Shown here: one piece after another, positions 1-64,000 of the stretch
Layout: the number at the start of each line of letters is the position of its first letter
How positions within the stretch are numbered: the first letter of the stretch is position 1
Assembly (NCBI GenBank): GCA_035380245.1
Contig: DAOSXA010000001.1
Location: 145,925-209,924, forward strand
DNA: 64,000 bases
Reading direction: 5' to 3'
Source of the DNA: Candidatus Zixiibacteriota bacterium
GTDB lineage: Bacteria > Zixibacteria > MSB-5A5 > GN15 > FEB-12
Program-made: the position numbers and the translations under genes
Notes under the pieces: generated by a model
The model's input: only the letters and a program-made list of their open reading frames with translations
The model's database searches: none
What the model was told of the DNA's origin: nothing

Positions 1-67
1 CCTTCTCATCCTCCGTAACTGCACATTTAGTTCATCCATATAGATATTAAATAACTATTTGCTTCGA

Positions 68-1363
68 TTAAAATCTTATGCCGAAGTTCACCATAGTACA
101 AATCTGTGAATCATAGTGATTCATTCGTCTCTGAACACTTGCAACCGCGCCATATATATTGCCAGTGTACCAACCAATTGATAGCACGCTCAGCAACACT
201 CCCGCTCCAACATTATCTCTCGAAAATGCTTCATATGTTGATAGAATAAACAAACCATTTACAAGAAACGATGATATGGCCGTCCCCCTGTAACCGGCAT
301 AATAATAACCTAGACCGGGTACTATCGAGAGTATTCCGGCCTTCGTAGCACTTTTATTACCGATAATACTTCGTTCACGACAGAGATTCGCATCATCGAC
401 AGCAATTGACGAAAATTTAGAAGACTTTGATATTGTCTTAAATAACCTACCGGCCTCATCCCACTGGTGTTGGTTTACGAGGGCTATTCCTTGAAGAAAA
501 GAAATCTCATTACTAGTCATGTCAGACGATGGTTCAAGCTGACTCAAGTATTCAAAAGCCAATCTGTAATTTCCAAGTAGCAGATAACAACGTGCGATAT
601 CCACACCAAGCCTGGATTGGAAATAAACTGAATCAGGTCCCTCAATCAAACTCAGTCCCCACCAGGCTGCTTCTTGAAATTCCTCTGCACGCATGTAACA
701 TAGGAAAATAGACAGTGATGCCGACCTGCAATAGCTACTCATAGGATATTGCCACAGGAGTCTCTTGAATTCTATTGTTGCTTCAATCCAACTGTCAGTC
801 ATCATCAGTTGATTTGCAAAGCCCCATTGCAGACTGTCAGATGATCCGACATTTGAAGTTAATACACATGAAGCTTTATCACCTATTGATTCAGCAGAAG
901 GATTACTTGTCACAGATTCTTCGCGAGCGTCTATGTCCATACCAGTTGAGTCAATTACTTCGGATATTTGAAGTTCTAGTGAATCAATAAATCTCGGGTG
1001 ACCGGCGACAGTTATTGACTCATAATAATCCAAATCATGACCACAACGTAGCAGCCTGTCCGCTGTCAACAGCCATGCCTTCACTGGATTAAATCGTTCA
1101 AAAGCCAATCTGCTGTATGCGGAGCAGTGAGGCACCATTGGACATCCCGTTCCTTTGCTTGGACTTATTAGTGTTTGATACAGCGATAAACTACTCGATG
1201 CGAGTAATCGTTGTGGTGAAACGGGAGTCGGTTGTTTTAGCTGATTCTTTCCTGATCCACCTTCACTCTCGACATATGCCGGCTTTGAGATAACCACCTG
1301 GCTCGCTTGACAACAAGCGTTAGCCGTAAAGCCTAATAGTTGAACAACAACACTGATGAGCAA
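68..1363 (-). CDS. YidD-domain (membrane protein insertion efficiency factor-like) protein fused to a helical TPR-like region and C-terminal transmembrane segments
   Basis: 431-aa ORF. It carries the YidD/DUF37 signature YQTLISPSKGTGCPMVPHCSAYSRLAFERFNPVKAWLLTADRLLRCGHD and a hydrophobic C-terminus (GILSIVPGLGYYYAGY...LLSVLSIGWYTGNIYG). The start is uncertain: TTG at 1363 has no SD, while an in-frame ATT at 1381 lies 4 nt after GGAGGG. Confidence 0.6.
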   Translation of the reverse strand: MLISVVVQLLGFTANACCQASQVVISKPAYVESEGGSGKNQLKQPTPVSPQRLLASSSLSLYQTLISPSKGTGCPMVPHCSAYSRLAFERFNPVKAWLLTADRLLRCGHDLDYYESITVAGHPRFIDSLELQISEVIDSTGMDIDAREESVTSNPSAESIGDKASCVLTSNVGSSDSLQWGFANQLMMTDSWIEATIEFKRLLWQYPMSSYCRSASLSIFLCYMRAEEFQEAAWWGLSLIEGPDSVYFQSRLGVDIARCYLLLGNYRLAFEYLSQLEPSSDMTSNEISFLQGIALVNQHQWDEAGRLFKTISKSSKFSSIAVDDANLCRERSIIGNKSATKAGILSIVPGLGYYYAGYRGTAISSFLVNGLFILSTYEAFSRDNVGAGVLLSVLSIGWYTGNIYGAVASVQRRMNHYDSQICTMVNFGIRF

Positions 1364-1752
1364 AACTAAGAAGCTTCTAATGCTACCCTCCGATGAAGGA
1401 TTATCAGTAGGTTTGATTACAGTTTACATGATTATGGGGTATTTTGTCAAGTATCATTGATAGACAAAAGAACCAATGTTGAAAACAGAAAGCCGGAGTC
1501 TCATCGACTCCGACTTTCACGATCAAGACGATTTTATATAATGGTAAGCGTTTCTGCGCAACGATAGTTTTTCTATCAGGGGGCAAACAACCTGACCGGC
1601 ATTTAATACAGCTCCATTAATAAGCTAGGCGTCAAGGTAAATCACTGACGCCTGGTTGGTCATTATCAAATGATTCGAGAGGTGTCGGGTTTCTGTGTTC
1701 CCGGGGCTTCACCCCCGCTCACTTCGGAATCCGACCTACGACAGCGGCGGAG

Positions 1753-1774
1753 TTCCCACCCGTGGACGGATGGG
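1753..1774. repeat. REP-like palindromic unit (CCCACCCG-N4-CGGATGGG)
   Basis: The 22-mer ttcccacccgtggacggatggg is identical to 28656-28677. It belongs to the hairpin family clustered at 28307-28677. Confidence 0.7.
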
Positions 1775-1897
1775 TCACCAGCCGGAGAGCTCGCATGAAA
1801 ACGCCCGGGATCTCGGGAATACCGGGCTACGGCGGTTGTTGCCGGTGCTGAAAACCACAGCATCACCAGTAGGACAGGGATACCGGGCTACGGACTT

Positions 1898-1922
1898 GGG
1901 CACGTCTCGGAGAGACGTGCCC
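1898..1922 (-). terminator. Stable hairpin downstream of lysS (possible terminator or REP-like element)
   Basis: Perfect 11-bp inverted repeat gggcacgtctc/gagacgtgccc, 13 nt after the lysS stop. There is no U-tract. The same gtctcggagagac core recurs at 10531-10543. Confidence 0.3.
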
Positions 1923-1935
1923 AACAATTCCTGTC

Positions 1936-3519
1936 TTAGTCTTCGCCCTCTTCCTCGGCCAGTTGGACGAGGATTTTCGAGACCGGTACGTTGCCTTCCT
2001 TGATATCCTTCATCTGCGGGAAAAGCAGGACGTCGCGGATGTTGTGCTGATTGGTCAGCAACATGATCAAACGATCGATGCCGAATCCCAGTCCACCGGT
2101 CGGCGGCATGCCGTAAGCCAGCGCGGTGATAAAATCATCATCGAGCGGCTGGGCCTCTTCGTCACCGGCTTCGAGCGCTTTTCCCTGCTGGAGGAAACGC
2201 TGGATCTGGTCGATCGGATCGTTCAACTCGCTGAAAGCGTTTCCCATTTCCTGGGTGGCGATAAACAGCTCGAAGCGCTCCGTCAACCGCTCGTGGTCGC
2301 GATGAGCCTTGGCCAGCGGTGAGATTTCTTTGGGGAAATCGGTAATGAAAGTCGGCTGAACCAACGTCGGCTCGACCGCACTCTCCCAGACCGCCTCGAC
2401 CACCTTGCCCCAATTGATCAGCTTCTCGACATCCTCGACATACGGCTTAGCCGCAGTTTTGGCTTCCTCGAAACTCATCGGACCGAAATCGACCCCGGTC
2501 GCCTCCTTGATCGAGTCGATCATCGACACCCAGCGGAACTCCGGCTCGAAATCAATCATGTGGTCGCCGTAGGGAATGCGATAAGTCCCATGGAGCTCGA
2601 ACACCACGTGCCGGAACATCTCTTCGATCAGCCGGGCGATATCGCGATAGTCGGCGTAAGCCCAGTAGAGTTCGATCATCGAGAATTCCGGATTGTGCAG
2701 ACGGTCGATCCCCTCGTTGCGGAAATCCTTGCACATCTCCCAGACCTTCTCGAAACCGCCCACGATCAACCGCTTGAGATAAAGTTCGTCGGCAATGCGC
2801 AGATACAACTCACGACTCAGGCGGTTGTGGTAGGTCTTGAACGGCAGCGCGTTACCGCCGCCGTAGAGCGGCTGCAGAATCGGCGTCTCGACCTCAAGGA
2901 AACCGCGCTCGTTAAGGAAATCACGGATCAATTGAATAATCCGAGTGCGTTGCCGGAAAACATCGCGCACCTCGGGATTGACGATCAGATCGGCATAGCG
3001 CCGACGATACCGCGTTTCGACATCGGTCAGCCCGGCGTGCTTGTCCGGCAACGGATGAAGCGCCTTGCAGAGCAACTCGAATGATTCGATCGAAAGGGTC
3101 TTCTCACCTGTACGGGTAACGAACAAGGTTCCTTCACAACCGAGAATATCGCCGAGATCAAGCGAGTCGAACAGAGCATAAGCCTCCTCACCCACGTTGT
3201 TGAGCTTGGCGTACACCTGAATTCGTTCGGAACCGTCGCGAATGTCGGCAAAGGTCGATTTACCCATTTTCCGTTTGAGCATGATTCTTCCCGCCACGCG
3301 CACTTTGGTTGCATCGGCCGCGAACTGCTCGAATTTCTCCCGCAACTCGGCGATATCATGCGTGCGTGTGTAACGATACGGGTAGGCGTTGATCCCTTCC
3401 TCCCGCAACTGACGAACTTTGGTCAGACGGGTGCGTATCAACTCCGCCAGCGGAATCTGGGTCTCACTGTCGGAAGGGACCTGATTGTTGGCCTGGGGCT
3501 CATCCTGAGAATGGGTCAT
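1936..3519 (-). CDS. lysS: Lysine--tRNA ligase (class II)
   Basis: 527 aa. Class II aaRS motifs are present (FRNEGIDRLHNPEFSMIELYWAY; GMPPTGGLGFGIDRLIMLL), with an N-terminal OB-fold region. Confidence 0.95.
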   Translation of the reverse strand: MTHSQDEPQANNQVPSDSETQIPLAELIRTRLTKVRQLREEGINAYPYRYTRTHDIAELREKFEQFAADATKVRVAGRIMLKRKMGKSTFADIRDGSERIQVYAKLNNVGEEAYALFDSLDLGDILGCEGTLFVTRTGEKTLSIESFELLCKALHPLPDKHAGLTDVETRYRRRYADLIVNPEVRDVFRQRTRIIQLIRDFLNERGFLEVETPILQPLYGGGNALPFKTYHNRLSRELYLRIADELYLKRLIVGGFEKVWEMCKDFRNEGIDRLHNPEFSMIELYWAYADYRDIARLIEEMFRHVVFELHGTYRIPYGDHMIDFEPEFRWVSMIDSIKEATGVDFGPMSFEEAKTAAKPYVEDVEKLINWGKVVEAVWESAVEPTLVQPTFITDFPKEISPLAKAHRDHERLTERFELFIATQEMGNAFSELNDPIDQIQRFLQQGKALEAGDEEAQPLDDDFITALAYGMPPTGGLGFGIDRLIMLLTNQHNIRDVLLFPQMKDIKEGNVPVSKILVQLAEEEGED

Positions 3520-3603
3520 AATAGAATCTCTGAAAAAGAAGGTAACGTTATATAGATCATTTGTTCTGCCTGTCGGGATTCCTCATGAGGGCGACAGCGC
3601 TGC

Positions 3604-4104
3604 TTAGCGCGAGGTTTTTTTAACGATAGCCGCAGCCACCAGCTCCGGGACCAGTGAGGTGATATCGCCACCGTGAAAAGCGACATCCTTGACGATAGTC
3701 GAGGACAAATAAACCCAGGACAATGCCGGCATTAAAAACACCGTCTCGATATCCCGAGCCAGTTTGCGGTTCATCAAAGCCATTTGAAATTCGAATTCAA
3801 AATCGGATACGGCTCGCAAACCGCGAACAATCGCCGTCACGTTCAACTCCATGGCCAGATTAGCCAGGAGTCCGTCGAAACCGATTACCTCGGCCCTATC
3901 TTCATACCCCTCCAGCGCGACAACCTGGCGGACCATTTCGATTCGTTCATCATAAGTGAACATGGGGTCCTTGGCTTCGCTCCTGGCCACCGCTACGTAG
4001 AGCCGGTCAAAAAGATTCAGCCCGCGCTCGATCAGCGAGATATGACCATTGGTAACCGGATCGAAAGTTCCGGGGTATATTGCTATGCGTTGCTGTTGAC
4101 TCAT
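3604..4104 (-). CDS. coaD: Phosphopantetheine adenylyltransferase
   Basis: 166 aa with the IAIYPGTFDPVTNGHISLIERG nucleotidyltransferase motif. Length is typical for the family. Confidence 0.92.
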   Translation of the reverse strand: MSQQQRIAIYPGTFDPVTNGHISLIERGLNLFDRLYVAVARSEAKDPMFTYDERIEMVRQVVALEGYEDRAEVIGFDGLLANLAMELNVTAIVRGLRAVSDFEFEFQMALMNRKLARDIETVFLMPALSWVYLSSTIVKDVAFHGGDITSLVPELVAAAIVKKTSR

Positions 4105-4321
4105 CGTATCGTCTTATCCTCTTAAGGCGGGACAATATAACGATTGATCGCCAAAGTGCAAACGATTAAACATTCCGCGCCTGACAGACCCTGTCGAAAA
4201 CGCTCCTTCACGGCAAAGACAGGCCGTTTTGCTATACCGCCTGGAACCCTTAGCAGGCGATTTTGTATCGCCGGCATTGAGGTTGTTATTTGAATTGGAT
4301 ATAGAACCGCACGGCCATTCG

Positions 4322-5182
4322 TCACTCCGGTACGGTCAGACCGAGAGCAACCAGGTATTTTTCCAGCGGTATTTTCTCGGCTTGTCCCGGATTGCGGAAA
4401 AAGCCCCCGGATATGCTCGGCCAGGCCACCTCGACTCGAAACAGCTCGGTAATTGCCGCCCGGATCGGTTCGCTAAGACAATCCCCGGACAATACCAATC
4501 CCGATAGCGGCCGACTGATACCGTTTTCTGACAGAGCCGACAGTTTAAGCCCCACCAGCATCTTCAACTCGGTCGCCATTCGGCCTATCCCTCCGGCATC
4601 ATCCAGATCGAACCGTCCCGCCGCAAGATGCGCCACCTGAGCCGGTCGCCCTTTATAAATCAAGGCAACCGAGATAATCTCCCGGCCAACATCAACCAGA
4701 CAAACGAAATCACCCGAGGTCTGTTTACAAAAATGCAGATAACCCAGGGCAAGGGCAACCCCGCGCGAGCGAACGGTACCCCGGTTGCCGTTGTCGCGCG
4801 GCGGCAACAGTCCCGTCAATTGATCGAGCAATTCACCCCTGATCGCCGTGGCGAGCCATCGGTCCGGTTGGGCGGTTTCATAGGCAGAATAAAGAAACAC
4901 CTGTTCGTCCTCGATCAATGTCTGCGACAGTTCGAACTGTGCCAACAACAACGGATCATGTTTCCCGGGATTCGGCAGTAATAAGTTTTTTGAGATGGCC
5001 CGGTTATCCGCCACCGAAAAACGAACCTGTCCATCCTGTACCAGATGATGCTCTCCCAGATTGGCCCGGTCGAACCGCGCCAGCGCCCGTATTTCCGGTC
5101 GGCCGGAGTTATCATGCACCCGTGCGATATAGAAGAAATCGCCTCGATTATCAACTCCGATAACAGCAGGGATATCGCTCAT
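4322..5182 (-). CDS. Hypothetical protein, weakly PilM/actin-like ATPase fold
   Basis: 286 aa. The N-terminal IGVDNRGDFFYIARV and C-terminal EKYLVALGLTV resemble PilM-family ends. No clear ATP-binding motifs. The 4-nt overlap with the upstream ComEA-like gene suggests an operon. Confidence 0.3.
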   Translation of the reverse strand: MSDIPAVIGVDNRGDFFYIARVHDNSGRPEIRALARFDRANLGEHHLVQDGQVRFSVADNRAISKNLLLPNPGKHDPLLLAQFELSQTLIEDEQVFLYSAYETAQPDRWLATAIRGELLDQLTGLLPPRDNGNRGTVRSRGVALALGYLHFCKQTSGDFVCLVDVGREIISVALIYKGRPAQVAHLAAGRFDLDDAGGIGRMATELKMLVGLKLSALSENGISRPLSGLVLSGDCLSEPIRAAITELFRVEVAWPSISGGFFRNPGQAEKIPLEKYLVALGLTVPE

Positions 5183-5610
5183 TCGGCGCTCACTTTCAAA
5201 AACGGTCTGATCTTCTCAAGCGTGGCCGGTCCGATCCCCGGGATATTCGTCAAGTCAGCGAGACTGTCAAAACGATGGTTTTGGCGATATTCGACGATAC
5301 GTCGCGACAACACCGGACCGAGATGCCGGACCAATTCGAGCGAATCAAGCGGCGCCGTGTTGATATCGACCTGGAAAAAGCCCTCGTAATTGTTTTCGGT
5401 CTCGGTCGTGATCGGGGCATATTCCGGCGGCGCCTGCTGCGAGGAGGCATGACTGCGAATGAATGTAAAGGTCGCCAACATCACCGCCGTAGCCGACAAC
5501 AGACCGACAAACCAAAGTTGACGGCGGGTAAAATCGAAATAGCGGTTCAGGCCCAAAACATCCTCACATTTCTTCGTTGTAAAAAAGACGCGCAAAGATA
5601 CTAAACGCAT
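5179..5610 (-). CDS. ComEA-like helix-hairpin-helix DNA-binding protein
   Basis: 143 aa. N-terminal TM segment, then tandem HhH (VDINTAPLDSLELVRHLGPVLSRRIVEYR...LTNIPGIGPATLEKIRPFL). Confidence 0.7.
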   Translation of the reverse strand: MRLVSLRVFFTTKKCEDVLGLNRYFDFTRRQLWFVGLLSATAVMLATFTFIRSHASSQQAPPEYAPITTETENNYEGFFQVDINTAPLDSLELVRHLGPVLSRRIVEYRQNHRFDSLADLTNIPGIGPATLEKIRPFLKVSAE

Positions 5611-5778
5611 TCTGTAAAAGCAACCGGGGGGCTTGAAATCAACGGCGAGTGGAAGATATTGATTCGGCGCAGGTTCGAAGACGGACCTGCACTACGGGGA
5701 TACGTGCACTTCGCTCATTGGCAGGTCCCGGGGGAAGATATCTGCCATACATCGTAAGGTATTTTATGAAGAAGAAAG

Positions 5779-6333
5779 TCAGGGTTGTTCAACGCCCGCA
5801 CCGAAAAGCGTCCCTCGGACTTCGCGCATAATCTTGAACCGGGTGATCTCCTGATCGGAGCGGAATCCATAGCCGGTGGCCCATTCATTCTCTTTGGTTA
5901 TCCGCACGAACTCATCGGTGGAAATTTCATCGCCGTACGAATCCCAGCGCAAATACTCGGTCTGCAGTTTATAACCGTTGCGACTGACCAGCAACACATT
6001 GCCGTAGATATCCATCAGGCCGGTACCCTCACGGATCACCGCTGAGTCCCCCTTGAGCATGCCGCTGGGCATCCCGGTCGAGTCATAACCGTTGATATTC
6101 ACGACATAGGCCATGCCGGAATCGATGGCCTCGAACTGCACATAATGCTCGAACTGAATGGTGGAAGTCACCACTCCTTTATCGGAGAGGTTGATGATCG
6201 CCTGAAACATCTCCGAATCCGGCACCAGAACGGAGTCGGCATCGCCTCGGTCGCTGACAGCCTCACGTTCCGAGCACCCAACGGCGGCCAGAAGAACTGC
6301 CGGGGCCAAATATGTCAGAATTCGGTTAATCAT
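5779..6333 (-). CDS. LptC-like LPS export protein (lipoprotein form)
   Basis: 184 aa with lipobox LLAAVGC. The C-terminal LQTEYLRWDSYGDEISTDEFVRITKENEWATGYGFRSD fits the LptC pattern. Sits directly downstream of the kdsA-kdsC-kdsD-acyltransferase genes. Confidence 0.5.
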   Translation of the reverse strand: MINRILTYLAPAVLLAAVGCSEREAVSDRGDADSVLVPDSEMFQAIINLSDKGVVTSTIQFEHYVQFEAIDSGMAYVVNINGYDSTGMPSGMLKGDSAVIREGTGLMDIYGNVLLVSRNGYKLQTEYLRWDSYGDEISTDEFVRITKENEWATGYGFRSDQEITRFKIMREVRGTLFGAGVEQP

Positions 6334-6383
6334 CTTCTATTATACGGTTCGGGACCTGCAATGTTAATAATATCGGCAGAAAG

Positions 6384-7292
6384 TCAAGCAGAGTTTCGCG
6401 GTGAGGTAAGCCAGCGGTTTTTCATCCAGATCCACTGATCCCGATATTGATCGATTATCTCTTCCAGAACAGCCGTACAGGCGGCGGTCATCCGGTCCAC
6501 ATCGGCATCGAAATTATCACTACGCTCAATCTTCACTTCCGGCCGGAAAATCAACCGATAGCGATCTCGCTCGGTCCGAAGACAGGCGCAGGGGACAAAC
6601 GCCGATCCAGCCCTAAGTCCGATATTAGTCTGGCCGATAGGAGTCAGGGCCAGTCGACCGAACACCGGTACGAAGGTGCTGCGAATACGGATTGAGTCGA
6701 TATCGATCAGCACCCCCAACACCCCTCCGTTTTTCAGCCAGGTCAGGATTTTTCGAGCGGAGTCGGTGGTAGAGATATTGTGGACGCCGAGCGCCTCACG
6801 ATTCTCGACCAGCATTTTATCGAGACGCCGGTCGTACATTTCCCGGCCAATCACAGCAGTCTTGTACCCTAGACCAGCCACGTGAACTGCCAACAATTCG
6901 AAATTTCCCAGGTGCCCGGTAAAGCCGATTACCCCTTTTCCCGCTTTGTAGGCCCGGTCCAGATGTTCCAGCCCCTCGACCTCGATCAATTCCCTGATCT
7001 CCGAGTTATAGTGCCGTCGAAAGCGCAGGACCTCGACCAGGCTCTTGCCCGAACCGACGAAAAAACGCTGGGCCGTACGCTCCTTTTCGCGATAGCTCAT
7101 CTCGTCGCCGTAAACCAGCGAAAGATGCCGCACTATTTTATAGCGCTCCTTCGGCAACAATCCCCAGGCCATAAGCCCCAGTGTCGCTCCGACAAAGAGC
7201 GCCGCTTTACGCGGCAGGCAATTCAGCAGGGAGTTCATGGTCCGGGTCAGAAAAAGTGTGAGACCTCGCTTGAGTCGCTTGGTCAGTCGCAT
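6384..7292 (-). CDS. Lipid A biosynthesis (LpxL/HtrB-family) lysophospholipid acyltransferase
   Basis: 302 aa with an N-terminal TM segment and an HxxxxE acyltransferase motif (FTGHLGNFELLA). Lies in Kdo/LPS context. Confidence 0.7.
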   Translation of the reverse strand: MRLTKRLKRGLTLFLTRTMNSLLNCLPRKAALFVGATLGLMAWGLLPKERYKIVRHLSLVYGDEMSYREKERTAQRFFVGSGKSLVEVLRFRRHYNSEIRELIEVEGLEHLDRAYKAGKGVIGFTGHLGNFELLAVHVAGLGYKTAVIGREMYDRRLDKMLVENREALGVHNISTTDSARKILTWLKNGGVLGVLIDIDSIRIRSTFVPVFGRLALTPIGQTNIGLRAGSAFVPCACLRTERDRYRLIFRPEVKIERSDNFDADVDRMTAACTAVLEEIIDQYRDQWIWMKNRWLTSPRNSA

Positions 7293-7295
7293 AGC

Positions 7296-8261
7296 TCAGA
7301 CCAGTTTGGATTTGAGGATGTCGTGCAGATGAATCAAACCCGACAGGCGGCCCTCGGGGTCAATCGTCACCAGTTGTGTGATGGCATGTTGCTCCATGGT
7401 AGCCAGAGCGGTGTCCAGCAGGACGGTATCCCGGATCAGCTTCGGTCGTGGATTCATCACCTCGCTCGCTCTGAAACGGAAAATATCCTCCTCGCGCTCG
7501 GCCAGTCGCCGCAGATCGCCGTCGGTGAACATCCCCGCCGGGCGACCGTCGTCACCGACCATCACCACGCAACCGAGCCGCTTTGAGGTCATCTGGAGAA
7601 TCATCTCTTTCATTGTCGCATCCGCTCCGACCAGCGGCATCGCTTCACCGGTGTGGTACACTTCGTTAACCCGCTTGAGAAGGCGTCGCCCGATAAATCC
7701 GCCCGGATGAAGCTGAGCAAAATCCTCAGCGGAAAAATCACGAGCCTCAAGCAAAGCCAGCGCCAGTGCGTCACCCATGACCAGTGCTGCGGTCGAGGAT
7801 GAAGTCGGCACCAGGTTGTTGGGGCAGGCCTCACGTTCGATCGAGCAGTCCAGAATGATATCGGCTCGCTCGGCCAACTCCGATTCGAGCGTGGCGGTGA
7901 GAAGGATTATTTTTATGCCAAGCCGTTTGGCGGTCGAGACAATAATCTCCATCTCCCCCAACCGGCCGGATTTGGAAATCAGCAACAGGATGTCATCGGC
8001 TCGCACCAGGCCCAGGTCGCCGTGCATGGCTTCGGCCGGATGCAGGAAAAACGAGGATATCCCGGTCGAGTTGAACGTTGCGGCGATCTTTTTTCCGACC
8101 AACCCGGATTTTCCCATACCGGCCACGATTACCCGCCCTCGACATCGCAACACCTCGGCGGCCGCATCGGCAAACGAGGGTCCGATCCGATCCGCCATCG
8201 CGGCGACCGATTTCGCCTCATGGCGAATCACCTCGCGGGCGTATTCGATAAGGTCTTTCAT
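7296..8261 (-). CDS. kdsD: Arabinose-5-phosphate isomerase (KpsF/GutQ family; SIS + 2 CBS)
   Basis: 321 aa. SIS motif GRVIVAGMGKSGLVGKKIAATFNSTG, with a C-terminal CBS pair. Confidence 0.9.
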   Translation of the reverse strand: MKDLIEYAREVIRHEAKSVAAMADRIGPSFADAAAEVLRCRGRVIVAGMGKSGLVGKKIAATFNSTGISSFFLHPAEAMHGDLGLVRADDILLLISKSGRLGEMEIIVSTAKRLGIKIILLTATLESELAERADIILDCSIEREACPNNLVPTSSSTAALVMGDALALALLEARDFSAEDFAQLHPGGFIGRRLLKRVNEVYHTGEAMPLVGADATMKEMILQMTSKRLGCVVMVGDDGRPAGMFTDGDLRRLAEREEDIFRFRASEVMNPRPKLIRDTVLLDTALATMEQHAITQLVTIDPEGRLSGLIHLHDILKSKLV

Positions 8262-8788
8262 ATTACGAAATCCCTCGGGCTTTTTCCGCGCGATTCAAAA
8301 TATGCTTCCACAACTTCTCGCACCGCTCCATGACCACCCTTGATTGCAGTTACATAGTCGGCGACTTCGAGCAAACCGGTGGCGGAATCAGCAACGGCAA
8401 TTCCCAGGCCGGCTTTCTCGACCAGCGGAATATCGAGCAACTCGTTGCCGACAAAGGCCAATTCCTCGAATTTAATCCCCAGTTTCTTCAGCAGCGGCGT
8501 GATCTGATCCACCTTGTTTTTCATTTCCTGGAGAACATGTTTGACGCCGAGGTCTTTCATGCGCGTGTCGGTCGCCGCCGAATAACGTCCCGAAACCACC
8601 GCCACTTCGAGCCCGGAACGCATCGCCAATACGATAAAAAAACCATCCGAGATATTGAACCGTTTCATCTCGAAACCGTCGGGGCCGAAATATATACTGT
8701 CGTCGGTCAGGACACCGTCGACATCGAGCGCCAGCATTTTAATCGTTTTGAAACGCTCGACAAACTGTTCACGGGTAAGACGGCTCAT
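8258..8788 (-). CDS. kdsC: 3-deoxy-D-manno-octulosonate 8-phosphate phosphatase (HAD)
   Basis: 176 aa with HAD motifs [11 protein letters not shown] and [11 protein letters not shown]. Overlaps kdsD by 4 nt. Confidence 0.85.
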
Positions 8789-9594
8789 ACGTTCGGTCCT
8801 GACTGCCGAATGCGGTTGATTTCATCGAGCAGGTGCGGCATCCGGTCCAGGGGAAGCATCGCTCCGGCATCGGACAGCGCTTCTTTGGGATTGGGGTGCG
8901 TTTCGATAAAGAGACCGTCGATCCCCACCGCTACCCCGGCGCGAGCCATTGGAATCACGAACTCGGGCTGGCCGGTCGAGGTCTCCCCGGCTCCCGAGGG
9001 GAGCTGCAGCGAGTGGGTCACATCGTAGACGATTTTGAATCCGGTGCGACGCATGATCAACAGCGAGCGGAAATCGACCACCAGGTTGTGATAACCGAAT
9101 GACGATCCGCGCTCGGTCAGCATCACCTTGTCGGATTGAGCTTTGGCCGCCACCTTGGTCATGTCGTCCGGGGCCAAGAACTGTCCTTTTTTGATATTGA
9201 CCCAGCGGCCGGTTTGCCCGGCGGCGACGATCAGGTCGGTCTGCCGACAGAGAAAAGCCGGGATCTGGAGGACATCGGCCACTTCGGCCACTGCTTTGAT
9301 CTCAGATGTCTCGTGAATATCGGTCAGAACCGGTAAACCGGTTTTTTCCTTTACGGCCTGGAGGATTTTGAGCCCTTCATCGAGCCCCGGTCCGGTCGGT
9401 GAGTTGAGTGAAGTGCGATTGGCTTTTTTGTAAGAGCTTTTGAAAATGTAGGGAATACCGTGTTTGGCGGCCAATTCGGCTACTTTTTCGGCGGTTCGGA
9501 GACAGATTTCTTCCGACTCGATAACGCACGGTCCGGCAATGAGAAAAAACTCCCCACGCTGGACACGCTCCATGGTCTGGTCGTTGTTAGGCAA
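8785..9594 (-). CDS. kdsA: 2-dehydro-3-deoxyphosphooctonate aldolase
   Basis: 269 aa with [23 protein letters not shown] and DVTHSLQLP motifs. Confidence 0.93.
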
Positions 9595-9627
9595 GCTGTA
9601 TCCCTGAAATTTTCGAACCCGCGCCGG

Positions 9628-10071
9628 TTATTCTTCTTTCATTCCACCATGGCGATAATACCATCGAATCACATCACCGTTGTCGGGAGTTACCCGGTCA
9701 CAGGCGGTGGGGAGTATTTCATCGTTAACGGTGTAAATCCAGAAATACCCGTCCGGCCCGCCGACCTCGTCGATATGAGTCACGAATGCTCCCTGCACTG
9801 AAGTCATGTTCTTGACCTTGAACGCTTTTTGAAGCAGTTGCAGAACAGTGAGGGAGTCCACGCCGGTCATTTCGATCACGACCGAGTCGCGGGGGTTATC
9901 GGGCTGGAGATAGACAAAATCCACACCACCGGGTGGTTCCGGCTGATCGTCGCTGGAACAGGCCGCGAGGATCATGGTAACGGTCAGGGCAGCCATCGCC
10001 AGCAGGATTAATGACCTGGTTCCAAGGAGAGCCTTCTGGTTCGATAGCTCCGGCTGCAAAATCGGTCTCAT
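9628..10071 (-). CDS. DUF4430-like lipoprotein
   Basis: 147 aa with lipobox ILAAC. FVTHIDEVGGPDGYFWIYTVNDEILPTACDRVTPDNGDVIRWYY resembles the DUF4430 (transcobalamin-like) fold. Confidence 0.45.
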   Translation of the reverse strand: MRPILQPELSNQKALLGTRSLILLAMAALTVTMILAACSSDDQPEPPGGVDFVYLQPDNPRDSVVIEMTGVDSLTVLQLLQKAFKVKNMTSVQGAFVTHIDEVGGPDGYFWIYTVNDEILPTACDRVTPDNGDVIRWYYRHGGMKEE

Positions 10072-10374
10072 ACACGCACCTCAACCTTGAGTGTTCTATT
10101 TCAAGACAGGTCAAGATACCGATTTACAGCCTTCAGTCAAGTTTGTGATTGGGGGGCTCTTTATGGCAGGTCCAAACTCCTGTCCGCTAAGGGAAGGCCG
10201 CTCGCAAAACGAGGTTTAGCATCTTTCAGCCTCGATCGAGTCCGCAAGTCCGCCTTCGAACCTGTGCGGACGGTTGGTGAGCAGCAAAGATACTCGTTTG
10301 TCTCGGGATATATAGAGATTGACAATATCCGGAAAAAGTCACCCCGGTGGTGGGGAATGTTGAAAAACCTCTTA

Positions 10375-10497
10375 TGCGGCGGAGACAAGCCCCGCCGCTA
10401 CGCGCTAAAGGACCCTAACCTCGCGTAGCGGGCGGCCTTGAGTCGCCCGCATTACAGTTGTGTTTTACTGAATATCCGAATGTATGACTTTTTCAAC
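10375..10497. repeat. Dispersed repeat family A, copy 1 (two conserved GC hairpins plus conserved tail)
   Basis: 123 bp alignable without gaps to 23857-23979. The stems ccgctacgcg/cgcgtagcgg and gcgggcg/cgcccgc are identical in both copies. Confidence 0.8.
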
Positions 10498-10690
10498 AGT
10501 CCCGGAGACCGGGGGCCAGCGGTGCTGCAGGTCTCGGAGAGACCGGCAATTACAATTGTCGAAACCCTCAGGTTCCGACCTTATCTCTGGATGCCGGCCT
10601 TCGCCGGCATGACGGCCGTGAGGTTAACAGTGTCAAATACCAATGATCGGCTCCCCAGTGATGCGATAGTGCCGTATTTCCCCGCATCAT

Positions 10691-10799
10691 GCCGCTTTGC
10701 CTACGGCATAATTGTCGTATATTACATCCATTATGAAGCCTTGTAGAACGAGTGGGAGTTCTCTTCTGGAAACCCTGGGCAAGCCCAGGGCCACCCGAC
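10691..10799 (+). repeat. Dispersed repeat family B, solo copy (inverted relative to 28162-28471)
   Basis: The reverse complement aligns to the 155-bp units at 28162-28471 (ggtggccctgggcttgcccagggtttccagaaga.aactccc.ctcgttctacaaggcttcataat...). Confidence 0.8.
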
Positions 10800-10875
10800 C
10801 AAGATCACGGCTATGTACCAACGCGATGCCTGGTTGATGACAGGACCACTAGGATTCCGTCCTAAGAAATAAATC

Positions 10876-12612
10876 CTACATACTCACCTTCGTAACGGTT
10901 GCTTTCTGAGTAAAGCTCACTAGCTGGCTGCCGGGAGTGTAAGTTCCCCCACTATAAAGACCGTCTACCGCCGTGCCGGTCGTGCTGCCGCCGGTGTAGA
11001 CGTTATAGGTTGATCCCGTTTTAAGCGAAGACGACGAGAACACCACCGACTGGTACGACTTGGACGGCATGAAGGTAAAGAGCGTCTCACCCGAGGTCGT
11101 TTGCAGATTAAGCAGTTTCCCCGCCCGTTGTGTGCTCCAGAAAGTCATCATGACCGAGCATTGCGATGAGGAACTCCCCGGCCCCTGTGCCATGCCGGAA
11201 CTTCCCAGGGCCAGCAGATACCCGCCGGTTATCGAAAACGAAGCATCATAATCGATAGCACCGTTGCCGGAAGAAGTAGGGCCGTTGATAATGATGATTC
11301 CGTCGGACATGCGAATGGACCCGTTGATATCAATACCGTCCCCGACCGAGGTAATCGCTATGTAGCCACCGTTGACGTACAGATAATCGCCTGAGGCTAC
11401 CGGCTGACCCGGTCCGGAATCGCCGCCGCCGGCCACGTTGATTGCGTCGTCACTCGATACGATATGCATCTCACCGCCGTTGATAGTGATATCCCCGTCC
11501 GCGCTTTCGATTCCCTCGTAACATTTTGTGATGTTTATCTTTCCATCTTCGATTGTCAAATCGCTGTCGGCATGGATACCGTCATCAGCGGAAGACAGAG
11601 TGAGTGAACCGCCGTTAACGATCAGGACATTATTGGAATGAACAGCATCGTCGGCCGCACTCACATCGATCGTGCCGCCATCGATTTGTACCAACACCTC
11701 CGCCTTGATCCCCTTAGCCGAGGCATCACCGCTGACGCTGTAGCTGCTGCCGCCGCCCGAGACTATGGAAATTGTCCCGCCCGTAATTAATGCATCGGTG
11801 GCGGCGTCGATAGCATCTCCGCCCGCCGTAATATCAACGGTGCCTTCTTCGATTGCCACATATCCCCGACCGCTATCTTCATCGTTGGTTGATTTGAGAC
11901 CGTCACCGTCGGCGTTGACCGTTACTTCTCCCCCCCTGACGATAAGATAATCCTTACCGCGAATACCGTCGTCGACCGAGGTCACTTCAACCTGTGCTCC
12001 GGCAATGATCAAACCGTCCTTGCTTGCGACGGCGTCGTTGTAATTACCATCGATGCGCAACAACCCGCCGCCGTATATCGTCAAATCGGCCTTGCTGAAC
12101 AGAGCCGCGTTTGGTTCATCTTCACCCGGGTCATCGTAGTAGTAGGATGATCCGTCAACAAGACTGCTCTCGGTTCCTTCCGGAAGGATGATCACCACTT
12201 TCTCGGCATCGGCGACATGTATCGGTGCGCTGGTAGTGCAATTTATCGATGCTCCGTTCAGGATCAGCCTTACCACTTCCTCGTCATCGGTATCGACAAT
12301 AACCTGTCCGTTGCTAAGGTTCCCATTGAAACGATATGTCCCCGCCGCAGTCACGGTCATCACGCTGCCGTTAATCTCGATTCCATCATCGTTCGCCTGA
12401 ATACTGCTGCCGTTGAACTGGACTTCGACAACCTCCGACTCATCCCAGACATAGTCGTTCAAATCTTCATGATCAGTAACATTGACCGAATCGTAGTCGT
12501 TGTTGTTGTTCTCTTCATCGTTTGTGTCCGTTACTGTATCATTGTCGCAGGCCGTCAGTGCGATTGTCGCCATGGCGCACATCAGCCACAGCCACAACTT
12601 GTTCATTTTCAT
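10876..12612 (-). CDS. Secreted parallel beta-helix lipoprotein (Cthe_2159-like carbohydrate-binding family)
   Basis: 578 aa with lipobox ALTAC. Repetitive G/D-rich beta-helix rungs (VVRLILNGASINCTTSAPIHVADAEKVVIIL; DGIRGKDYLIVRGGEVTVNADGDGLKS; DDAVHSNNVLIVNGGSLTLSSADDGIHA). Confidence 0.65.
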   Translation of the reverse strand: MKMNKLWLWLMCAMATIALTACDNDTVTDTNDEENNNNDYDSVNVTDHEDLNDYVWDESEVVEVQFNGSSIQANDDGIEINGSVMTVTAAGTYRFNGNLSNGQVIVDTDDEEVVRLILNGASINCTTSAPIHVADAEKVVIILPEGTESSLVDGSSYYYDDPGEDEPNAALFSKADLTIYGGGLLRIDGNYNDAVASKDGLIIAGAQVEVTSVDDGIRGKDYLIVRGGEVTVNADGDGLKSTNDEDSGRGYVAIEEGTVDITAGGDAIDAATDALITGGTISIVSGGGSSYSVSGDASAKGIKAEVLVQIDGGTIDVSAADDAVHSNNVLIVNGGSLTLSSADDGIHADSDLTIEDGKINITKCYEGIESADGDITINGGEMHIVSSDDAINVAGGGDSGPGQPVASGDYLYVNGGYIAITSVGDGIDINGSIRMSDGIIIINGPTSSGNGAIDYDASFSITGGYLLALGSSGMAQGPGSSSSQCSVMMTFWSTQRAGKLLNLQTTSGETLFTFMPSKSYQSVVFSSSSLKTGSTYNVYTGGSTTGTAVDGLYSGGTYTPGSQLVSFTQKATVTKVSM

Positions 12613-12683
12613 ATTCGCATTCTTTCCAGCACATTCAGGTTAAAATCCGAAACGCACATCAATGTCTATATCATGAGGGGGAA

Positions 12684-12717
12684 AGAGCCGAGCGTCGGTA
12701 GCCTGACGCACGGCTCT
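12684..12717 (-). terminator. Hairpin downstream of the CotH-family gene
   Basis: 12-bp stem with one mismatch (agagccgagcgtc/gacgcacggctct), followed on the minus strand by TTCCCCC. The U-tract is weak. Confidence 0.3.
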
Positions 12718-12802
12718 TTGGCAAGCAGAGAGCCCCCGTTATTTCTCAGTCAGTTCCGTGAACGTTATTCACGGATTTTTCTTAACTTCCTTTTCCGTTT
12801 CC

Positions 12803-15800
12803 TTACGGACATGCCACCGGCGCCGGGCCGGAGCTGAACATGTAGGAGACCAGGTAAACCAGATCAGAGATATCCGGATCGCAGCCCCCGTCTCCGTTGA
12901 TGTCCGCTTCCGCATAGTAATGGTCGATGCAAACCACTCCGTCGGGATCGTCGCATAACGGCGCCGGTCCACTCTGGAACATATAGGTTACCAGGTAAAC
13001 CAGGTCTGCGATATCGGGAGCGCCGCCGCTGTGGTTGATGTCCGCCCGGTTCAAACAGCAGTCATCACCGATCACTACGTTCGATGCTCCCGGAGTCGGT
13101 GTATCGAAGAAGATCCAACTGGAGCCGCCATCAGGCCAACGTCCCTCACTGGTATCGGTGGTCTGAGCCCCGAAGGTGTAGCTGTCGATCACTTCATTGC
13201 CTGCCGTCAGTCGCCCGAACAGACCGATTGCCTCACCACTGGCGCCTAACTTGAAATTAGCATGAAGAGGACCATCTTCACTGTCATCATCGCACCAGAC
13301 CAGCATAAATCCGCCGGCTTCCAGTGTAGTATCCGGGAAAGGCCATTGGGTGGTGTTAGCCAGGTCATCGGTTAGAAACAGGCCGGTCATATCAACCGCG
13401 TTCGGTCCGGGATTGTATATCTCGACCCAGTCTTCGTAAGAGCTGGTCTCATCCATATTGACGCCGTCGTTGTCGGCCAGGAATTCATTGATGTAGAGTG
13501 TGATCGTTTCCGGTACCACGTTCGAGGCTCCCGGCGTCGGGGTGCCAAAGAATACCCAATTACTGCTGCCGTCGGGTAAACGTCCCTCACTGGTATCGGT
13601 GGTCTGAGCTCCGAAGGTGTAGCTGTCGATCAGTTCATTACCTGCGGTCAAGCGTCCGAATATGCCGATTGATTCACCACTGGCGCCTAACTTGAAATTA
13701 GCATGAAGGGGACCGTCCTCTTCATCATTGTCACACCAGACCAGCATGAAGCCGCCGGCTTCGAGCGTAGTATCCGGGAAAGACCACTGGGTGGTGTTAG
13801 CCAGATCGTCAGTCAGGTACAGGCCGGACATATCCACCGCGTTCGGTCCGGGATTGTATATCTCCACCCAGTCTTCGTAAGAGCTGGTCTCATCCATATT
13901 GATGCTGGCGTTGTCGGCGAGGAATTCGTTGATGTAGAGCGTGACCGTTTCCGACACCACGTTCGAGGCTCCCGGGGTGGGAGTGTCGAAGAAAATCCAG
14001 TTGCTGCTGCCGTCGGGTAAACGTCCCTCACTGATGTCGGTTGTCTGGGCTCCGAAAGTATAACTGTCGATTAGTTCATTACCTGAAGCCAGTCGTCCGA
14101 ACAAGCCAATTGCCTCACCACTGGCGCCTAACTTGAAATTAGTATGAAGGGGCCCATCCTCTTCATCATCGTCACACCAGACCAGCATGAAGCCACCGGC
14201 TTCGAGCGTGGTATCCGGGAAGGACCACTGGGTGGTGTTAGTCAGATCATCGGTCAGGTACAGCCCGAGCATATTTACCGGATCAGGCCCGGGGTTGTAT
14301 ATCTCGACCCAATCTTCGTAAGAGCTGGTCTCATCCATGTTGATGCTGGCGTTGTCGGCGAGGAATTCGTTGATGTAGAGCGTGACGGTTTCCGACGCCG
14401 TGTTCGATGCTCCCGGTGTGGGCGTATCGAAGAAAACCCAGGTTGCGCCTCCGTCGGTCGACCGGCCTTCACTGGTGTCGGTTGTCTGCACTCCGAAGGT
14501 GTAGCTGTCGATCAGTTCGTTGCCCGAGGCCAGTCGTCCGAACAGACCGATCTCTTCACCGTCCCCGCTCAGTTTGAAATTGGTATGCAACGGGCCGTCT
14601 TCTTCATCGTTGTCGCACCAGACCAGCATGAAACCGCCGGCTTCGAGCGTCGTGTCCGGGAAGGACCATTGCGTGGTGTTGGTCAGGTCGTCGGTCAGGA
14701 ACAGGCCAAGCATGTCAACCGGGTCCGGTCCGGGATTGTATATCTCGACCCAGTCCTCGTAGGTGTCGGTCTCATCCATGATGACACTGTCGTTGAGGGC
14801 GAGGAATTCGTTGATATACAGGACTACCGTTTCGGGATTGCTGGAGTTTTGATTCTCAGCGCCGGGAGTGGCAACACTCATCAATTGCCAGGCCCCGGTG
14901 CCGTTAGCCCAGCGACCCCAACTCACATCGGAGGCCAGCGCCGGGAATGTCACCTGATCGACCACAACATCGTCGTCAATCAGAAAAACTTCTTCGCCGT
15001 CGCCGTCCAGTTTGAACGGGGCGTGAAGACTACCCTCGCCCGGCTCTTCATCCGCCCATACCACGATGTACTCGCCGGGCTGGAGGGTAGTATCGGGAAA
15101 CACATAATCGGGGCTGCCTTCCCAATGGTCGGTCAGTCCGAGTCCGTTAAGCGAAATAGCACTTTCGCTGATATTGGCTACTTCGATCCAATCATCGAAA
15201 TCACCGAATTCGTCCGATGCCGTCGTGTTGTTGGAGGCCATCAGTTCGTTGATTACCAGTCCGTCGATCCGTGTCCAGGAGCCAATCAGGTTGGTCAAAT
15301 AGGTATGACGGGCCTGGATAAAAGGTTGCAAGCCGGGAGCAGCCATACCGCCGCCGCCGCCCGGGCCACCGCCGATGTCGGTTGTCATGGCATTCTCGAA
15401 CTGGGTGGTTGTGTACATGCAGTTGGGATCGGCATAAACGTAGGGTCTTACCAGATCGCGCAGTTCTTCCATCCGGGCAAACAGGGTGTCGGGATAAGCC
15501 GGACCCGCCATGAGCTTTTTCATGTGCCCCAGGTAGAGGTAATCATAAGCGGAAATCTGATAAAATCGTTCGGCCAACGGTCGTTCCTGGCCGAACTGCT
15601 GATTGTAATAATACGGTGATAATTGTTTTAACTGTGTTGAGGTCATGCCGTCATTATACACGCCCCAGGCCATATTCAAGTCCCATTTGGCGAAAACCAT
15701 GCGGTCATCGACATCACGGTGATACACGTAGTAGTTGGCGCAACGCCCGACATAACTGTCAAGATTGACCGTAAAATTGTCGATCGCCAGCATCGCCATA

Positions 15801-16552
15801 GCGGAGTTGACATCGACTATGTTATGCATCGTATCAGGAAGCATCGCCAGCGAAGTGTTGTTGAGCACGTCACAGAACTCGATCAGATCCGACCAGTCGT
15901 TTTCCTCTTCATTGGTCTTTAGTTCGTAAGAACTGTAATAGGATGACTGGTTGGTGCCGAGATATTCGAGCGAACCGTGATCGTCACCTTTCCAGAGATT
16001 GCCTTCTTCGCTCTCACCGTAACGGCTCTCGATCATTTCCTGATCGAACTGCTCAACCAGTACATAGACACCCCATAAGGTGCCGTTGATATACAGGTTG
16101 GCGTAGTTGGTGCGAACCGTCGCCAGGCCGAGCGCTTCACATAACTCGTAAGCGCAAATTTCACGTACGAAGCTGGGATCGGAATAACAGTTATTCAGGT
16201 TGAGTTTATCTAAACCGTAAACAGTCTGTCCTTCGACGTATTCGTCGATATCCAGCTTGAACGGTTTCTTCACTCCCGGATAGGAATAGCTGCTCAATCC
16301 CTTAAAACGCACCCCGATACTGTCGAAGTGCACATCTTCCCAGTCGAACTGAGCCGCGATGTATGGGATGTCGTCATAATGCTCGTAGTTATAAGCACAT
16401 AGATCGTACCAGTTGCTATCGTAGAAAGTAAGGTGAATTTCATGTACGGCGTCGCCGTCGAACATGGGATGGGTGCCTGGCGCCAGACTGGCCGACAGTA
16501 CCGGCGACAGCAGCAATACAAGCAGACAGGTTAGGGTCAGTTTCCTATGCAT
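12803..16552 (-). CDS. Secreted CotH-family kinase-like protein with five lamin-tail domains and C-terminal dockerin-like repeats
   Basis: 1249 aa.
- Signal peptide: LLVLLLSPVLSASLA.
- CotH-type N-terminal domain: KKPFKLDIDEY...LNLNNCYSDPSFVREICAYELC...LYINGTLWGVYVLVEQ.
- Gly-rich linker.
- 5 LTD repeats: LYINEFLA..DWVEIYNPGP..LYLTDD..FMLVWCD..FKL.
- 2 EF-hand/dockerin-like repeats: DINGDGGCDPDISDLVYLVSYMF. Confidence 0.85.
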   Translation of the reverse strand: MHRKLTLTCLLVLLLSPVLSASLAPGTHPMFDGDAVHEIHLTFYDSNWYDLCAYNYEHYDDIPYIAAQFDWEDVHFDSIGVRFKGLSSYSYPGVKKPFKLDIDEYVEGQTVYGLDKLNLNNCYSDPSFVREICAYELCEALGLATVRTNYANLYINGTLWGVYVLVEQFDQEMIESRYGESEEGNLWKGDDHGSLEYLGTNQSSYYSSYELKTNEEENDWSDLIEFCDVLNNTSLAMLPDTMHNIVDVNSAMAMLAIDNFTVNLDSYVGRCANYYVYHRDVDDRMVFAKWDLNMAWGVYNDGMTSTQLKQLSPYYYNQQFGQERPLAERFYQISAYDYLYLGHMKKLMAGPAYPDTLFARMEELRDLVRPYVYADPNCMYTTTQFENAMTTDIGGGPGGGGGMAAPGLQPFIQARHTYLTNLIGSWTRIDGLVINELMASNNTTASDEFGDFDDWIEVANISESAISLNGLGLTDHWEGSPDYVFPDTTLQPGEYIVVWADEEPGEGSLHAPFKLDGDGEEVFLIDDDVVVDQVTFPALASDVSWGRWANGTGAWQLMSVATPGAENQNSSNPETVVLYINEFLALNDSVIMDETDTYEDWVEIYNPGPDPVDMLGLFLTDDLTNTTQWSFPDTTLEAGGFMLVWCDNDEEDGPLHTNFKLSGDGEEIGLFGRLASGNELIDSYTFGVQTTDTSEGRSTDGGATWVFFDTPTPGASNTASETVTLYINEFLADNASINMDETSSYEDWVEIYNPGPDPVNMLGLYLTDDLTNTTQWSFPDTTLEAGGFMLVWCDDDEEDGPLHTNFKLGASGEAIGLFGRLASGNELIDSYTFGAQTTDISEGRLPDGSSNWIFFDTPTPGASNVVSETVTLYINEFLADNASINMDETSSYEDWVEIYNPGPNAVDMSGLYLTDDLANTTQWSFPDTTLEAGGFMLVWCDNDEEDGPLHANFKLGASGESIGIFGRLTAGNELIDSYTFGAQTTDTSEGRLPDGSSNWVFFGTPTPGASNVVPETITLYINEFLADNDGVNMDETSSYEDWVEIYNPGPNAVDMTGLFLTDDLANTTQWPFPDTTLEAGGFMLVWCDDDSEDGPLHANFKLGASGEAIGLFGRLTAGNEVIDSYTFGAQTTDTSEGRWPDGGSSWIFFDTPTPGASNVVIGDDCCLNRADINHSGGAPDIADLVYLVTYMFQSGPAPLCDDPDGVVCIDHYYAEADINGDGGCDPDISDLVYLVSYMFSSGPAPVACP
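13073..15271 (-). repeat. Intragenic tandem array encoding the 5 LTD repeats (441-bp period)
   Basis: Protein repeats start at residues 574, 721, 868 and 1015, an exact 147-aa spacing. A DNA motif at 13141 recurs at 13582. The four proximal units look roughly 85-90% identical by eye. The fifth (14834-15271) is diverged. Confidence 0.85.
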
Positions 16553-16593
16553 GATTCTTCTCCTCTGTAGTAGCAGTTGACCTCAATATAATA

Positions 16594-17268
16594 CTAAAAT
16601 TTCTCTTCGTCGAAAAATAAGCTAACTCCGCGCAGATCACGCAGATGTTTCAATTCGCTAATGAATTCGTTGCTTCGGTTTTCCTGTCGCAATTGAACGT
16701 AGTAGGCCAGCTCCAGGGTATCCGATGCTCCCGAGGACCTCACATTGATGACCTTGTGATGTCGACAATGTTTATCCATAACCGATAAATACGGCGGTGA
16801 GGTATCCCCGTTGGGCGTATAGAAAAACTGAAGCAGATATTCTCTTTTTTGTGGTACTCCGACCGCTGCTTTCGACAACAAATAAACGATCAGACCGATT
16901 ACCAGAGCACCGAGGATTGCCAGTCGATGATAACCGACACCGGCTGCCATTCCCACCGCAAGGCCGAAAAATATAAAAATGATATCGCGAGTTTCTTTCA
17001 CGGCAGTCCGAAAACGGATGATCGACATCGCCCCCACTAATCCAAACGCCCGGGCGAGATTGTTGCCGATCACCATTATCACCAGCGCCGTAATCATCGA
17101 CAGCAAAACAATCGAATGCGCAAAGTTGGCGGAATAACCCGGCCCCTGTTGTGTCCGTCGATAGAGCCAGGCTATGAACAAACTACATATAAGGGCTACA
17201 ATGATGTTTACAATGATATCTGCTGTTGTCGTAGGGAACAGGTTCAATCCCTGCAGGTCGTTAAACAT
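16594..17268 (-). CDS. DUF4956-like integral membrane protein
   Basis: 224 aa, about 4 TM segments. Conserved-looking ARAFGLVGAMSIIRFRTAVKETRDIIFIF, plus a soluble C-terminal domain. Its start overlaps the VTC gene stop by 8 nt. Confidence 0.65.
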   Translation of the reverse strand: MFNDLQGLNLFPTTTADIIVNIIVALICSLFIAWLYRRTQQGPGYSANFAHSIVLLSMITALVIMVIGNNLARAFGLVGAMSIIRFRTAVKETRDIIFIFFGLAVGMAAGVGYHRLAILGALVIGLIVYLLSKAAVGVPQKREYLLQFFYTPNGDTSPPYLSVMDKHCRHHKVINVRSSGASDTLELAYYVQLRQENRSNEFISELKHLRDLRGVSLFFDEEKF

Positions 17269-18073
17269 AGCGAGCCCCTCGTGGGTTAGTCATGTTCACG
17301 GCTCTCCCTGTTGTAGAATCGTCAAATGACCGTAGATGAGCACTTGAACAGCGACCGTGTGAATCCAGGCATATTGCATATTTCGAAAGAGCCAGTCGTG
17401 GCAGTTGATAACGTTCGATAAGCGACATGATCCATTGAGGAAGACCGCCGGCAAATTTAACTTCCATTATGAAATAACCGGGAAGAGCACTTCTCAGCGG
17501 CTCGTCGCTGAAGAGATCCTCAAGCGAAGGGAAAGGATTGCTGCGGATATTCTTATCGAATGTAATACGGAGAGCATGATCGAAGACACCTTGAAATGCC
17601 TCGCGTTCGTATACGATCAATATCGTCGACCCGAGAGCGAAACGATGGAAATTATAAAGGAAGCGAGCGGCATTATTAAGCGAATCACCGTTGCTGTCGT
17701 CGGCGAGGATGTATCTTTCCGGAGTATGTGAACTTAACACCGATGGAACATCCTTCCACCGCAACGCCGCTCGGTTCTTGGCTATGTAATTGACCTGTTT
17801 ACGTTTGATCTCCAAAAATACTATGTTGTCGTTGGCTGGGCGATCGTAGCCCCGTATGCGAAACTTCTTACGTGTTTTCAGTCCCTCAATTTTTTCGCAA
17901 TAACAGGCCATGTGCCTGGTGTCGAAGTAAATACTGCGAACGGTGTATTCATGTTCGGCCCTGTCTCGGGCGAAGGGATCGAATTCGACGAATGGCCTGA
18001 TTTCATCGCGAATCGTATCCCGTAGATAGTCAGGAACGAGGTACTTGTATTCGAGACGAAACGGTGCTTCCAT
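17261..18073 (-). CDS. VTC-domain (triphosphate tunnel metalloenzyme, polyphosphate-polymerase-like) protein
   Basis: The likely start MEAPFRLEYKYLV is the ATG at 18073, which overlaps the upstream TGA. Basic beta-strand pattern typical of VTC/CYTH tunnels (LEYKY, VRSIYFDT, RKKFRIRGY, FLEIKRK, LRITFDKNIR, FIMEVKF). Confidence 0.72.
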   Translation of the reverse strand: MEAPFRLEYKYLVPDYLRDTIRDEIRPFVEFDPFARDRAEHEYTVRSIYFDTRHMACYCEKIEGLKTRKKFRIRGYDRPANDNIVFLEIKRKQVNYIAKNRAALRWKDVPSVLSSHTPERYILADDSNGDSLNNAARFLYNFHRFALGSTILIVYEREAFQGVFDHALRITFDKNIRSNPFPSLEDLFSDEPLRSALPGYFIMEVKFAGGLPQWIMSLIERYQLPRLALSKYAICLDSHGRCSSAHLRSFDDSTTGRAVNMTNPRGARYV

Positions 18074-19200
18074 CAGAAAATCCCCGCTGCTGATATGAGG
18101 ATTTCTTTGGCTCCCTGCGCAATGCTCTTGGATCCGCAACGTACGTCACATTGTATCACCGTACCGGGGGGTGGGGTGTTGGTGCTGAACGGGACCTGGG
18201 CCAGGGCATAAGCTACCTGTCTGCCTTCCAGCACTTGTACTTGTTCTTCAACCCGTTTTAACTTAGCTGTCCCCGTGTATATATCCGACTGCCACCCTAT
18301 TATCACTGAATCGGAACTCGCTACTGTTCGGCTGTCGTTCCACTCCAGGGCCAATAATGCCAAACGATCGGAGTCATCATGGATTATCAGTACAGTATCG
18401 GTTACCTGTGCCCTGCAGATCATACCCGTGATAGGAGCGATGATGGTAAAGGACGCAATCCGCTCCTCAAGAACAGAGATTTGTTCCTTGAGCCCGGCAA
18501 TTTGCGTACGAATCATGTCTAATTCTTCGGCCTTGGCGCCGGCTCGAGCTTCCGTTAATTTGGCTGAGGCAAGGTCTCGGTCAAGTTCAAGCAGGGTTAA
18601 TTCGCCTTTGGCCACCTCATATTCCTCCGGCGAAACCATACCACGTTCTTGAAGAGCTTCCAGGCGGTCAACCACCCGTTTCTTATCATCCGCGGCTGCC
18701 GAGGCATACTGTTCTTCGCATTCAGCCACGCGGATTTCTTCCGGTCTCACCCCGGATGCACTGACCTTCAAGTTGGCCTGCGCCAATGCCAGCTCCGATC
18801 TGAGTCGAGTCAGTTCTTCAGTTGCCTCACTTGCTTGAAGATAACCGATGGTATCACCGAAATTGACATGACCTCTCAGCAGTACTCGATCATCAATTGT
18901 CAAACCGATCTGGCCTTCGGTCGAGGCCTGAAATACGACATAAGATTCGACCGATCCGGTGTAGTTGTTACGCAGCGTGGCCGCAAGCTGGCCATCGTTG
19001 CCGCGTACCAGAACCCAACTGCGGGCGGCCAGGATACGGCCAACCGCATGATAAGTACAGGGGATCTTGATCGGTACTACCAACAGTCCAACGACTATCA
19101 GTAAAAAAATGAGAAACAAATACGGGCGTTTGTTTGTCACTCTCAAGAAATCTGCCAGCCTTGTGTGATCGTGTAAAAACGATTGTGTGATGAGACGCAA
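18073..19200 (-). CDS. HlyD-family periplasmic adaptor (membrane fusion protein)
   Basis: 375 aa. N-terminal TM anchor, a long coiled-coil hairpin (LTRLRSELALAQANL...ELDMIRTQIAGLKEQISVLEERI), the lipoyl-like APITGMI motif, and a C-terminal beta domain. Confidence 0.6.
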   Translation of the reverse strand: MRLITQSFLHDHTRLADFLRVTNKRPYLFLIFLLIVVGLLVVPIKIPCTYHAVGRILAARSWVLVRGNDGQLAATLRNNYTGSVESYVVFQASTEGQIGLTIDDRVLLRGHVNFGDTIGYLQASEATEELTRLRSELALAQANLKVSASGVRPEEIRVAECEEQYASAAADDKKRVVDRLEALQERGMVSPEEYEVAKGELTLLELDRDLASAKLTEARAGAKAEELDMIRTQIAGLKEQISVLEERIASFTIIAPITGMICRAQVTDTVLIIHDDSDRLALLALEWNDSRTVASSDSVIIGWQSDIYTGTAKLKRVEEQVQVLEGRQVAYALAQVPFSTNTPPPGTVIQCDVRCGSKSIAQGAKEILISAAGIF

Positions 19201-19601
19201 CCGGTATTACTAACTCGCTTCGGCTTGATTATACCGACACCTGTGATATATCCATCTTGCCAACGTTTACGCTTAACAATGTCTGAAGAGAACTACGCTT
19301 GCCGAAGCTTCTCTCCAATTGGACGACATCCTGTCCGGATACTTGCGTTATCAAAGGTGAAAAGCCGCACCCCTGGCCGATTTATGACTTGTTGCAAGAC
19401 AATACGTTACACGCTTGAAAGAGGTGACGAGGACAACTGTTTTGTATCAATCGGCACGATTATGCCTGTTTAATCCCTATTGAACACCTGGTTGGATTCT
19501 ATTGCAGCAGAATCTGCGCTGGAAGGTCAATATCTCACGTAACAGACCACTTGGCGTAATCCGTTTTTCTGCCTCCCATATATATGCTGCTTTTCAGATT
19601 T

Positions 19602-20207
19602 CTAGCGGTCCTGCGTGCGTTCTTTATCCTGTGGCGGTGGTTTTCTGTCACCCATGGGGGGCGGCATTCTTCCATCTCGACCATCCATTGGCGGTTCGGG
19701 AGGAGTGAACGGATTACCTTCCATGCGTTCGGGAGGAGGGATACGTCCTCCCTGGAAGATGTTAAGAATGAGACCTTTCAGTCGCTCTTCCTGCTCCGGT
19801 CGACATATCTGCCTTATCTGCTCGAAATGTGCGAACAGCATCTGCTGTATTTCCGACTGCCTGGAGCCTATTTCCTCAGCCACCCGATTGACCAGTACGG
19901 TGTCGGGATTATCGGCAAATACCTCACTGAAAAGCTGTTCGTTCAACTGAGCCACCTGAAGTCTTATCGAGTCCGTGAAGTGCATATACTCACAACGCAT
20001 CGTTCTCAGAGAATCAGCCTGCTGTGCGTCGAACTGGAGTTCTTGAATCAGAAAATCCTGTGGATCATTGCCGCGCTCCTGCGGCTGTGGCGGTCGATCA
20101 AAATACTGAAACCAAAGCAACGTCACCGAGACGATGTTCAGGCATACCAGTACAATGATAATTCCGATACCATACCTGGTTTGATTGTTCTTTTGCACCT
20201 CGGTCAT
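19602..20207 (-). CDS. Spy/CpxP-like periplasmic protein with Pro-rich tail
   Basis: 201 aa. TM/signal anchor, helical core with an LxxxQ-type motif (LQFDAQQADSLRTM), and a P-rich C-terminus. Its ATG overlaps the upstream stop (TAATG). Confidence 0.45.
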   Translation of the reverse strand: MTEVQKNNQTRYGIGIIIVLVCLNIVSVTLLWFQYFDRPPQPQERGNDPQDFLIQELQFDAQQADSLRTMRCEYMHFTDSIRLQVAQLNEQLFSEVFADNPDTVLVNRVAEEIGSRQSEIQQMLFAHFEQIRQICRPEQEERLKGLILNIFQGGRIPPPERMEGNPFTPPEPPMDGRDGRMPPPMGDRKPPPQDKERTQDR

Positions 20208-20563
20208 TACTCCTGGGCCAGATCAAGTGTCTCGGAAACACTGGGCAAAGAGTATTCGTTGGCCACTGCTTCCACGTTGTTTCTTCTATATTCATTCCGG
20301 TCTTCCTGGACGTTCCGTATTACCATTATAGTAGTTACGGCATTGAGCAGGATGACAAGCGAAAGCAACGATGCTGCCAGGCGACCTCGAAAAAGAGACA
20401 ACCAGACTGGATTAATTTCGCCGGACTCGGTTTCCTTGATTTTTGCCATGAGCCGCGTGTAGAAATGCGGCCCAGTCTCAATGCTCTCCGTAGTATCAAG
20501 TCCGGCAAGCGTTTGTTCAATTTTACGGTCGATTTGTGCCAGGTCGTTATCAGTTCTTTTCAT
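20207..20563 (-). CDS. Putative anti-sigma factor (single-pass membrane protein)
   Basis: Small ORF directly after the ECF sigma gene, with a central TM segment (LAASLLSLVILLNAVTTIMVI). The SD AGAGGG lies 6 nt before the ATG at 20563. Assignment is by position only. Confidence 0.35.
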   Translation of the reverse strand: MKRTDNDLAQIDRKIEQTLAGLDTTESIETGPHFYTRLMAKIKETESGEINPVWLSLFRGRLAASLLSLVILLNAVTTIMVIRNVQEDRNEYRRNNVEAVANEYSLPSVSETLDLAQE

Positions 20564-20625
20564 ATATAGCCCTCTGTGAAACTTCAATCCTTTGGACGAC
20601 AATCAGCACCGTTACTTGTGTTTCC

Positions 20626-21210
20626 TCATGATTTTTTAACACTTCTCTCGTAATAAGTACGAAGTTTCTTCTTCAAGTTCTCGCGAGCGCGGTATATCAA
20701 AGATTCTACCGCCGACAGCGAAGTTCCGAGAGTGTCTGCAATTTCCTGGTATGTCATTCCGTCGTATGTACTCAAGATCAATGCCACATGCTGCTTTTTA
20801 GGAAGAGAATTCAGAGCTTGGGTCAATATATCGAGACTTTCCTTGTCTTCCAAAATCCTGTCGGGGCCGGTCCATGAGGGCGCCGGGATATCGACAGCCC
20901 TGGCATCCAACCTGACAGTTCCCTGCGATCCGCCGCCTCTTTTCAGGCGGCTGTATTGCTTGAGCAGATCCAGTGATTTTGAGACAGCTATCCGATGAAT
21001 CCAGGTGCCCAAACTGGATTGTTGTCGAAACCGATTGATTGAGAAGTATACTTCAATGAATGTCTCTTGAGCGAGATCCTCGGCATCGGTTTTATCCCGT
21101 ACGAACCTGTAACAGATATTAATCACCTGGTTTTGGTACAACTCCACCAGGCGCTGAAAAGCTCCTGATTTCCCTTCCTGAATGTCACTTAACAACTGCT
21201 CTTCGTTCAT
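20626..21210 (-). CDS. ECF-type RNA polymerase sigma-70 family factor
   Basis: Region 2 (DAEDLAQETFIEVYFSINRF) and region 4 HTH (MTYQEIADTLGTSLSAVESLIYRAR). The likely start is MNEEQLL at 21210. Confidence 0.85.
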   Translation of the reverse strand: MNEEQLLSDIQEGKSGAFQRLVELYQNQVINICYRFVRDKTDAEDLAQETFIEVYFSINRFRQQSSLGTWIHRIAVSKSLDLLKQYSRLKRGGGSQGTVRLDARAVDIPAPSWTGPDRILEDKESLDILTQALNSLPKKQHVALILSTYDGMTYQEIADTLGTSLSAVESLIYRARENLKKKLRTYYERSVKKS

Positions 21211-21382
21211 AAGGAATCCAAGCGACCGTCTGCCCCCTCCAAGATTCGACAACAGGCATTAAAACTGCAAGGGAAAAAGATTCAGGTTTGTTTGATACAA
21301 TTCTTGCGAAATTTATAACGATTAAAATAGAAGAACGTCGTGATTTGTTAACTACAATCCGGTTACCGAGTATGATACGACT

Positions 21383-22360
21383 CTATTCCCGGTAATCCGA
21401 TTCCAGTGTGTCGGCCCAGCTCTCAAAGAATGGATCTCCGGTGAAACGAGTTAATTGCCGGAGTTGTCTGATATGTAATTTATGGTAGTTGGCATCGTAA
21501 TGATGAAAGGTCAAACCGTAGAAACTCGGATTTCCCGGTCGGCGATAAGACGGGATATAGTTTCGGACAGTACTTATCGCTTCCTGAATAAGCCTGTCGG
21601 CATCGGCATTACCCGTCATTTGCCAATAATCGTAAAGCCCGTAAATCCCAAAAATAAAACCGTTCAAGGTCATGCTGGGAATCGGTTCAGTAACGTATTC
21701 CTCGATCCAAAAACAACCAGGCGTATCGTAAAAAACCGTCCAGGGAGTGTACTCCCCACGCGGACGCAGCATGGTCTGAAACACTTCATCGGCCAACTGC
21801 CGATATCGCTCGTCGCTGGTTAATGAATATAAACGACAAAGCGCCGATAACGCCTGCCCCTGTGCCATACCTGAGAAAAACGGCTTCGTTATTAAAGCGT
21901 CGTCGCGGCCGTGTACGCGGTAGTCAAATTGATACGGGAAATACAGGGCGCTGTCGATATGAATCCCCTGTGTCACCAGACAATCGACATACCGCCGAGC
22001 TGTAGTCAGGAATGCCGAATCTCCGTGATCGTGAAACAAATCAATATAGGCCAGCGCTCGGTGACACATCATAACCGGGTGGTAATAGAGCGTGTCATGC
22101 CATTCGAACAGGAGAATTCCCGAAGAATCGCGCGGTCCCGCAGTATCGGGGAGAAGATTCAATCCGGCGTCCGTGTAAGGGAGAGAATCCCAGGGAAGAT
22201 TAACCAGTTCGAATTGGAACTGTACGCACGAGTCCGGATATTCTATCGGTCGATCATCACGTCCTTTGGCTTTGTGGTCGGAATGACATGATAAGATCAA
22301 CAACAGCAGCGCCAGACACACCACTGCCGGTATTTTCAGTGTGTTGGTGTTGAGAGTCAT
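21383..22360 (-). CDS. Lipoprotein with D-glucuronyl C5-epimerase C-terminal-like domain
   Basis: 325 aa with lipobox LILSC. The pattern FFSGMAQGQALSALCRLY...FWIEEY...LNGFIFGIYGLYDYW resembles the C5-epimerase family. Confidence 0.45.
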   Translation of the reverse strand: MTLNTNTLKIPAVVCLALLLLILSCHSDHKAKGRDDRPIEYPDSCVQFQFELVNLPWDSLPYTDAGLNLLPDTAGPRDSSGILLFEWHDTLYYHPVMMCHRALAYIDLFHDHGDSAFLTTARRYVDCLVTQGIHIDSALYFPYQFDYRVHGRDDALITKPFFSGMAQGQALSALCRLYSLTSDERYRQLADEVFQTMLRPRGEYTPWTVFYDTPGCFWIEEYVTEPIPSMTLNGFIFGIYGLYDYWQMTGNADADRLIQEAISTVRNYIPSYRRPGNPSFYGLTFHHYDANYHKLHIRQLRQLTRFTGDPFFESWADTLESDYRE

Positions 22361-22555
22361 GCGAACATATTAGCCCTGTTGGATTATCTTGTCAATCTGG
22401 TTGTCGCACCGGGTCAGCCCGAAGTTTCCGATTGTATTTCATGAGGAGTAATTGCGTCCATGCCCCCGATCGTATAGATTGTATTGGACAGTATAAAGGC
22501 GGGGTCGTCTATTATTAACGAATTGTTTCTTCTTTAAGGAGCCGTAATTCACCTC

Positions 22556-23284
22556 ATGCAAGACAACAACTCCTCCAGAATTATCGAGACACTGTCTATT
22601 TCTTTTGGAATTTTCTTCACCGCCGTGGTGTTGCCGCGATTGTTGATCGACGGCGGTACGCTCAAGATTGCCACCACTCAGGCGCTGGAGCTGATTCTGT
22701 CGCTGGGGGCAATTCTTGTAGTCGGTCGTGGTGATTTCATTGCGTATGGCTTCTGTCGCCCGGCTCGTGATCCTTACGGTCGCATCCAATGGCTGGTACC
22801 CGTCCTGGTTGCGCCGGTAGTCGGAGCTGCAGCTTCTATCCTGACTTTAGCCTGCGGCGGCAGCGGGAATCCAACGGCTAAACAAATGACACTCCCGGAA
22901 ATTATCCTCTTTATCTGGATTCTTTCGAGCACTATCGAAGAACTCTTCACGCGCGGTTTCTTACAGAGCCACCTCGGTCCCATGAACGGACGACGGATTC
23001 ATTTTCTCTTTTGGCATATTGAACTGCCCGCTTTCATTTCAGCGGTTTTTTTCGCGGCTATGCACCTGGTGCTGCTGTTTGCCGGAGTGGACGCCGTTAC
23101 GATGATCACGGTGCTGCTTTTCACGTTTACCATCGGACTCCTGGCCGGGCATACCCGCGCCGGAACCGGAAGTCTCTATCCTGCTATCGGGGTCCACATG
23201 TTGGGAAATGTCGGTGGGATGATCGGAGGTATTCTTTACAGTGTTTACACCGTTCTCAGCGGTGGTCGTCTGCCCGGTCTTTGA
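22556..23284 (+). CDS. CPBP-family intramembrane glutamic endopeptidase (CAAX protease-like)
   Basis: 242 aa, polytopic. Contains the motifs EELFTRGFL, FAAMH and HMLGN. Confidence 0.85.
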   Translation: MQDNNSSRIIETLSISFGIFFTAVVLPRLLIDGGTLKIATTQALELILSLGAILVVGRGDFIAYGFCRPARDPYGRIQWLVPVLVAPVVGAAASILTLACGGSGNPTAKQMTLPEIILFIWILSSTIEELFTRGFLQSHLGPMNGRRIHFLFWHIELPAFISAVFFAAMHLVLLFAGVDAVTMITVLLFTFTIGLLAGHTRAGTGSLYPAIGVHMLGNVGGMIGGILYSVYTVLSGGRLPGL

Positions 23285-23507
23285 GAGGCATGTCATCTTG
23301 TTTAACCCAAGATATCATGTTTAATGCCAACGACTTATAAGGATTCGGAGTCTAATCTCCGATTTTCTCGAATAATTTCTGAGTTACCGCGTACCTGTTT
23401 CAGAACGGCCCGAATAAACGGACCACCGACTGAGTCGGAAAAGAAAACTTAGCCGGATAAAACAGAAAACAACACAGGACTTCGGGGGCGAGGCAGGAGG
23501 TTGGGAA

Positions 23508-23729
23508 ATGAACTTCAAGAATGGACTAAAAGATTTCGTGATCACCTTCGTGGTGATCTTCGTAGTCACCCTGGTGATCGCGGCCGGAGCGACTTATGGA
23601 TACGAGCTGATTGCTCACGGCGACGGCATCATTAACTGGGTAACCTCTTTCTATCTGGCGATAACGATGGGCGTCCTGTACGCGATGGTCAATATCTACA
23701 GCCGCAGAATCAAAGCACAAAACCGTTGA
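23508..23729 (+). CDS. Small two-TM membrane protein
   Basis: 73 aa with a strong SD (AGGAGG) upstream of the ATG and two hydrophobic helices. No family recognised. Confidence 0.45.
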   Translation: MNFKNGLKDFVITFVVIFVVTLVIAAGATYGYELIAHGDGIINWVTSFYLAITMGVLYAMVNIYSRRIKAQNR

Positions 23730-23856
23730 CGGTTGTTTGTTAAACACCGCAGCACTCCTGTAGAGCGGCAGGTTTCCTACCAGACCTGCCGCTTGTTTTA
23801 TGCTATAAACCGCCGGTTTGCCCGATGTGTACGCCTGGACACTTGTTCCGTTACAT

Positions 23857-23979
23857 TGCGGCGGAGACAAGCCCTGCCGCTACGCGTTCAGTGGCTCTGA
23901 CCTCGCGTAGCGGGCGGCCTTGCGTCGCCCGCATTACAGTTATGTCTCGAAGAATATCCGAGCGTATGACTTTTTCAAC
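23857..23979. repeat. Dispersed repeat family A, copy 2
   Basis: Aligns over 123 bp with 10375-10497. The stems are identical and the loops are diverged. Confidence 0.8.
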
Positions 23980-24243
23980 CATTTCTATGAGGATGTAACC
24001 TGAGTTCTCCGCAGGTCGGATCCGTCTTCGAATCCGACCACACATTATCGAAACATCGCTTCACGATCCCCCTTCGGTGGACAGGAGTTTCGACTTCTTC
24101 CATTCATGCGCCATTCTCGTTGTGCCGACCGTGTTCGAGACATAGATTAGGTTTGTGCGATAGGAACGGGTGGCTCCCCCTTCAAACGGATTCCCGTCAT
24201 CGCACAACAATCGCCGGTTAACTTAAATCGAAGGAGCTTGATA

Positions 24244-24876
24244 ATGCGTTCCATTCTAACTCGTTGCTTGCCCATAGCAATCGTTCTTACCGTCGTGGCC
24301 GGGTGGGGCGGAGTGGCGGCTCAGACCGCCGTTCCCGAGTTTTCCGGGGATGTGGTGATCACGAAAGCCGACTCAACGACCGTTCTCGGTCGAATCTACG
24401 TTCACGATCCGCGTGTCCACCGATTCGAAATAACGCCTGAAAACGGCGGAGAGGTGTATCTGAAGCCTTCGTCGTCGCGCGGACGAATCTGGATTCTCAA
24501 TCCGGCCAACAAACAATTTCGTGTGATCGGACCGGGCTTTGCCACCCGGACGGAGCCCTGGACATTTTGGACCGACTACCGCAACGACATGCGCGGCGGA
24601 ACGGCCGGCACGGATACGATATCAGGATTCTCCTGTACGGTCTATGAGTTCAAATATTCCGAGGAGGACCCGATCACGGCCCGCTGGTGGGTGGCCGACA
24701 CGCTGATGCGACCGATCAGGATCGAGGCCGACACTAAGATCGCCGTAGGAGTTGACTCCGCTTCCGCCTTCATCTATGAACCGGTCGCAGGGACTCTGGA
24801 AATTCGCAACATCAAGCTGGAGGACCTGCCCGATTCGCTGTTTGTTGTTCCGGAGGATTACACCGAGACGGAATAG
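24244..24876 (+). CDS. Secreted hypothetical protein
   Basis: The SD AAGGAG lies 7 nt before the ATG at 24244. Signal peptide MRSILTRCLPIAIVLTVVAGWGGVAAQ. No family recognised. Confidence 0.5.
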   Translation: MRSILTRCLPIAIVLTVVAGWGGVAAQTAVPEFSGDVVITKADSTTVLGRIYVHDPRVHRFEITPENGGEVYLKPSSSRGRIWILNPANKQFRVIGPGFATRTEPWTFWTDYRNDMRGGTAGTDTISGFSCTVYEFKYSEEDPITARWWVADTLMRPIRIEADTKIAVGVDSASAFIYEPVAGTLEIRNIKLEDLPDSLFVVPEDYTETE

Positions 24877-24986
24877 CCCTGTAATACCTTAAAAAAAGCG
24901 GAGAGGCAGGGATTCTCAGCCCACTTTGCAGCACAAGTCGTTGAATGACAGCCAACTATCTGCCGGACAACGAGAAACGCAAGATC

Positions 24987-25066
24987 AGTTTCGGTGAGTT
25001 TCGGTTAGTTTGAGTGAGTTTCAGCACGTTTCAGAGCGTCACGCCGTTAGAAAATCGTTAGAAAAG
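24987..25066 (+). repeat. Short tandem direct repeats (5 x 10 bp, then 2 x 11 bp), iteron-like
   Basis: agtttcggtg/agtttcggtt/agtttgagtg/agtttcagca/cgtttcagag at 24987-25036, then cgttagaaaat/cgttagaaaag at 25045-25066. Confidence 0.75.
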
Positions 25067-25268
25067 CGCACAGGATCGCCGCGAGACGGGATGGACCTCG
25101 CTCCCGAACTCGGCGAGCTTGCCGCCGGTTCGGCCGTACACGACCGGTGGGCTCAGCACATGGGGCCTCACTCATTAGTCTCGGCCCGAAGGTGCAGTCT
25201 CCCACGGATCCCATGTTGTCAGCGCTGTAGACAGAAACAGACGCTGTGAAAAAACAACCGTGTTCCGA

Positions 25269-26141
25269 CTAGTGCGATTTTATTCCACTAACCACGTGTA
25301 ATACCGATCCATCAAACCGGTAGGTGCGGTAAGGGGGTATGGTATCAGTAACATACAGAAAGGAAGCATCTGGAGCGATGACCGGGTCAAAGAAGCCGCT
25401 CAATCCAAGAATTTCGGTAACCCTATGCGTGGTGAAATCATACAGAGCGGGCTGCCCCCCGGAGGCGTTGAAGACGAGCTTGCGGTTGCCATCTATCAAA
25501 CTACATCTAGAATCCGCGCCTAAAAGTGGACTACCCGAATCGTCGACCAGCACTGCCTCGCTATCGTCCCGGAGGCTCACGACCTTGATTCGAGTTCCGT
25601 TGTACAGCAAAGAGTCCTTCCCTATAGGTGCCAGGCTGAAACAGAAGTCCATGAGCACTCCGAGGTGCAACTCCTCCAAGGCTCCGCTGTCGAAGTCGTA
25701 AACCCAAACATATGTTTCAGGTCCTTCATCTGTTCTCCCCCCGAAGAGAATGTAGAGCCGTCGTAGTCCGCTGTCGATACATGCCGCGTCTGCACTTATT
25801 CCCAGCAACATCTCCAGTTGCGTCTGCCCGCCGGTGTTGATGTTCAGCGTATGGTATGCAATGTCCTTGCTACCAATGAACAGGGTGCTGTCGTCGAGCC
25901 AATTGACAAACGGCCAATCTGTGCCGCGAGGCCACGACTCTACGGTTGCCATGAGGTCGCCGCTAGGAAGCAGCACCTTCAGGTAAGAGGAGTCATTGGC
26001 AAGTACTACAGTTGCGGTTAGTCCACGGTTAGGAGAAATGCACTCTACAGATCCATCTATGGGCACCCCCCCGACCCTTGCTTCACATGATGCACCGAGT
26101 ACGACCAGTGCAATTGCGACCAAGGCTATAGCACTCTTCAT
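25269..26141 (-). CDS. Lipoprotein, beta-propeller-like; candidate immunity protein for the upstream RHS toxin
   Basis: The SD AGGAG lies 7 nt before the ATG at 26141. Lipobox VVLGASC. Located 64 nt downstream of the rhs stop. The immunity role is inferred from position only. Confidence 0.45.
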   Translation of the reverse strand: MKSAIALVAIALVVLGASCEARVGGVPIDGSVECISPNRGLTATVVLANDSSYLKVLLPSGDLMATVESWPRGTDWPFVNWLDDSTLFIGSKDIAYHTLNINTGGQTQLEMLLGISADAACIDSGLRRLYILFGGRTDEGPETYVWVYDFDSGALEELHLGVLMDFCFSLAPIGKDSLLYNGTRIKVVSLRDDSEAVLVDDSGSPLLGADSRCSLIDGNRKLVFNASGGQPALYDFTTHRVTEILGLSGFFDPVIAPDASFLYVTDTIPPYRTYRFDGSVLHVVSGIKSH

Positions 26142-26205
26142 GATTGACTCCTTTAGCGATAGCACTCCATCAATACGTTTTCTCGCAACATATGTACAAT
26201 GCTGG

Positions 26206-28089
26206 TCAATGTGCCGAAGCAGCACTCAACCACAAAAGAGGCGGCTTAGGCATCCTCCAGCGCGTGTAGAGGAAATACTCAGGCGGCCTCTTATACGAGA
26301 AGCTAGCTTTATTGTGATCAGGCTTCCACGCTTCGGCCAAGCCAGGCTCAGAGTTACATAGCGTTGTAGGGTTAATGTGCACGCCAGCCTGAAATGAACC
26401 ACTCCGGCTAGGGTTCTGCACAGCACCAGGCAGAACCACGTCGAGATGACCGCTCAATTGCTGCCCGCCTGGCAGCACGTCTCCCTTCTGAGCAGCCACC
26501 ACTAGGTGGCCCGAGTTCACCAGATCCCCTACACGCGACTCGGCACAAGCGGACCACTCGCCAGACGAGCTGATGTCGTCGTATAGCTCGTTCGCTGACC
26601 TGGTTTGAGTTATCCCGTCGTCTTTCATTGCCCCTTCGAACGCAGTAGGGAACTTCATGGGGTCAGAAGATGCCGATTCATGTGCAGCGAGGATCTGAGT
26701 GAATTCAATTGTTGTTCTGACACATGCCAGTTTCTCGCCAATATGTTCATCGTGCACGAATTGTCCTGCGTCGGCCATGAACGACGTGATCACTGTTTCC
26801 CTCGTATCATGGTACTTGCCCCATAAGGCATCAGCCTCTACGCTCGACGCCGACAACACGGACGGCGGCAATTCACCATCTCCATCGCTCGAAGAAGGAG
26901 CGACAGTGCTCGGTGATGCTGCCCCCCAACTTGCCGTCCAGGCATCCAGCTTTGCCGCCCCTATATTGGCGAGAGTGGTGCCTGCCGTAAAGGCCAAACC
27001 GCCGACATCCCATTTGCCTTGCCGGGCGCTGTTATAGCCAAACCTTATCCCGTGTCCTTTGAGTCCTCCTATACACCCCAGTAGCTTTCCTTCCGCCTGG
27101 CTCATAAGCGCTAAGCCTAATGCGCTCCAACCTGCGTCACGCCCGCCGTATTTGAAGGCATTGTAGATGTTGCCGACTTGCTTAGCCGCACTGTACGCAG
27201 CATATGCCTTTAGTGCCCAAGCCAACGCAGCGACAGCCCAGTTTCCGTCCTGATCGACCATAGACACAGGGTTATTGGCACAATATACAAACCCGGATGC
27301 GAACTGTGAAGCCTTATCTATAGAGGTGAAACGTCCAAGATCTGAATCATAGTACCTGGCACCGAAGTAGTAATAATCGAATGAACCCTCATCGTCCTTC
27401 TCTTTTCCCGTGAAGCGCATGTCTGTCTTGTAGTTACCCCATGCCTCCATGGTGCCACCGTAAGGGTAATAGTTGTAAAATTGGACCACCGCGGCTGTGT
27501 CAAATATTCCTGAAGGATCGTTCATGACAATCCTCGTGGACCCCAAGTGGTCGCCTATGAAGTAATTCAGCTGAGCATTGTCGTTCTCGTGGAAAGTCGC
27601 AATTCGGCCACTGGGACCGTTAACATATAGGTCTATCACATCATCGTCTTGATCGAACGTGGCGATAAGAGTGCTGCCTTCATACAGATAGTATGTGTAC
27701 ACAGTGTTCTGCTTGACGCACAGCGTGCCTCCACCACCTCCAATCGCCTCGGTTGTAACACCCCCTAATTCAGGAAGGCTATTGACTCCGAATTCTATTC
27801 CGGGCACAGTGTCATCGTCACACTCTGTCCAGTAGTTGTAACGGTACTTCTTCATGATGCGCTGACCGGTGTGGTCGTAGCTACAGTCGACCGTACAATT
27901 GACACCTGGAATTGTGTTTGGGGGCTGCACCGCTCGTGTGACCAGATTGCGATAATCGTAGTACATTGAATCAAGGCCCTTTGCCGAGTCGGCAACCAAG
28001 TTTCCCAGCGCATCATAGTACATAGATTCACCGACAGGCATATCGCTCGTTCTGGCCAATCTCGAGGACCCGGTCGTGGTATCGTACAC
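26206..28089 (-). CDS. RHS/YD-repeat protein fragment: 5'-truncated repeats, RHS core, about 340-aa unassigned C-terminal toxin region
   Basis: YD repeats (YYDALGNLV, YDYRNLV) and RHS core (YYFGARYYDSDLGRFTSIDKA...NNPVSMVDQDGNW). The reading frame stays YD-like (RYYAYNALGNRTQTIFDGDTITYVYD) up to about 28161, where repeat B begins. No N-terminal domain and no SD. Confidence 0.8.
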   Translation of the reverse strand: MYDTTTGSSRLARTSDMPVGESMYYDALGNLVADSAKGLDSMYYDYRNLVTRAVQPPNTIPGVNCTVDCSYDHTGQRIMKKYRYNYWTECDDDTVPGIEFGVNSLPELGGVTTEAIGGGGGTLCVKQNTVYTYYLYEGSTLIATFDQDDDVIDLYVNGPSGRIATFHENDNAQLNYFIGDHLGSTRIVMNDPSGIFDTAAVVQFYNYYPYGGTMEAWGNYKTDMRFTGKEKDDEGSFDYYYFGARYYDSDLGRFTSIDKASQFASGFVYCANNPVSMVDQDGNWAVAALAWALKAYAAYSAAKQVGNIYNAFKYGGRDAGWSALGLALMSQAEGKLLGCIGGLKGHGIRFGYNSARQGKWDVGGLAFTAGTTLANIGAAKLDAWTASWGAASPSTVAPSSSDGDGELPPSVLSASSVEADALWGKYHDTRETVITSFMADAGQFVHDEHIGEKLACVRTTIEFTQILAAHESASSDPMKFPTAFEGAMKDDGITQTRSANELYDDISSSGEWSACAESRVGDLVNSGHLVVAAQKGDVLPGGQQLSGHLDVVLPGAVQNPSRSGSFQAGVHINPTTLCNSEPGLAEAWKPDHNKASFSYKRPPEYFLYTRWRMPKPPLLWLSAASAH

Positions 28090-28161
28090 ATATGTAATGG
28101 TGTCGCCATCGAAAATGGTCTGAGTCCTGTTTCCCAGGGCGTTGTATGCATAATACCGAGT

Positions 28162-28471
28162 GCCGGGTGGCCCAGGGCTTGCCCTGGGTTTCCAGAAGAA
28201 AACTCCCGCTCGTTCTACAAGGCTTCATAATAAATGTAATATACGACAATTGTGTCGTAGTGCAAAGCAGTATGACAGCGAAACCTCGCTGCGGCGCTTC
28301 GCAAATCCCACCCGAGGCCGGGTGGCCCTGGGCTTGCCCAGGGTTTCCAGAAGAAAACTCCCGCTCGTTCTACATGGTTTCATAATAAATGGAATATATG
28401 ATAATTGTGCCGTAGTGCATAGCGGTATGACAGCGAAACTTCGCTGCGTCGCTTCGCAAATCCCACCGAGG
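28162..28471 (-). repeat. Repeat family B, two tandem 155-bp units
   Basis: Units 28162-28316 and 28317-28471 align gaplessly. Each has an internal GC palindrome, an AT-rich core, and ends in a CCCACCC hairpin. Confidence 0.85.
28238..28265 (-). promoter_or_regulatory. Sigma-70-like promoter inside repeat B unit 1, facing the truncated rhs gene
   Basis: Minus strand reads TTGCAC-16 nt-TATATT. The -10 TATATT is conserved in all three B copies. The -35 varies (TTGCAC, ATGCAC, TTGCCT). Confidence 0.3.
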
Positions 28472-28677
28472 GGTGGGGCACCAAAAAGATGAAGAGGGAT
28501 TCCCGCTTTCGCGGAAAGACGCTTTCGGAGGTATGCTGCTGCAGGGGCAGACGAGACATCTGTCGCCCACGAAATCCCACCCGAGGGGTGGGGCACCTTT
28601 GTCCGAAACTTTCAGATTTATCCCACCCGTGGACGGGTGGGCCATTCGGCTGCAATTCCCACCCGTGGACGGATGGG
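28307..28677. repeat. Cluster of five REP-like hairpins (CCCACCC-N3-4-GGGTGGG)
   Basis: Hairpins at 28307-28325, 28462-28478, 28576-28593, 28622-28641 and 28658-28677, each preceded by an a/t-atc or attc motif. Confidence 0.75.
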
Positions 28678-28719
28678 CCACCCCTTAATACTCCCGCTAT
28701 AATCCTGCGCATAAAAAAG

Positions 28720-28809
28720 CGGAGAGGCAGGGATTCGAACCCTGGATAGAGCTATTAGCCCTATAACGGATTAGCAATCCGCCGCCTTCAGCCTCTCGGC
28801 CACCTCTCC
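28720..28809 (-). tRNA. tRNA-Ser (anticodon GCU)
   Basis: 90 nt. Acceptor GGAGAGG/CCTCTCC, anticodon loop TTGCTAA, long variable arm, T-arm CAGGGTTCGAATCCCTG, discriminator G. CCA is not encoded. Confidence 0.93.
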
Positions 28810-28887
28810 GGCGATAAGAACTTACGAGGATGGAATATATCGGACCGGCTCGGTTATTTCAAGCCCTTTTTCCGCCCGATTGATGAA

Positions 28888-30327
28888 TTAACTGCGGTCG
28901 GACCGGCTCAGCTTGGCGGTTACCACGTGAGTCCCGTCCTGGGAAAAGATGACACCGTCCATTTCCTCTTCGATTTCCTTGACCAGGCAACCGACGTGGA
29001 TTTTTACCCCCGGATAGACTTTACCGACGGCAATCACGCGGGCATCGCGAAGAGCCAGGAGTTTTTCTTCGGTCTCACGCTTCTTCTTCTCCAGAGCCTC
29101 AAGAGCAACCGGGACATGTTTCCCGAACTGCTCCAGTTTGGCCAGCCCCTCCTCCTGCTGCGGAGTGAGTTTCTTGTCCAGTTGGAGCTTATAAAGGTCG
29201 TATAGCTTCTCTTTGACACGGGCGGCGTCGGTTTTCAGGCGAGCTATTTCGTGTGTGGCTTCATGGTACTGGCGCAACAGTTTCTCATCGTAAGCAACCG
29301 TCAGAACGGTCTGGGTACCGGCATCGGAGCCGATATCGGTAGCGCGAATTTCTTTGCCGGCGTTGATTTCACCCCCGACAATTTTACCCTTACGCCCCTT
29401 GACCATCACCCGCTCATGAGCGGTAACATGACAGTTGACCAGTTCTCCCCCGGATATTACATGCTCTCCGGCCGTAATCGTCTGCCCCTGGGCGTACTTA
29501 ATCGTAACATCGCCGTCAGCGTGCATAACCCCATCACCGCCGCCGTAAAAACCGCCTCGAACAAGGATGTTCCCCTTACAGAAGACTTTGGCATCCTCGA
29601 CATTGCCGCTCACCTCGAGATCCCCCCCTACTTTGACCTCAAAGCCGGTATGTATGTGCCCGGTAATACGCAGCGAACCGACACAGTCCAGATTGCCGAC
29701 GTTAAAATCGACATCTTTGACCTGCATGACATCCTTGACCGAGACACGCCCCTGTTTGAAGATAATGGCCCCGTCGCAACGCGCTCTCATTTCGAGCCCA
29801 CCTCCCACGATTTCTACATTCTCGCCGGGACTGAACGGGATGTTACGACCGCGCGGCGCCGAAATAGGGCGACCATCGACACCGGTGCCGGAGATACCAT
29901 CGGCGGGAAGCGTGCGCTTGACCAGCAGATCTCCCTTGTGGACGTTCTGAATATAACCCATGTCGCGATAATCGATGCGACCGTCGGGACCTTCCTGGGG
30001 CTGAAAACGATTTTCAGTCTGGAAAAAATACTCGAATTCAGTGTGCTTGCCCTGAACCATCGGGCTGCCCTTGGCCACCTCGATGCTTTGGCCGTAAGCC
30101 TGGCCGATAGCGGCTTCGACAATGGCATCTTCGTTCAAGCCATAGGTAACCCCGGCCAAACTGATCGCCTGGCGAATTTCCTCTTCGGTGACAGGCGGTT
30201 CTCCGGTAGTAGGCTGACTGATCGCAATTGTAGCAATCAGGCGATCCTTGGTGATATTCACCCGGACCCTTTTACGTCTTACGACGCTGTCCTTGTTTTG
30301 TATGTCGGGAGTCTCGGCCGGCGTCAT
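28888..30327 (-). CDS. FapA-family (DUF342) flagellar assembly protein
   Basis: Beta-helical repeats (VGGDLEVSGNVEDAKVFCKGNILVRGGF...GKIVGGEINAGKEIRATDIGSDAGTQTVLTV) and a C-terminal coiled coil. The ATG at 30327 is preceded by AGGAG. Confidence 0.75.
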   Translation of the reverse strand: MTPAETPDIQNKDSVVRRKRVRVNITKDRLIATIAISQPTTGEPPVTEEEIRQAISLAGVTYGLNEDAIVEAAIGQAYGQSIEVAKGSPMVQGKHTEFEYFFQTENRFQPQEGPDGRIDYRDMGYIQNVHKGDLLVKRTLPADGISGTGVDGRPISAPRGRNIPFSPGENVEIVGGGLEMRARCDGAIIFKQGRVSVKDVMQVKDVDFNVGNLDCVGSLRITGHIHTGFEVKVGGDLEVSGNVEDAKVFCKGNILVRGGFYGGGDGVMHADGDVTIKYAQGQTITAGEHVISGGELVNCHVTAHERVMVKGRKGKIVGGEINAGKEIRATDIGSDAGTQTVLTVAYDEKLLRQYHEATHEIARLKTDAARVKEKLYDLYKLQLDKKLTPQQEEGLAKLEQFGKHVPVALEALEKKKRETEEKLLALRDARVIAVGKVYPGVKIHVGCLVKEIEEEMDGVIFSQDGTHVVTAKLSRSDRS

Positions 30328-30337
30328 CGGGGCTCCT

Positions 30338-30745
30338 CTAGGTCGGTTCGTTGGAAGTCTGGTTCGAAGCGGACAGGATGCGCCAGTAAGCCCGCTCCAC
30401 AACCAGCGATATCTCGTAGCTCTTGAACGGCTTGGTCACATATTCATCAGCACCCAGAAGAAGAGCATCTTTTACGGTGTACGTGTCACCATAAGCGGTC
30501 ATGATAATGACACCGATTTCAGGGTGGTCTTTCTTGATGATGCTGAGCAGCTCGAAACCGTCCATGCGCGGCATCTTCATATCCGAGATAACGATATCGA
30601 CCTTATTGTTTTTAAGATACTCCAGAGCGGCAACGCCGTCCTCCGCCGTGTTGATCCGGTACCCCTCACGCGAGAGGATCTTCATCAGCAGGTTACGCAT
30701 CATCAATTCATCATCGACGATCAATATCGATATCGAACTCTTCAT
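30338..30745 (-). CDS. Stand-alone response regulator receiver (CheY-like)
   Basis: 135 aa. Conserved residues are present: ILIVDDE, IVISDMKMP, IIMTAY, VTKPF. Confidence 0.85.
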   Translation of the reverse strand: MKSSISILIVDDELMMRNLLMKILSREGYRINTAEDGVAALEYLKNNKVDIVISDMKMPRMDGFELLSIIKKDHPEIGVIIMTAYGDTYTVKDALLLGADEYVTKPFKSYEISLVVERAYWRILSASNQTSNEPT

Positions 30746-30798
30746 CTATCCGTCTCCTTAATCAAGCACAAGTGCTCGCTCAGATTCCGTCCCCAACC

Positions 30799-31311
30799 TC
30801 AGCGTTGCAACGCTGAAGTTACTTCGGAGATGAACGTCTCCATCATTACCGGTTTGTACATCACCCTGCAGGCGCCCATAATCCCGGCTTCGGTTACCAG
30901 TTTCTCGGTAGCGTTACCGGTAATAATCATGACCGGCACCTCGGGTGAGATATCCTTGATAGCCGAGAGGACATCCAATCCGGACATTTCCGGCATAATG
31001 AGGTCCAGAGTGATCAGATCGTATTGACTGCCGCGTACTTTGGCGATGGCATCCTGGCCGTCGCCGGCGAGGTCTATATCGAAGGCCTGAGTAAGTTCGC
31101 AGAAATCTTTGAAAACGTCCTGAACCCATTTTTCGTCATCGACGATCAACACCCGGAACGGTTTGCCCCTTTGCCTGACCAGTTGGGTCAGCACCTCGGT
31201 TTCGGGAGAACTGTTCAAACCTGTCTCCTGTTCTGTAAGTCTATCGATCCGGTGGTTGGCACCGGTATATTGCATCTTTCGGCCCCTTTTGGTGCGTCGC
31301 AACCTCGGCAA
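30799..31311 (-). CDS. Response regulator receiver with short N-terminal extension
   Basis: Conserved residues are present: VLIVDDE, LITLDLIMPEMSG, MIITGN, YKPV. The start is uncertain (31311 or 31275). Confidence 0.8.
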   Translation of the reverse strand: MPRLRRTKRGRKMQYTGANHRIDRLTEQETGLNSSPETEVLTQLVRQRGKPFRVLIVDDEKWVQDVFKDFCELTQAFDIDLAGDGQDAIAKVRGSQYDLITLDLIMPEMSGLDVLSAIKDISPEVPVMIITGNATEKLVTEAGIMGACRVMYKPVMMETFISEVTSALQR

Positions 31312-31448
31312 TTTCGCCCGAAGCGGTTTATTCCGATCCGGACGCTGGTACGGGCTGTCGCCAGGGCGCCGAAACGACGCCTTTCTGTTATTATCGTCAT
31401 CTCAATCTCATCCTAAACGGCCGGACCGGCATAATCTTAACCGTCCGA

Positions 31449-31808
31449 TTACACGGTCAGGTCGGTAGATTTGGACAATGTATCCATGATCGAGGAACAC
31501 TGATCCAAAATCGAATTCAGTTTCAGTTCGATTCGATCTCTGGAGACAGCTCCGGAGGGGACATCGTAAGCCATTGTTTCCAAATGCCTTGCAGCACCTA
31601 CCAGATGTGTGATCTCCTGTACCGCCTTGATCGTGCCGTTGACCAGACGAACGAAGTCCGGTTCCATTTTGCCCAGTTCTTTGGAATTGGGTTTGGCCTT
31701 GGCCAGGTATATAGCCAGGTTCAGAGCCAGGACTTTTACTTCTTCGCTGAGACGGTCCACCTTGTTGACGATGGTAATCTCTCTGCGGCGATTTGTTTTT
31801 GACTCCAT
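31449..31808 (-). CDS. Small helical protein with remote similarity to the MCP signalling hairpin tip
   Basis: 119 aa. VKVLALNLAIYLAKAKPNSKELGKMEPDFVRLVNGTIKAVQEITHLV aligns gaplessly by eye to the MCP tip ([46 protein letters not shown]). The EQGRGF turn is not conserved. Confidence 0.3.
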   Translation of the reverse strand: MESKTNRRREITIVNKVDRLSEEVKVLALNLAIYLAKAKPNSKELGKMEPDFVRLVNGTIKAVQEITHLVGAARHLETMAYDVPSGAVSRDRIELKLNSILDQCSSIMDTLSKSTDLTV

Positions 31809-31810
31809 AT

Positions 31811-32167
31811 CTATTCCAATAGCTTGGCGATACTTTCTTTTAGCTCGGACAGATCGGACGACTTGACAAGGTAATCATCAGCGAGCCAGGTTTGAAAATC
31901 CGCCTTATAGATACTGTAAGCGGAGTTAATCACGACCCGAGTATCGGGTAATTTTTTGCGGAGTTCCTGAAGCGCTTCGATTCCGGTCATCTCCGGCATC
32001 TCAATATCGAGGACGATCAGATCGAACGACTCGGGCGGTCCGGCCTGAAGCAGCTTCACCGCAGAATCCATTGTCTCGACCCGGTAGCCGCATTCCTCCA
32101 GTTCGGTCTGATAGAGCAACCGGATATGCGGATCGTCGTCAACTACCAGGATTCTCTTCTGAGTCAT
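31811..32167 (-). CDS. Stand-alone response regulator receiver
   Basis: The ATG at 32167 is preceded by GGAGGA. Conserved residues are present: ILVVDDD, IVLDIEMPEMTG, INSAY, VKS. Confidence 0.85.
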   Translation of the reverse strand: MTQKRILVVDDDPHIRLLYQTELEECGYRVETMDSAVKLLQAGPPESFDLIVLDIEMPEMTGIEALQELRKKLPDTRVVINSAYSIYKADFQTWLADDYLVKSSDLSELKESIAKLLE

Positions 32168-33920
32168 TTTTCCTCCTGTGAATCGGAATCTTGACGTAGA
32201 GCGACGGCAACGACTGCAGGTTGGTTTGCAAACCATAAGTACCGCCATGATAACGGATCGTTTCACCGGCAACCATGACGGTCAGTCGTTGTGAGGCCCC
32301 CTTCTGTGAGAATATCTGTGTCAGCAGTTTGTGCATCTTGTCGCGGTTTTCCTCGGGAGTGTGCACATCGATAGTCATGCAAGCCTGGCCATCGACAATT
32401 TCCGTGTGAACCACGGCATCTCCGGGTGGAATCAGCTCCTCGGCAACCAGCTTGAGGAGTTGATAGACGGCATGAGCCAATTGATCGCTGTTGCCAAACA
32501 CTTCAATTCCCGGCTGTAGTTCCAGATTGATATCATCAAAAGCGCCACGGCACCGACCAGCGAGCGTACGATAGCTGCGCTCGATCAGGGCGGAGAAATC
32601 AACGACTTCGTTCCGGGCACGGCTGGCTTTGGAGAAATCCAACACATGAGCAAGAACGGTTTCGGCGCGACGAACCTCACCGGCAATGATATTCAGGTAT
32701 TCCCGATGATGATCGGCCAGGTCGGACTTGAGCAACAGGTTGGCGAAGCCACCGACGATGGTGAGCGGATTACGTAGTTCATGCGCTATCGCCGAAGTGA
32801 GTTCGCCGATCACCGACATTTTCTCGAACTGGATGATCTGATCCTGGGTCTCGGCCAGACGGCGATTGATACGCTCCATCTCCTGAGCACGTTGAAGCTG
32901 TATCTCATATAGTTCAGCGCGTTCCATCGCAACGGCAGCCTGATTCGATAATACCTGCAACAGGCGAACATCTTCATCGGTGATCGTACGCCCGGTGAAA
33001 AGGTTGTCGGCGACCAGTAAACCCTGGAGGTTTCCCTTGCTGACCATCGGGACCAGAGCCAACTCGCGCGAGCCAAGACGTAGTATAAGCGACTGAGTGA
33101 TTTCATCGACCGGGTCGTTCGGATCGAGAATAAACCATTGACCAAGATGACAGGCATTCTCAATATCCGACGGTTGGTTGAAATCGATGCTGTAATCTTT
33201 GATGAGCCCGGTAATTCCGCCTTCGACACCGACCTCGTCATGGATGCTGGCGGTCAGCAGATCGGACAAGGTCAGTCTATTCGAGTCCATATCGTGCCAG
33301 ATGCGTCCGGCCTCTTCGGCCGAGGTCGGCCCCACCGCCAGATGCCCCTGGAGCAATCGTTGCTTTTCATCGTACAGGAACAGGAAAGCCCGGTTGAAAC
33401 CGAGTCCCTGAGAAGCCGTAGCACCGGTCAGGATGGCCATGAGAATATGATCCAGGTCATGCGTGGATGAAAGCGCCGTGGCGACTTCGGCCAGGATTTG
33501 CAGTTCATCCTGAAGCTCGGCATAGGCCGCTTGATTTTCCAGTTTGCGAGTCTGGCGGACGAGAGCGACGATGCGGCGATCGTCGTTATATCCAAAAGCC
33601 TGACAGCAGAAATCCAACTCGCAGAATTGACCTCTCCGATTGGTACAATGCACTTCGGAAAGACAGAAGGGGCGATCGCCGTTCAGGACTTCATTGAAAT
33701 GTTCCTGGACATCTGAGTCGAATACATTGTCGATTCGTTCCAGAGAATAATCGATTCCCGGAGCTTGTTCATCGATACCCAGAAGTCGTGCGGCGGTTTC
33801 GTTGGTATGCACTATATAGCGATCGCGGTCGACCACGAACTGACCGATCTCGAACCGACTGAGCAGTTCGTCGCCGACGGTTGTCGGGATATTTGTGACT
33901 TGCTCTAACAGTCTGTCCAT
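32139..33920 (-). CDS. PAS-GAF-HisKA sensor protein with degenerate HATPase_c domain (putative pseudokinase)
   Basis: The H-box AHELRNPL is present. The C-terminal domain keeps the fold outline (TIRYHGGTYGL), but the N box is replaced by QLLKLVAEEL, G1 DxGxG by DVHTPEE, and G2 GxGLGL by ASQRLT. The start at 33920 lies 2 nt after the upstream stop. Confidence 0.7.
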   Translation of the reverse strand: MDRLLEQVTNIPTTVGDELLSRFEIGQFVVDRDRYIVHTNETAARLLGIDEQAPGIDYSLERIDNVFDSDVQEHFNEVLNGDRPFCLSEVHCTNRRGQFCELDFCCQAFGYNDDRRIVALVRQTRKLENQAAYAELQDELQILAEVATALSSTHDLDHILMAILTGATASQGLGFNRAFLFLYDEKQRLLQGHLAVGPTSAEEAGRIWHDMDSNRLTLSDLLTASIHDEVGVEGGITGLIKDYSIDFNQPSDIENACHLGQWFILDPNDPVDEITQSLILRLGSRELALVPMVSKGNLQGLLVADNLFTGRTITDEDVRLLQVLSNQAAVAMERAELYEIQLQRAQEMERINRRLAETQDQIIQFEKMSVIGELTSAIAHELRNPLTIVGGFANLLLKSDLADHHREYLNIIAGEVRRAETVLAHVLDFSKASRARNEVVDFSALIERSYRTLAGRCRGAFDDINLELQPGIEVFGNSDQLAHAVYQLLKLVAEELIPPGDAVVHTEIVDGQACMTIDVHTPEENRDKMHKLLTQIFSQKGASQRLTVMVAGETIRYHGGTYGLQTNLQSLPSLYVKIPIHRRKNDSEENPGS

Positions 33921-33922
33921 CG

Positions 33923-34768
33923 TTAATCCTTGTCTTCCGTCTCGACGCATCGATCCATCGCTTCGACCAGACTGCATATCCCGCTCAGGCGGCGATTTGC
34001 TTTGGAAACGCGAAGGGCGGCAGCTTCGATACGTCTCATACGCGACAGTTCCTTTTGACTGACCGCAGATTTCTCCATTACCAGGCATTGGATATTGCCC
34101 ACGATTACGGCCAGGGGGTTGTTAATTTCATGATTGACACTGGCGGCCAGACGCGCAGCTTCTCGCAGCCGCACCATGAGGTTGGCGCCCGATAAAACAT
34201 TCCGTTCACCAGTGGAATGCTGCTGCACTTCAGCCCGTGTGCGATTGAGTTCTTCGTCCAGTTGCAGCATCTGTAACGAGACGCCGAGGGGCCCGGCGAC
34301 CATCTCGGCCATCCGTAATTTCTCGTCGTCGTAGATATCCGCGGCAAAACAACCGAGATTGACCACTCCGACCAACTCCTCACCGTACAGCAACGGAATT
34401 GACAAAATGCTGCGATAATGACCGTCCGGTTCGGATAGAAAATCTTTCTTACGTAACGGAATCCGAGTGGGGCGACGGTTGGCTGCCACCCAGCCTTCGA
34501 GGCCGAGTCCGGATCCCAGTGACAGATAACTCAGGAATTGTACACGGCGTCCGACGCTGACCAATTCTTCAAGACGACGGCTCACACGGGACACCAGATG
34601 CACCGTTGCGCCATCGAACGGGATCAAATCCTTGAGTCTCTTCAACAGCGAGGCGCTTTTATCCGAAAGGGAGCCCTTAATATCGATCGGGCTGCACAAT
34701 CGAAGAAGCTTATTGAGACGATCCGCATCGTTTGATACGGTCGGGATGTCACTAGCGGTCGTGGTCAC
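33923..34768 (-). CDS. GAF plus HisKA/DHp-only protein (no ATPase domain)
   Basis: 281 aa. GAF-like region, then the H-box SVNHEINNPLAVIVGN. The ORF ends about 60 aa later, with no catalytic domain. Confidence 0.7.
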   Translation of the reverse strand: MTTTASDIPTVSNDADRLNKLLRLCSPIDIKGSLSDKSASLLKRLKDLIPFDGATVHLVSRVSRRLEELVSVGRRVQFLSYLSLGSGLGLEGWVAANRRPTRIPLRKKDFLSEPDGHYRSILSIPLLYGEELVGVVNLGCFAADIYDDEKLRMAEMVAGPLGVSLQMLQLDEELNRTRAEVQQHSTGERNVLSGANLMVRLREAARLAASVNHEINNPLAVIVGNIQCLVMEKSAVSQKELSRMRRIEAAALRVSKANRRLSGICSLVEAMDRCVETEDKD

Positions 34769-35397
34769 CCTTCCTCTCCTACAGTAGCCTGCTCCAGGTG
34801 CTCAGTTATCCGGCGACACAGTTTTTGTTCCAGCTCATGGAAGAAGATCTGTTTATCCGGTGCCGAGACATGAATTTCAGGATCATTGATGTTGTCATCC
34901 ATGGACATTTGCATGATCCGTTTGGCTTCTTTACTGATTTTGAAAGGCTCGGCGGTAATGACTCTCCCCCAGGACAAATCGATGAGGCGCAACTCACCTT
35001 CGATCACTCCGACAGTCGAATATTTGTGGAAAACCAGCGGGATATGCCAGCTTTTACGCCGTTCGAGCCGTTCGGAGTTAACATCGACCAGCAGCAAATA
35101 ACGCCCGCCCACTTCGCGTCCCCAGTTGACCAGCGAGTCGGTATCAAAGCGATTGGTCGGGAAAGGCGGAAGGTTATCCTGTCCGGGTTCTGCCAGCACC
35201 GGTCGCAGTTGTTCGTTGCGAGAGATATCCGCAGCCAGAATTTGTTCGATTTGCGGTTGTGACCAGGCGGACTCGGCCTGATCGACACGTATTATGATTT
35301 TACGTGCGAACGAATCAGCCAGGGCAACTCCGTTCAATACCATGATCAGTAATGCCAGAGCTATGCCGATCTTGACCAGTCGGGCAATCATAATCAC
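34765..35397 (-). CDS. Secreted or membrane-anchored hypothetical protein
   Basis: 210 aa with N-terminal hydrophobic segment IGIALALLIMVLNGVALA. No family recognised. Overlaps both neighbours by 4 nt. Confidence 0.4.
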   Translation of the reverse strand: MIMIARLVKIGIALALLIMVLNGVALADSFARKIIIRVDQAESAWSQPQIEQILAADISRNEQLRPVLAEPGQDNLPPFPTNRFDTDSLVNWGREVGGRYLLLVDVNSERLERRKSWHIPLVFHKYSTVGVIEGELRLIDLSWGRVITAEPFKISKEAKRIMQMSMDDNINDPEIHVSAPDKQIFFHELEQKLCRRITEHLEQATVGEEG

Positions 35398-35876
35398 ACC
35401 TGTTCCCGAGCTACGAACCGGTTGACGACCTCACGAACGGTCTTGTCGAAATGGTCAAACTGCTCGTCCAGAAGATCCATCTCGGAAGCCGACAGAATGT
35501 CATTCAAATTCTCGCGTGTAACGAACTGAACACCGGCAAGATTGCCGCTCTCATCCGTATCACAACGTTTGACCAGACCGAGAATACCGTTGAGGGTGCC
35601 GGTGTCACGAAGCAGGAAACGCATGGCGACGATGTCGCCTTCATTGACCGGCTGCTCCAGATCGAGCAGTACGCCGCCGGCGGAAATGTTCAGGATATTT
35701 CCCTGAATGCGATACTCATCTCCCTGCGGCCAGTAGTTTCCGAAAATGTCCTTAATGCGACTCAGTGAAGCGGGAGAGGTTATCTCGATTCTTACGAACT
35801 GACGTTTTTCGGTCGTATGCTCCTGAGCAGTCGCGACCTTGTTATCGTTGGCATCCTGCGTGGGTGATTTTCCCAT
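35394..35876 (-). CDS. PilZ-domain c-di-GMP receptor
   Basis: RxxxR (KRQFVRIE) and N/DxSxxG (NISAGGVLL) motifs are intact. Confidence 0.8.
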   Translation of the reverse strand: MGKSPTQDANDNKVATAQEHTTEKRQFVRIEITSPASLSRIKDIFGNYWPQGDEYRIQGNILNISAGGVLLDLEQPVNEGDIVAMRFLLRDTGTLNGILGLVKRCDTDESGNLAGVQFVTRENLNDILSASEMDLLDEQFDHFDKTVREVVNRFVAREQV

Positions 35877-35897
35877 GATTAACTCCTGTATCGATGG

Positions 35898-36659
35898 CTA
35901 CAATCTATTTTTCTTTTTCCAGGCAATCAGCGCCTGGTTCATCTCGGCCCGCTTAGGGGCGGTAAACTCAAACACGGCCGGGGGTAGAAGCTTGAGAATG
36001 TTCTCAGGTACTTCGACCCGCGCCTGCATGTCGGTGAGGAATTCCACACCGGTATAGAAATGCCCGGTTTCGGGCTGTATGCTGTGTCTGACACATCCGA
36101 TCATGAGAACCGGGAATTCGAATTGATCGAGGGCCAGATTAACGAATAACTTGGTGCCTTTTTCCAGGCGACTGGAGAGATCAAGTAAAAGACCGCCGCC
36201 GGAGAGATTGACGGATTCGGTTTCCATCCAGCGCATATTCTTGAGTTTCTTGGGATGAAAAGCCGGTCCGGCCATAACGGCCATGCGCACCGGGAACGAC
36301 ATGCGAACCCGAATGAAACGTCGGCGCATGAGCGGAAGAGCTTTATCGTCCAGAAAAATACGACAACGACCGCCGGAGGTGCGCTTAAGCAGGGCAGCAA
36401 CAGTGATTTCTTCTCCCTTGTATTGGAAACAGAGGGCAATTTGTTGATTGCTGACGAGCGTATCGATGCTTCTCTCGGCGCCGCCGCGATCCAGGGTGAG
36501 AGAATTTTCGCGAGCTTCAATCACTCGTGTGGCCAGCGGTCTTCCGGGGAATTGTTCCGAATGTACCGTAACGGAACGACCAACCATTGTCGAGAGATCT
36601 AACAAGGCAGTGTTGAACATGACATCATCATGCTGATCTCTGACGGCCTGGGTGACCAT
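35898..36659 (-). CDS. YcgR-like (PilZN + PilZ) protein
   Basis: 253 aa with RRRFIRVRM and NLSGGGLLL motifs and an N-terminal beta-barrel-like domain. Confidence 0.72.
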   Translation of the reverse strand: MVTQAVRDQHDDVMFNTALLDLSTMVGRSVTVHSEQFPGRPLATRVIEARENSLTLDRGGAERSIDTLVSNQQIALCFQYKGEEITVAALLKRTSGGRCRIFLDDKALPLMRRRFIRVRMSFPVRMAVMAGPAFHPKKLKNMRWMETESVNLSGGGLLLDLSSRLEKGTKLFVNLALDQFEFPVLMIGCVRHSIQPETGHFYTGVEFLTDMQARVEVPENILKLLPPAVFEFTAPKRAEMNQALIAWKKKNRL

Positions 36660-36661
36660 AT

Positions 36662-37420
36662 CTACAGCAATCCTTTCTGGCGCAGTTCTACTTGTTTATG
36701 GAAGATGAAACTGACCAATCGATTCTGAGCCACGCGGCCAAAATGCCTGACCGATGTCGGTAATTGCTCCAGTTCGTGACTCTCAAAGAATTTTCTGAGA
36801 TTGTCGGAGGTAATGAACTCAACGCCAACCATGCGCTGGCGTTCATCCAGAGCTTCACGGCGGCAGACAGCAACCACCGTTTCGGGAAGCTCGATACCCG
36901 GGAAAAAAGCAAATTTCAGCAACAGACGATCATCCACACGCGGTTCATCATTGATATGGATCAGGGCGCCGCCGCCGCTGAGATCAACGGTGGTAGAATC
37001 ATGCCAGGTGAGTGACTCCTCGAACGATTCGTAATCCATAACCGGTTTAATGAGTGCCCAGGACAGCTTCTCCGTGACCTCGATACGAGCGAACTGGCGG
37101 CGTTGTACGCGCTTAACGTTGCTCGGCGGAGTGAGGATATAAGCTTCACCGTTGGCGCGAATGAGTTTCTTGACAACCGACTGACATTGATAAACGGCAT
37201 CTTCACGAGTTATCAGAATCGAAACCGCGGCGTTGCTGCGGAGGAGGGTATTTCCTCGCACATACTCCGGCGCGTCAACCAGGATACCGGAGTTGACGAA
37301 ATCCTCGACGCGGGCGGTATAAATGCCCGCCTCACTACCCTCACCGATAACGATTTCGATCCGTTCCCAGATTTTAAGCGGTTTTGAAAGTCTGGGCAGC
37401 GGTAGTTCCGCAACAGCCAT
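36662..37420 (-). CDS. YcgR-like (PilZN + PilZ) protein, paralog
   Basis: 252 aa with RRQFARIEV and DLSGGGALI motifs. Confidence 0.72.
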   Translation of the reverse strand: MAVAELPLPRLSKPLKIWERIEIVIGEGSEAGIYTARVEDFVNSGILVDAPEYVRGNTLLRSNAAVSILITREDAVYQCQSVVKKLIRANGEAYILTPPSNVKRVQRRQFARIEVTEKLSWALIKPVMDYESFEESLTWHDSTTVDLSGGGALIHINDEPRVDDRLLLKFAFFPGIELPETVVAVCRREALDERQRMVGVEFITSDNLRKFFESHELEQLPTSVRHFGRVAQNRLVSFIFHKQVELRQKGLL

Positions 37421-37431
37421 GTTATCCTATC

Positions 37432-38616
37432 CTAAGCCGTTTTAAGTGCTTCCATGTTGGCCCGACCCTGCTCTATTGCCAGTTCGAGAATCTTACGAGC
37501 AAGCGCGGTTCGGGAGCGGTCGTTCCGATTGCGATAAATGAAATCCTGGCCGTACTTGATGGTGCTGTTGAAGTACTGACGAGCACCGTCGTAGTCCCCC
37601 ACGCGACGTGAAAGTTCCGCGATCAAGTACGAAGCCTGTAGCTGCTGATAACCGGGCGAGATATCGCGGCCATCGGAGAAAGCAGCCTGATAATAACTGA
37701 CGGCCTTTTCCAAAGCGGTACGTTCGTTGATAGTCACACCGTCCCAGGTCAGGCGGACTTCCTTGAGATAATCCGTAAAGGAATTGCGCCCGGCAAAGCC
37801 CACGCCGGTGACTCCATCCTGTTCGTCCAGCACCGTCCCCTTGTATTCATTGAGAGCCTGCCCCAGTTGATTCAACTGTGCTTCCATATCACCGAATGCC
37901 TGGCGGCAACCGTTGACACCGGACGCGATCGACTCCTGGAACGGTACCATCTGAGCTTTAATTTCCGAGGGTATCTCGGCATTATCGAACTGCGCCTGCC
38001 AGTGCCGCTCGAAAGCTCGCATCTCTTTGGCGAACGATTCCAGAGCGGAATCCATACCGGCGAAGCGGTTGTCAATGTCAGAGGTCAGATTACCGAGAGC
38101 ATTGGTAGCAGGATTACCGAGACGGTTCATCGCACGGAACACCCAGCCAATGCGAAGATAGAAACGACCGAGGTCGAGGTTCGACGGGTGATCGGCAAGC
38201 AGTTCATCGTAAACAGCCAAATGCAGTTTCAGGATGGCTGACTCGTTGGGAAAACGTTGGGTGTCGATCGCCTCACCCATCAGCTTCAGAACCGAACCAG
38301 CCTGTGCCAGTTGATCGAGGTGCTGAGGTTTGATGCTCTTCAAGCGGTACGTGATAAAATTGGTATCTTTCTTCCACTCCTTGAAGCTGTTGTTGAACTC
38401 GCGAGTGTAGAAGCAGTTACTGCACGTAGCGGTGAAATAGAGCAGTGGATTGTGGTTCTGATAGCGTTTGAAGCGCCATTCGATGTCGGTTGGGCAGAAA
38501 TCGGTATCTCTCCCCTGCTCGGTATAAGCCCCGACCCGAACCGTCTGTAGTTCGTTGATCGTTTTGCAGATCGGGCATTCGATCCGCGAGATGAAAAATG
38601 GGCTGTCTGTTGCCAT
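37432..38616 (-). CDS. DUF2225-like zinc-ribbon/TPR protein
   Basis: 394 aa. N-terminal CPICKT...NPLLYFTATCSNCFYT split zinc-ribbon pattern, with a TPR-like C-terminus (YYQAAF..., ARQYFNSTIKYG). Confidence 0.6.
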   Translation of the reverse strand: MATDSPFFISRIECPICKTINELQTVRVGAYTEQGRDTDFCPTDIEWRFKRYQNHNPLLYFTATCSNCFYTREFNNSFKEWKKDTNFITYRLKSIKPQHLDQLAQAGSVLKLMGEAIDTQRFPNESAILKLHLAVYDELLADHPSNLDLGRFYLRIGWVFRAMNRLGNPATNALGNLTSDIDNRFAGMDSALESFAKEMRAFERHWQAQFDNAEIPSEIKAQMVPFQESIASGVNGCRQAFGDMEAQLNQLGQALNEYKGTVLDEQDGVTGVGFAGRNSFTDYLKEVRLTWDGVTINERTALEKAVSYYQAAFSDGRDISPGYQQLQASYLIAELSRRVGDYDGARQYFNSTIKYGQDFIYRNRNDRSRTALARKILELAIEQGRANMEALKTA

Positions 38617-38635
38617 GTTTATCTCCAGAGAATAA

Positions 38636-39049
38636 TTAATTAGCCTTTAAAGTGAGCAGTTGCAGCTCCGTCTCTGAGATTGGGAGCACGCGCTGAATTT
38701 TCTCAGCGGAAGCACCGGCCTTAAGCATCTCCCGGGCGATACGATGGATATCGTTACGGTCGGTGCGGGCCATACGCGTTGTCGGAACAACGGCAGGCCT
38801 GGTCGGTGTCGGCGCCGTTTCGGGAGCTTTCGGATTCGAGAGATTCACGAAACTCCCGGTCTGCTCGGTCGGTTTCGGCGGCATCACACCAGGTGCAGCA
38901 GCGGCCAAAGTCGGCGATGCCGCAGCTTCAGCAGTTTCGGTGCGACGGTTGCTAAAAGCGCTGTAAACGATTAACGACAGCGCTCCGGCCGCCAGATAGC
39001 CCGCGATGTTAAGGGCCATGTCCAGTATGATGTTGCTTGAAAGTTCCAT
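38636..39049 (-). CDS. Membrane-anchored hypothetical protein with C-terminal HTH-like segment
   Basis: 137 aa. N-terminal TM segment, Pro/Ala-rich linker, and C-terminal IHRIAREMLKAGASAEKIQRVLPISETELQLL. Resembles small proteins found after fliA in some flagellar loci, but this is uncertain. Confidence 0.4.
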   Translation of the reverse strand: MELSSNIILDMALNIAGYLAAGALSLIVYSAFSNRRTETAEAAASPTLAAAAPGVMPPKPTEQTGSFVNLSNPKAPETAPTPTRPAVVPTTRMARTDRNDIHRIAREMLKAGASAEKIQRVLPISETELQLLTLKAN

Positions 39050-39068
39050 TTTCAGCTTCCTGTCTTGT

Positions 39069-39386
39069 TTATGCTTCCAGATCTATGCGGTCACCCGCCT
39101 GGGGAGCCGGCTCTTCCGATGTCCGGTCATCCGTTTCATTTTCAATCGTCTCTTCGTTCGGTTCTTCCTGTGGCTCGTCCGGTTGTGCTTCCGTGTTCTC
39201 CTGATCGGTGGCTTCTTCGCTTATGATCAGTTCATCCTCGCGTCGTTTCTTCTTTTTGAGTTCTTCCTTCAACTCCTTCAAGAAGCGCCGCTCGTTCTCA
39301 TCCCGCTTGGAGCGCACCAACGGGTTGACTTTCTCGTCGGGGGGCGTTCCGAACAACGGTTCGGTTCGTTCAATTTCCTGTGCCAT
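39069..39386 (-). CDS. Highly charged/acidic hypothetical protein
   Basis: 105 aa, K/E-rich then D/E-rich, immediately downstream of fliA. No FlgM-like C-terminus recognised. Confidence 0.4.
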   Translation of the reverse strand: MAQEIERTEPLFGTPPDEKVNPLVRSKRDENERRFLKELKEELKKKKRREDELIISEEATDQENTEAQPDEPQEEPNEETIENETDDRTSEEPAPQAGDRIDLEA

Positions 39387-39419
39387 GGCACTCCCTTTCC
39401 GAGCCTTGAGCTAATCCTA

Positions 39420-40292
39420 TCAACCGGTAAGGGCAAATCTCTCTTTCACCATGCCGCGCAGTTTGGCGACAGCCCTGGTGTGAATCTGCGATACGCGTGA
39501 TTCGGAGATGTGCATCACCTCACCGATCTCCTTCAGGGTTAATTCTTCGAAATAGTACAAAGCGATAACCAGCTTCTCCTGGTCGGTCAGGCGGTCAATG
39601 GCCACCACCAGGAAAGAGCGCAGTTCGCCTTTTTCGATATCGCTCAGGATATTCCCCACCGAGCCGTCGACAATCGTTTCGATTCGGGGGACCTGGCGGT
39701 TGTCATCCTCACGGTAGACAACTTCGTCGAGCGAGAGGACATTAGTTCCGTGGACATCATCCATAGCCAGGTGAAGCTCCTGCACCGAAATGTTCATGCG
39801 GTGCGCGATTTCTGCATTTTGCGGCTTACGACCGAGTTCGTTTTCGAGACCGGTGTAGGCGCGATCGATTTCGCGCGACTTGGCACGGGTCGAGCGCGGC
39901 ACCCAGTCCAGAGCACGCAGTTCATCAAGAATGGCTCCGCGGATACGCGGTACGGCGTACGTTTCGAATTTCACACCACGAGCGGAGTCATAATTTCCAA
40001 ACGCCTCGATCAACCCGATGACGCCGGTGTTAACCAGGTCCGATAATTCCACCGACCGGGGAAAACCCATAGCCATGCGCGAGGCAACATTGCGAACCAG
40101 CGGCAGGTATTTTTCGAGTAGTTGCTGGCGCATTTCCTCGGAACGGCATTTCTGATAGCGGGACCAATCCCGTTCAGTGACTTCCCACTTGCGAGATTTC
40201 CTGGCCCTGGCGGTCACAGCCGTTTGAGCCATCTGGGTCATATCGGCATCAGCCGGGTGTTTTCTGGTCGTCGATTTTTGCATCGTAGCCAT
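39420..40292 (-). CDS. fliA: Flagellar sigma factor FliA/WhiG (sigma-28)
   Basis: 290 aa with regions 2-4 (LVNTGVIGLIEAFGNYD; TLKEIGEVMHISESRVSQIHTRAVAKLR). Located after flhG. Confidence 0.9.
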   Translation of the reverse strand: MATMQKSTTRKHPADADMTQMAQTAVTARARKSRKWEVTERDWSRYQKCRSEEMRQQLLEKYLPLVRNVASRMAMGFPRSVELSDLVNTGVIGLIEAFGNYDSARGVKFETYAVPRIRGAILDELRALDWVPRSTRAKSREIDRAYTGLENELGRKPQNAEIAHRMNISVQELHLAMDDVHGTNVLSLDEVVYREDDNRQVPRIETIVDGSVGNILSDIEKGELRSFLVVAIDRLTDQEKLVIALYYFEELTLKEIGEVMHISESRVSQIHTRAVAKLRGMVKERFALTG

Positions 40293-40299
40293 TTGATTG

Positions 40300-41160
40300 C
40301 TATTCCCTTGTATCGGCCTTTATCGTTAAGCCATTGATTCTTTTTCTGTTTGAAAGCCGCGTCCCGGTCGGAGTTATCCCGAAATCGGTCAGCAGCCGGG
40401 CGGCGAGTTCATCGAACGCATATAGCGCATCGCTGGGCTGATCCAGCCCTGCCAGGGTGGTCTGACCGGCTACGCTCCGGCGTACTGATTCATCCTCCGG
40501 CAAAAAGCCCACGGTTTGCGGGGAAACGCCGAGGAACCGCTCGGAAAGCGCTGAGAACTTGCGGATGATATATTCAGCCTCTTCGACCCCTTCGGTCCGA
40601 TTGACCAACAGGCGGCAGTCAAGGCGGGGATTGCTGCGTTTGAGAAACTTGAACAGACCGTAACAATCGCTGATAGAGGAAAGCTCCGGTACCAGCAGCA
40701 ACAGGTTCAAATCTGAAGTATGGGCGGCCATAATGGCGGTTTGAGTAACACCGGAAGAATGGTCGACCAGGATGAAATCGTAATCAACAGCCTGTTTGAG
40801 CAGGTTGCGTATCAGGCGACGGGAAGCGGTTTCATCTTCAGGATCCAGATTTTCACTGTTGCGGAATCCTCCCAATAAGTCCCAACCCGGCTTGATTCGG
40901 TATACCGCTTCTTTAAGGCTCAGGCTTCGATCGGCGAACTCGCCCAAACCGAAATCGCAGGTTGCCTTGGCGAGAACATGCAGATTGCCGCTGTAAAGGT
41001 CACCGTCGACCATCAGGACGCGGAGCCCCCGAGCAGCCAGCCGGTCAGCCAGATTGAACGTTACAACAGTCTTGCCTACGCCGTTCTTACCGGACAGAAT
41101 GGAAATCACCACGGCAGCACGGCCATGTTCCGGGGCGCGGGTGAAAGTCTGCTTAAACAA
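40300..41160 (-). CDS. flhG: MinD/ParA-family ATPase FlhG (FleN/YlxH)
   Basis: 286 aa. Walker A is ILSGKNGVGKT (KNG instead of the usual KGG). Also VDGDL and FILVD. Located between flhF and fliA. Confidence 0.8.
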   Translation of the reverse strand: MFKQTFTRAPEHGRAAVVISILSGKNGVGKTVVTFNLADRLAARGLRVLMVDGDLYSGNLHVLAKATCDFGLGEFADRSLSLKEAVYRIKPGWDLLGGFRNSENLDPEDETASRRLIRNLLKQAVDYDFILVDHSSGVTQTAIMAAHTSDLNLLLLVPELSSISDCYGLFKFLKRSNPRLDCRLLVNRTEGVEEAEYIIRKFSALSERFLGVSPQTVGFLPEDESVRRSVAGQTTLAGLDQPSDALYAFDELAARLLTDFGITPTGTRLSNRKRINGLTIKADTRE

Positions 41161-42355
41161 GGAACGCCTCCACCTGCAACAGGTTACGAATCATCCGATC
41201 CGGATCGGGCGTCTTGATCTCGCCGATACCGGAAGGAGATTCGGTAATGAAACCGATCGGACATCCGGAGGCTTCGGCCGCAGCAATAGCGGTACCGCAG
41301 AGATCGGTCAGATCAAGCATCGTAACAACGACATTGGTAGGCTCAAAAACGGCGGCATTACGAGCCAGATGCGGGATATCACTCGACCGGGTAAGGGCGG
41401 AATAAACCGCCAGCACGTGCGTCGGATCGAGCGAGCGAGCCTGTTCCACCAAACGTTCCAGTCGATCAGGATCGCCCGGCAACGCAGGAGAATCGATCAG
41501 GGTGATGCTGTCCGGATTGAGATAGAGGTCTTTATCCTGAGACTGGACATCGACTACATCGGCGCCGAGGATACGACCGTATCCGGCGATCTCGTCGAAG
41601 GCAGCCATTTTAACCGTATCGAGGGTAATCAAACTGACCGGCAGCTTCTGCAGCATGATCAATTGAGCGGCCAGTTTGGCTACGACGCTGGACTTGCCGG
41701 CGCCGGCAGGCCCGACGAACAGAACGCGATCACCGGGCGCAAACGGCATTGACGGAGCCATCAGGCAGGCGGTCTCTTCTACCAGTATGGAGCGCGTCAC
41801 CGCCGTCAGGTCATCGCCGATTTTAGCTGAGCGATTGGCCTTTTCAATCAAGCGCTGAATAAATGGTTTCGGGAAATCGGCGTCGCGCAGGGTTTGTTCA
41901 ATGACATAAAAACCATCACGACGCTCGCGTTCGATACGCTGTTCGACCGATGTTTTATCAATCCCGGCAATCCGATTGTTTGTCTTGTTCTCGCGGGGCG
42001 TTTCAGCATATTCATCTTCCGGTACAACGTCGGTATCTTCTTCATCCATCACGGCCGTGGCCGTCGCGGCGGACCCAGCTTGCTCAGCCAGTTCCAAAGC
42101 TGCCGCCAGGGCATCAGGACGGTTATCATCGAATACGCTGTCGATCACCGTCCCCACCGGTGAGGTCAAAAGCAGAGTTGACTGCTCGACTGTGGGATTT
42201 TCCAGGCAGGCGGTTATTTCAACCGACAGACGACCGCCGCTGCCGGTAATTTGCCGTGTCTTCAGCACGATCGCCTCACCGCCCATTTGTTCGCGCACCC
42301 GCTTGAGAGCGGCGCTCGAAGAACGTTCTACGAAAGACTTAATGATCATCGTCAA
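41153..42355 (-). CDS. flhF: Flagellar biosynthesis SRP-type GTPase FlhF (G2-G4 motifs atypical)
   Basis: 400 aa with the N-terminal FlhF signature IKSFVERSSSAALKRVREQMGGEAIVL and P-loop GPAGAGKS. G2 is DTVK, G3 is DSPA and G4 is TMLD. Confidence 0.8.
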   Translation of the reverse strand: MTMIIKSFVERSSSAALKRVREQMGGEAIVLKTRQITGSGGRLSVEITACLENPTVEQSTLLLTSPVGTVIDSVFDDNRPDALAAALELAEQAGSAATATAVMDEEDTDVVPEDEYAETPRENKTNNRIAGIDKTSVEQRIERERRDGFYVIEQTLRDADFPKPFIQRLIEKANRSAKIGDDLTAVTRSILVEETACLMAPSMPFAPGDRVLFVGPAGAGKSSVVAKLAAQLIMLQKLPVSLITLDTVKMAAFDEIAGYGRILGADVVDVQSQDKDLYLNPDSITLIDSPALPGDPDRLERLVEQARSLDPTHVLAVYSALTRSSDIPHLARNAAVFEPTNVVVTMLDLTDLCGTAIAAAEASGCPIGFITESPSGIGEIKTPDPDRMIRNLLQVEAFLV

Positions 42356-44429
42356 ACCTCACGACTCCGGTGGAGATCAATTCGACATCCGGCATGATTT
42401 CGTTGTAGGAGACCACGGCCAGACTGGATACCCGGGCTTCAACCAGGCGGCGCAACGCCAGCCTGACGTTCGGCGAGGTAATGCAAATCGGGGTATGACC
42501 TTCGGTTTGCATTTTCTCCGTCTGCTTCTCGATTTTGCCCAGCAGGCGATCGGTCAGCGACGGGTCCATGACCAGCATGAGCCCCTGTTTGGTATTCTGG
42601 ACCGATTCGGAGAGTTTCTGCTCGACGGCCGGGTCTATGGTGAAGACATGGATGCGATTGTTTTTATCGCGGTACATGTCGGTTATTTGGCGACGCAGAT
42701 TCATGCGGACGTACTCGGCGAGGACATCAGGCTCCTTAGTCGCGCCGATGTAATCGGAAACCGTCTCGATTATGGATCCGAGATCGCGGATAGAAACACG
42801 TTCACTCAATAGCGACTGGAGAACTTTCTGGAGGTTGCCGAGCGAAACGACGTCGGGAATGGTCGAATCGACCAGGGCCGGAGAATCCTGCTTGAGATTA
42901 TCAACCAGGCGCTGGACATCCTGACGGCTCATGATTTCCGGCGCAGCGGTACGAATGATTTCGGTCAGATGAGTCGCCAGTACGGCTGTCGGTTCCACCA
43001 CGGTGTAATTCTTGGCCTCGGCGATTTCCTTGAGATTCGGAATGATCCAGGTTGCCTTGAGCTTGAAAGCCGGTTCGACGGCACTGAAGCCCTCGATCTT
43101 GTCGTCGACAAAACCGGGATTAATAGCCAGGAGGTGATCAATCATCAGTTCGTACTTGTCAACGGTAACTCCCTTGACCTTGATGCGATACTCATTCGGC
43201 TTAAGTTGAACATTATCACGGATACGCACCGGCGGCACGATGATGCCGAGTTCTGAAGCCAACTGTTTACGGATCGCCCCCACGCGCTTGAGCAGATCGC
43301 CTCCCTGTTTGGCGTCGACCAGCGGGATTAAACCATAGCCAATTTCCAGACTGAGAGTGTCGACTTTGAGGAGATCCTCGGCACGCGGTTCCGGCGGGGT
43401 TGCATTCTGCTGAGCCTGCTGACTTTCACGAACCCGTTCCACCCGCTGCTGTTTCTTCTGAGCCTGATTAGTGAAATAACCGGCCACTCCGGCAAGAGCA
43501 CCCAGCAATACGAAGGTCATGGTGGGCATGCCGGGAACAAAACCGAAAACCACCAGAACTCCGGCAGCCACCATGATGGCACGAGGTTGGCGGGTCAACT
43601 GACCTGACATATCCTTGCCCATGTTGCCGGAGGCCGCCGAGCGAGTGACGATGATACCGGACGCGGTTGAAATCAGCAGAGCCGGGATCTGTGTAACGAG
43701 ACCGTCACCAATCGACAGCAACGAATAGGTCCGGAGAGCTTCCGGCAACGTCATGCCGGATTGAACGATACCGATGATAAAACCACCGATGATGTTGATA
43801 ACGGTGATCAGAATACCGGCGATGGCATCACCCCGGACGAACTTGGAAGCACCGTCCATAGCACCGTAGAAATCGGCCTCACGCGCTATATCCTCGCGGC
43901 GACGGCGGGCTTCCTGCTCGGTGATAATGCCGGCATTGAGATCGGCATCGATAGCCATCTGCTTGCCGGGCATGGCATCCAAAGTGAAACGAGCGGCCAC
44001 TTCCGAGATACGAGTGGCGCCCTTGGTAATTACAACGAACTGGATAATGACCAGGATGACAAAGACAATGAAACCTACGACATAGTTACCCTGGACCACG
44101 AAATTACCGAAGGAGTTGATCACGTCACCGGCGAACGCCTGTCCGAGGATCAGGCGGGTCGAGGCAACGTTGAGGGAGAGCCGCATCAGGGTGACAATCA
44201 GAAGCATGCCGGGGAACACCGACAAATCCAGCGGCCGGGTGATATAGAGTGTGGTCAGCAACACCACCAGTGAAAAGGTGATGTTGAAGGCTAAGGCGAA
44301 ATCCAGCATTACGGTCGGGATCGGAATGATCAGGACGCCGATGATGGCAACCACACCCATAGCCAGCACGATATCCGACCGGTTGTTCAGGATTTGCATA
44401 ACTGATTGTTGTCCGGGTTGCTCAGCCAT
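42339..44429 (-). CDS. flhA: Flagellar type III export apparatus protein FlhA
   Basis: 696 aa with an 8-TM N-domain (FVRGDAIAGILIT) and a conserved cytoplasmic domain. Confidence 0.97.
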   Translation of the reverse strand: MAEQPGQQSVMQILNNRSDIVLAMGVVAIIGVLIIPIPTVMLDFALAFNITFSLVVLLTTLYITRPLDLSVFPGMLLIVTLMRLSLNVASTRLILGQAFAGDVINSFGNFVVQGNYVVGFIVFVILVIIQFVVITKGATRISEVAARFTLDAMPGKQMAIDADLNAGIITEQEARRRREDIAREADFYGAMDGASKFVRGDAIAGILITVINIIGGFIIGIVQSGMTLPEALRTYSLLSIGDGLVTQIPALLISTASGIIVTRSAASGNMGKDMSGQLTRQPRAIMVAAGVLVVFGFVPGMPTMTFVLLGALAGVAGYFTNQAQKKQQRVERVRESQQAQQNATPPEPRAEDLLKVDTLSLEIGYGLIPLVDAKQGGDLLKRVGAIRKQLASELGIIVPPVRIRDNVQLKPNEYRIKVKGVTVDKYELMIDHLLAINPGFVDDKIEGFSAVEPAFKLKATWIIPNLKEIAEAKNYTVVEPTAVLATHLTEIIRTAAPEIMSRQDVQRLVDNLKQDSPALVDSTIPDVVSLGNLQKVLQSLLSERVSIRDLGSIIETVSDYIGATKEPDVLAEYVRMNLRRQITDMYRDKNNRIHVFTIDPAVEQKLSESVQNTKQGLMLVMDPSLTDRLLGKIEKQTEKMQTEGHTPICITSPNVRLALRRLVEARVSSLAVVSYNEIMPDVELISTGVVRFDDDH

Positions 44430-44430
44430 G

Positions 44431-45501
44431 TTACCTGACTACCTTCTTTTTGAGGCGATAGACATAAGCCAGCAACTCAGCCACAGCCTTGAACAGCTTC
44501 TCAGGCACGACCTCGCCGATCTCGCACAACTTGAACAGGGAACGAGCCAGCGGTTTATCCTCGATAACCGGGATGTTATGCTGACGAGCTATTTCCTTGA
44601 TGCGCTGAGCCACGAGGCGCGCGCCTTTGGCGACAACCATCGGGGCGGACATTTCTTCGGGATCGTATTTTAGAGCTACCGCCAGATGGGTAGGGTTGGT
44701 TACCACGACATCGGCTTGCGGCACCGTCCGCATCATGCGCTGGCGAGCCATCTGGCGTTGAATCTGACGTACACGAGACTTGAGCTGCGGGGAACCCTCA
44801 GTCTCTTTATGCTCTTCCTTCAGTTCCTGTTTGGACATCCGGATTGATTTCTCGAACTCGTATTTCTGGTAAGCGTAGTCGAGTACGGCTATCACGACCA
44901 TGATGCCGCCGACCTTGAGACCAAGCATTATGGCCAGCTTGCCCATGGCCGAAGCGAGTTGAGCCACGGTCATATCGGGAAGCAGGAAAAATGATTCAAA
45001 CTCACCATCGATCGCCTTGTAGGCCACGATGCCGACAATCGTCAGCTTGATCAGATCGCGGCCGAGTTGGACGACGGAACGAGCCGAGAATAAACGCTTG
45101 AAGCCCTTGACCAGGTCTAATTTTTCGAATTTCGGTTCGAGCGACTTGGGCGTGATGCGGAAACCGACCTGCACGACGTTCGCTACCAGCGCCACTATCA
45201 CTACCACTGTGAGAACCGGCGCCATTATGGTAAAGAAGCGAATCACGTATTGGCTGAAAACCGTGGCAAAAGTCGGGTCAGAGGCGGCGATAGTCGCCGC
45301 ATTAGCCATGGTATACCTCATGAGCATCTGAGCCTGAGCAGCCATATACGGACCGAGGGCATACAGAGTCAGGAAACCGAAAATCAACATCGCGGCGGCG
45401 TTAACCTCCTGCGATTTGAGAACACGACCTTCCTCGCGGACTTTCTGGCGCCGCCTGTTAGTCGCTTTTTCAGTTCTTTCCTGGAAACTCTCGTCGGCCA
45501 T
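44431..45501 (-). CDS. flhB: Flagellar export switch protein FlhB
   Basis: 356 aa. N-terminal EKTEKATNRRRQKVREEG and the NPTH autocleavage site (VVVTNPTHLAVAL). Confidence 0.95.
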   Translation of the reverse strand: MADESFQERTEKATNRRRQKVREEGRVLKSQEVNAAAMLIFGFLTLYALGPYMAAQAQMLMRYTMANAATIAASDPTFATVFSQYVIRFFTIMAPVLTVVVIVALVANVVQVGFRITPKSLEPKFEKLDLVKGFKRLFSARSVVQLGRDLIKLTIVGIVAYKAIDGEFESFFLLPDMTVAQLASAMGKLAIMLGLKVGGIMVVIAVLDYAYQKYEFEKSIRMSKQELKEEHKETEGSPQLKSRVRQIQRQMARQRMMRTVPQADVVVTNPTHLAVALKYDPEEMSAPMVVAKGARLVAQRIKEIARQHNIPVIEDKPLARSLFKLCEIGEVVPEKLFKAVAELLAYVYRLKKKVVR

Positions 45502-45507
45502 GTACGG

Positions 45508-46398
45508 CTACGCCTCCCCAAGAGCATGGAAAATGATGAACATCTGCCGGTCGAGATAAGCGGTCGACTGCTTCAGCACGTAGGCAAAAATCGGCAGCGA
45601 CATACCCATCACTAAGAGACCGGCAGCAATCTTGATCGGGAAACCGACAAAGAACACGTTCATGGTCGGCATCGTCTTGGCAATCGTGCCCAGGGCGACA
45701 TCGGTCAGGAACAGCGTGATCATTACCGGTGCGGCAATTTTCAATCCGATTACGAATAGATAAGCAGTGTACTTGATCACCATTTCGCCGACAGCCGCCC
45801 CCTGCCCCATGCCGCCGGGCGGGATAACCGTATAGCTGTTGGCCAAGGCCGAGACCACCAGGTGATGACCGTCAATGGTCAGAAATATCAGCACAGCCAG
45901 GAGATTCCAGAACCGACCGAGAATGGATACCTGATTGGAGAGGTTCTTGTCATAAACGGTCACGATGGCAAAACCCATCTGATAACCGGCTATGGAACCG
46001 GCCGTAAAAACGCCGATGAACAACAGCTTGAAAATCAAGCCGATGATCAAACCGATCAGGAGTTCCTTAACGGCAAGCCCGGCCAACTGCCAGACCGACC
46101 CGGCCACCGGAACAGCCTGTGTCGAGAGCGATGACATCAGAAGCATCGACAGCAGAATCAACAATCCGGCTTTGACCAATCTCGGAATCTGACGCTCGCC
46201 CAGAACCGGAGCGATGACGAACAACCCACTGGCTCTCATGATCACCAGAAGCAGTAGTTGCAGTTTATCGGACCCGTAGTTTATGAACTCAAACAAGGCT
46301 GTATCCCATACACTTGTGGTTACTCGGTCAAACTGTATTTCAAACCCTGTGCCAATCTGAAACGCACTATTATCCCGCGGTAATCCCCAATGATTCAA
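45508..46398 (-). CDS. fliR: Flagellar export protein FliR (5' end probably over-extended)
   Basis: Polytopic. FliR-like from about LQLLLLVIMRASGLFVIAPVLGERQIP onward. The first ~30 codons of the ORF look non-coding. Confidence 0.88.
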   Translation of the reverse strand: MNHWGLPRDNSAFQIGTGFEIQFDRVTTSVWDTALFEFINYGSDKLQLLLLVIMRASGLFVIAPVLGERQIPRLVKAGLLILLSMLLMSSLSTQAVPVAGSVWQLAGLAVKELLIGLIIGLIFKLLFIGVFTAGSIAGYQMGFAIVTVYDKNLSNQVSILGRFWNLLAVLIFLTIDGHHLVVSALANSYTVIPPGGMGQGAAVGEMVIKYTAYLFVIGLKIAAPVMITLFLTDVALGTIAKTMPTMNVFFVGFPIKIAAGLLVMGMSLPIFAYVLKQSTAYLDRQMFIIFHALGEA

Positions 46399-46544
46399 TC
46401 GCTTACGAGATCGTTAAAATTAACCGAGAAATTGATCGGTCTGTTTTTGGAAGAATTCTCAGGTTATGCTGGGAACGTTTTGACCAGTGAGCAAAAAAGA
46501 GACAGCAACCGGCCGGTACGGCCGGTCGTTAACTAAAATTGGGG

Positions 46545-46814
46545 CTATCCGACAAGGGTTGGAATCAACTCGAAGATATGGCGGGTGAAATCGGTCGCCA
46601 TGTTGATCATCCAGGGAAGGAAAATCAACAGAGCCGTAGCCACGGCCAGGATTTTGGGGACAAATGTCAGGGTCATTTCCTGAATCTGGGTAATGGCCTG
46701 GAACAAGGCTATCAGAACGCCGACCACAAGTCCGAAAAGGAGCATCGGTCCGGCAATCATAACCGTCAACATGAGGGCTTCACGCCCGATACTTACAACC
46801 ATTTGCGGTGTCAT
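46545..46814 (-). CDS. fliQ: Flagellar export protein FliQ
   Basis: 89 aa from the ATG at 46814 (MTPQMVVSIGREAL...), with the SD AAGGAGAGAGG upstream. Confidence 0.93.
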   Translation of the reverse strand: MTPQMVVSIGREALMLTVMIAGPMLLFGLVVGVLIALFQAITQIQEMTLTFVPKILAVATALLIFLPWMINMATDFTRHIFELIPTLVG

Positions 46815-46833
46815 GTTTGACCTCTCTCCTTCT

Positions 46834-47586
46834 TCACATGTGGAACGATTCGACCAGCGACTTGACCAGCAGATACCAGCCGTCAACCAGGACGAACAAC
46901 AGGATTTTAAACGGTAAAGATACGATTACAGGCGGCAGCATCATCATACCCATGGACATGAGTACTGAAGCCACAACCATGTCGATCACCAGAAACGGGA
47001 TGAACAGAACGAAAGCAATCTGGAACGCAGTCCGCAGCTCCGAGATCACGAATCCGGGCACGAGCACTTCAAGCGGAACATCAGCGGCGGTCTCGGGACG
47101 TTCGAGCTTGGCAACATTGACGAACAGGGCAAGATCTTTTTCGCGCGTCTGGGCCAGCATAAACTTTTTAAATGGATCGACCGCCCGATCGAACGCCTCT
47201 TCCTTGCTGATCTGATCCTCCATGAACGGTTTGATACCGTTGTTGTAGGCATCACCGATAATCGGCGACATGATGAAGAAGGTCAGAATCAGAGCCAGCG
47301 ACACCAGCAACTGGTTCGGCGGCATTTGTTGAATCCCCATAGCCTGACGCAGAAATGCCAGCACTACCACAATTCTGATAAACGATGTGATCATTATCAG
47401 GATCGACGGCGCGAGGGCCAGCACGGTCATGAGGATAACTATCTGGAGAGTAGTGGAAAGGCTGTCGGAGTCTTCGGCCTTACCGACCTCGACCGAGACA
47501 CTCGGGAGTGTTTGAGGAGAAGCGCTGCTCGGAACCAGCATAAGAGCCAGCAGTACGAGCATAGATGTGGTGATCAGTTTTTTCAT
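46834..47586 (-). CDS. fliP: Flagellar export protein FliP
   Basis: 250 aa. Signal peptide plus conserved TSFIRIVVVLAFLRQAMGIQQMPPNQ. Confidence 0.95.
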   Translation of the reverse strand: MKKLITTSMLVLLALMLVPSSASPQTLPSVSVEVGKAEDSDSLSTTLQIVILMTVLALAPSILIMITSFIRIVVVLAFLRQAMGIQQMPPNQLLVSLALILTFFIMSPIIGDAYNNGIKPFMEDQISKEEAFDRAVDPFKKFMLAQTREKDLALFVNVAKLERPETAADVPLEVLVPGFVISELRTAFQIAFVLFIPFLVIDMVVASVLMSMGMMMLPPVIVSLPFKILLFVLVDGWYLLVKSLVESFHM

Positions 47587-47671
47587 GTCCTATATCTTCT
47601 CCGCAGGATTCGCAACATCCATATTGCGAACACCGCCCTGCGGTGATCCTATTATTCCGACCTGGAAACAG

Positions 47672-48268
47672 TTACGATTCCAACGCCGGTTCTTTTCGTT
47701 TCAGGCCCATCCTGGCCAGATGCTTTGCCGCTTTTCCGATCAACTGGTCGAATCCCTGCGCGGGCAGAGGTTCTTCCTTATCGGCCGCCAGCAGCTCGGC
47801 GGTTTGGTCTTCATCCAGTTCGATCAGCATCGAGATTTGCGATTCAGTCATTCCAATGAGAACCGCTTTCCCGGCAACACGAACGAGGGATATTTGTTTT
47901 TTAGGTGCGAGATAGGTGGTTTCAATCACTTCCAGGCTCTTGCCGGAACGATTGCTGCTGAATTTCTTGCCCATCGTCTTTTTCAGCAACAGCAGACCCA
48001 GATAGATGCAGGCGACTACCGCAACCAGGGCGATCCCCATACGCAACAAAGCCGGAGTAACGGACCCGGAGAACTCCTCGGCCAGAGCCGTGTCACTCTC
48101 CTCCGCAACGGCTGATGCCGGCGCTTCAGCGGTCGGGGCAGTCTGCTCAATCGCCGTCACGGCCGCATTACCGGCGGCTTTACCGTCGCCGACACTTAAC
48201 AGCGCCAGACCGGCGAAAGCCACACCGAGAATTACCAGCATGGTTTTCCATGAGGTCTTCGGTTTCAT
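47672..48268 (-). CDS. fliO: Flagellar protein FliO/FliZ
   Basis: Single TM segment plus LEVIETTYLAPKKQISLVRVAGKAVLIGMTESQISML. The ATG at 48268 lies 1 nt after the fliN stop. Confidence 0.65.
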   Translation of the reverse strand: MKPKTSWKTMLVILGVAFAGLALLSVGDGKAAGNAAVTAIEQTAPTAEAPASAVAEESDTALAEEFSGSVTPALLRMGIALVAVVACIYLGLLLLKKTMGKKFSSNRSGKSLEVIETTYLAPKKQISLVRVAGKAVLIGMTESQISMLIELDEDQTAELLAADKEEPLPAQGFDQLIGKAAKHLARMGLKRKEPALES

Positions 48269-48269
48269 C

Positions 48270-48893
48270 TTACTGCTCTCCGAGCGCCCGGAGACGTTCT
48301 TCGGGACTGAGCAACTGAGTGATACGAACGCCGAAGTTTTCGTCGATGACGACCACTTCACCGCGAGCCACCACCTTGTAGTTTACCAGCAGATCAACCG
48401 GTTCACCGGCGAGTTTGTTAAGCTCGACCACCGAACCCGGTCCCAGCGCCAGAATATCCTCAATGGTCATCCTGGTACGACCCAACTCGATCGAAACCGG
48501 TAAATTGACATCAAGAAGCAGATCGATGTTCTGTTTATCATCTTTGTGGGAGGACTCCGTCAACTGCTGAAATTCAGCCTTGGCTGCGGTGGCGGCGCCG
48601 AAGTCAATATCTTCGGGGCGTGCACCGGCGTCATCCTGCGGCAACTCATCAAGCATTGCCAGCATGGCCGCCTCGGCATCCTCCTCCGAGACATCACCCT
48701 TGTTTATCACCGGTCCACGACCGCCTCGCGGCAGATCGTTAAGCAGCGCTTCAGCCTCAGGATCGATGGAATCGTCATCGGCCGTGAGATTCGGCGTATC
48801 GTTTTCGGAAGCGGCCGCGGCCGCCGACTCATCCTGAGCGACAGCGTCAGCCTGAACTTCTTCCGGGGTTTCCAGTTTGTTTTCTTCGGTCAT
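48270..48893 (-). CDS. fliN: Flagellar motor switch protein FliN
   Basis: 207 aa. Acidic N-terminus and a C-terminal SpoA domain (VSIELGRTRMTIEDILALGPGSVVELNKLAGEPVDLLVN). Confidence 0.9.
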   Translation of the reverse strand: MTEENKLETPEEVQADAVAQDESAAAAASENDTPNLTADDDSIDPEAEALLNDLPRGGRGPVINKGDVSEEDAEAAMLAMLDELPQDDAGARPEDIDFGAATAAKAEFQQLTESSHKDDKQNIDLLLDVNLPVSIELGRTRMTIEDILALGPGSVVELNKLAGEPVDLLVNYKVVARGEVVVIDENFGVRITQLLSPEERLRALGEQ

Positions 48894-48896
48894 TTC

Positions 48897-49892
48897 CTAT
48901 ATCTCCTGCTGTTCCAGATCGCATCGTTCGGTGATCTGAATAGCCTTCTTTTTTCCGGACAAACCCGGGCGCGCCAGGAATTTTTTGCGTTTGTTGACAA
49001 ACACGTTGACGGGGGTAGAAATGCGGGTGTCGGCCGAAACGATATCACCGGCCTGTAACCGCAGAAAATCCTTTACCTTCAGATTGGTCTTGGCCAGTTC
49101 CGCCCAGATATCGACATCCACCCGAGAGACGTTGCGGTAGTTGGTCTCACGGTCAACTTCATGCACCCGGCGCTTGGTGGCGTCAATCCAGTTCTGCGCC
49201 GAGAGTTTGGTGATAATCGGTTCGAGTGAAACATAAGGATAGCAAATCGTCAGCAAACCGGTCGACTGGAACAGTTTGATCTGGAACGATACCACCACCA
49301 CCGTTTCACCGGGGGGAACGATCTGAATGAACTGCGGATTGGTCTCGAAGCTCTTCTGCTCGATCTGGATCTTCAGGATGTTTTCCCAGACTCGTTCCAG
49401 ATCGGCGTAGAGCTTGCCGACCAGACGTCCTACTACCGTTCTTTCGATACCGGTCAACTCACGTTCGGTTTCGAGAATCTTTCCGTTGCCGCCGAACATG
49501 CGATCGATCAGCGAGAAGGTCAGTGTCGGATTGAAATCGACCAGGCAACCGCCTTCCATCGGCGGCGCGGCAAAGGTATACGTGCACGAAGGTGTCACCA
49601 GAGACATGATGAACTCGGAGTATGTGATCTGATCGACCGAGACCAGATCCACATCGACGATCGTCCTGAGCACAGCCGACAACGTCGAGCCATAGTGACC
49701 CGCGAAGTTGTCATGCATGTTTTCAAGAGTCCGGATCTGATCCTTGGAGACACGGTTGGGGTGTTTGAAGTCGTAGGCAATGACCGATCGTAATTTGTCA
49801 TGGTCAAAGCTGTCTTCATCCGGCCCGTCGTCTCCGGCCGTCACGGTCGTCAATAGAGCATCAATCTCATCCTGAGAGAGAATCTTCGCCAC
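48897..49892 (-). CDS. fliM: Flagellar motor switch protein FliM
   Basis: 331 aa with the N-terminal CheY-P-binding-type LSQDEIDALL. Typical length and position. Confidence 0.92.
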   Translation of the reverse strand: MAKILSQDEIDALLTTVTAGDDGPDEDSFDHDKLRSVIAYDFKHPNRVSKDQIRTLENMHDNFAGHYGSTLSAVLRTIVDVDLVSVDQITYSEFIMSLVTPSCTYTFAAPPMEGGCLVDFNPTLTFSLIDRMFGGNGKILETERELTGIERTVVGRLVGKLYADLERVWENILKIQIEQKSFETNPQFIQIVPPGETVVVVSFQIKLFQSTGLLTICYPYVSLEPIITKLSAQNWIDATKRRVHEVDRETNYRNVSRVDVDIWAELAKTNLKVKDFLRLQAGDIVSADTRISTPVNVFVNKRKKFLARPGLSGKKKAIQITERCDLEQQEI

Positions 49893-49904
49893 GTCGGTTC
49901 CTTC

Positions 49905-50489
49905 CTATTGCAGCACGAAGTCGGTAAAATAGACACCGTTGATTTTATCAGTTTCCATAAGAGCAGCTACGCGTTTTTTAATCTGATACCGCACGATTTC
50001 CTTCTGCTTGGGATCAGTCAACTGCGTAACCGATTTCGACGAAAGAATCGTAATCAAGGCATCACGTACTATCGGTTCGCGGTCCTGAAACTTGGCTTCC
50101 AATGAAGGTGAACCCAGTTCGAAACTGACCGAGGCCGAGAGAAAGCGTGAGCCTCCGGTACCGGCCGGATTAACCACGATATCTTTCATTGCATATATGA
50201 TCGATGATCCCTTGCTTTTCCCCTCTTCGCCATGACCACCGTGACCTTCACTTTCGTGGGAGTCGTGGGAGGATTCAACCACTTCGGTTTCTTCCTCATC
50301 TGCGGGAGTTTCCTCCGAAGAACCGGACATCATCGGCTTTATCACGAACAAAGCCAGGAGCACACCGATAACGATAGCTCCGACACCTATTCCTCCGAAA
50401 AGGATCATCTTGTTGCCGCCTTTGGCCGGCGGCGGAGCGGCTTCAGCGTCGCCCGTCTGGACCGTAGTCTTTTCGTCGTCCGCTGCCAT
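49905..50489 (-). CDS. fliL: Flagellar basal-body-associated protein FliL
   Basis: 194 aa. Single TM segment plus IVVNPAGTGGSRFLSASVSFEL. Confidence 0.8.
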   Translation of the reverse strand: MAADDEKTTVQTGDAEAAPPPAKGGNKMILFGGIGVGAIVIGVLLALFVIKPMMSGSSEETPADEEETEVVESSHDSHESEGHGGHGEEGKSKGSSIIYAMKDIVVNPAGTGGSRFLSASVSFELGSPSLEAKFQDREPIVRDALITILSSKSVTQLTDPKQKEIVRYQIKKRVAALMETDKINGVYFTDFVLQ

Positions 50490-50491
50490 AA

Positions 50492-50716
50492 TCAGCTCCC
50501 TTCGATAATCTGTTCGGTGTCCACCTCTTCAGGACGGACACCGGACTTTCTCTTAAATTCAGCCACCCGCTCGATGATATCGTCGATCGACTCCTTGACC
50601 ATGATCTTCTTCCCGGTGGTCAGACAGATAATTGTCTCGGGGGTGGTCTCGACGAACTCGATCAGTTCAGCGTTGACCACCAGCGGCGAGTTGTTGATAC
50701 GGGTAACTTTAATCAT
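50492..50716 (-). CDS. flbD: Flagellar protein FlbD
   Basis: 74 aa: MIKVTRINNSPLVVNAELIEFVETTPETIICLTTGKKIMVKESIDDII. Confidence 0.85.
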   Translation of the reverse strand: MIKVTRINNSPLVVNAELIEFVETTPETIICLTTGKKIMVKESIDDIIERVAEFKRKSGVRPEEVDTEQIIEGS

Positions 50717-50722
50717 TGCCTA

Positions 50723-52675
50723 TTACCTCTTGATGTTCACCAGCTCATCGAGCATTTCGTCGGAAGTGGTGATAATCCTGGCGTTTGCCTGGAAACCGCG
50801 CTGAGCCGTGATCATACTGGTGAACTCCTCGGCAATATCCACCGAGGAAGATTCCAGCGCACCGGAGAACAAGGTTGCGCTGACCGTTTCACCGGCGACA
50901 CCTTCGAGCGCCTCACCGGAGTTACCGGTCGGCTGGTATTGCGTATTACCGGTCTTGCGCAAGCCGGCTTCGTTAGTGAAATCAGCCACCATGATTTGAG
51001 CCAGAACACGGGTGATACCATTGGAGAAGATACCGGAGATATTACCGGCCTGATCAATGCTGATTTCTTCGAGAATACCGAGTCCATAGCCGTCCTGACC
51101 AACGATGGCGGCAGTGTGCGAACCGCTGCCGAAGCCGGTGAGTCCGTCGAAATTACCGACAGTACCGGCATCGATCTGAATGGTCATATTGGACGCGCCG
51201 TTCTGCGGGTCGATCGTGATGCCGCTGGCGCCGCCGTTGTAGGCGAACGACTCAAGCGAACCATCGGAGTTGAAGCTTACATAGCCGCTTCCCCCGGCGG
51301 TAACACTTTCGGTTCCCGTCATCGAAGCAGTCCATTCCCAGCGGTTGCTGACAACCGACTTGAAGAATTCAATCGAAATAGTATGTTTGGTACCCTGTGA
51401 ATCATAGATAGACAGGGACGCGGTGTGGGTGGTCGGCAGAGTGTCAATAACCAACTCCTGCCCGGCCGAAGTAGCCTCGATTCCATCCGTACCGGTTCGG
51501 AGTGAGATACCGTCTCCGCCGATATCATCAAGTCCGATTACCATACCGGTCGTTTCATCGTACACCAGCGAGAGATCGGTTTCCACCGGACCGGCGGCAA
51601 CGCCGGTACCCTGATCAGGCTGGAAAGAATCGATCGCAACGAAAGTAGAGGCAGCGCCACCCGTGGAAGTGAAAGTGGTACCAACCGGTGATCCGGCCGG
51701 CAGGAAAAGCTGATCCACGATATTGCCCGCTGCGGAAGCCGATGATTCGAAACCGTATTCGATCGGATCCCCGGCGCGATCGCGTGTAATCTGAATTGCA
51801 TTGTTGCTGTCAAGCTCACAACTCACTCCGGCGATCTCGTCGATTGCCGAAATAAGATCCGATACGGTCGAATCGGCTGTAAGACCGGTAATGGATTCAG
51901 TGCGGCTGTTGTCGATCGTAATGTTGAAACCGGTAAAATCAGTCACACCGAGATCACCCAAAGTGGATGTAGAAGCCAATCCCTGTCGAGCACCGGAATA
52001 ACTTGCTTGTAGCGCCTGAGCGCCGGTGATCGATATCGTGTGAGTACCTCCGACACCGTCTTCAGCAGTACCGGTAACGGCAATCACGTTGGATGATCCC
52101 GCCGAAATCAGGGAAGCATCAGAATCGGTAGCGGTGGCATCAAGGTTGTTGGCCAGCGTAATCATCTCCGTCGCACGAGCCGGATCCTGCTGTCCGAACG
52201 GCAGCGTGATGCGATCAATCGTCGCCAGCGACGGAATACGGCCGGAGGAATCAGCCATCTTTCCAAGTACGTAAAGACCGGACGACGGATCGACCAGGTT
52301 GGAATCGGCATCAAAACCGAACGCACCGGCGCGAGTATAATAACGGTTGTCGTTATTGTCGCCCAGAATGAAGAAGCCGCTACCCTGGATCGCCAGATCG
52401 GTGATCTGACCGGTCGTTTCAAGACCGCCCTGTTCGAAGACGCTGTCAATCGAAGCGACCTGCATGCCAAGGCCCAACTGGACCGGATTGGTACCACCCG
52501 ATACGGAAGTCGGTCGACCGGCGCCGCGATACGTCTGTACCAACGCCTCCTGGAAATTTACCCGGCTTCCTTTGTAGCCAATCGTGTTGATGTTGGCGAT
52601 GTTGTTACCAATCACGTTCATCTTGACCTGGTGGTTGGTAAGCCCGGACACACCAGCAAAAAGTGATGCCATCAT
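50723..52675 (-). CDS. flgE: Flagellar hook protein FlgE (enlarged central domains)
   Basis: 650 aa with conserved termini (SGLTNHQVKMNVIGNNIANINTIGYK; ITAQRGFQANARIITTSDEMLDELVNIKR). Confidence 0.92.
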   Translation of the reverse strand: MMASLFAGVSGLTNHQVKMNVIGNNIANINTIGYKGSRVNFQEALVQTYRGAGRPTSVSGGTNPVQLGLGMQVASIDSVFEQGGLETTGQITDLAIQGSGFFILGDNNDNRYYTRAGAFGFDADSNLVDPSSGLYVLGKMADSSGRIPSLATIDRITLPFGQQDPARATEMITLANNLDATATDSDASLISAGSSNVIAVTGTAEDGVGGTHTISITGAQALQASYSGARQGLASTSTLGDLGVTDFTGFNITIDNSRTESITGLTADSTVSDLISAIDEIAGVSCELDSNNAIQITRDRAGDPIEYGFESSASAAGNIVDQLFLPAGSPVGTTFTSTGGAASTFVAIDSFQPDQGTGVAAGPVETDLSLVYDETTGMVIGLDDIGGDGISLRTGTDGIEATSAGQELVIDTLPTTHTASLSIYDSQGTKHTISIEFFKSVVSNRWEWTASMTGTESVTAGGSGYVSFNSDGSLESFAYNGGASGITIDPQNGASNMTIQIDAGTVGNFDGLTGFGSGSHTAAIVGQDGYGLGILEEISIDQAGNISGIFSNGITRVLAQIMVADFTNEAGLRKTGNTQYQPTGNSGEALEGVAGETVSATLFSGALESSSVDIAEEFTSMITAQRGFQANARIITTSDEMLDELVNIKR

Positions 52676-52782
52676 GGTAGGGATACCTCCATAATTATGC
52701 CCAGCGCCTCTCCATCAAAATGGAGTCCAGCTCTGGTTGTAATCCTATTGTTTATTCTCTTCATCTTATTCTCGAAACCATG

Positions 52783-53187
52783 TCAGATAATCACCGCCGA
52801 GTCGATCGATGTGACAACTCCGTCACGGAGGTTATTCTTGTCGAACACGGTTATAACAGTGCGATTCGGAACAGAAACTACGAAAGCCGCATCCTCGGAT
52901 AAAACCAGGGTTTCCTTGGAACCCTTGTCACCGGCTCGATCCAGCGCTCCGGCCAGCTTATCAAGCTGGTCGTCGGACAACTCCAGGCCACGCGAGTACA
53001 TACGGTCATGGGCGTGCTTGGAGAATTCGATACCCCGCGACTGAGCCAGTTCCCGCGAGAACATATCCTTGAAGGAGGTCTTCTCGGTTTGTTCGGTCTG
53101 GTTCTGAGACTGGGTACGCTGAGCGATCTCGATGAGATCGACCGGACGCTGCTGCTGAATGATCCTTGTTCCGGAAATCGCCGACAT
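52783..53187 (-). CDS. Flagellar operon protein (TIGR02530-like)
   Basis: 134 aa. EFSKHAHDRMYSRGLELSDDQLDKLAGALDRAGDKGSKETLVL, located between flgD and flgE as in Firmicute and spirochaete loci. Confidence 0.65.
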   Translation of the reverse strand: MSAISGTRIIQQQRPVDLIEIAQRTQSQNQTEQTEKTSFKDMFSRELAQSRGIEFSKHAHDRMYSRGLELSDDQLDKLAGALDRAGDKGSKETLVLSEDAAFVVSVPNRTVITVFDKNNLRDGVVTSIDSAVII

Positions 53188-53193
53188 AACTAT

Positions 53194-53886
53194 TTATTCC
53201 TCGTCGAATCCGCCCGATTCAGCAATTTCACTGATATCACCAAGAGCGACTTCGACACCGTTCACGGTCAGGTAAGCACCGCCGTCGCGATAGGTGATCT
53301 TCTCGACGGTACCGGTCAGTTCCATCGAAGGCTCGAACGTTTCACCGGAAGCGGCTGTCGCGGTAGCCTCGATGTAGTAATAACCGTCGTCGACACGATT
53401 ACCGATGGAATCACGTCCGTCCCATTCGATCGAGTTGACACCCGGCACGACATCTTCAGCCGTGAGCGTGGTCACAGTGTTGCCGTCCTCGTCGGTGATC
53501 GTGAACGTTATCTCAGTGGCATAAATATCGGTGGTGTAGTTGATGTCGGAGGCTTCACCATCCTCGACATAAACACCCGTAAAAGTAGCCTTGACATCAC
53601 GGCCGATCAGAGTCGAAGACATGGTGTTATTGATTGACTGCATTTGCAGATAATCCCATTCGTTCGATTCGGTGATGGCGTCGGCGATGTTACTCATCTG
53701 CTCGAGTGATGAGAACTGAGCGAGCTGGGCAATGAAATCCGTGTCGTCTGTCGGATCGAGTGGATCCTGGTTCTCCAGCTTGGTAACCAGCAGTTGCAGG
53801 AATTCATCCTTGCCTAAATCCGACGAAGCTGTAGTCGTATCTGTCGTGCTCGTCGTGGTATAGGTTACGTAAGGAATTTCAGTCAT
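53194..53886 (-). CDS. flgD: Flagellar hook capping/assembly protein FlgD
   Basis: 230 aa. [40 protein letters not shown] plus an Ig-like C-terminus. Confidence 0.88.
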
Positions 53887-53895
53887 GGTTTTCTC

Positions 53896-55503
53896 CTATG
53901 CTAAAAGGTTCACGCCCGAAGAACCCAGTTGTGCCGTTTCGTAGATCGGCATCGCTACTGAAGATTCCGTGGTCGAGAACGATAGCGAATCCAATTTTTC
54001 GTTTATAAAGCGCGGGCGACGTGACCAGTCGGACTGACGATTGAATAACTGGTCCCCCCGATCATCGCTGCTGACGTTGACATCGATTTGATCGAACTTG
54101 ATATCGGCTTTGTCAAGTTGTTGGCTCAGCTTATCGAGTGAGCCTTCGATCAAGGCCTTGGCTTCGTGAGTCTCAACGGTTAAGGTCGCCTTAATCGTGT
54201 CGTTCTGAAGACTCAACTTCAAGCGAGCCGGGCCAAGATGATCCGGCTGGATGCGAATCATAACCGACTGGCCGTTCGGCTTAAGTGTCTGATTAAGCCG
54301 GTCCGGAATATCGAACAGAACCTGTCGGGTAGTCGTTTTCGAATCGGTGTCGCTTGAGATGTCGCTAGTCTTATCCGTAAATTCCATCTGCCCCGGATCG
54401 ACGACTGCGGTATTGTTCGTTTGAACGGAGCCGGTGGTGAATTCGGAAGTGTTACGCTCCGGCGACACCGATGCCGACTGCGGCTGGGCCGGGCGTAACA
54501 CCAAGCAATTTTCCTGGTCCGTGTTGTTTTGCGGCTGATAGCCGGCCGTGTCGGCGGCAACTTTATCTACGGACAAATCATTTTTAGCGGCCTGCCGATT
54601 TTCAACAGCCGTGATATTGCTCGGCATCAGGCGGCTTTTTATTTCAAACGCGCTGCCGTTTTCTTCGGCAATCAGCGTGACTGTAACCGGTTTCTGGGTG
54701 TCGATCGTGGTAGCTTCGGAGGCCTCGGTATCGATGCCCTGACTGATTTCAAGTTGCTTAAAATTGAGATCACTAAGAAGCTGCTCCATCCGTTGCTCAG
54801 TTTGAGACATACCATCCAAACTCACTCGCTGAACCGAAGTAGTCTGATTCAGATCGTTGAGAATCTGCGCCGGAAGAGTGATTTTTACAGTTTGAGACGG
54901 TTGTTCGGAAGGGTGAACACTCAAGCTGAGCTTCTTGTCGATCACTTGACTGTCTTCAACCGTGTACGCACCGGTCTTGATCTCGGTCGGAACTTCCTGC
55001 AGCAATCGACGGAGCGAATCATTGGTCAGCGGCAGGTTTTCCGGTAATGACAGAGATTCATCGGTCGGCATGAACATGGAACCGTCAGCCGCCTGATCCT
55101 GAGCAATTGTTCCATCGATGCCAACGGTTACGGCATCAAGCGACGGTATCGACGAAGAACTGACTGTTTGATCCCCCGGATTGAGGGATATGCCGTTCTC
55201 CAGGCTGGCGGTCGGGGCTTGAACAGGCAGTGTAACTTGACCGGAAAGCGCCGCCAGCAGTGATTTGGCCGAATCAGTATCAGAGGATTGACTGGCCTCA
55301 TCAAGCGCCATGGAGAAATTCTCCGCATTCCCCGGCAGGACGTTGGTAATATCAGTATTCGACTGACCGAACAACTCGTCGAAAAGCACCGCGAACGGAT
55401 TGCCTTCGACATTACCGGTCGACTGAGCGCTTTGCCCGGTTTCGGGCTTACCCTCACCGGTTGGCAGGAAGAGCTGGTCGAGTATGTTCAGTCCGGGATT
55501 CAT
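53896..55503 (-). CDS. fliK: Flagellar hook-length control protein FliK
   Basis: 535 aa. S/T/Q-rich ruler region, with a C-terminal Flg_hook-like IRIQPDHLGPARLKLSLQNDTIKATLTVETHEAKALIE. Confidence 0.75.
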   Translation of the reverse strand: MNPGLNILDQLFLPTGEGKPETGQSAQSTGNVEGNPFAVLFDELFGQSNTDITNVLPGNAENFSMALDEASQSSDTDSAKSLLAALSGQVTLPVQAPTASLENGISLNPGDQTVSSSSIPSLDAVTVGIDGTIAQDQAADGSMFMPTDESLSLPENLPLTNDSLRRLLQEVPTEIKTGAYTVEDSQVIDKKLSLSVHPSEQPSQTVKITLPAQILNDLNQTTSVQRVSLDGMSQTEQRMEQLLSDLNFKQLEISQGIDTEASEATTIDTQKPVTVTLIAEENGSAFEIKSRLMPSNITAVENRQAAKNDLSVDKVAADTAGYQPQNNTDQENCLVLRPAQPQSASVSPERNTSEFTTGSVQTNNTAVVDPGQMEFTDKTSDISSDTDSKTTTRQVLFDIPDRLNQTLKPNGQSVMIRIQPDHLGPARLKLSLQNDTIKATLTVETHEAKALIEGSLDKLSQQLDKADIKFDQIDVNVSSDDRGDQLFNRQSDWSRRPRFINEKLDSLSFSTTESSVAMPIYETAQLGSSGVNLLA

Positions 55504-55511
55504 TATATATA

Positions 55512-56306
55512 CTATTTCTCAGAAATCGTGATCATCTTCTGCGACAGTCGCGCCGCCCTTTGCGGAGGCATCAAGGCAAGCAGCGACGAAGCATTCTTGG
55601 TTTTCATGCGCGGGATCAGCGCCACCATCGTTTCATCATCAAGGTTCTCAGCCAACTGGGCTACCGACCGCGGATCCATACCGTCATAAAGTTTGGCCAG
55701 TGAGCTGATGCGAGCAGTCTCGGCCTGTTCGAGCACAAGCAACTTGCGATTGACTTCGTTTTCGAGCTTCTGCAACTCACGGTAACGGTTGTTGACTTCC
55801 TGTTCGCGCTGGTCGAGTCCTTTTTCACGATCGGCCAACCGGGCTTTCTCACGGTCGAGCCAGTTCATATTTTCAATGGAGTCTTCCTGAGACATTCCCA
55901 TTTCCATCCCGGGGATATCCTCAGCCTCGGGTTGATAATCGAGAAAAGCCAGGTTTTCCATAATGTCGCCCAGAAGACTCGGGTCGTCGGTCTGTGCCGT
56001 CATGCCCTCGGTCAATTCTTCTGCGATCTCTTCCGCTGTGGGAGTATGAGCAACTTCAGCCTGGGCGGCTTTGGTGCTGTCAGGATGATTAGTGGTTTCT
56101 GAATGCTCAGCCGGTTCAGTCGCTTCTTCGGTTTGCGACACAGTATCACCGCCTGACATCATCTTAAGAGCAACTACTGAAACACCGGCCACAACGACTA
56201 CCGCCACCAGGCCTATAATGATATACTTCATCATGCCGCCGGACTTGGCGGGAGCTGGTTCTGGTGTCGCCTGTTGGGCTTCAGCGTTGTTGTTTTCTTC
56301 AGTCAC
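55512..56306 (-). CDS. MotE/YlxF-like flagellar protein (MgtE-N-like C-terminus)
   Basis: GTG start with AGGAG 7 nt upstream. TM segment, coiled coil, and C-terminal LYDGMDPRSVAQLAENLDDETMVALIPRMKTKNASSLLALMPPQRAARL. Confidence 0.55.
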   Translation of the reverse strand: MTEENNNAEAQQATPEPAPAKSGGMMKYIIIGLVAVVVVAGVSVVALKMMSGGDTVSQTEEATEPAEHSETTNHPDSTKAAQAEVAHTPTAEEIAEELTEGMTAQTDDPSLLGDIMENLAFLDYQPEAEDIPGMEMGMSQEDSIENMNWLDREKARLADREKGLDQREQEVNNRYRELQKLENEVNRKLLVLEQAETARISSLAKLYDGMDPRSVAQLAENLDDETMVALIPRMKTKNASSLLALMPPQRAARLSQKMITISEK

Positions 56307-56343
56307 AGATATACTCCTAACCTAATTCTCCGGCTTGATCCTA

Positions 56344-56359
56344 AGCATGCAGCGTGCCA
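56344..56359 (-). promoter_or_regulatory. Sigma-54 (-24/-12) promoter candidate for the flagellar operon
   Basis: The minus strand reads TGGCACGCTGCATGCT, against the consensus TGGCAC-N5-TTGCW. GG and GC are at the correct spacing. It lies 38 nt upstream of the GTG at 56306. Confidence 0.45.
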
Positions 56360-56534
56360 ACATCAACCGCGCAGCGCTAACGCGCTGTTGTACACCAACT
56401 TAATACTTGGAAGGCGGAAGTGATGCGGATAGGTAAAAGGAGTCTTCTGGAAAAAACTTCCGGAAATAACCGGTCAGATGTTCCACTAATCTCGAATTAG
56501 TGATGCGATGTGATGTGATGCGAGCGGCAGACGA

Positions 56535-57842
56535 CTAGCAATCTATGACAGAACCTAGAAGATGCTCGGGAGTAGCTGATTCGATGCGAACTTTTACGAT
56601 CTTTTTTCCTGAATCCAGGTCCGAAGGCAGCGTTACTCTCAAATAATTGTCGGAAATGCCCAGATGACGACCGTCAATACGGTGTTTGAATTCTGAGATA
56701 ACCTCAAGTGTATCACCGACTTGATCCAAATGAGCAAGACGCAGGCGTTCCCGTGATAAAGCTGTCAATAGCTTAGCTCGATGCCTGATCTCCTCCGGCG
56801 CCGTTTTATCCGGCATTGCAGCCGCTGCGGTGCCGGGGCGATCGGAATAGGAAAAAACATGCAGGTAATTCAATCCTGCGCGTTCCACCAGTTCAATGGC
56901 CTGCTCGAATTCCGCTTCGGTCTCCCCCGGAAAACCGACAATCACATCGGCGCCAATCACCGTTCCGGGGCGAGCCTGATAGAGTCGGCTCAGTTTGGCG
57001 GCAAATTGCTCGCGGTTGTAGGGCCGTCGCATCAGTTTGAGGATCCGATCCGATCCGGCCTGAAGAGGAATATGCCAATGACGACAAATGCGATGACCTG
57101 CGGTGCGGTACAGCTCGATCAGGTCGTCGTCAATCGTTTGCGGTTCTATCGAAGAAAGCCGGAGGCGGTAAATCTCAGTTTCGCTTAACAATAGCCGACA
57201 TAATCCGGCGAGATTACGAATCGGGGGCTGGTGCTCCGGATCCTGGTAATAACCCATGTTGACTGCCGTCAGAACAATTTCACGATACCCCGCACCGACC
57301 AGTGATTTAACTTCGGCAACGATATCATCAGCCGGTCGACATTTCAGATTGCCGCGTACGATTGTGACCAGACAATAAGCACAGGTTTGATTGCAGCCAT
57401 CGGAAATTTTTATCCAGGCTCGGTTACGCTGATAAAACTCCGCCAGGCCGGTCGGCTCGGTCGAACTGAGGCCAGAAAAAAGATCCGGTAAACGGGGCGG
57501 CAAGAGGTCACAGAGGAATTCTTTCTCACTGTTGCGGATGACGACATCAACCTCAGGCAAAGCCAGAACCTTTTCCGGGTCGGTTTCGACATAACAACCA
57601 ACCAGAACTACTTTGGCCCTGGGGTTATCCCGTTTCGCCTTACGGGCCAGATAGCGGCTGTCTTTGTCGGCTTTGTGGGTGACGGTGCAAGTGTTTATAA
57701 TGTACAGATCCGCCGGTTCGTTTCGCAAAACTCGTTCGAAACCGAATCGGGATAGATCGGCGGCCATTTTCTCCGTTTCGTATTGGTTGAGTCGACACCC
57801 TACCGTCTGAAACGAGACCTTGCGGCGTTTCTCAGCAGTCAT
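56535..57842 (-). CDS. mtaB: MiaB/RimO-family radical SAM methylthiotransferase, MtaB-like
   Basis: N-terminal SFQTVGCRLNQYE and a radical SAM cluster motif (DGCNQTCAYC). The start is 57842 or 57854. Confidence 0.78.
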   Translation of the reverse strand: MTAEKRRKVSFQTVGCRLNQYETEKMAADLSRFGFERVLRNEPADLYIINTCTVTHKADKDSRYLARKAKRDNPRAKVVLVGCYVETDPEKVLALPEVDVVIRNSEKEFLCDLLPPRLPDLFSGLSSTEPTGLAEFYQRNRAWIKISDGCNQTCAYCLVTIVRGNLKCRPADDIVAEVKSLVGAGYREIVLTAVNMGYYQDPEHQPPIRNLAGLCRLLLSETEIYRLRLSSIEPQTIDDDLIELYRTAGHRICRHWHIPLQAGSDRILKLMRRPYNREQFAAKLSRLYQARPGTVIGADVIVGFPGETEAEFEQAIELVERAGLNYLHVFSYSDRPGTAAAAMPDKTAPEEIRHRAKLLTALSRERLRLAHLDQVGDTLEVISEFKHRIDGRHLGISDNYLRVTLPSDLDSGKKIVKVRIESATPEHLLGSVIDC

Positions 57843-57885
57843 AACATTTCCCATATAAACGTAAAGGCGATGAACATTGAAAGAC

Positions 57886-60273
57886 TCACAGCATATCCTC
57901 CGGATCGACATCGACACCGATTCTTACGGCCGCCGGAAGATTAAAACGAGTCTGACTTCGTTCCCAAGCAGTCAGTGCCTTGATCAGCTTGACTATTTGA
58001 CCGGTTTTGACGAACAGGTGTCGGCGAAAACGTCCGCGAAGATATCCGAAAGTACAGGGAGCCGGGCCTAGTATCTGAGTCGAAATCCCGCATTGTTCAA
58101 CAATTCTATCGAGCGAAGAGCGAAACGATTTCGAGGCCCGGATTACGAGATCCTCGCGTGCGGAGCTGAAAACGAAGTTGACCAGGTGCGAGAAAGGGGG
58201 ATAATTTAGCGCTTCGCGCGATTCGATCTCACGCTCATAGAACGAATGGTAGTCCTGACGCGCGGCATCGTCAATCAACGGGCTTTCCGGTTGAAAAGTC
58301 TGCAAGATCACTTCCCCGGCTTGATCGGTGCGACCGGCTCGCCCCGCCACCTGGAGCAAACGGTCAAAGGTTTTTTCCGATGCCCGGAAATCCGGCAGAT
58401 AGAGGCTGGCATCGGCAGAAAGTACGCCAACCAGTGTTACGTCGGGGAAATCAAGTCCCTTTGTAACCATTTGAGTTCCGAGAAGGATGTTCTGTTTGCG
58501 AGCGCCGAAATCGGACAGAATTTTAAAAGCGCGACTGCGACCACCGGCTGAATCGGAATCCAAACGTATGGGGACCGCATTCTCGAACAAGCGAGGTATG
58601 ATATCTTCGATTTTTTGCGTTCCGGCGCCCAGATGTAATAATTCAGAGCTACCGCAGGCAGAACAAACCCGGTAGTCCGATTCCGTATAACCACAGTAAT
58701 GGCAGGTCAGACGAGCGCCCGCTTTATGGTACGTGAGATTAACCCGACAATTGGGACACCCGGGGACATGACCACACTGGGCGCATTTTACCTGTGGTGA
58801 AAATCCCCGTCGGTTCAAAAAGAGAATCACCTGACGATTATTGTCCAACCGGTCCTGGACCGCTTTTTTCAAGCCATAAGAAAAGGCATACAGATCACCG
58901 GCAAGACGGTCGCGCCTCATGTCGATAACTCGGACCGACGGCAGCCTGGCGCCAACCGGACGAGTTTTCAATTCAAGAAGTCGATAGCGTTTTCTCTGCA
59001 CATTATAATAGGTTTCCACCGACGGTGAAGCGGTACCCAGCAACACCGGTATGTTGCTGATTTTACCCCTCATAACAGCAGCATCACGACCGTGGAAACG
59101 AGGAGCCGGGTCGCTCTGTTTGTAAGAGGAGTCGTGTTCTTCATCGACAATAATCAGCCCCGGATCACATAACGGCGCGAAGAGTGCTGATCGGGGACCG
59201 ATCACCAAACGATAACGGCCGGTGCGGATACCGCGAAAACTCTCTGCCCGTTCGGAATCCGACATAGCGGAGTGGATTATCGTAACCTGATCGCCGAAAA
59301 ATCCCCGGCAGAAAGCCAGCACCTGTCCGGAAAGAGCGATTTCCGGGACCATTAACAAGGCGCTTTTACCTCTGTTCAGGAGTTCGCGGCAGATATGGCA
59401 ATAGACGAGGGTTTTGCCGGAGCCTGTAATACCATGAAGGAGTGTAACGGAGAATCCGGCATCGAGAGAGGCAATCATCTGGTCCGTTGCGCATTGCTGT
59501 TCTTCATTCAAACGGAATGAAATAACATCGTCACGCGGCGGTACGAATTCCTGTACGGAGACACGGGCTTCGCGAAAAACCGGTTGCAATGCGCCTGTTT
59601 TGGCGGCTTCACGAATCTGGTAGTTGGTCCACCCCTGTTCGCTTAGATCCGATGCGGACTTGATCCCCTCGAACAACTCCGGTTGGAATCGGCGGGTTTG
59701 GAAATGGCGAGTCCAGATATCGGCAGCACCTGTGCGATAACCAACTAAACGATTAGGTCCGGAATCATTAACTTCCGGCCATACCTCGGTAATCACTTTC
59801 TCTTCGATAAGCCTTTGCCAGAGCTTGCGGTCCCTGCGAAGTTCTCTTTCACGCACCGAAGACAGTAATCGACCGGCCTTTACCTGACCGAGGCGAGTTT
59901 GATCGGCCCAGTTCGGTGGTTTTTCCCAACAATAGCGGAGTGTCCGGCGACCTTTCATGGTTGGCGGTAAAGCCAGGGTCAGAGTGTCGGCAGGATTAGC
60001 AAAGTAGTAATCCGAAAGCCAAAGGCAGAAGTCGAACAACGTTTGACTGAAGAGAGTTTCAGCATCCAGAACAGAATGAATTTCTTTAAGGCTGACGCCT
60101 TCTGGTTTGCTCCCTGGACCAACATAGAAACCGATCTTATTGGAACGACCGAACGGGACAACCAGACGCTGTCCCGGTTGCAAATCAGGTAAATGCTCAG
60201 GACGGAGATAGGTAAAAGTCCGTCGCATCGGTCCTGAAACCGCGACTTCGGCCAATGCGGACGGGTTACTCAT
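57886..60273 (-). CDS. priA: Primosomal protein N' (replication restart helicase PriA)
   Basis: 795 aa with Walker A GITGSGKT, DEEHD, and a Cys-rich zinc-binding insert (CAQCGHVPGCPNC...CHYCGY...CSACGS). Confidence 0.93.
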   Translation of the reverse strand: MSNPSALAEVAVSGPMRRTFTYLRPEHLPDLQPGQRLVVPFGRSNKIGFYVGPGSKPEGVSLKEIHSVLDAETLFSQTLFDFCLWLSDYYFANPADTLTLALPPTMKGRRTLRYCWEKPPNWADQTRLGQVKAGRLLSSVRERELRRDRKLWQRLIEEKVITEVWPEVNDSGPNRLVGYRTGAADIWTRHFQTRRFQPELFEGIKSASDLSEQGWTNYQIREAAKTGALQPVFREARVSVQEFVPPRDDVISFRLNEEQQCATDQMIASLDAGFSVTLLHGITGSGKTLVYCHICRELLNRGKSALLMVPEIALSGQVLAFCRGFFGDQVTIIHSAMSDSERAESFRGIRTGRYRLVIGPRSALFAPLCDPGLIIVDEEHDSSYKQSDPAPRFHGRDAAVMRGKISNIPVLLGTASPSVETYYNVQRKRYRLLELKTRPVGARLPSVRVIDMRRDRLAGDLYAFSYGLKKAVQDRLDNNRQVILFLNRRGFSPQVKCAQCGHVPGCPNCRVNLTYHKAGARLTCHYCGYTESDYRVCSACGSSELLHLGAGTQKIEDIIPRLFENAVPIRLDSDSAGGRSRAFKILSDFGARKQNILLGTQMVTKGLDFPDVTLVGVLSADASLYLPDFRASEKTFDRLLQVAGRAGRTDQAGEVILQTFQPESPLIDDAARQDYHSFYEREIESREALNYPPFSHLVNFVFSSAREDLVIRASKSFRSSLDRIVEQCGISTQILGPAPCTFGYLRGRFRRHLFVKTGQIVKLIKALTAWERSQTRFNLPAAVRIGVDVDPEDML

Positions 60274-60290
60274 ATCGTTTCTGCCTGACT

Positions 60291-60326
60291 AAAAACGGCG
60301 GCAGGATTATAGGGCCTGCCGCCGTT
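60291..60326 (-). terminator. Rho-independent terminator after the TPR gene
   Basis: The minus strand reads ACGGCGGCAGG-ccctataat-CCTGCCGCCGT, an 11-bp GC stem, followed by TTTTT. Confidence 0.72.
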
Positions 60327-60380
60327 CATGGATAATTTGAGGTTGTTGCCGATCAGAGAATCAGCGGTAGTACGCTCGAT

Positions 60381-61799
60381 TTACTGGAGTTCCTTCAGCT
60401 TCTTGGCTACTTCGGCGGCCTTCTCTTTATTATTCACCTGCTTGTAGAGGCCTTCCAGTTGCTCCCACAGATCTCTCTTGGTCGGTTGTAATTCGACTGC
60501 TTTTTCGTAAGCCGTTATGGAGTTGTCGAACTGATCAAGATTGAGATAGCAGTCGCCCAGAGCTACCCAATGATCGGGATTAGTCGGTTGCAGCTTGGTG
60601 AGTTCATCAAAGGCTTTGGCTGCGCTTTCAAAATCCAAATCAATAGCGCTGAGAACAGCAAACATTTCCGTTGCTACCAATTCAGAGGGATCAACGTCAA
60701 ACACCTTGCCGAAATAAACCTTGGCCGAGTCAAGCAAACGATCACGTTCCGCTTTGTACTCTGTTACTTTGGCGGCGTCATCTCCGGCTTCGGACATTGC
60801 GTTACCGGCATTTTGTCCCATCTGGTTGTAATACCGACCGATACCGTTGAGAGCATCCAGATTGGCGGGATCAAGGGTCAACATCTTATGATAAGTATTA
60901 AGAGCATCCTCGTATTGGCCGCAGTTATTGTAGCAAATAGTCAGATTGAACATCGTTACCGTGTCAATGGCTGCGCTCGGATCATTGTTCAACTTAGCAA
61001 GTTCGGAATTAATATATGGCTCGAGGAATGGAACCGCTTCACAATACTGACCAATCTTGATGTAGTCATAGCCGATTGAGAATTCAAGCGCCGAGGAATC
61101 GGTCGAGGAGGTAGCGGCTTCCAATCCCTTAGTTTTCCATTCAACCGCTTTCTCTGTCTGCCCGGCTTCCTGATAAGCACTGCCAAGGCCGATATATGAA
61201 CGATTCTGGGCCGGATCAATGGCCATAGCGATTTCCATATTGGCTACGCAGGTATCGAATTTCGCCTGAATCTTTTCGTCATAGAATGCAATTTGAGTGG
61301 AGTCGGTCGTTTGAGCTTTTTCCTGGTTCATGTCGACCATCTCATTGACCTGAGCGATACCGGCATTGTAGAACTCACGCCAGTATTTGACCTTGATTGA
61401 GTCAGCCGCTGAGGTATGCACGTCACAATCCTTGCGGTTTTTTTTATCAATCTCCTCGTTGTCGCAACAGGCATGGAGAGAATCGACCAAAGCTACCATC
61501 TTTTTAACATAAGGGAGCTTAGCATTCGGGTTGGCCTGATTTTCCATGTAGTCGACCTGCATCTGCGACAGCAGGAAAAGTGCCTCGGCATTAGGGCCGT
61601 AATACATTATAAGTGAGTCGAGCATAGCCTCAGCCGAAGGATACCTATCCAAATCGCCGGAAATAATGTCAATCTTGGCTGACTTGATGTAGGCGCCCGG
61701 GGGGAGTTTTCGGTCTTTCGCATGAGTGGAAAGGACGAAACCGAGACTCGCCACTATCACCAGAAATAATACAACTGTCTTTCTCACAACAACCTCCAA
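60381..61799 (-). CDS. Secreted tetratricopeptide-repeat protein
   Basis: 472 aa. Signal peptide LFLVIVASLGFVLSTHA and multiple TPR-like units (ALGDCYLNLDQFDNSITAYEKAVELQP). Confidence 0.7.
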   Translation of the reverse strand: MEVVVRKTVVLFLVIVASLGFVLSTHAKDRKLPPGAYIKSAKIDIISGDLDRYPSAEAMLDSLIMYYGPNAEALFLLSQMQVDYMENQANPNAKLPYVKKMVALVDSLHACCDNEEIDKKNRKDCDVHTSAADSIKVKYWREFYNAGIAQVNEMVDMNQEKAQTTDSTQIAFYDEKIQAKFDTCVANMEIAMAIDPAQNRSYIGLGSAYQEAGQTEKAVEWKTKGLEAATSSTDSSALEFSIGYDYIKIGQYCEAVPFLEPYINSELAKLNNDPSAAIDTVTMFNLTICYNNCGQYEDALNTYHKMLTLDPANLDALNGIGRYYNQMGQNAGNAMSEAGDDAAKVTEYKAERDRLLDSAKVYFGKVFDVDPSELVATEMFAVLSAIDLDFESAAKAFDELTKLQPTNPDHWVALGDCYLNLDQFDNSITAYEKAVELQPTKRDLWEQLEGLYKQVNNKEKAAEVAKKLKELQ

Positions 61800-61878
61800 T
61801 CTTCACTGCGGATTCTCACAAACAACGTCCGAGAATCTAACAGAAGGTCCCTAGTTTGTCAACTGCCGATTACCAGCC

Positions 61879-63222
61879 TTACAGGTTGGTATAGCGCACT
61901 TTCAGGGTAACCGTGGTCCCCTGCCCTGCGGCAATCGGCAGGTTAATATGGAGCCGGGAGGCATCTTTACGTTCATATTGGGCGTTACAGCTCAGTACTT
62001 CCCAGTCACCATACATCAGTTTTTCGATACGCACGGTGATATCGGTATTTTTCCTGTTTCTTATTTCTATTTCGAAGGTGCGGTCGGTAACTTGTCGCGA
62101 GATTCTATCTTCGGCCATGACACGTTGCTCACCCACGACATCGAACGCATTCCCGATGGAAAGATTGACTTCTTCATCTCGCGGAGTATGAGAAATGGAC
62201 TCCTCGCCGAGCATGATCAGGGAACCGTCGTCATCGGCCTTGAACACGCGCACTCGACCGGCCGGAAGGGGCATGCCAAGACCGCTTTGTTCTGAATTAA
62301 TGAACTTAAGGGAGACATCAACCTTGCTGGGGTCCTGATCCGGACGATAGGTGAACAATTTCTCTACCTTAGTCTCGGCCGGATCAAACAAAGAGACCTG
62401 TTTTATCTCCCGATCGGCGATTGTCGCCGTACGCGGCAATGTATATAAGTGATATTCGAAGAAAGCCTTCTCCTCAAAGCTGGGGGATGCCATCGCTTCC
62501 ATAACAATCCCTTTGGCCATGCGTCGGGGGCTATTGTCGTACACCCGGTTGATGTCACCGGCAACGAGCTTCAGCTTAGCGTCATTATAGGTCTTGCCGG
62601 ATTGATTGGTTATCGAAGCCCAACCCGACATACCCAATTTACCTTCATCCGAGCTGAGTACGCCGACGTACTCGGCGCTCCAGTCCATGCCGCTGGTCTG
62701 ATACCCGACCTGAGCCTTGAGTTTTCCGGAAGTTTGCGAGTTGTATAACCAGAACAAGGTCGGACGGGTTATCAATCCCTCCGGAAGACTCGGGAAGTTG
62801 ATCTCAGCGATATTATCCAGTCGGATAAGCTTAATGCGACCGGAGTCATCCTGCAACGTTACCAGACCACTGCTGTAAGCCAGCAATCGTCCGGCATAGA
62901 GACGGCCGTCTTTATCAATCAGTTCAATTTGCTGGTCAAGATACCGATTATAAAGTTTCTCGGGACTGACCAGATCATAAGCATAGTTTTGTTCCAGAAT
63001 AGCCACCTGACCGGGATGGTCGACCAGTTCGAACCGAACCGAGGCAGGATCGATCTGAGCCGGAACATCACGGAATTGTATCTGGTGAGTGCCGGACTGG
63101 AACTCCATCGGGCGGATTTCACTGACCACACCGACGTTGGAATTATAGACCGTCACGGCTAAATCTTCTGCCGAAACCATGGCTGCCGTGAGAATCAGGA
63201 TGACAATTGCTACAAATCTCAT
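61879..63222 (-). CDS. DUF4139/DUF4140-like secreted protein
   Basis: 447 aa with a signal peptide. N-terminal VTVYNSNVGVVSEIR and an all-beta pattern typical of the family. Confidence 0.55.
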   Translation of the reverse strand: MRFVAIVILILTAAMVSAEDLAVTVYNSNVGVVSEIRPMEFQSGTHQIQFRDVPAQIDPASVRFELVDHPGQVAILEQNYAYDLVSPEKLYNRYLDQQIELIDKDGRLYAGRLLAYSSGLVTLQDDSGRIKLIRLDNIAEINFPSLPEGLITRPTLFWLYNSQTSGKLKAQVGYQTSGMDWSAEYVGVLSSDEGKLGMSGWASITNQSGKTYNDAKLKLVAGDINRVYDNSPRRMAKGIVMEAMASPSFEEKAFFEYHLYTLPRTATIADREIKQVSLFDPAETKVEKLFTYRPDQDPSKVDVSLKFINSEQSGLGMPLPAGRVRVFKADDDGSLIMLGEESISHTPRDEEVNLSIGNAFDVVGEQRVMAEDRISRQVTDRTFEIEIRNRKNTDITVRIEKLMYGDWEVLSCNAQYERKDASRLHINLPIAAGQGTTVTLKVRYTNL

Positions 63223-63460
63223 TGTTTTCTCCTTCGTGCCTTATACACCGACCATCCCGAATCCGGAGTCGGATCTGACCTTTTAACTGCTTCATGGTCT
63301 CGCCGAGACGGTCCGGGATCAAGTTTTAACGATATTACCCAGGACATATTTAAATCTTCCTAAAAATTACTGAAGTTATTGCAATCAGGCATCTTAGGAC
63401 GATCATTGGGGAACGTTTTTTATGTTTACGGGTAAACTGTTGTAGGGCAGATTGAGAGGT

Positions 63461-64000
63461 ATGGCAGGCAGATTGAAAGTTCTTCTTTTAACTCACAATT
63501 ACCCCCGCTACCAAGGTGATTTCAGCGGTGTGTTTCTTTCGCTGCTGACCCGAAGACTCACCGAGCTGGGTCATATAGTGCATGTCGTGGCGCCTCACGA
63601 CGCCGGTATTCCCGAAGAAGACGAACATGACGGAGTGCTGATTCACCGTTTTCGTTATGCCGACGATGAGGGCGAAACACTCGCCTATCGCGGCAATATG
63701 CACGAGGTGGCCCTCGGATCGGTCAAGGGACTGATGTTGTTGCGCCGCTTCCTGAAAGCATTTCAGAATAAAGCTCGGACATTAATTGAAAAAGAGTCGT
63801 TCGATTGTCTCGCCGGCCACTGGCTAGTCCCGACCGGGATTGTCATGAAACGATTACGGCGGAAGTTCAAGGGACCGATGATCCTGTCATCACACGGCTC
63901 CGATCTGCGGATAATAAGCAAATACGGAAAACTCCCATACAGGTATCTGCGGCCGATGTGCCTGCGCCTCGGTCGCTGGACGGTGGTCTCAAGTTGGTTG
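63461..64000 (+). CDS. Glycosyltransferase family 4 (N-terminal part; runs off the window)
   Basis: ATG at 63461 after GAGAGG. The frame stays open to 64000: MAGRLKVLLLTHNYPRYQGDFSGVFLSLL...GHIVHVVAPHD...ILSSHGSDL. Confidence 0.7.
   Translation, partial: MAGRLKVLLLTHNYPRYQGDFSGVFLSLLTRRLTELGHIVHVVAPHDAGIPEEDEHDGVLIHRFRYADDEGETLAYRGNMHEVALGSVKGLMLLRRFLKAFQNKARTLIEKESFDCLAGHWLVPTGIVMKRLRRKFKGPMILSSHGSDLRIISKYGKLPYRYLRPMCLRLGRWTVVSSWL

Follow-up and report, generated by a model that had tools for sequence, protein, structure and literature searches.

A periplasmic adaptor, VTC tunnel enzyme and DUF4956 locus of Candidatus Zixiibacteriota that may make and export polyphosphate

Gene content and junctions of the locus

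The window, i.e. the whole 64,000-nucleotide stretch of Candidatus Zixiibacteriota DNA that was analysed, contains five co-directional minus-strand genes coding, in order, for a periplasmic adaptor protein (PAP), a VTC protein, a DUF4956 protein, a CotH-LTD protein and a Cthe_2159 protein (Table 1). All five ORFs were found as described in the initial annotation, and its family assignments hold throughout, by Pfam for four of the proteins and by structure together with an RLS motif for the adaptor. The probable start of the adaptor is the GTG at 19140, which yields a protein of 355 aa matching the database call, while the VTC ATG at 18073 yields a protein identical to the NCBI call. The adaptor stop and the VTC start share positions 18071-18075, and the two genes appear to be translationally coupled; the previously described overlap is thus real, but its string is TGATG, with 1 nt shared, rather than ATGA with 4 nt. 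The VTC stop overlaps the DUF4956 start by 8 nt (ATGTTTAA), and gaps of 41 nt and 190 nt precede the CotH and beta-helix genes respectively, all as originally read.

Table 1. Features of the locus, in window positions
Feature	Position	Strand	Basis or context
Cthe_2159-family beta-helix lipoprotein, 578 aa	10876..12612	-	Pfam Cthe_2159 2.3e-97
Secreted CotH kinase-family protein, 1249 aa	12803..16552	-	Pfam CotH 5.4e-55, LTD x5 4.6e-72
Five lamin-tail (LTD) domains	about 13106-15277	-	Pfam
CotH domain	about 15392-16312	-	Pfam
DUF4956 membrane protein, 224 aa	16594..17268	-	Pfam DUF4956 1.7e-13
Stand-alone VTC (triphosphate-tunnel) domain protein, 270 aa	17261..18073	-	Pfam VTC 8.9e-39
PAP / membrane-fusion protein, divergent unannotated family	18073..19140	-	ORF, AF2, Foldseek, profile search
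Adaptor ORF, full extent	18073-19200	-	ORF list
RLS motif R161-x3-L165-x6-S172	18631..18666	-	alpha-hairpin tip of adaptor
Metal_resist/CpxP-like periplasmic protein	19602-20207	-	Pfam; upstream of adaptor
Putative anti-sigma factor	20207-20602	-	Pfam; upstream of adaptor
ECF sigma factor	20626-21252	-	Pfam; upstream of adaptor

The sigma factor, anti-sigma factor and CpxP-like genes (19602..21252) lie upstream of the adaptor in L001, the closest relative, as well, and did not recur in other phyla in our survey of neighbours at related loci. This trio is possibly a lineage-specific regulator, whose membership in the system is uncertain. No ABC, RND, MFS or OMF gene was detected among the ORFs scanned, which were 31 of the larger ones in the window, a set outside which several ORFs of at least 150 aa lie.

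The adaptor, the tunnel enzyme and the membrane protein

The adaptor matches no Pfam model, and its NCBIfam HlyD/EmrA matches lie far under the cut-off (44.6 bits vs 393). Its AF2 model has a pLDDT of 93.9, and the top 50 PDB matches recovered with Foldseek are all PAPs, with MacA first (3.5e-14), followed by EmrA, AcrA and MexA. The domain layout consists of an N-terminal TM anchor, a lipoyl domain, a beta-barrel, a long four-helix alpha-hairpin and a short C-terminal helix. The membrane-proximal domain is missing, giving an EmrA-like layout of the kind expected for partners that lack a periplasmic domain. In the AF2 model the loop between helices 135-167 and 173-202 is spanned by an RLS motif (residues counted from the TTG at 19146), which is nearly invariant in an alignment of 101 family members (R in 99, L in 92 and S in 87). 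In known PAPs this motif, as defined and supported by mutational evidence (PMC3391258), contacts the TolC-type outer-membrane channel. The predicted fold and the RLS motif together identify the adaptor as a true PAP. A profile search (E<=1e-30) places it in a family of at least 422 clusters, nearly all of about 350 aa, whose sampled members are all named 'hypothetical protein' in NCBI and JGI; the member from one related locus, L094, exceeds the Pfam HlyD_D23 and HlyD_3 cut-offs.

The VTC protein is cytoplasmic and lacks both SPX and TM domains, and its family profile matches Vtc4 (3g3q) at 2e-12. The family-invariant residues K10, R72, R74 and K90 align to Vtc4 K200, R264, R266 and K281, and K99, Y155, R157 and R169 to K294, Y359, R361 and R373. 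The residues with which Vtc4 binds triphosphate are thus kept, and with them the catalytic residues of the tunnel. For the invariant E204 and S230-K231, which lie beyond the reach of the Vtc4 alignment, the presumed counterparts are Vtc4 E426 and S457-K458. On the basis of its sequence we regard the protein as a putative Vtc4-like polyphosphate polymerase. Most of the tunnel residues also occur in other triphosphate-tunnel enzymes, which are hydrolases. Deletion of the VTC gene of Streptococcus intermedius gave no clear phenotype.

The DUF4956 protein combines an MgtC-like helical membrane domain, which carries the invariant motif GNNLARAFGLVGAMSIIRFRTA, with a C-terminal cytoplasmic ACT-like domain (beta-alpha-beta-beta-alpha-beta). 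The family is uniform in length (223-228 aa), with 55-81% identity across phyla. Its MgtC match is sub-threshold (16.8 bits vs a cut-off of 31.4), and JGI labels it YhiD. The AF2 monomer model is moderately confident (pLDDT 73.6). In Foldseek searches the C-terminal domain alone finds matches, namely ACT folds and MgtC-C 2lqj (E 1e-3 to 2e-2), and the membrane domain matches neither the Vtc channel subunits nor any transporter. MgtC is known as a regulator, not a channel. No structural resemblance links DUF4956 to the Vtc channel of eukaryotes, and the suggestion that it forms the conduit is purely an inference. The protein is the only candidate for an inner-membrane partner of the adaptor.

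Conservation of the core and its accessories

A comparison with 84 unique loci, which span about a dozen phyla of the FCB group and its neighbours and 82 of which were used for gene-order counts, showed that the conserved unit consists of three genes, PAP-VTC-DUF4956, and not of the five that had been read as one system. DUF4956 lies directly downstream of VTC in 81 of the 82 loci and the PAP directly upstream of it in 72; all four look-ups from the adaptor side returned the same trio. The core order is thus found again in 72-81 of 82 independent loci, far more than chance would produce. The adaptor is absent from eight WOR-3/Stahlbacteria-type, Bacteroidetes and unclassified loci and from one Anaerolineae locus. 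Its prevalence in the FCB-group and neighbouring loci, set beside its absence from the two monoderm plasmid loci examined, fits the idea that it is a diderm addition; likewise, no PAP is listed in the published Gram-positive loci.

Among the 58 operon neighbours of the core in related loci no ABC, RND, MFS or OEP family recurs, in agreement with the initial view that a canonical inner-membrane transporter partner is lacking, and no glycosyltransferase recurs beside the core in the FCB-group and neighbouring-phyla loci. Secreted proteins dominate these neighbours (Por_Secre_tail 22, CotH 21, LTD 19). An OMF gene is linked to the core in just one of about 88 loci, L094, where the order is adaptor-VTC-DUF4956-OEP and the TolC-family OEP gene lies 35 nt downstream; elsewhere it is usually unlinked. 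Together with the conserved TolC-binding RLS motif, this OEP-carrying locus lends support to an envelope-spanning reading of the system.

CotH-LTD often accompanies the core but is an optional accessory. By a strict HMM criterion CotH is present in 46 of the 84 loci, 33 of which have it on the strand of the core and no more than 300 nt away, and it is absent from L001. The protein in the window begins with a signal peptide visible in the sequence (MHRKLTLTCLLVLLLSPVLSASLA) and ends in about 100 Cys-rich residues that include two dockerin-like repeats. Its CotH domain aligns to Bacillus cereus CotH 5jd9 (1.7e-15), and D265 and D291 match the catalytic D228 and D251 of B. subtilis CotH; in other phyla CotH proteins of these loci often carry T9SS tails. 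The Cthe_2159 protein, in which a lipobox (LTAC) is visible, is a rare accessory, found in 5 of the 84 loci and directly adjacent to the core in four of those; it is a putative surface binder of carbohydrate or polyanion.

Known systems and the possible function of the core

That CotH, VTC and DUF4956 genes co-occur without functional characterisation, as the initial annotation stated, is already published: cotH, polyphosphate polymerase (VTC) and DUF4956 form an uncharacterised accessory group of Gram-positive pel loci (Whitfield et al., bioRxiv 10.1101/768473 = PMC7112168), exemplified by SIR_1592-1594 of S. intermedius (PMC12345266). C. perfringens NELoc-2 (PMC2879425) also has these families. 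As in these examples, the three families are contiguous here, with VTC immediately followed by DUF4956 and a secreted CotH beside them. In contrast to them, the present locus has no pel or glycosyltransferase genes in the window regions scanned, nor do these recur in related loci, which is at odds with a published statement confining the synteny to pel loci. Furthermore, a dedicated and apparently translationally coupled PAP lies upstream here and is absent from the monoderm examples, and the fusion partners of CotH here are five LTD domains, not FN3 or DUF4832.

With the eukaryotic VTC complex (Vtc4/Vtc3/Vtc1; PDB 7YTJ, 8I6V) the locus shares a homologous catalytic tunnel domain with its triphosphate-binding residues, and the idea that a polymerase works with a membrane partner so that its product crosses a membrane. 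However, the bacterial enzyme is a lone domain with no SPX and no three-helix TM domain at the C-terminus, the fold of DUF4956 is unrelated to that of the Vtc1-type subunits, and the product would end up in the periplasm or outside the cell, not in the vacuole lumen. Tripartite PAP-type pumps offer a parallel in the PAP fold, N-terminal TM anchor, long hairpin and RLS tip, in the EmrA-like layout and in the one operon with an OEP gene; unlike in those pumps, the inner-membrane part is not ABC, RND, MFS or PET but an MgtC-like protein paired with a soluble tunnel polymerase, the divergence of the adaptor puts it beyond the reach of Pfam here, and the OMF gene is usually unlinked. DUF4956 itself resembles the MgtC/SapB/YhiD family in its hydrophobic N-terminal domain, GxxxG-rich motif and C-terminal ACT-like domain, but is set apart by an invariant motif of its own and by an obligatory pairing with VTC (81/82 loci).

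We tentatively propose, with slightly less than even confidence, that the locus encodes a tripartite-pump-like assembly that makes polyphosphate and extrudes it. In the scheme that we infer, the cytoplasmic VTC enzyme would polymerise phosphate from ATP in the manner of Vtc4 and would dock onto an inner-membrane oligomer of DUF4956 serving as channel. On this the TM-anchored adaptor would build a long alpha-helical periplasmic sleeve, whose RLS tip would engage a TolC-family OMF, so delivering polyphosphate or a phosphate-rich product outside. Secreted CotH-LTD kinases, often T9SS cargo elsewhere, and occasionally Cthe_2159 would be optional surface partners that bind or use the product. TolC-type ducts select for cations where they open to the periplasm, a property that sits uneasily with a polyanionic product.

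The linkage of an OMF gene in a single locus, the resemblance of DUF4956 to MgtC/YhiD and to MgtC-C in its ACT-like domain, and the lack of any transporter or channel match for its membrane domain would also suit a cytoplasmic or membrane module for phosphate homeostasis or regulation, in which VTC makes or hydrolyses intracellular polyphosphate or triphosphate, DUF4956 regulates other membrane proteins in the manner of MgtC, its ACT domain senses a metabolite and the PAP is a ductless periplasmic scaffold or sensor. The S. intermedius genetics, where Pel amounts were altered without loss of product and VTC deletion gave no clear phenotype, point the same way. We nevertheless consider this unlikely, as a TolC-contacting motif kept almost invariant in 101 members would be puzzling if there were no OMF partner, an OEP gene directly follows the core in L094, the neighbours are overwhelmingly secreted surface proteins, and PAPs are not known as stand-alone sensors (PMC4446572).

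PAP systems need an energy source and the operon encodes no other, and triphosphate-tunnel enzymes include hydrolases; DUF4956, PAP and OMF might accordingly export something other than polyphosphate, be it a cation, a small molecule or another polymer, with VTC standing in for an ABC ATPase as the energiser or gate that hydrolyses ATP or triphosphate. The monoderm triad sits in exopolysaccharide and glycosyltransferase clusters, and the transported or modified product could therefore be a glycan. We judge export of such a different substrate improbable: the enzyme belongs specifically to the VTC family with the Vtc4 triphosphate-binding set conserved, an invariant S-K pair stands where the polymerase-specific K458 is expected, and no glycosyltransferase recurs beside the core in the FCB-group and neighbouring loci. 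Equally improbable in our estimate is that CotH is the centre of the system, phosphorylating surface proteins or polysaccharides while the trio merely supplies a phosphoryl donor (polyphosphate or an exported nucleotide) where ATP is absent. CotH is indeed the most enriched functional neighbour, is secreted, retains its catalytic aspartates and recurs with the triad in monoderms; against this, among the 46 loci whose 9-kb flanks are complete there are 19 with the core but no CotH nearby, and the same holds for L001, so that core function would be independent of it, and no kinase of the CotH family is known to use polyphosphate.

Both the dedicated PAP family and the occurrence of the triad without pel genes appear to be unreported. 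The PAP-VTC-DUF4956 trio may represent an unrecognised machine that exports polyphosphate to the cell surface.

Genes of the locus and its flanks

All five minus-strand genes that the initial annotation had read as one candidate polyphosphate-linked surface system are present in the window sequence (see the table), and the 8-nt overlap between the VTC and DUF4956 genes (ATGTTTAA) can be read directly from it, as can the gaps of 41 nt before the CotH gene and 190 nt before the β-helix gene. The gene for the adaptor (a periplasmic adaptor protein, PAP) also overlaps that for VTC, at 18075-18071, although the string there is TGATG with one shared base rather than the supposed 4-nt ATGA. Pfam profiles bear out the assignments to VTC, DUF4956, CotH, LTD and Cthe_2159, but not the HlyD assignment of the adaptor, which has zero Pfam matches even at E<=10 and whose NCBIfam matches are confined to its coiled-coil region, far under the cut-off.

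The flanks of the window code for KdsA, KdsC, KdsD, LptC and a lipid A acyltransferase, and these Kdo and LPS genes indicate a diderm organism. Upstream of the adaptor gene are also three genes whose products are an ECF sigma factor, a putative anti-sigma factor of small size, and a periplasmic Metal_resist protein (CpxP/Spy-like). The same set lies upstream of the adaptor in the closest related locus (L001), whose adaptor is 52% identical to that of the window and which retains the PAP-VTC-DUF4956 trio without CotH or Cthe_2159; it was not seen upstream of the trio in other phyla. These upstream genes hint that the operon is under envelope-stress control. Scanning 9.5-21.5 kb for promoters and terminators gave only background signal. 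The D-glucuronyl C5-epimerase family, a member of which is encoded further upstream, is unusual in bacteria, and this protein may point to surface glycan modification. Among the window ORFs scanned there are no pel, glycosyltransferase, ABC, RND, MFS or TolC genes. Judging from the large cluster of flagellar genes, this Zixibacteria genome encodes flagellar components.

Coordinates of features in the window and in related loci (L001, closest relative; L027, L034, L041 and L075, Calditrichia/Melioribacter loci)
Locus	Feature	Coordinates	Strand	Observation
Window	Small DUF4430 lipoprotein gene	9628-10071	minus	~800 nt downstream of the β-helix gene, before the Kdo genes
Window	Cthe_2159 β-helix protein gene	10876-12612	minus	Pfam 2.3e-97; lipobox seen in sequence
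Window	CotH-LTD gene	12803-16552	minus	Pfam CotH 5.4e-55, 187.6 bits; five LTD domains 4.6e-72; signal peptide seen in sequence
Window	Cys-rich end of CotH-LTD	12806-13105		Last ~100 aa; two dockerin-like repeats (ADINxxGGxPDIxDLVYLVxYMFxxGPAP)
Window	DNA-level tandem array in CotH-LTD	13068-14815		Period 441 nt, 4.0 copies, 84% matches; encodes four C-terminal LTD domains
Window	DUF4956 gene	16594-17268	minus	Pfam 1.7e-13, 51.1 bits (cut-off 30.6)
Window	VTC gene	17261-18073	minus	Pfam 8.9e-39, 133.9 bits (cut-off 23), profile positions 2-231/235
Window	Adaptor (PAP) gene	18073-19140/19200	minus	
Window	ECF sigma, anti-sigma, Metal_resist genes	19602-21252		Directly upstream of the adaptor
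Window	Secreted protein with D-glucuronyl C5-epimerase C-terminal domain	21383-22360		7.3e-33; just upstream of the ECF sigma gene
Window	Two overlapping ORFs	25269-28089	minus	318 and 627 aa; no Pfam match whatever
Window	Large flagellar cluster	28888-55503		FapA, FlhF-like SRP GTPase, FlhA, FlhB, FlgE, FliK
L001	Sigma, anti-sigma, Metal_resist genes	8068-9660		Upstream of the adaptor
L027	Longer adaptor-like ORF	3-1181		
L034	Longer adaptor-like ORF	2239-3513		
L041	Longer adaptor-like ORF	2998-4275		
L075	Longer adaptor-like ORF	3891-5207	minus	

A conserved core with optional neighbours

Gene contexts came from adaptor homologues, from VTC homologues and from GTDB species genomes, whose scan yielded 80 loci, and were labelled with family HMMs. 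Across the resulting 84 unique loci the DUF4956 gene lies directly downstream of VTC in 81 of 82 testable cases and the adaptor directly upstream in 72 of 82, in a range of phyla spanning Zixibacteria, Krumholzibacteriota, Calditrichia, Ignavibacteria, Bacteroidota, Latescibacterota, KSB1, Eisenbacteria, Marinimicrobia, WOR-3 and Stahlbacteria. Look-ups starting from four members of the adaptor family, distant ones included, recovered the trio each time (4/4). These figures exclude chance adjacency of the core genes. CotH occurs in 46 of the 84 loci (in 33 of them no more than 300 nt from the core and on its strand) and in 27 of the 46 loci with full flanks, while Cthe_2159 is found in five of 84 and adjoins the core in four of these. 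The CotH counts rest on a strict domain-trimmed HMM cross-checked with Pfam; untrimmed, iterated CotH/LTD HMMs over-called CotH (73 loci) by picking up shared domains, T9SS sorting tails among them.

When the 58 genes directly beside the core on its strand were surveyed with Pfam, Por_Secre_tail (22), CotH (21) and LTD (19) headed the list, followed by CHB_HEX_C_1 and Fn3_assoc (8 each), SBBP (5), and Cthe_2159 and Beta_helix (4 each). No transporter or outer-membrane factor family (ABC, RND, MFS, PET or OEP) recurs among these neighbours, nor do pel or glycosyltransferase genes. The earlier observation that the adaptor has no ABC, RND or MFS partner, made on the window, holds for its scanned ORFs, and no such partner recurs in the operons of its relatives. 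Together the locus counts and the neighbour census indicate that selection acts on the unit PAP-VTC-DUF4956; beside it, secreted CotH-LTD proteins are optional though enriched, and Cthe_2159 is occasional. The pairing of VTC with DUF4956 is therefore as expected from the initial annotation, but CotH is not a constant member and a five-gene unit is not borne out.

The core itself shows some variation. In loci of the WOR-3/Stahlbacteria type (L013, L014, L017, L025, L029, L039 and L068) VTC-DUF4956 occurs without the adaptor. In two of these, L013 and L017, T9SS-sorted SBBP β-propeller proteins of ~520-545 aa precede VTC within a row of similar-sized ORFs, and in a third, L068, a T9SS-sorted GH16/malectin protein does so. 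The ORFs upstream of VTC in such adaptor-less loci were considered as CotH candidates and rejected, being SBBP β-propeller proteins. In two further loci (L040 and L080) the adaptor is shortened to ~286 aa.

The triad of CotH, VTC and DUF4956 has been described before. A group of cotH, polyphosphate-polymerase and DUF4956 genes (with DUF4832) is an accessory of Gram-positive pel loci (bioRxiv 10.1101/768473 = PMC7112168) and is also visible in NELoc-2 of C. perfringens (PMC2879425). In S. intermedius, deletion of DUF4956 or CotH changed Pel levels and lowered aggregation, deletion of VTC had no clear effect, and the DUF4956/VTC/CotH synteny was stated to be absent outside pel loci (PMC12345266). 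The last claim is contradicted by the window and by dozens of loci from the FCB group and neighbouring phyla, which show the triad with no pel genes nearby. Unlike the Gram-positive pel module, the triad does not adjoin pelDEADAFG or any other cluster for exopolysaccharide synthesis in the parts of the window scanned. Two monoderm plasmids carry the triad within glycosyltransferase clusters (GT2 and GT4 genes), without the adaptor. A hypothetical gene of ~308-348 aa that precedes VTC in Planococcus and in C. perfringens NELoc-2 was considered as a monoderm adaptor and rejected, with an hhalign probability of 0.7% and a weak TIM-barrel match instead. The components are all of known families and the triad is already published; the coupling of a PAP to the polymerase is widespread and is unreported in the literature searched, in which we found no report of a PAP linked to a bacterial VTC.

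Properties of the encoded proteins

A word-index search for homologues of the adaptor returned two relatives, and an exhaustive profile search was needed for more. Run against 1.84 billion representatives, the latter gave 2813 matches, of which 422 at E<=1e-30 are nearly all ~350 aa and full length; every sampled member is named 'hypothetical protein' at NCBI and JGI. An AF2 model from an alignment of 101 family members (pLDDT 93.9, pTM 0.76) consists of β-structure at residues 27-105, a four-helix hairpin at 106-231, β-structure at 234-341 and a short C-terminal helix, and so displays the hallmark of PAPs, an α-helical hairpin between lipoyl halves together with a β-barrel domain. Sequence and model alike show a hydrophobic helix at 7-23, preceded by basic residues, as the inner-membrane anchor. 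In Foldseek searches of the PDB the top 50 matches of the model are PAPs throughout, with MacA first (E 3.5e-14) and EmrA, AcrA, MexA and ZneB also among them. Furthermore, R161, L165 and S172, kept in 99, 92 and 87 of the 101 sequences respectively, lie exactly across the predicted hairpin tip, and the motif that they make up, RxxxLxxxxxxS, forms the tip with which MacA, AcrA and MexA bind TolC, with an RLT version in HlyD (PMC3391258). The ~187 β residues leave no space for a membrane-proximal domain and the layout is therefore EmrA-like; adaptors of this kind, with extended hairpins, pair with transporters having no periplasmic domains (PMC4446572). A distant family member, in locus L094, passes Pfam cut-offs outright (HlyD_D23, 38.1 bits versus 30; HlyD_3, 26.4 versus 22.2). 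Given the fold, the Foldseek matches, the RLS motif, the EmrA-like layout and these Pfam matches, the window adaptor is a genuine but very divergent PAP. It differs from classical PAP systems in that its operon partners are VTC and DUF4956 and not an ABC, RND, MFS or PET transporter.

The same locus, L094, has a gene for a TolC-family protein (OEP, 443 aa, Pfam 1.4e-32) on the same strand, 35 nt past the trio, and by its gene content this single operon appears to encode a complete tripartite set. It is the only one of ~88 loci with an OEP gene in the core operon; none turned up in the scanned window ORFs or the other loci, save an unrelated one in L075. Outer-membrane factors are usually unlinked and shared between systems, and the rarity of a linked OEP gene fits this pattern. 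In several Calditrichia/Melioribacter loci a second, longer adaptor-like ORF occurs 5-6 kb from the core; that of L075 is close to an OEP gene, which is on the opposite strand. These ORFs may belong to a paralogous system, or the HMM may simply have caught ordinary efflux PAPs.

To our knowledge no bacterial VTC-domain protein has been characterized; our literature searches found no characterization of bacterial VTC function and nothing functional on DUF4956 with VTC. Pairwise phmmer comparison of the window VTC with the PDB gave only E 0.08-0.6, and yeast Vtc4 (3g3q, 2e-12; 8i6v_E) was reached only with a profile of 40 sequences. In this alignment the family-invariant K10, R72, R74, K90, K99, Y155, R157 and R169 (40 homologues) correspond to Vtc4 K200, R264, R266, K281, K294, Y359, R361 and R373. 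The Vtc4 residues K200, R264, R266, K281, Y359 and R361 coordinate triphosphate and are required for polyphosphate synthesis, E426 binds Mn, and K458 separates active Vtc4 from inactive Vtc2/3 (bioRxiv 10.1101/2023.01.27.525886). All six triphosphate-binding positions (K10, R72, R74, K90, Y155 and R157) are thus present and invariant in the 40 homologues, and the absence of basic tunnel residues, which had been named as grounds for rejecting the initial proposal, is not seen. An invariant E204 (LEVKF) and S230-K231 (LSKY) occur at the expected relative positions in the Pfam VTC match and are plausibly the equivalents of the Mn-binding E426 and of S457/K458; the HMMER alignment to Vtc4 ends at residue 182, and we infer this correspondence, since a profile of the C-terminal slice retrieved only spurious APC7 matches and not Vtc4. 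In contrast to eukaryotic VTC subunits, the bacterial protein is a single 270-aa domain with neither SPX nor the three-helix transmembrane channel domain.

DUF4956 homologues are 223-228 aa long, share 55-81% identity and carry the motif GNNLARAFGLVGAMSIIRFRTA in an invariant helix. In the AF2 model (pLDDT 73.6) a hydrophobic N-terminal domain of five helices leads into a β-α-β-β-α-β domain, and in Foldseek this C-terminal domain alone finds relatives, namely ACT folds and the MgtC C-terminal domain, both weakly (E 1e-3 to 2e-2). The membrane domain gave no informative match, and no fold match to the Vtc channel or subunits was obtained. In B. thetaiotaomicron a DUF4956 gene with a DUF2490 partner (BT3498-3499) is listed in the iron stimulon as 7.6-fold down, with a weak p-value of 0.175 (PMC10434189), the only hint from expression for this family in cultivable Bacteroidota.

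The CotH domain aligns to B. cereus CotH (5jd9, 1.7e-15), with D265 and D291 at the NFD and WD positions. These are equivalent to D228 and D251 of the B. subtilis enzyme, which are catalytic and metal-binding, respectively (PMC7821199), and their retention indicates that the kinase domain is probably catalytically competent. The tandem array in the same gene suggests a recent intragenic duplication of LTD domains, of which the CotH homologues have 1-3. No Pfam match was found for the Cys-rich C-terminal ~100 aa; where the window protein has this tail, the Ignavibacteria/Bacteroidota homologues have a T9SS Por_Secre_tail. The dockerin-like tail is possibly specific to this lineage and could serve in sorting or anchoring.

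Readings and implications

The envelope-spanning idea of the initial annotation gains from the fold and RLS motif of the PAP, the OEP-bearing operon and the lack of a canonical transporter, while the three-gene core with variable accessories speaks against the unit of five on which it was built. The most economical reading, which we favour only tentatively, is a tripartite-pump-like assembly exporting polyphosphate, or some related product rich in phosphate, to the surface, in which we infer synthesis, conduction, assembly and export. VTC would act at the cytoplasmic face and DUF4956 in the inner membrane, the PAP would form a hexameric-type sleeve in the periplasm, and the product would exit through a TolC-family duct in the outer membrane to reach the surface, where the secreted CotH-LTD and β-helix proteins could act. 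A regulatory or homeostasis module in the style of MgtC would accord with the distant C-terminal similarity of DUF4956, and sits less easily with an adaptor that keeps the RLS motif at its predicted tip; we consider it unlikely. The machine could instead export another substrate, with the tunnel enzyme energizing the process; this reading has the invariant triphosphate-binding residues to accommodate and is, in our estimate, rather improbable. We assign a similarly low probability to surface phosphorylation centred on CotH with the trio merely supplying the donor, which overlaps the export model and draws on the probable competence of the kinase; that CotH is optional beside the core counts against it.

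Going beyond the export of polyphosphate as such, PAP-VTC-DUF4956 might add a new class, the fifth, to the tripartite machines that span the envelope, with a polymerase-coupled MgtC-like channel as its inner-membrane engine instead of an ABC, RND, MFS or PET transporter, and might be the first dedicated bacterial polyphosphate secretion system, whose energy-rich surface polyanion would be used by secreted CotH kinases and LTD/β-helix proteins as phosphoryl donor or matrix; in this full form the proposal is doubtful.

Several bacteria are reported to have polyphosphate outside the cell or on its surface, and we know of no export route for it. An operon joining a Vtc4-like polymerase to an efflux-pump adaptor offers a concrete, testable candidate for such a route and, if this is true, the tripartite-pump paradigm would extend to a new kind of inner-membrane engine. 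A large family, with no fewer than 422 clusters at 50% identity and 'hypothetical' in all sampled cases, is identified as bona fide periplasmic adaptors. The CotH/VTC/DUF4956 triad, viewed so far as a Pel-specific Gram-positive accessory, appears here as an autonomous surface module of wide distribution, from Zixibacteria to Bacteroidota, and could possibly answer where secreted CotH kinases obtain a phosphoryl donor outside the cytoplasm.

Follow-up and report, generated by a model that had tools for sequence, protein, structure and literature searches.

An integrase-less islet at tRNA-Ser(GCU) of a Zixibacteria genome, probably the decayed distal end of a genomic island

The islet adjoining tRNA-Ser(GCU) in the window, i.e. 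the whole 64,000-nt stretch of DNA that was analysed, is most plausibly what decay has left of the distal part of an integrative genomic island; that island would have inserted at the 3' end of this tRNA gene. We put the probability of this reading at roughly 0.78. The islet is a CIME-like island remnant, an ordinary kind of genome scar. The initial annotation had read its flanking repeats as attL and attR, which is supported by the conserved spacing of arm and core, by tRNA-Ser-linked integrases and by full islands in relatives. It had further proposed that the islet is either decayed or trans-mobilised. The first is favoured, because an intact integrase and an integrase-side arm are missing both here and in a second islet of the same genome; the second is less favoured. 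The listed contents, namely a truncated rhs gene, a lipoprotein ORF, tandem 155-bp units, REP-like hairpins and short repeats, were all found. The features are as follows (window coordinates):

24892-24915, minus strand: distal displaced copy of the tRNA 3' end, attR core
24916-25066, minus strand: putative attR (P-type) arm, from sequence comparison
25269-26141, minus strand: lipoprotein-like ORF of 290 aa (MKSAIALVAIALVVLGASC...), from the ORF list
26206-28154, minus strand: 5'-truncated rhs gene (ORF 26206-28089, frame open to about 28150)
28155-28471, minus strand: two tandem 155-bp units, found with TRF
28472-28636, minus strand: cluster of REP-like hairpin repeats (including the trailer, such hairpins span 28472-28712)
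28637-28712, minus strand: tRNA trailer, 76 nt, with a REP hairpin (CCCATCCGTCCACGGGTGGG)
28713-28736, minus strand: tRNA-proximal repeat copy, attL core, composed of GAATCCCTGCCTCTCCGC and TTTTTT
28719-28809, minus strand: intact tRNA-Ser(GCU), its 3' end the putative integration target on the attL side (ARAGORN, Rfam)

The exact 24-mer AAAAAAGCGGAGAGGCAGGGATTC is present at 24892-24915 and, in the same orientation, at 28713-28736. These are its only 2 copies in the window, and none of 100 dinucleotide-preserving shuffles contained two matches. ARAGORN places tRNA-Ser(GCU) at 28719-28809 on the minus strand and Rfam (tRNA, 58.2 bits) at 28720-28809, so that the repeat comprises the last 17-18 nt of the tRNA, from T-loop to discriminator, plus a T-run of 6-7 nt. 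As had been claimed, a direct repeat of the tRNA 3' part delimits the element on both sides, and one of its copies completes an intact tRNA. Between the distal copy and the stop codon of the flanking DUF4412 gene there are 14 nt. In the 3.75-Mb genome the 18-nt core occurs at only 5 sites, comprising 3 tRNA-Ser 3' ends (the GGA and CGA genes end in the same core as GCU) and 2 displaced copies. The 24-mer is therefore not a dispersed repeat.

On the inner side of the distal core, the arm contains a doublet TTTCTAACGATTTTCTAAC at 25046-25064 and five phased repeats of about 10 nt, GAAAC[T/G], at about 24984-25038. A conserved box, TTCAACGACTT, comes after the phased repeats, and the core begins about 150 nt from the doublet. 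The short tandem repeats detected by TRF at 24987-25065 form the "iteron"-like end within this arm. In its own genome the arm is found only once more, in the second islet, with 94% identity. The doublet gave 41 exact matches in GTDB species genomes, 19 of them with the full architecture, i.e. 5 or 6 phased repeats of 10-11 nt and, at a distance of 151-153 nt from the doublet, a tRNA-Ser 3' fragment. The same architecture and spacing to the tRNA-Ser core are present at at least 19 loci in other genomes, mostly Zixibacteria, and these loci align nearly gap-free across about 180 nt. The arm is a candidate arm-type site to which the integrase would bind.

Between the repeats we found neither a recombinase ORF nor a Pfam integrase match, in agreement with the initial annotation. 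An intact cognate integrase is absent from the own genome as well. There is a 61-aa C-terminal fragment of a tRNA-Ser integrase (69% identity, C1:12905-13087), and 2 Xer-like and 2 distant tyrosine recombinases are encoded on contigs without the core. Seven integrase homologues with at least 67% identity are encoded in G001, G005, G029 (twice), G022 (twice) and G061, each at about 100-110 nt 3' of a tRNA-Ser (GCU, GGA or CGA) whose core is identical. The FapA-tRNA-Ser(GCU) synteny is kept across the family; the integrase occupies this locus in G001, which belongs to the same genus, and in G005, and the GCU site of G014 is empty. Integrase-bearing homologous elements are found at the same type of site, which is variably occupied, and the islet itself has no integrase gene beside one of its att sites. 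The integrase family is known only from uncultured Zixibacteria and reaches none of the NCBIfam equivalog cut-offs. Both islets lack the integrase-side arm of intact elements, in which AACTT repeats, a TTGACA-17-TATnnT promoter and a TGTGNCNA doublet are found. In several relatives no arm or repeat was detected within 20-60 kb of the tRNA-adjacent integrase.

The cargo consists of two genes. In the rhs fragment, YD-repeat shell and Rhs core are represented by their last ~290 aa (TIGR03696 Rhs-associated core match at aa 207-282, E 3.9e-17), after which comes a C-terminal toxin region of 344 aa; the N-terminal part is missing. Its shell exhibits 40-45% identity to the C-terminal shell of Rhs proteins of 2500-2800 aa in relatives, and the toxin region is unique compared to these full-length proteins and has no match in Pfam or PDB. 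In the own, 97%-complete genome there is no other Rhs homologue, full-length or otherwise. The lipoprotein ORF begins 62 nt past the toxin stop, matches no family in Pfam or NCBIfam, and has one homologue (75% identity) on an unrelated metagenome contig, beside another small ORF. It presumably encodes the cognate immunity protein of the rhs toxin; as the ORF belongs to no family, this role is assigned from its position.

On the tRNA-proximal side, the 76-nt trailer is 96% identical to that of the second islet and ~80% identical to that of the unoccupied tRNA-Ser(CGA). It looks native, like the latter and the trailer of the empty G014 site, and is without the promoter/operator arm that separates core from integrase in intact elements. 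Simple integration should displace the native trailer to the far side, so that extra steps are needed, e.g. gene conversion between tRNA-Ser paralogues. The REP-like hairpins are dispersed in the own genome, with more than 70 partial matches and exact motif counts of 20-25 per REP type. Each 155-bp unit ends in the palindrome CCCWGGGCAAGCCCWGGG followed by CCACCCGGC, and the Rhs frame begins directly after the last unit.

A second islet of about 2 kb lies at tRNA-Ser(GGA) (contig C3, L006 8410-10445), bounded by the second displaced core copy. The islets are 96% identical over 107 nt of tRNA end and trailer, 92-94% in the 155-bp unit and 94% over 175 nt of arm and repeat. Their cargo is unrelated; the GGA islet contains a truncated Ntox44 toxin and two small ORFs. 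Its toxin piece covers positions 35-101 of the 104 of Pfam Ntox44 and is thus also 5'-truncated. The distal flank of this islet is still similar to a native tRNA trailer. It probably had the same history as the first, with other cargo. Two other genomes have small integrase-less islets reaching from tRNA-Ser to the arm (L085, L095), and in neither was a close integrase homologue found at E <= 1e-30.

Full islands of 39 kb and 37 kb in relatives comprise tRNA, integrase, full-length rhs, immunity gene, arm and repeat. Contig C16 of G022 shows tRNA-Ser(GGA), int, a 2516-aa rhs, an immunity gene, the arm and a degenerate core at 39.5 kb. On the complete chromosome of G014 the order is tRNA-Met, int, an rhs of 2584 aa and an orphan Rhs tip; three serial arm-plus-tRNA-fragment remnants follow, which end in a 20-nt tRNA-Met repeat. 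In G029 the integrase starts directly after arm and core, forming a tandem or attP-like junction.

Judging from these homologues, a tRNA-Ser-specific tyrosine integrase would have inserted the element by site-specific recombination. Intact relatives, about 37-39 kb long, begin with the tRNA and core, a promoter/operator arm of ~100 nt, int, varied cargo and a full-length rhs. Their distal part consists of one or more immunity genes with or without orphan Rhs tips, an arm of ~150 nt in which a 9-mer doublet is combined with five or six repeats in helical phase, and the displaced tRNA 3' end. The sequence shows that in the islet everything from the integrase arm to mid-rhs is deleted, with the native-like tRNA trailer, the REP hairpins and the two 155-bp units in its place. 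Still there are the two core repeats, the arm at the distal end, the final third of rhs and, downstream of it, the lipoprotein gene. Retention might be due to the essential tRNA at one border and, at the other, to an immunity gene still guarding against neighbours with the matching toxin. Because the genome has no cognate integrase and the islet no integrase-side arm, the islet is now most likely immobile.

Alternatively it might be, even if this is unlikely, that the islets are still-mobile non-autonomous mini-islands using the tRNA-Ser integrase of an incoming full-size island in trans. A toxin-immunity cassette between the 155-bp unit and the arm would be excised and integrated, or moved with the island after accretion, and with such an integrase in trans the cassettes would shuttle among three tRNA-Ser genes with one core. 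Two islets in one genome with ends 94-96% identical, unrelated cargo and different tRNA-Ser genes would fit such a movement, as would L095 of another species, where a third cargo is flanked by the palindromic end known from the two islets and by an arm of their type. Conservation of the arm is good even where the genome has no integrase, a tandem junction is present in G029, and mobilisation of CIMEs in cis after accretion is known (PMC5704250). However, the own, L085 and L095 genomes have no cognate integrase, the integrase-proximal arm is missing from the attL side of the islets, tRNA-Ser(CGA) is unoccupied in spite of the same core, and exact-pattern scans of metagenome contigs yielded no further copies of the arm subtype or of the junction. 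It is a rather improbable idea that the islets and look-alikes such as L095 are a living family of integrase-less mini-islands, an integron-like platform on three tRNA-Ser genes. If so, exchangeable toxin-remnant/immunity cassettes would lie between a promoter-bearing 155-bp unit with its conserved hairpin end and the arm-plus-core, to be captured or moved in trans by tRNA-Ser integrases that visiting 37-39-kb Rhs islands bring along, and the tRNA-Ser genes would collect immunity genes. Compared to an integron or rAID platform, the islets have no recombinase and a single cassette each, and the 155-bp unit does not recur from gene to gene.

The tRNA-Ser paralogue regions could also have exchanged sequence by homologous recombination or gene conversion, whereby the arm-plus-core was copied with neighbouring DNA from another locus, so that no site-specific integration took place here. 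The arm-plus-core must nevertheless stem from an attR somewhere, and the unrelated cargo of the two islets indicates that neither is a copy of the other, which leaves such an origin very improbable. The paralogue regions do have tRNA 3' halves, trailers, REPs and 155-bp units in common, the three tRNA-Ser genes differ in their tRNA 5' halves yet have homogenised trailers, and the junctions carry REP and 155-bp repeats. Furthermore, G001 has a giant surface-protein gene beside tRNA-Ser-int, and the integrase fragment at C1:12905 adjoins, in inverted orientation, a homologue of that gene, which points to large rearrangements in the lineage. Against this, relatives use this very locus for integration, and the distal flank of the C3 islet is trailer-like, as true integration predicts. 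Chance or faulty assembly is hardly conceivable as the source of the 24-nt repeat: the genome is metagenome-assembled, but the shuffles argue against chance, the same architecture is found in many genomes, and an independent short-read assembly (Logan SRR4236672) equals window positions 25035-28194 at 100% identity and breaks exactly at the shared repeats.

Williams, in Nucleic Acids Res in 2002, reportedly classified tRNA-gene islands and prophages by their identity block, from T-loop to tRNA 3' end. The decayed island resembles tRNA-targeting islands and prophages with lambda-type tyrosine integrases in its bounding direct repeat of the tRNA 3' end, in the integrase beside the intact tRNA of full-size relatives, in sites occupied or empty among relatives and in a short-motif repeat arm at fixed distance from the core. 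It differs from them in lacking integrase and integrase-side arm, and the integrase family here is uncharacterised and uses three tRNA-Ser isoacceptors with one 3' end. As in CIMEs, no recombination genes are left, both core repeats and the distal arm are kept, and relatives (G029, G014) show related elements accreted in tandem. Unlike in CIMEs, the parent islands are not known to carry conjugation genes and there is no adjacent functional element at the islet; since its attL arm is apparently lost, mobilisation in cis is doubtful.

Orphan rhs tips in Salmonella were reportedly described by Koskiniemi et al. in 2014. The islet is similar to orphan Rhs/CDI/T6SS modules in that a 5'-truncated toxin keeps the end of the conserved Rhs-associated core, followed by a variable C-terminal toxin and a presumed immunity gene likely retained for protection; orphan tips are also present downstream of the full rhs in G014. 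It differs from them in that it does not lie downstream of a full-length rhs, none being present in its genome for recombination, and in that the truncation point adjoins a dispersed repeat unit and not a preceding immunity gene. The rAID clusters of Bacteroidales, reportedly described by Ross et al. in Nature in 2019, and integron cassette arrays likewise gather immunity genes and toxin remnants at a recombination-defined site, but the islets have no adjacent recombinase or cassette array and one cassette per tRNA site. Orphan immunity arrays and sequential effector displacement are known in Vibrio cholerae (PMC5361080).

By these results a tyrosine integrase family is tied to its target, the 3' end common to three tRNA-Ser isoacceptors. 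The attachment-site architecture (9-mer doublet, 5-6 phased repeats, core at ~150 nt) can be used to delimit islands in Zixibacteria MAGs, so that an ordinary genome scar has revealed an attachment-site design conserved across an uncultured phylum. The islands carry rhs toxin and immunity genes distally, and survival of the immunity-proximal end during decay fits selection for orphan immunity.

Something new might lie behind one point: toxin genes are repeatedly truncated precisely where a low-copy hairpin repeat ends. The toxin truncations of both islets, and in another species the cargo start of the locus L095, immediately follow one and the same ~34-nt palindromic end (...CCCWGGGCAAGCCCWGGGCCACCCGGC), which belongs to this repeat. 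Two or three independent random deletions are unlikely to stop at one motif, and the junction may therefore be functional, e.g. as a recombination site or a promoter-bearing unit. In a promoter scan, each 155-bp unit contained a weak promoter-like TTTGCA-17-TATATT directed into the cargo. Of the 8 genomic copies of the palindrome CCCWGGGCAAGCCCWGGG, 3 belong to the two islets.

The 24-mer AAAAAAGCGGAGAGGCAGGGATTC occurs in two exact, co-oriented copies at 24892-24915 and 28713-28736, and no shuffled window contained two matches. On the tRNA strand the repeat reads GAATCCCTGCCTCTCCGC followed by TTTTTT and thereby spans tRNA-Ser(GCU) from the T-loop through the discriminator, then the T-run. 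Both the pair and its match to the tRNA 3' end plus adjoining downstream sequence (tRNA called by ARAGORN and Rfam), as described in the initial annotation, were thus confirmed. All contents listed there (truncated rhs gene, lipoprotein gene, 155-bp repeats, REP-like hairpins and short repeats) were found as well, and the interval between the repeats is indeed free of any detectable recombinase. By base composition this islet is not distinguishable from its surroundings. Going outward from tRNA-Ser(GCU), its parts are:

28719-28809 (ARAGORN) or 28720-28809 (Rfam), minus strand: tRNA-Ser(GCU)
first part after the tRNA, 76 nt: trailer with a REP hairpin
between the trailer and the 155-bp units: further REP-like hairpins
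28155-28471: two 155-bp units in tandem
open to about 28150, stop at 26206: rhs gene, 5'-truncated
26141-25269: lipoprotein-like ORF
between this ORF and the next segment, about 200 nt: spacer
25066-24916, about 150 nt: segment with short tandem repeats, here called the arm

Amino acids 207-282 of the Rhs fragment match the Rhs-associated core domain TIGR03696 (E 3.9e-17), and its C-terminal toxin region has no sequence match in Pfam or PDB. The lipoprotein is a putative immunity protein with one homologue (75% identity), which lies in another context on a 2.4-kb metagenome contig and is uninformative on island structure. An Rfam search over 24700-28950 (E <= 1) returned the tRNA only and no known RNA family for the 155-bp unit or the arm. 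A single CCGAAACT motif near the tRNA (about 28600) was judged a chance match; it is not conserved in the second islet described below. Beyond the distal repeat, a DUF4412 gene (24238-24876) stops 14 nt away. It is absent from 10 relatives, indicating that the flank beyond the islet is also variable DNA; this gene being unsuitable, FapA was used as synteny anchor.

The window spans C1:145925-209924 of a 3.75-Mb genome in 27 contigs (97% complete), which contains five copies of the 18-nt core of the repeat. Three are the 3' ends of the GCU, GGA and CGA tRNA-Ser genes and two are displaced, one lying in the window and the other, on contig C3, following tRNA-Ser(GGA) at a distance of 2 kb; the 3' end of the fourth tRNA-Ser (UGA) differs from the core. 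A genome-wide search for the repeat, which the initial annotation had called for, found the core at these sites only. The C3 islet is organised likewise: tRNA, trailer with REP, a single 155-bp unit, the 77-aa tail of a toxin, a 250-aa ORF, a TPR ORF of 191 aa, arm and repeat. The toxin tail aligns with positions 35-101 of the 104 in Pfam Ntox44 (E 7e-11), which makes this toxin 5'-truncated, too. The two islets share the tRNA end with trailer (96% identity over 107 nt), the 155-bp units (92-94%) and the arm with repeat (94% over 175 nt), and no further similarity was detected between them. No copy of the arm exists in this genome outside the two islets. A third islet, at tRNA-Ser(CGA), was considered because a 155-bp unit lies 3.4 kb downstream, and was rejected because displaced core, arm and toxin fragment are all missing.

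The window arm opens with the doublet TTTCTAACGATTTTCTAAC. A DNA-similarity search for the arm in 60 relatives matched the 24-nt doublet region alone, and weakly; these matches supplied the query for an exact-pattern scan of GTDB species genomes, which yielded 41 loci. In 19 of them, five or six repeats, each 10-11 nt long, come after the doublet, and then, 151-153 nt from the doublet, a tRNA-Ser 3' fragment. Nearly all of these 19 are labelled Zixibacteria or unclassified bacterium. The other matches (Enterococcus, Poribacteria, Clostridia and others) lack phased repeats and tRNA fragment and were dismissed as unrelated. Most lineages have nAACTTnnnn as the repeat, the genome studied here has GAAAC[T/G]; an alignment of twenty arms is almost gap-free over about 180 nt, repeat sequence being lineage-dependent and phasing constant. 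The arm is probably bound by the integrase. Exact-pattern metagenome scans gave 0 matches both for the distal junction and for the window's arm subtype.

In G001, a relative of the same genus, the syntenic locus consists of FapA, tRNA-Ser(GCU), a 110-nt spacer and a 367-aa tyrosine recombinase, which lies below all NCBIfam equivalog cut-offs. Homologues with 67-74% identity were detected in the relatives G005, G029 (two), G022 (two) and G061. Each of them follows, at a distance of about 100-110 nt, the 3' end of a tRNA-Ser (GCU, GGA or CGA) carrying the identical core. More distant homologues are located at tRNA-Leu (61%) and tRNA-Met (50%). The tRNA-integrase spacers (read in locus L050, G061 C4, G022 C16/C11 and G029 C83/C84) contain AACTT-type repeats, a promoter-like TTGACA-17-TATnnT site and, immediately upstream of the integrase start codon, a TGTGNCNA-N3-TGTGNCNA doublet, possibly an operator for the integrase or a regulator. 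This doublet is of the same kind as TTGTGACC, which forms distal arms of other att remnants in the relative G014. In G029, arm and core are directly followed by such a spacer and integrase start, an order to be expected of a tandem junction or of attP.

The genome studied here contains no intact member of this family. A 61-aa C-terminal integrase fragment (69% identity to G001) is present at C1:12905-13087; the other recombinases are two Xer-like proteins and two distant ones on small contigs without the core. The fragment converges on a 1500-aa FG-GAP surface-protein gene, and at the tRNA-Ser(GCU)-integrase locus of G001 the neighbour in the same position is a giant surface-protein gene, too, and its dockerin-like C-terminal end is of the same kind. 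Relative to FapA and the tRNA the fragment is inverted compared with G001, which suggests that a rearrangement of about 160 kb broke the integrase gene. A simple inversion joining the fragment to the islet locus was rejected, as no 5' part of rhs lies beside it.

Full islands were found in relatives. In G022 (contig C16), varied genes fill about 28 kb after tRNA-Ser(GGA) and integrase. Next come an Rhs of 2516 aa, a 283-aa ORF, one more gene, an arm (one TTTCTAAC and six CTACTT repeats) and a degenerate core at 39.5 kb. On the complete chromosome of G014, the distal end of a 36.7-kb tRNA-Met island comprises an Rhs of 2584 aa, then small ORFs, then an orphan Rhs tip of 267 aa accompanied by a small ORF, and finally arms. 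Three arm-plus-tRNA-fragment remnants in series close it at about 280.0-281.3 kb, with TTGTGACC doublets in two and TTTCTAACG in the other. Two cores are from tRNA-Ser and one from tRNA-Met, the last being a 20-nt repeat of the tRNA-Met end. This series records either successive integrations or att sites that were carried over, and G014 shows that the arm design is general. Full-length Rhs proteins are encoded in 21 of 61 relatives, with C-terminal shells 40-45% identical to the window fragment; several relatives also have short orphan fragments, and the genome studied here has no other Rhs. The islet of the window is thus equivalent to the final few kilobases of an island of this type.

Small islets lacking an integrase occur in other assemblies, too. 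In locus L095, the syntenic counterpart of the C3 locus, tRNA-Ser(GGA) is separated by a lipoprotein gene and a 512-aa ORF from an arm with a 24-nt repeat. In locus L085 the arm is preceded by an HExxH-like toxin piece, a lipoprotein and an IS3 fragment. No close integrase homologue (E <= 1e-30) was found within the assembled contigs of these two genomes, which may be incomplete.

The conserved arm in 19 loci, the integrase at the tRNA-Ser core and the full islands support the initial interpretation of the repeats as attL and attR. As to the decayed or trans-mobilised remnant proposed there, we prefer decay to mobilisation in trans, the genome having no intact cognate integrase. In the simplest account, two islands of the tRNA-Ser integrase family would have inserted, one each at tRNA-Ser(GCU) and tRNA-Ser(GGA); each would then have lost the stretch from the integrase arm to a point within the toxin gene, leaving the piece bounded by an essential tRNA and including the presumed immunity gene. 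Decayed elements keeping attL and attR are known as CIME (PMC5704250), and the islets fit this definition except that the integrase-side arm is not recognisable beside the tRNA.

The truncation points bear on a minority reading, according to which exchangeable cassettes, mobilised in trans, would be bordered by the 155-bp unit's end on one side and by the arm on the other. For both truncated toxins as for the L095 cargo, the start lies right after ...CTGGAAACCCWGGGCAAGCCCWGGGCCACCCGGC, the end of the unit, and this 34-nt end precedes cargo in L095 in another species. The unit is a low-copy repeat (window 28155-28471 and 10687-10797; C3:100506-100677; C1:1108336-1108594) with a weak promoter-like site directed into the cargo, where it may drive transcription. 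Its 3' end is the hairpin CCCWGGGCAAGCCCWGGG, present in eight copies in the genome, three of them in the two islets at the toxin truncation points; its two central W positions flip together, preserving the hairpin by compensation. The shared start keeps the cassette reading alive, as does the native-like tRNA-proximal trailer; similar trailers are found at tRNA-Ser(CGA), which is unoccupied, and at the G014 site, which lacks an integrase. This resemblance suggests that integration was followed by gene conversion among tRNA-Ser loci. Some relatives likewise have tRNA-adjacent integrases with no arm found within 20-60 kb. Among the matches listed, an identical immunity gene occurs elsewhere only on a 3.16-kb Logan contig, which is identical to the window and broken at shared repeats and thus holds no polymorphism information. 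As its most useful by-product, the analysis defines an integrase family specific to tRNA-Ser, with a conserved arm architecture in Zixibacteria.

Some further loci were observed. On G022 contig C4 (40001-48000), a proC-like (pyrroline-5-carboxylate reductase) gene separates tRNA-Ser(UGA) from an arm with a tRNA-Ser-type core, located 1.2 kb downstream; this core may not derive from that tRNA's own end. On G029 contig C4, a second tyrosine recombinase, a pentapeptide-repeat/TIR-domain protein and an HTH-TPR protein are encoded beside an arm (L065, 8029-12772), a cargo that is defence-island-like. The tRNA-proximal part of the window islet is made of REP-like repeats, of which its genome has more than 70 partial copies. 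REP sequences seem to favour tRNA-Ser loci in this genome; a dense REP-like array also lies on the 5' side of tRNA-Ser(CGA) (L007, 9369-10300).

Follow-up and report, generated by a model that had tools for sequence, protein, structure and literature searches.

Which genes close the flagellar export operon of this uncultured lineage, and what could their products do? In the window (the whole 64-kb stretch of DNA that was analysed), the operon runs through ...flhA-flhF-flhG-fliA and is extended by a further row of genes, which a preliminary description took to be an integrated phosphorelay and c-di-GMP control unit standing in place of a chemotaxis block. In Bacillus subtilis, the fla/che operon ends with flhF-flhG-cheB-cheA-cheW-cheC-cheD-sigD-swrB, and gammaproteobacterial clusters have the order flhF-flhG-fliA-cheY...DUF2802. 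As in those operons, flhF, flhG, a sigma-28 gene and regulatory genes close a long flagellar export operon here, and the regulatory genes include a small single-pass membrane protein (g02, which weakly matches DUF2802). Unlike in B. subtilis, however, cheA, cheW, cheB, cheC and cheD are absent, and the signalling genes come after fliA and belong to other families.

Results

Layout of the tail

The minus-strand open reading frames from the FapA gene to the acidic-protein gene occupy exactly 28888-39386; the tail starts after flhF-flhG-fliA, whose identities are borne out by their Pfam domains, and stops at a tRNA-Ser gene (Table 1). Not thirteen genes, as first counted, but 14 were recovered when the metagenomic contig was annotated with an independent gene caller, and the original list itself sums to 14: an acidic protein, a TM protein, DUF2225, three PilZ proteins, a secreted protein, GAF-DHp, a PAS-GAF pseudokinase, a receiver, a mini protein, two receivers and FapA. 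With refined starts, the gaps from fliA downstream are 33, 19, 19, 11, 2, 21, -4, -4, 2, -29, 2, 137 (173 with the ATG start), 53 and 10 nt, so the statement that they are mostly 40 nt or less, the largest being 137 nt, stands. From this spacing we infer that the tail is co-transcribed with fliA; promoter and terminator scans gave matches no better than chance. Pfam agreed with most of the earlier domain calls (DUF2225, three PilZ proteins, GAF/PAS/HisKA, Response_reg in three receivers, and both FapA_N and FapA in g14), the exception being the chemoreceptor-tip call for g11, which is sub-threshold.

Table 1 Tail genes, neighbouring genes and motifs, with positions in the window
Feature	Position	Strand	Basis or remark
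tRNA-Ser(GCU), block boundary	28719..28809	-	ARAGORN; Rfam tRNA 58.2 bits
g14, FapA (DUF342) family, last block gene	28888..30327	-	FapA_N 133 bits, FapA beta-solenoid 211 bits
g13, single-domain receiver, Spo0F/CheY-like	30338..30745	-	Response_reg 112.6 bits
g12, single-domain receiver	30799..31275	-	Response_reg 84.8 bits; alternative TTG start 31311
Sigma-28-type promoter-like motif TTAG-N15-ACGATAA	31391..31416	-	upstream of g12
g11, 119-aa three-helix mini protein	31449..31808	-	remotely like chemoreceptor hairpin tip
g10, single-domain receiver, TrrA-like, g09 partner	31811..32167	-	Response_reg 81 bits
g09, PAS-GAF-DHp pseudokinase	32139..33920	-	Pfam PAS/GAF/HisKA; start 33920 from gene caller
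g08, GAF + DHp (HisKA)	33923..34768	-	Pfam GAF_2/GAF/HisKA only, no catalytic domain
g07, exported or periplasmic protein	34765..35397	-	AlphaFold2, Foldseek; gene caller's start 35391
g06, third PilZ protein, short	35394..35876	-	Pfam PilZ
g05, second PilZ protein	35898..36659	-	Pfam PilZ; no assigned N-terminal domain
g04, YcgR-like PilZN+PilZ protein	36662..37420	-	Pfam PilZNR + PilZ
g03, DUF2225 protein	37432..38616	-	Pfam DUF2225 77.7 bits (cut-off 21)
g02, single-pass membrane protein, DUF2802-like	38636..39049	-	ortholog alignment
g01, acidic 105-aa protein	39069..39386	-	ortholog motifs
fliA, sigma-28 family sigma factor	39420..40292	-	context; Sigma70 r2, r3, r4 domains
flhG, MinD/ParA-type ATPase	40300..41160	-	upstream context; CbiA/AAA_31/ParA Pfam matches
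flhF	41153..42355	-	upstream context; SRP54 GTPase domain, Pfam E=9e-19
FliM N-terminal CheY-binding motif AKILSQDEIDALL	49851..49889	-	translation; FliM identified by Pfam

Conservation of the gene order in relatives

Conservation of the gene order in relatives had been set beforehand as a check. Some 100 related loci, among them L005-L016, L044 and L052 from genomes and 76 loci from metagenomes, show the same order, with proteins 30-70% identical, and a refutation through non-conserved order therefore fails. After fliA come the acidic and TM proteins, DUF2225, up to three PilZ proteins, the periplasmic protein and GAF-DHp, then an optional pair of pseudokinase and receiver, the mini protein, two receivers and usually FapA. 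The position of flhF is kept in all related loci, fliA is 62-77% identical, and FlhA is merely 58-74% identical among loci with the same block order. In the 41 loci with both fliA and the mini gene, DUF2225 and at least one PilZ gene were always present (41/41), three PilZ genes were found in 34, g07 in 38 and the g09+g10 pair in 17. The mini gene is followed by two receivers in 62/63 loci, and FapA follows the second receiver in 29 of the 39 loci long enough for judging; neither g09+g10 nor FapA is an obligatory component. These observations support the tail as a genuine unit, and no description of the arrangement was found in the literature searched, in line with the earlier remark that it is not a described system. 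Source labels are mostly Zixibacteria, and the organisms carrying the block are uncultured.

In several lineages (e.g., L116, L150 and L156) g08 appears to be missing while the mini gene and two receivers are retained, suggesting that the receivers are not strictly dependent on g08. Conversely, several other FCB-group phyla share only the GAF-DHp gene, which lies downstream of fliA, between it and flgF; because no receiver gene adjoins g08 there, g12 and g13 may not be its partners.

PilZ, DUF2225 and accessory proteins

No Pfam or NCBIfam family was assigned to g01, whose orthologs have an N-terminal KVxP..S(E/D)RD motif and a C-terminal HIDLKA in common. The ortholog alignment of g02 contains a conserved C-terminal segment, RRNRAEVIxxAREML...LPITEGELALLK, and three of ten family members match Pfam DUF2802 below threshold (best E=0.006). 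The g03 protein has a Cys-rich N-terminal stretch, recognized by eye, and weak, sub-threshold C-terminal TPR matches; in Leptospira, a protein of the DUF2225 family has an effect on motility (PMC12236494).

All three PilZ proteins of the window retain RxxxR and D/NxSxxG, the motifs predicted to bind c-di-GMP. These are kept in 13/13 loci for g04 and for g06 and are lost in 4/13 orthologs of g05. Like YcgR, MotI (DgrA) and FlgZ, which serve as c-di-GMP-dependent flagellar brakes and clutches, g04 is a PilZN+PilZ protein with intact motifs encoded among flagellar genes; YcgR is reported to act on MotA and FliG, and flgZ to be a flagellar gene (PMC10140304, PMC3913639). In contrast to those proteins, the block encodes three different PilZ proteins in tandem, of which two differ in their N- or C-terminal parts and one is motif-less in some lineages.

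The AlphaFold2 model of g07 (mean pLDDT 88.3) has an N-terminal hydrophobic helix followed by an alpha/beta domain. Foldseek matched it to CT253, CsgG, FlgT (3w1e), the LPHT ring (8z5n), LptE, PelC and HpaA (E 5e-7 to 1e-4, TM about 0.5), suggesting a periplasmic protein with a TolB-N/LptE/CsgG/FlgT-like fold. Among the H-ring and LptE/CsgG/PelC-type ring proteins, the model fits FlgT 3w1e and 8z5n (E ~1e-5, TM ~0.5), but it is a single domain of ~180 residues with ~10% sequence identity to them. Because many unrelated periplasmic lipoproteins have the same fold, a role in the flagellar ring is only a suggestion. Of the 41 homologs of g07, the minority with a source label are Zixibacteria or plain "bacterium". 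The tail is not purely signalling, given the probably periplasmic g07, the DUF2802-like g02 and the relationship of g03 to a motility factor.

The last three genes and the coherence of the block

Upstream of g12, the strict sigma-28 motif is ~27-fold enriched across loci and present in 10/81, and CGATA[AT] occurs in 68/81 loci as against 20% of control windows; in this window alone, the strict motif is at chance level. The g12, g13 and FapA genes appear to be under their own sigma-28-type promoter. A 40-aa N-terminal extension precedes the receiver domain of g12, in which 70-71 of 71 orthologs retain Asp, the acidic pair and Lys and the switch position is Val. In g13, Asp (60/61), Lys (61/61) and a Tyr/Phe switch residue (61/61) are conserved; its best solved relative is Spo0F (1.4e-24; CheY about 1e-16), and it is at least as similar to Spo0F and NtrC receivers as to CheY. 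Phospho-acceptor residues are kept in all three receivers of the block, and the Asp, the acidic pair and Lys show virtually no variation among the 28, 71 and 61 orthologs of g10, g12 and g13, respectively. FapA is required for polar flagellum formation in Vibrio vulnificus, and both of its Pfam domains recur in g14 with high scores. Unlike V. vulnificus FapA, g14 sits with two receivers, with which it may be co-transcribed, behind the sigma-28-like promoter, and FapA is missing from about a quarter of related blocks.

Does the block then merely bring together independent flagellar accessory functions, from brakes and assembly factors to a periplasmic ring-associated protein and a few orphan two-component proteins, whose genes are co-transcribed and share nothing but timing? 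The predicted locations of the parts differ, with g07 periplasmic, g02 in the membrane and the others cytoplasmic; g09+g10 (17/41), FapA (29/39), g08 and the PilZ2 motifs (lost in 4/13) come and go separately; the block appears to be split by an internal promoter; and g08 alone is retained beside fliA in other phyla. However, the mini-receiver-receiver order (62/63) and the DUF2225-PilZ association (41/41) are strict although FlhA is just 58-74% identical, the mini gene was found solely inside the block in all contexts examined, and DHp proteins without an ATPase, like receivers without an output domain, would hardly be sensible on their own. We regard this explanation as rather unlikely.

A proposed His-Asp module without a kinase

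In g08, 68 residues follow the phospho-acceptor His213. Among 23 relatives retrieved via the GAF region alone, and therefore an unbiased set, the His is invariant and HATPase_c is absent from all; the H-E-x-x-N phosphatase motif is kept in g09 and nearly all g08 relatives. No Pfam HATPase_c match was obtained for g09 either, which aligns end to end with the KinB DHp-CA structure 3d36 (3.3e-16), and by this alignment its catalytic-like domain is homologous to the KinB CA domain. The N-box Asn, DxGxG (G1) and GxGxG (G2) are absent in 20 distinct g09 orthologs, as the earlier reading of degenerate ATP boxes had it, and the domain is well conserved, SQRLxxLVAGETxxYHGG being kept in the 20. By contrast, the kinase neighbouring a g08 ortholog in Neomarinimicrobiota has all ATP boxes and a Pfam HATPase_c match. 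The sequences support the view that neither g08 nor g09 can generate phosphoryl groups by itself, since g08 lacks a catalytic domain and g09 lacks the N, G1 and G2 boxes; the kinase input would therefore come from elsewhere, as proposed before.

The closest solved relatives of g09 and g10 are ThkA and TrrA of Thermotoga maritima (PDB 3a0r). The g10 receiver aligns with TrrA (3a0r_B; 1.1e-30) from end to end, across 114 residues that include the AYSxYxxDxxxWxADxYxVKS stretch, and none of 28 orthologs departs from its Asp, acidic pair and Lys. In g09, the match to ThkA (3a0r_A; 7e-14, phmmer) is confined to the DHp region (residues 360-454), and in contrast to ThkA the ATP boxes are lost and a GAF domain is added. 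Across the 12 genome loci compared, g09 and g10 are present or absent together.

ChpT, which has a kinase fold, binds no ATP and acts as a phosphotransferase, and Spo0B are dimeric DHp proteins with a phospho-acceptor His and a kinase-like C-terminal domain unable to bind ATP, and they shuttle phosphate between receiver domains in Caulobacter and Bacillus, respectively (PMC3433190). The intact H-box of g09 beside a catalytic-like domain lacking the N, G1 and G2 boxes resembles this arrangement, and the best solved relative of g13 is Spo0F. On the other hand, g09 combines a classical HisKA H-box with PAS and GAF sensor domains, g08 is without any C-terminal domain, neither protein has a sequence match to ChpT or Spo0B, and phosphotransfer is putative.

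Another explanation is that g08 and g09 are RetS-like modulators of a complete histidine kinase that controls flagellar gene expression or another output; they would pair with it as heterodimers through their DHp domains or draw phosphate away from it, and the receivers would not be their main partners. In Neomarinimicrobiota (L055), the g08 ortholog directly follows a complete PAS-HisKA-HATPase_c kinase with no receiver nearby; the matches of g09 include RetS DHp-CA structures (6dk7 and 6dk8; 2e-5 to 4e-5); and 4/23 g08 relatives have Gln or Asn immediately behind the His, a position at which the catalytic chemistry may therefore be relaxed. Yet the block has no complete kinase in the window and close relatives, the H-box regions of g08 (VNHEINNPLAVIVG) and g09 (IAHELRNPLTIVGG) are unlike, and g09 has a TrrA-like receiver as its partner, the arrangement of an ordinary cognate pair. 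This joint reading appears unlikely to us.

Chemotaxis genes, FliM and the mini protein

The Pfam scan covered essentially all open reading frames of at least 110 aa in the 64-kb window, plus shorter ones within the tail only. It detected no CheA, CheW, CheB, CheR, MCP, GGDEF, EAL or HD-GYP, in agreement with the reported lack of a che set, a full-length MCP, a diguanylate cyclase and a phosphodiesterase. The flanks of about 100 related loci likewise lack che genes, save cheW in two. Since none of the relatives examined has a che block at the position of the tail, "in place of a chemotaxis block" is not borne out as a statement about them; the wording takes operons of the Bacillus or spirochaete type as its reference. 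The FliM N-terminus is LSQDEIDALL, which makes FliM a likely target of a phosphorylated receiver.

In a set of 1.84 billion proteins, the g11 family accounts for 41 representative clusters, almost all ~50-165 aa long, with a lone long match (P0031, 2640 aa, 10 matched stretches). Against MCPsignal, g11 scores 15.7 bits (E=0.014; cut-off 34.6), and nine of 28 family members match it below threshold. The family profile matches the TM1143 tip 2ch7 (E=1.6e-3) and also Aer and Tsr, and the consensus LALNLAIYLAKAK...F(I/V)RLVN parallels LALNAAIEAARAG...FAVVA of the MCP signalling tip. In contrast to MCPs, g11 has 119 aa, no membrane, HAMP or methylation regions and a longer hairpin turn. The AF2 model consists of three helices (pLDDT 72), for which a fold search returned no specific structural match. 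In two of about 100 loci (L014 and L084), cheW lies immediately downstream of g11. By sequence, g11 would form its own small family that weakly resembles the chemoreceptor tip; the profile matches and the adjoining cheW favour the "MCP-tip-like" label, and the sub-threshold Pfam scores speak against it.

The che-free 64 kb around the flagellar operon and che-free flanks elsewhere, the CheY-binding motif kept in FliM and the apparently intact catalytic residues of the receivers would also suit a new type of motor-control pathway that is self-contained and works without CheA. In it, MCP-CheW-CheA-CheY would give way to the mini MCP-like protein together with the DHp proteins and three receivers, fed by small-molecule phosphoryl donors. 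However, che operons are often encoded far from flagellar operons, and the che search covered the 64-kb window; where cheW adjoins g11, as it occasionally does, a link with conventional arrays is indicated and not independence; and we know of no pathway with chemotaxis-speed signalling on acetyl phosphate alone. We consider such a pathway improbable. That g08 and g09 are decaying pseudogene remnants of an ordinary two-component system, as the lost ATP-binding boxes might suggest, is contradicted by the intact reading frames, the pseudo-catalytic motifs kept across 20 distinct orthologs and the conservation of the g08 family across several phyla, and is hardly credible.

Discussion

The preliminary description is partly confirmed as an observation and partly supported as an interpretation: a conserved unit and PilZ motifs agree with a phosphorelay and c-di-GMP unit, but the block is not purely signalling, some genes are optional and the last three appear to have their own promoter. 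We tentatively favour, as a possibility not far from evenly balanced, a conserved regulatory and accessory extension of the flagellar export operon that combines c-di-GMP with a kinase-less His-Asp module; all interactions and the direction of phosphoryl flow are inferred.

In this extension, three functional layers would follow fliA. The first would consist of c-di-GMP-responsive and accessory proteins, namely the DUF2802-like membrane protein, DUF2225, the three PilZ proteins and the periplasmic protein with a FlgT/LptE fold; the PilZ proteins, one of them YcgR-like, would bind c-di-GMP made elsewhere and act as a motor brake or clutch. In the second, g08 (GAF-DHp) and g09 (PAS-GAF-DHp-pseudoCA), unable to use ATP but keeping the phospho-acceptor His, may take phosphoryl groups from g10, g12 and g13, relay them between these receivers or strip them off, either in the manner of ChpT and Spo0B or as a phosphatase like the EnvZ DHp domain, and the flow would be gated by the GAF and PAS domains. 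The phosphoryl source would be a kinase whose gene lies elsewhere; the CheY-binding motif of FliM makes CheA the most plausible, with another histidine kinase or acetyl phosphate as alternatives. The g11 protein could tether this layer to CheW or chemoreceptor arrays. In the third, the sigma-28-type promoter would drive g12-g13-FapA as a late sub-operon, the output of which may reach the switch (FliM) and/or, via FapA, flagellar assembly or placement. With its c-di-GMP sensors, three receivers and two kinase relatives that appear incapable of using ATP, the block is therefore probably an undescribed control unit for the motor and its assembly that depends on a kinase encoded elsewhere.

A conserved block of 14 genes follows fliA

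Pfam annotation of the window placed the flagellar operon on the minus strand in the order of an MgtE_N-like gene, fliK, flgD, flgE, fliL, fliM, fliN, fliO, fliP, fliQ, fliR, flhB, flhA, flhF, flhG and fliA. After fliA come 14 more ORFs (g01 to g14, the tail), and all genes of the tail region lie on the same strand. The preliminary description counted 13 tail genes, but its own list sums to 14, and an independent gene caller found the same 14 genes on an identical metagenomic contig; a 100% identical protein carries the label "candidate division Zixibacteria bacterium". As called mechanically, the ORF of g09 begins inside g08, 56 codons too far upstream; the gene caller's ATG lies 2 nt past the g08 stop and agrees with the orthologs. 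The mechanical ORFs of g10, g12 and g14 were likewise over-extended. With the refined starts, the gaps between tail genes are −29 to 53 nt, except for 137–173 nt before g12.

The domain calls previously made from the sequence for DUF2225, the PilZ proteins, GAF and HisKA, the receivers and FapA were borne out by Pfam. The g03 protein belongs to DUF2225 (PF09986, 77.7 bits against a cut-off of 21), g04 contains PilZN and PilZ, and g05 and g06 each contain PilZ; g08 consists of GAF and HisKA with nothing after HisKA, g09 of PAS, GAF and HisKA without a HATPase_c match, and g10, g12 and g13 are stand-alone receivers. The last gene, g14, encodes FapA (FapA_N 133.3 bits and FapA beta-solenoid 211.3 bits; cut-offs, 27 and 31). 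No Pfam family was found for g01, g02 or g07, and an NCBIfam search of ten tail proteins named none of them. The claimed absence of che genes, a full-length MCP, diguanylate cyclases and phosphodiesterases from the window also held: essentially all window ORFs of at least 110 aa were scanned with Pfam, and no cheA, cheW, cheR, cheB, full-length MCP, GGDEF, EAL or HD-GYP was detected. Rfam reported only tRNA in the window and no c-di-GMP riboswitch. The remaining window genes are housekeeping genes, an ECF sigma factor, CotH/VTC genes and an RHS-like fragment.

A scan with g08, using one genome per species, gave 80 loci whose ORFs were compared by tblastn and iterated HMMs. The whole tail was present in the same order in 12 full-length loci labelled Zixibacteria or "Ignavibacteriales", with identities of 30–70% for the tail proteins versus 58–74% for FlhA. 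A metagenome scan with the g11 profile added 76 loci, some of them on near-duplicate contigs, so that the locus counts somewhat overstate independence. The fliA gene and the gene of the mini protein g11 occurred together on one strand in 41 loci. DUF2225 and at least one PilZ gene stood between them in all 41, three PilZ genes were present in 34, a g07 homolog in 38, a DHp gene of the size of g08 in 31, and the ~600-aa g09 as well in 17. Two receivers followed the mini gene in 62 of 63 loci, and FapA came next in 29 of the 39 loci of sufficient length to judge; the full version with g09, g10 and FapA recurred often (e.g., L091, L094, L096–L098, L100, L103 and L108). A gene order not kept in relatives had been named as a refutation of the earlier reading; in the 12 genome loci and 76 metagenome loci examined the order was clearly conserved, and the invariant core is DUF2225, PilZ, mini protein, receiver, receiver.

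Coordinates of features in the window and in related loci (L numbers)
Feature	Sequence	Position	Strand	Details
Tail ORFs g01–g14	window	39386–28888	minus	
Mechanical ORF of g09	window	32139–34088	minus	
g09 refined start	window	33920	minus	593 aa; gene caller
g10 refined start	window	32167	minus	118 aa; gene caller
g12 refined start	window	31275	minus	158 aa; gene caller
g14 refined start	window	30327	minus	479 aa; gene caller
TTAG-N15-ACGATAA	window	31416–31391		80 nt ahead of g12 ORF
FliM N-terminus	window	49851–49889	minus	motif LSQDEIDALL
tRNA-Ser	window	28719–28809		beyond last tail ORF
Repeat region	window	28146–28700		between RHS-like ORF and tRNA-Ser
Direct repeats	window	28162–28312; 28317–28467		151 nt each
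RHS-like ORF	window	26206–28089	minus	627 aa
ORF downstream of RHS-like ORF	window	25269–26225	minus	318 aa
CotH/DUF4956/VTC cluster	window	12803–19200	minus	
cheW	L084	5961–6791		Pfam CheW 1.3e-32; ~140-aa low-complexity N-terminal extension
cheW	L014	13281–13760		phmmer 8.9e-24 to L084 domain; PDB CheW 2qdl 1.1e-15
GAF-HisKA region	L055	8721–10801		Neomarinimicrobiota/Fidelibacterota: fliA, three small ORFs (one FlhB-C-like), PAS-HisKA-HATPase_c kinase, GAF-HisKA (270 aa), flgF-flgG-flgA-flgH-flgI
GAF-HisKA region	L022	9962–10855		MAG labelled Gemmatimonadales: fliA, HDOD, TPR, 271-aa ORF, GAF-HisKA
GAF-HisKA region	L017	9962–10798		Latescibacterota: fliA, 120-aa ORF, FliK-like gene, FlhB-C-like gene, GAF-HisKA, start of gene series
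FlhB C-terminal protein	L017	9639–9941		100 aa; Bac_export_2 positions 262–335, E=3e-19
ORF at equivalent position	L055	8381–8695		104 aa; no Pfam family
GAF-PAS-DHp protein	L049	7323–8537		Delongbacteria-labelled
GAF-PAS-DHp protein	L036	2153–3391		labelled Acetofilamentum sp.
Second GAF-DHp-only paralog	L073	9485–10270		

Two DHp proteins lack an ATP-binding domain

Both g08 and g09 have a HisKA domain with an H-box (VNHEINNPL in g08, IAHELRNPL in g09) and so share the DHp domain and phospho-acceptor His of class I sensor histidine kinases (HisKA + HATPase_c). Neither has their catalytic ATP-binding domain with the N, G1 and G2 boxes. In g08, the His is at position 213 and is followed by only 68 residues, room for the two DHp helices but nothing further. 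Because the genome loci L004–L083 were found via the pattern VNHEINNP, the identity of the H-box among them is an ascertainment artefact and was discounted, and a separate search was carried out with a profile of the GAF region only. The profile, built from 19 sequences, recovered 23 proteins (the GAF part of g08 as a single query recovered only 3). These relatives were 236–306 aa long and consisted of GAF, with or without a HisKA match; HATPase_c was found in none of the 23, and the His was present in all of them in the form NH[E/Q/N][I/V/L]N[N/D]P.

The g09 protein aligned from the DHp domain to its C-terminus with the DHp-CA structure of KinB (3d36, 3.3e-16). The Mg/ATP-binding Asn of the N-box, the DxGxG of G1 and the GxGxG of G2 were all replaced, and the same was seen in 20 of 20 distinct orthologs; the neighbouring Neomarinimicrobiota kinase, included in the alignment, retains all three and has a Pfam HATPase_c match. 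Even so, the catalytic-like domain of the 20 orthologs retains the segments GNxDQLxHAxYQ, SQRLxxLVAGETxxYHGG and PxLYxELP, and since the boxes are absent while these segments are strongly conserved, g09 is a conserved pseudokinase and not a gene in decay. At the sequence level it resembles histidine phosphotransferases of the ChpT/Spo0B type, which transfer phosphoryl groups reversibly between two receivers, in having a kinase-like dimeric fold that cannot bind ATP but retains the His. The closest precedent is ChpT, a phosphotransferase with the fold of class I kinases and no ATP binding (PMC3433190).

The motif H-E-x-x-N is kept in g09 and in nearly all g08 relatives. Phosphatase activity of HisKA kinases has been linked to this motif, and the isolated DHp domain of EnvZ dephosphorylates OmpR. 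The sequences are equally compatible with g08 and g09 being phosphotransferases, phosphatases or RetS-like inhibitors.

The receivers appear intact

The phospho-acceptor Asp, the acidic pair and the Lys were essentially invariant among the distinct orthologs of g10 (n = 28), g12 (n = 71) and g13 (n = 61). The switch position is Tyr or Phe in g10 and g13, which therefore have the sequence features of CheY (a single receiver with acidic pocket, Thr/Ser, Lys and aromatic switch), and Val in g12. CheY itself is phosphorylated by CheA and binds the N-terminus of FliM. The best solved relative of g13 is Spo0F (1.4e-24), with NtrC receivers and CheY (~1e-16) behind, and g12 is nearest to the receivers of NtrC1 and CheY. 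All three are predicted to be working receivers in need of a phosphodonor.

In the Thermotoga ThkA/TrrA complex, g10 matches TrrA (1.1e-30 over 114 residues) and g09 matches ThkA (7e-14), and in the 12 genome loci either gene occurs only where the other does. The two behave like a cognate pair whose kinase partner has lost ATP binding.

The FliM of the window starts with AKILSQDEIDALL, the canonical CheY-P binding motif, which suggests that the motor is equipped to respond to a CheY-type protein in its phosphorylated form. In Bacillus-type operons cheY adjoins fliM/fliN; no cheY was found beside fliM or fliN in the window.

The mini protein between the receivers

In every context examined, g11 sits between receivers of the block. 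When 1.84 billion representatives were searched exhaustively with phmmer, only 41 clusters emerged, nearly all of ~50–165 aa and none of them an ordinary full-length MCP; the one long match (P0031, 2640 aa) contained ten matched stretches. The family consensus is VDxLxEEVKxLALNLAIYLAKAK...LEPxFIRLVNGTVKVVQE, and its profile matched the hairpin tip of T. maritima TM1143 (2ch7, E=1.6e-3), Aer and Tsr. The earlier label "MCP-tip-like" stands insofar as sub-threshold MCPsignal matches were found (9 of 28 family members, best E=8.4e-5), but g11 itself scored 15.7 bits, below the Pfam cut-off of 34.6. An MCP has a long hairpin, methylation helices and usually HAMP, transmembrane and sensor parts, whereas g11 has 119 aa and was predicted by AlphaFold2 to form three short helices whose first turn falls at residue 42 (pLDDT 72). 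By score and by architecture, g11 does not qualify as an MCP. A Foldseek search with the model returned generic helical bundles only, nothing at E ≤0.001.

By inspection, the family has no conserved His, as an HPt protein would, and no DxxxQ or ExxN motif of a CheZ/CheX-type phosphatase; both assignments were rejected. In two relatives (L014 and L084), cheW immediately follows g11, and cheW was found beside g11 neither in the window nor in the other ~100 loci. This adjacency, in 2 of ~100 loci, is suggestive of a link of g11 to CheW or receptor arrays.

PilZ, periplasmic and other accessory proteins

The first PilZ protein, g04, has the layout of a YcgR-like flagellar brake, a class that binds MotA, FliG or FliM in dependence on c-di-GMP; in this layout PilZN (PilZNR, 32.5 bits) is followed by PilZ (41.6 bits) with the RxxxR and D/NxSxxG motifs, here RQFAR and DLSGGG, kept in 13 of 13 loci; a sequence search of PDB with g04 gave no match. 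The third PilZ protein also retains both motifs in all 13 loci, and the second has lost them in 4.

In the model of g07 (pLDDT 88), a hydrophobic helix at the N-terminus is followed by an alpha/beta domain. Its predicted fold matched CT253, CsgG, FlgT (3w1e; LPHT ring 8z5n), LptE, PelC and HpaA (E 5e-7 to 1e-4, TM ~0.5) and is typical of periplasmic ring or outer-membrane accessory proteins. The g02 protein has a single N-terminal membrane helix and a conserved C-terminal segment, and 3 of 10 members of its family weakly matched DUF2802. DUF2225 is uncharacterised except for LEPBIa0550, which affects the motility of Leptospira (PMC12236494). The acidic g01 was considered as the anti-sigma factor FlgM and rejected, as it showed no family match and no resemblance. 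A literature search on FapA/DUF342 found nothing relevant.

A candidate internal promoter before g12

The sole sizeable gap of the tail, before g12, contains TTAG-N15-ACGATAA. We searched for the sigma-28 (FliA) promoter pattern, which places TAAA-N15-GCCGATAA-like elements ahead of late flagellar genes. Within the window alone, the full pattern occurred at chance (3 found versus 3.15 expected), as did sigma-70 promoters and terminators, and for the sigma-28 motif only the positional test across loci is informative. The strict pattern was found in only 10 of 81 loci within the 290 nt surrounding the mini gene's end, versus 13 occurrences in the remaining 831 kb, a ~27-fold enrichment. A −10-like CGATA[AT] was present there in 68 of 81 loci versus 20% of random windows of the same size, and in the genome loci containing g09 the position of the motif is constant, overlapping the 3′ end of g11. 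These results support, without proving, a putative FliA-type promoter driving g12, g13 and fapA, which, if real, would make the three late flagellar genes.

The GAF-DHp gene in other phyla

In other phyla of the FCB group, g08 alone is recognisably retained, always a few kb downstream of fliA. The arrangement of L022 was also seen in Glassbacteria-labelled loci, and in L017 the gene series after GAF-HisKA agrees in gene lengths with the flgF-flgI run of L055. The fliA-associated protein made only of GAF and HisKA looks like an unrecognised, widely retained gene of flagellar clusters. Proteins of this kind, 265–300 aa long, were observed downstream of fliA in MAGs labelled Neomarinimicrobiota/Fidelibacterota, Gemmatimonadales, Glassbacteria, Latescibacterota and Delongbacteria, in many of L017–L069. 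No relative examined had a che block at the position of the tail. The wording "in place of a chemotaxis block" thus compares the tail with operons of remote types; no event of replacement is visible.

At the position of the Neomarinimicrobiota kinase, L049 and L036 have a GAF-PAS-DHp protein (VNHEINNPLT) that stops soon after the DHp without a catalytic domain, so that these clusters hold two DHp-only proteins each; in L049, one protein with TPR and DUF6115-like parts lies between the two. In L017, a stand-alone FlhB C-terminal protein is encoded ahead of the GAF-DHp gene. A second GAF-DHp-only paralog of ~260 aa was observed in Zixibacteria and related MAGs (L070, L073–L083). This group was considered as a marker of che operons and rejected, because it appears to adjoin NADH dehydrogenase genes instead, a nuoH-nuoN-like neighbourhood judged from lengths and N-terminal sequences only. 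The GAF-DHp-only architecture would thus not be confined to flagellar loci.

Other features of the window

Between the RHS-like ORF and tRNA-Ser, two direct repeats, 92% identical, and five copies of a ~28-nt palindromic unit, TCCCACCCG.GG.CGGGTGGG, were seen, which could be a REP-like element or an integration scar beside the tRNA gene. The RHS-like ORF had no Pfam match and reads as an RHS/YD-repeat C-terminal core with a toxin tip (…RYYDSDLGRFTSIDK…NNPVSMVDQDGNW…); it may be an N-terminally truncated cassette, and the ORF downstream of it, which has no family, could be an immunity gene. A further cluster, unrelated to the tail, encodes a CotH kinase protein of 1249 aa that carries five lamin-tail domains and, after it, DUF4956 and VTC-domain proteins.

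A proposed pathway and its meaning

In the likeliest reading, the tail would work in three layers, whose interactions we infer throughout. The first would be a c-di-GMP and accessory layer. In the second, a His-Asp layer lacking a kinase of its own, g08 and g09 would serve the receivers as sensor-gated phosphotransferases or phosphatases, and the third would be a late output of receivers and FapA acting on FliM, on assembly or on both. The mini protein would tie the module to CheW or receptor arrays, and the phosphodonor would be encoded elsewhere, with CheA as the simplest candidate.

In its boldest form, the proposal is of a new class of pathway controlling both motor and assembly. The tip-like mini protein would act with two DHp proteins that are blind to ATP, gated by GAF in one and by PAS-GAF in the other; with no kinase of their own, they would pass phosphoryl groups around the three receivers. 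Joined by three c-di-GMP receptors, the block would bring metabolic and second-messenger signals together directly at the flagellum. In the GAF-DHp-only protein, the FCB group as a whole would have an ancestral flagellar regulator that has so far been overlooked. We consider this version improbable.

Flagellar operons often carry their own regulators, and both such embedded regulators and each domain family of the tail are known already; to our knowledge, the known regulators include a working kinase (CheA, FlrB or FlgS). Our literature search found no description of the tail arrangement. What appears to be new is that these parts are conserved together with no ATP-binding kinase among them, that a tip-like mini family exists on its own, and the recurrence of the GAF-DHp-only protein next to fliA in several phyla of the FCB group.

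The block is strongly conserved, with receivers and phospho-histidine sites intact and yet no ATP-binding domain, and it also holds a triple c-di-GMP input and a stand-alone protein resembling a chemoreceptor tip. It offers clonable targets for biochemistry from a candidate phylum without cultured members. If the proposed logic is true, relatives of histidine kinases would have been repeatedly recruited as phosphotransferases or phosphatases in motility control, and a function would be gained for families now called hypothetical, namely the fliA-adjacent GAF-DHp protein, the mini protein, DUF2225 and the DUF2802-like protein.
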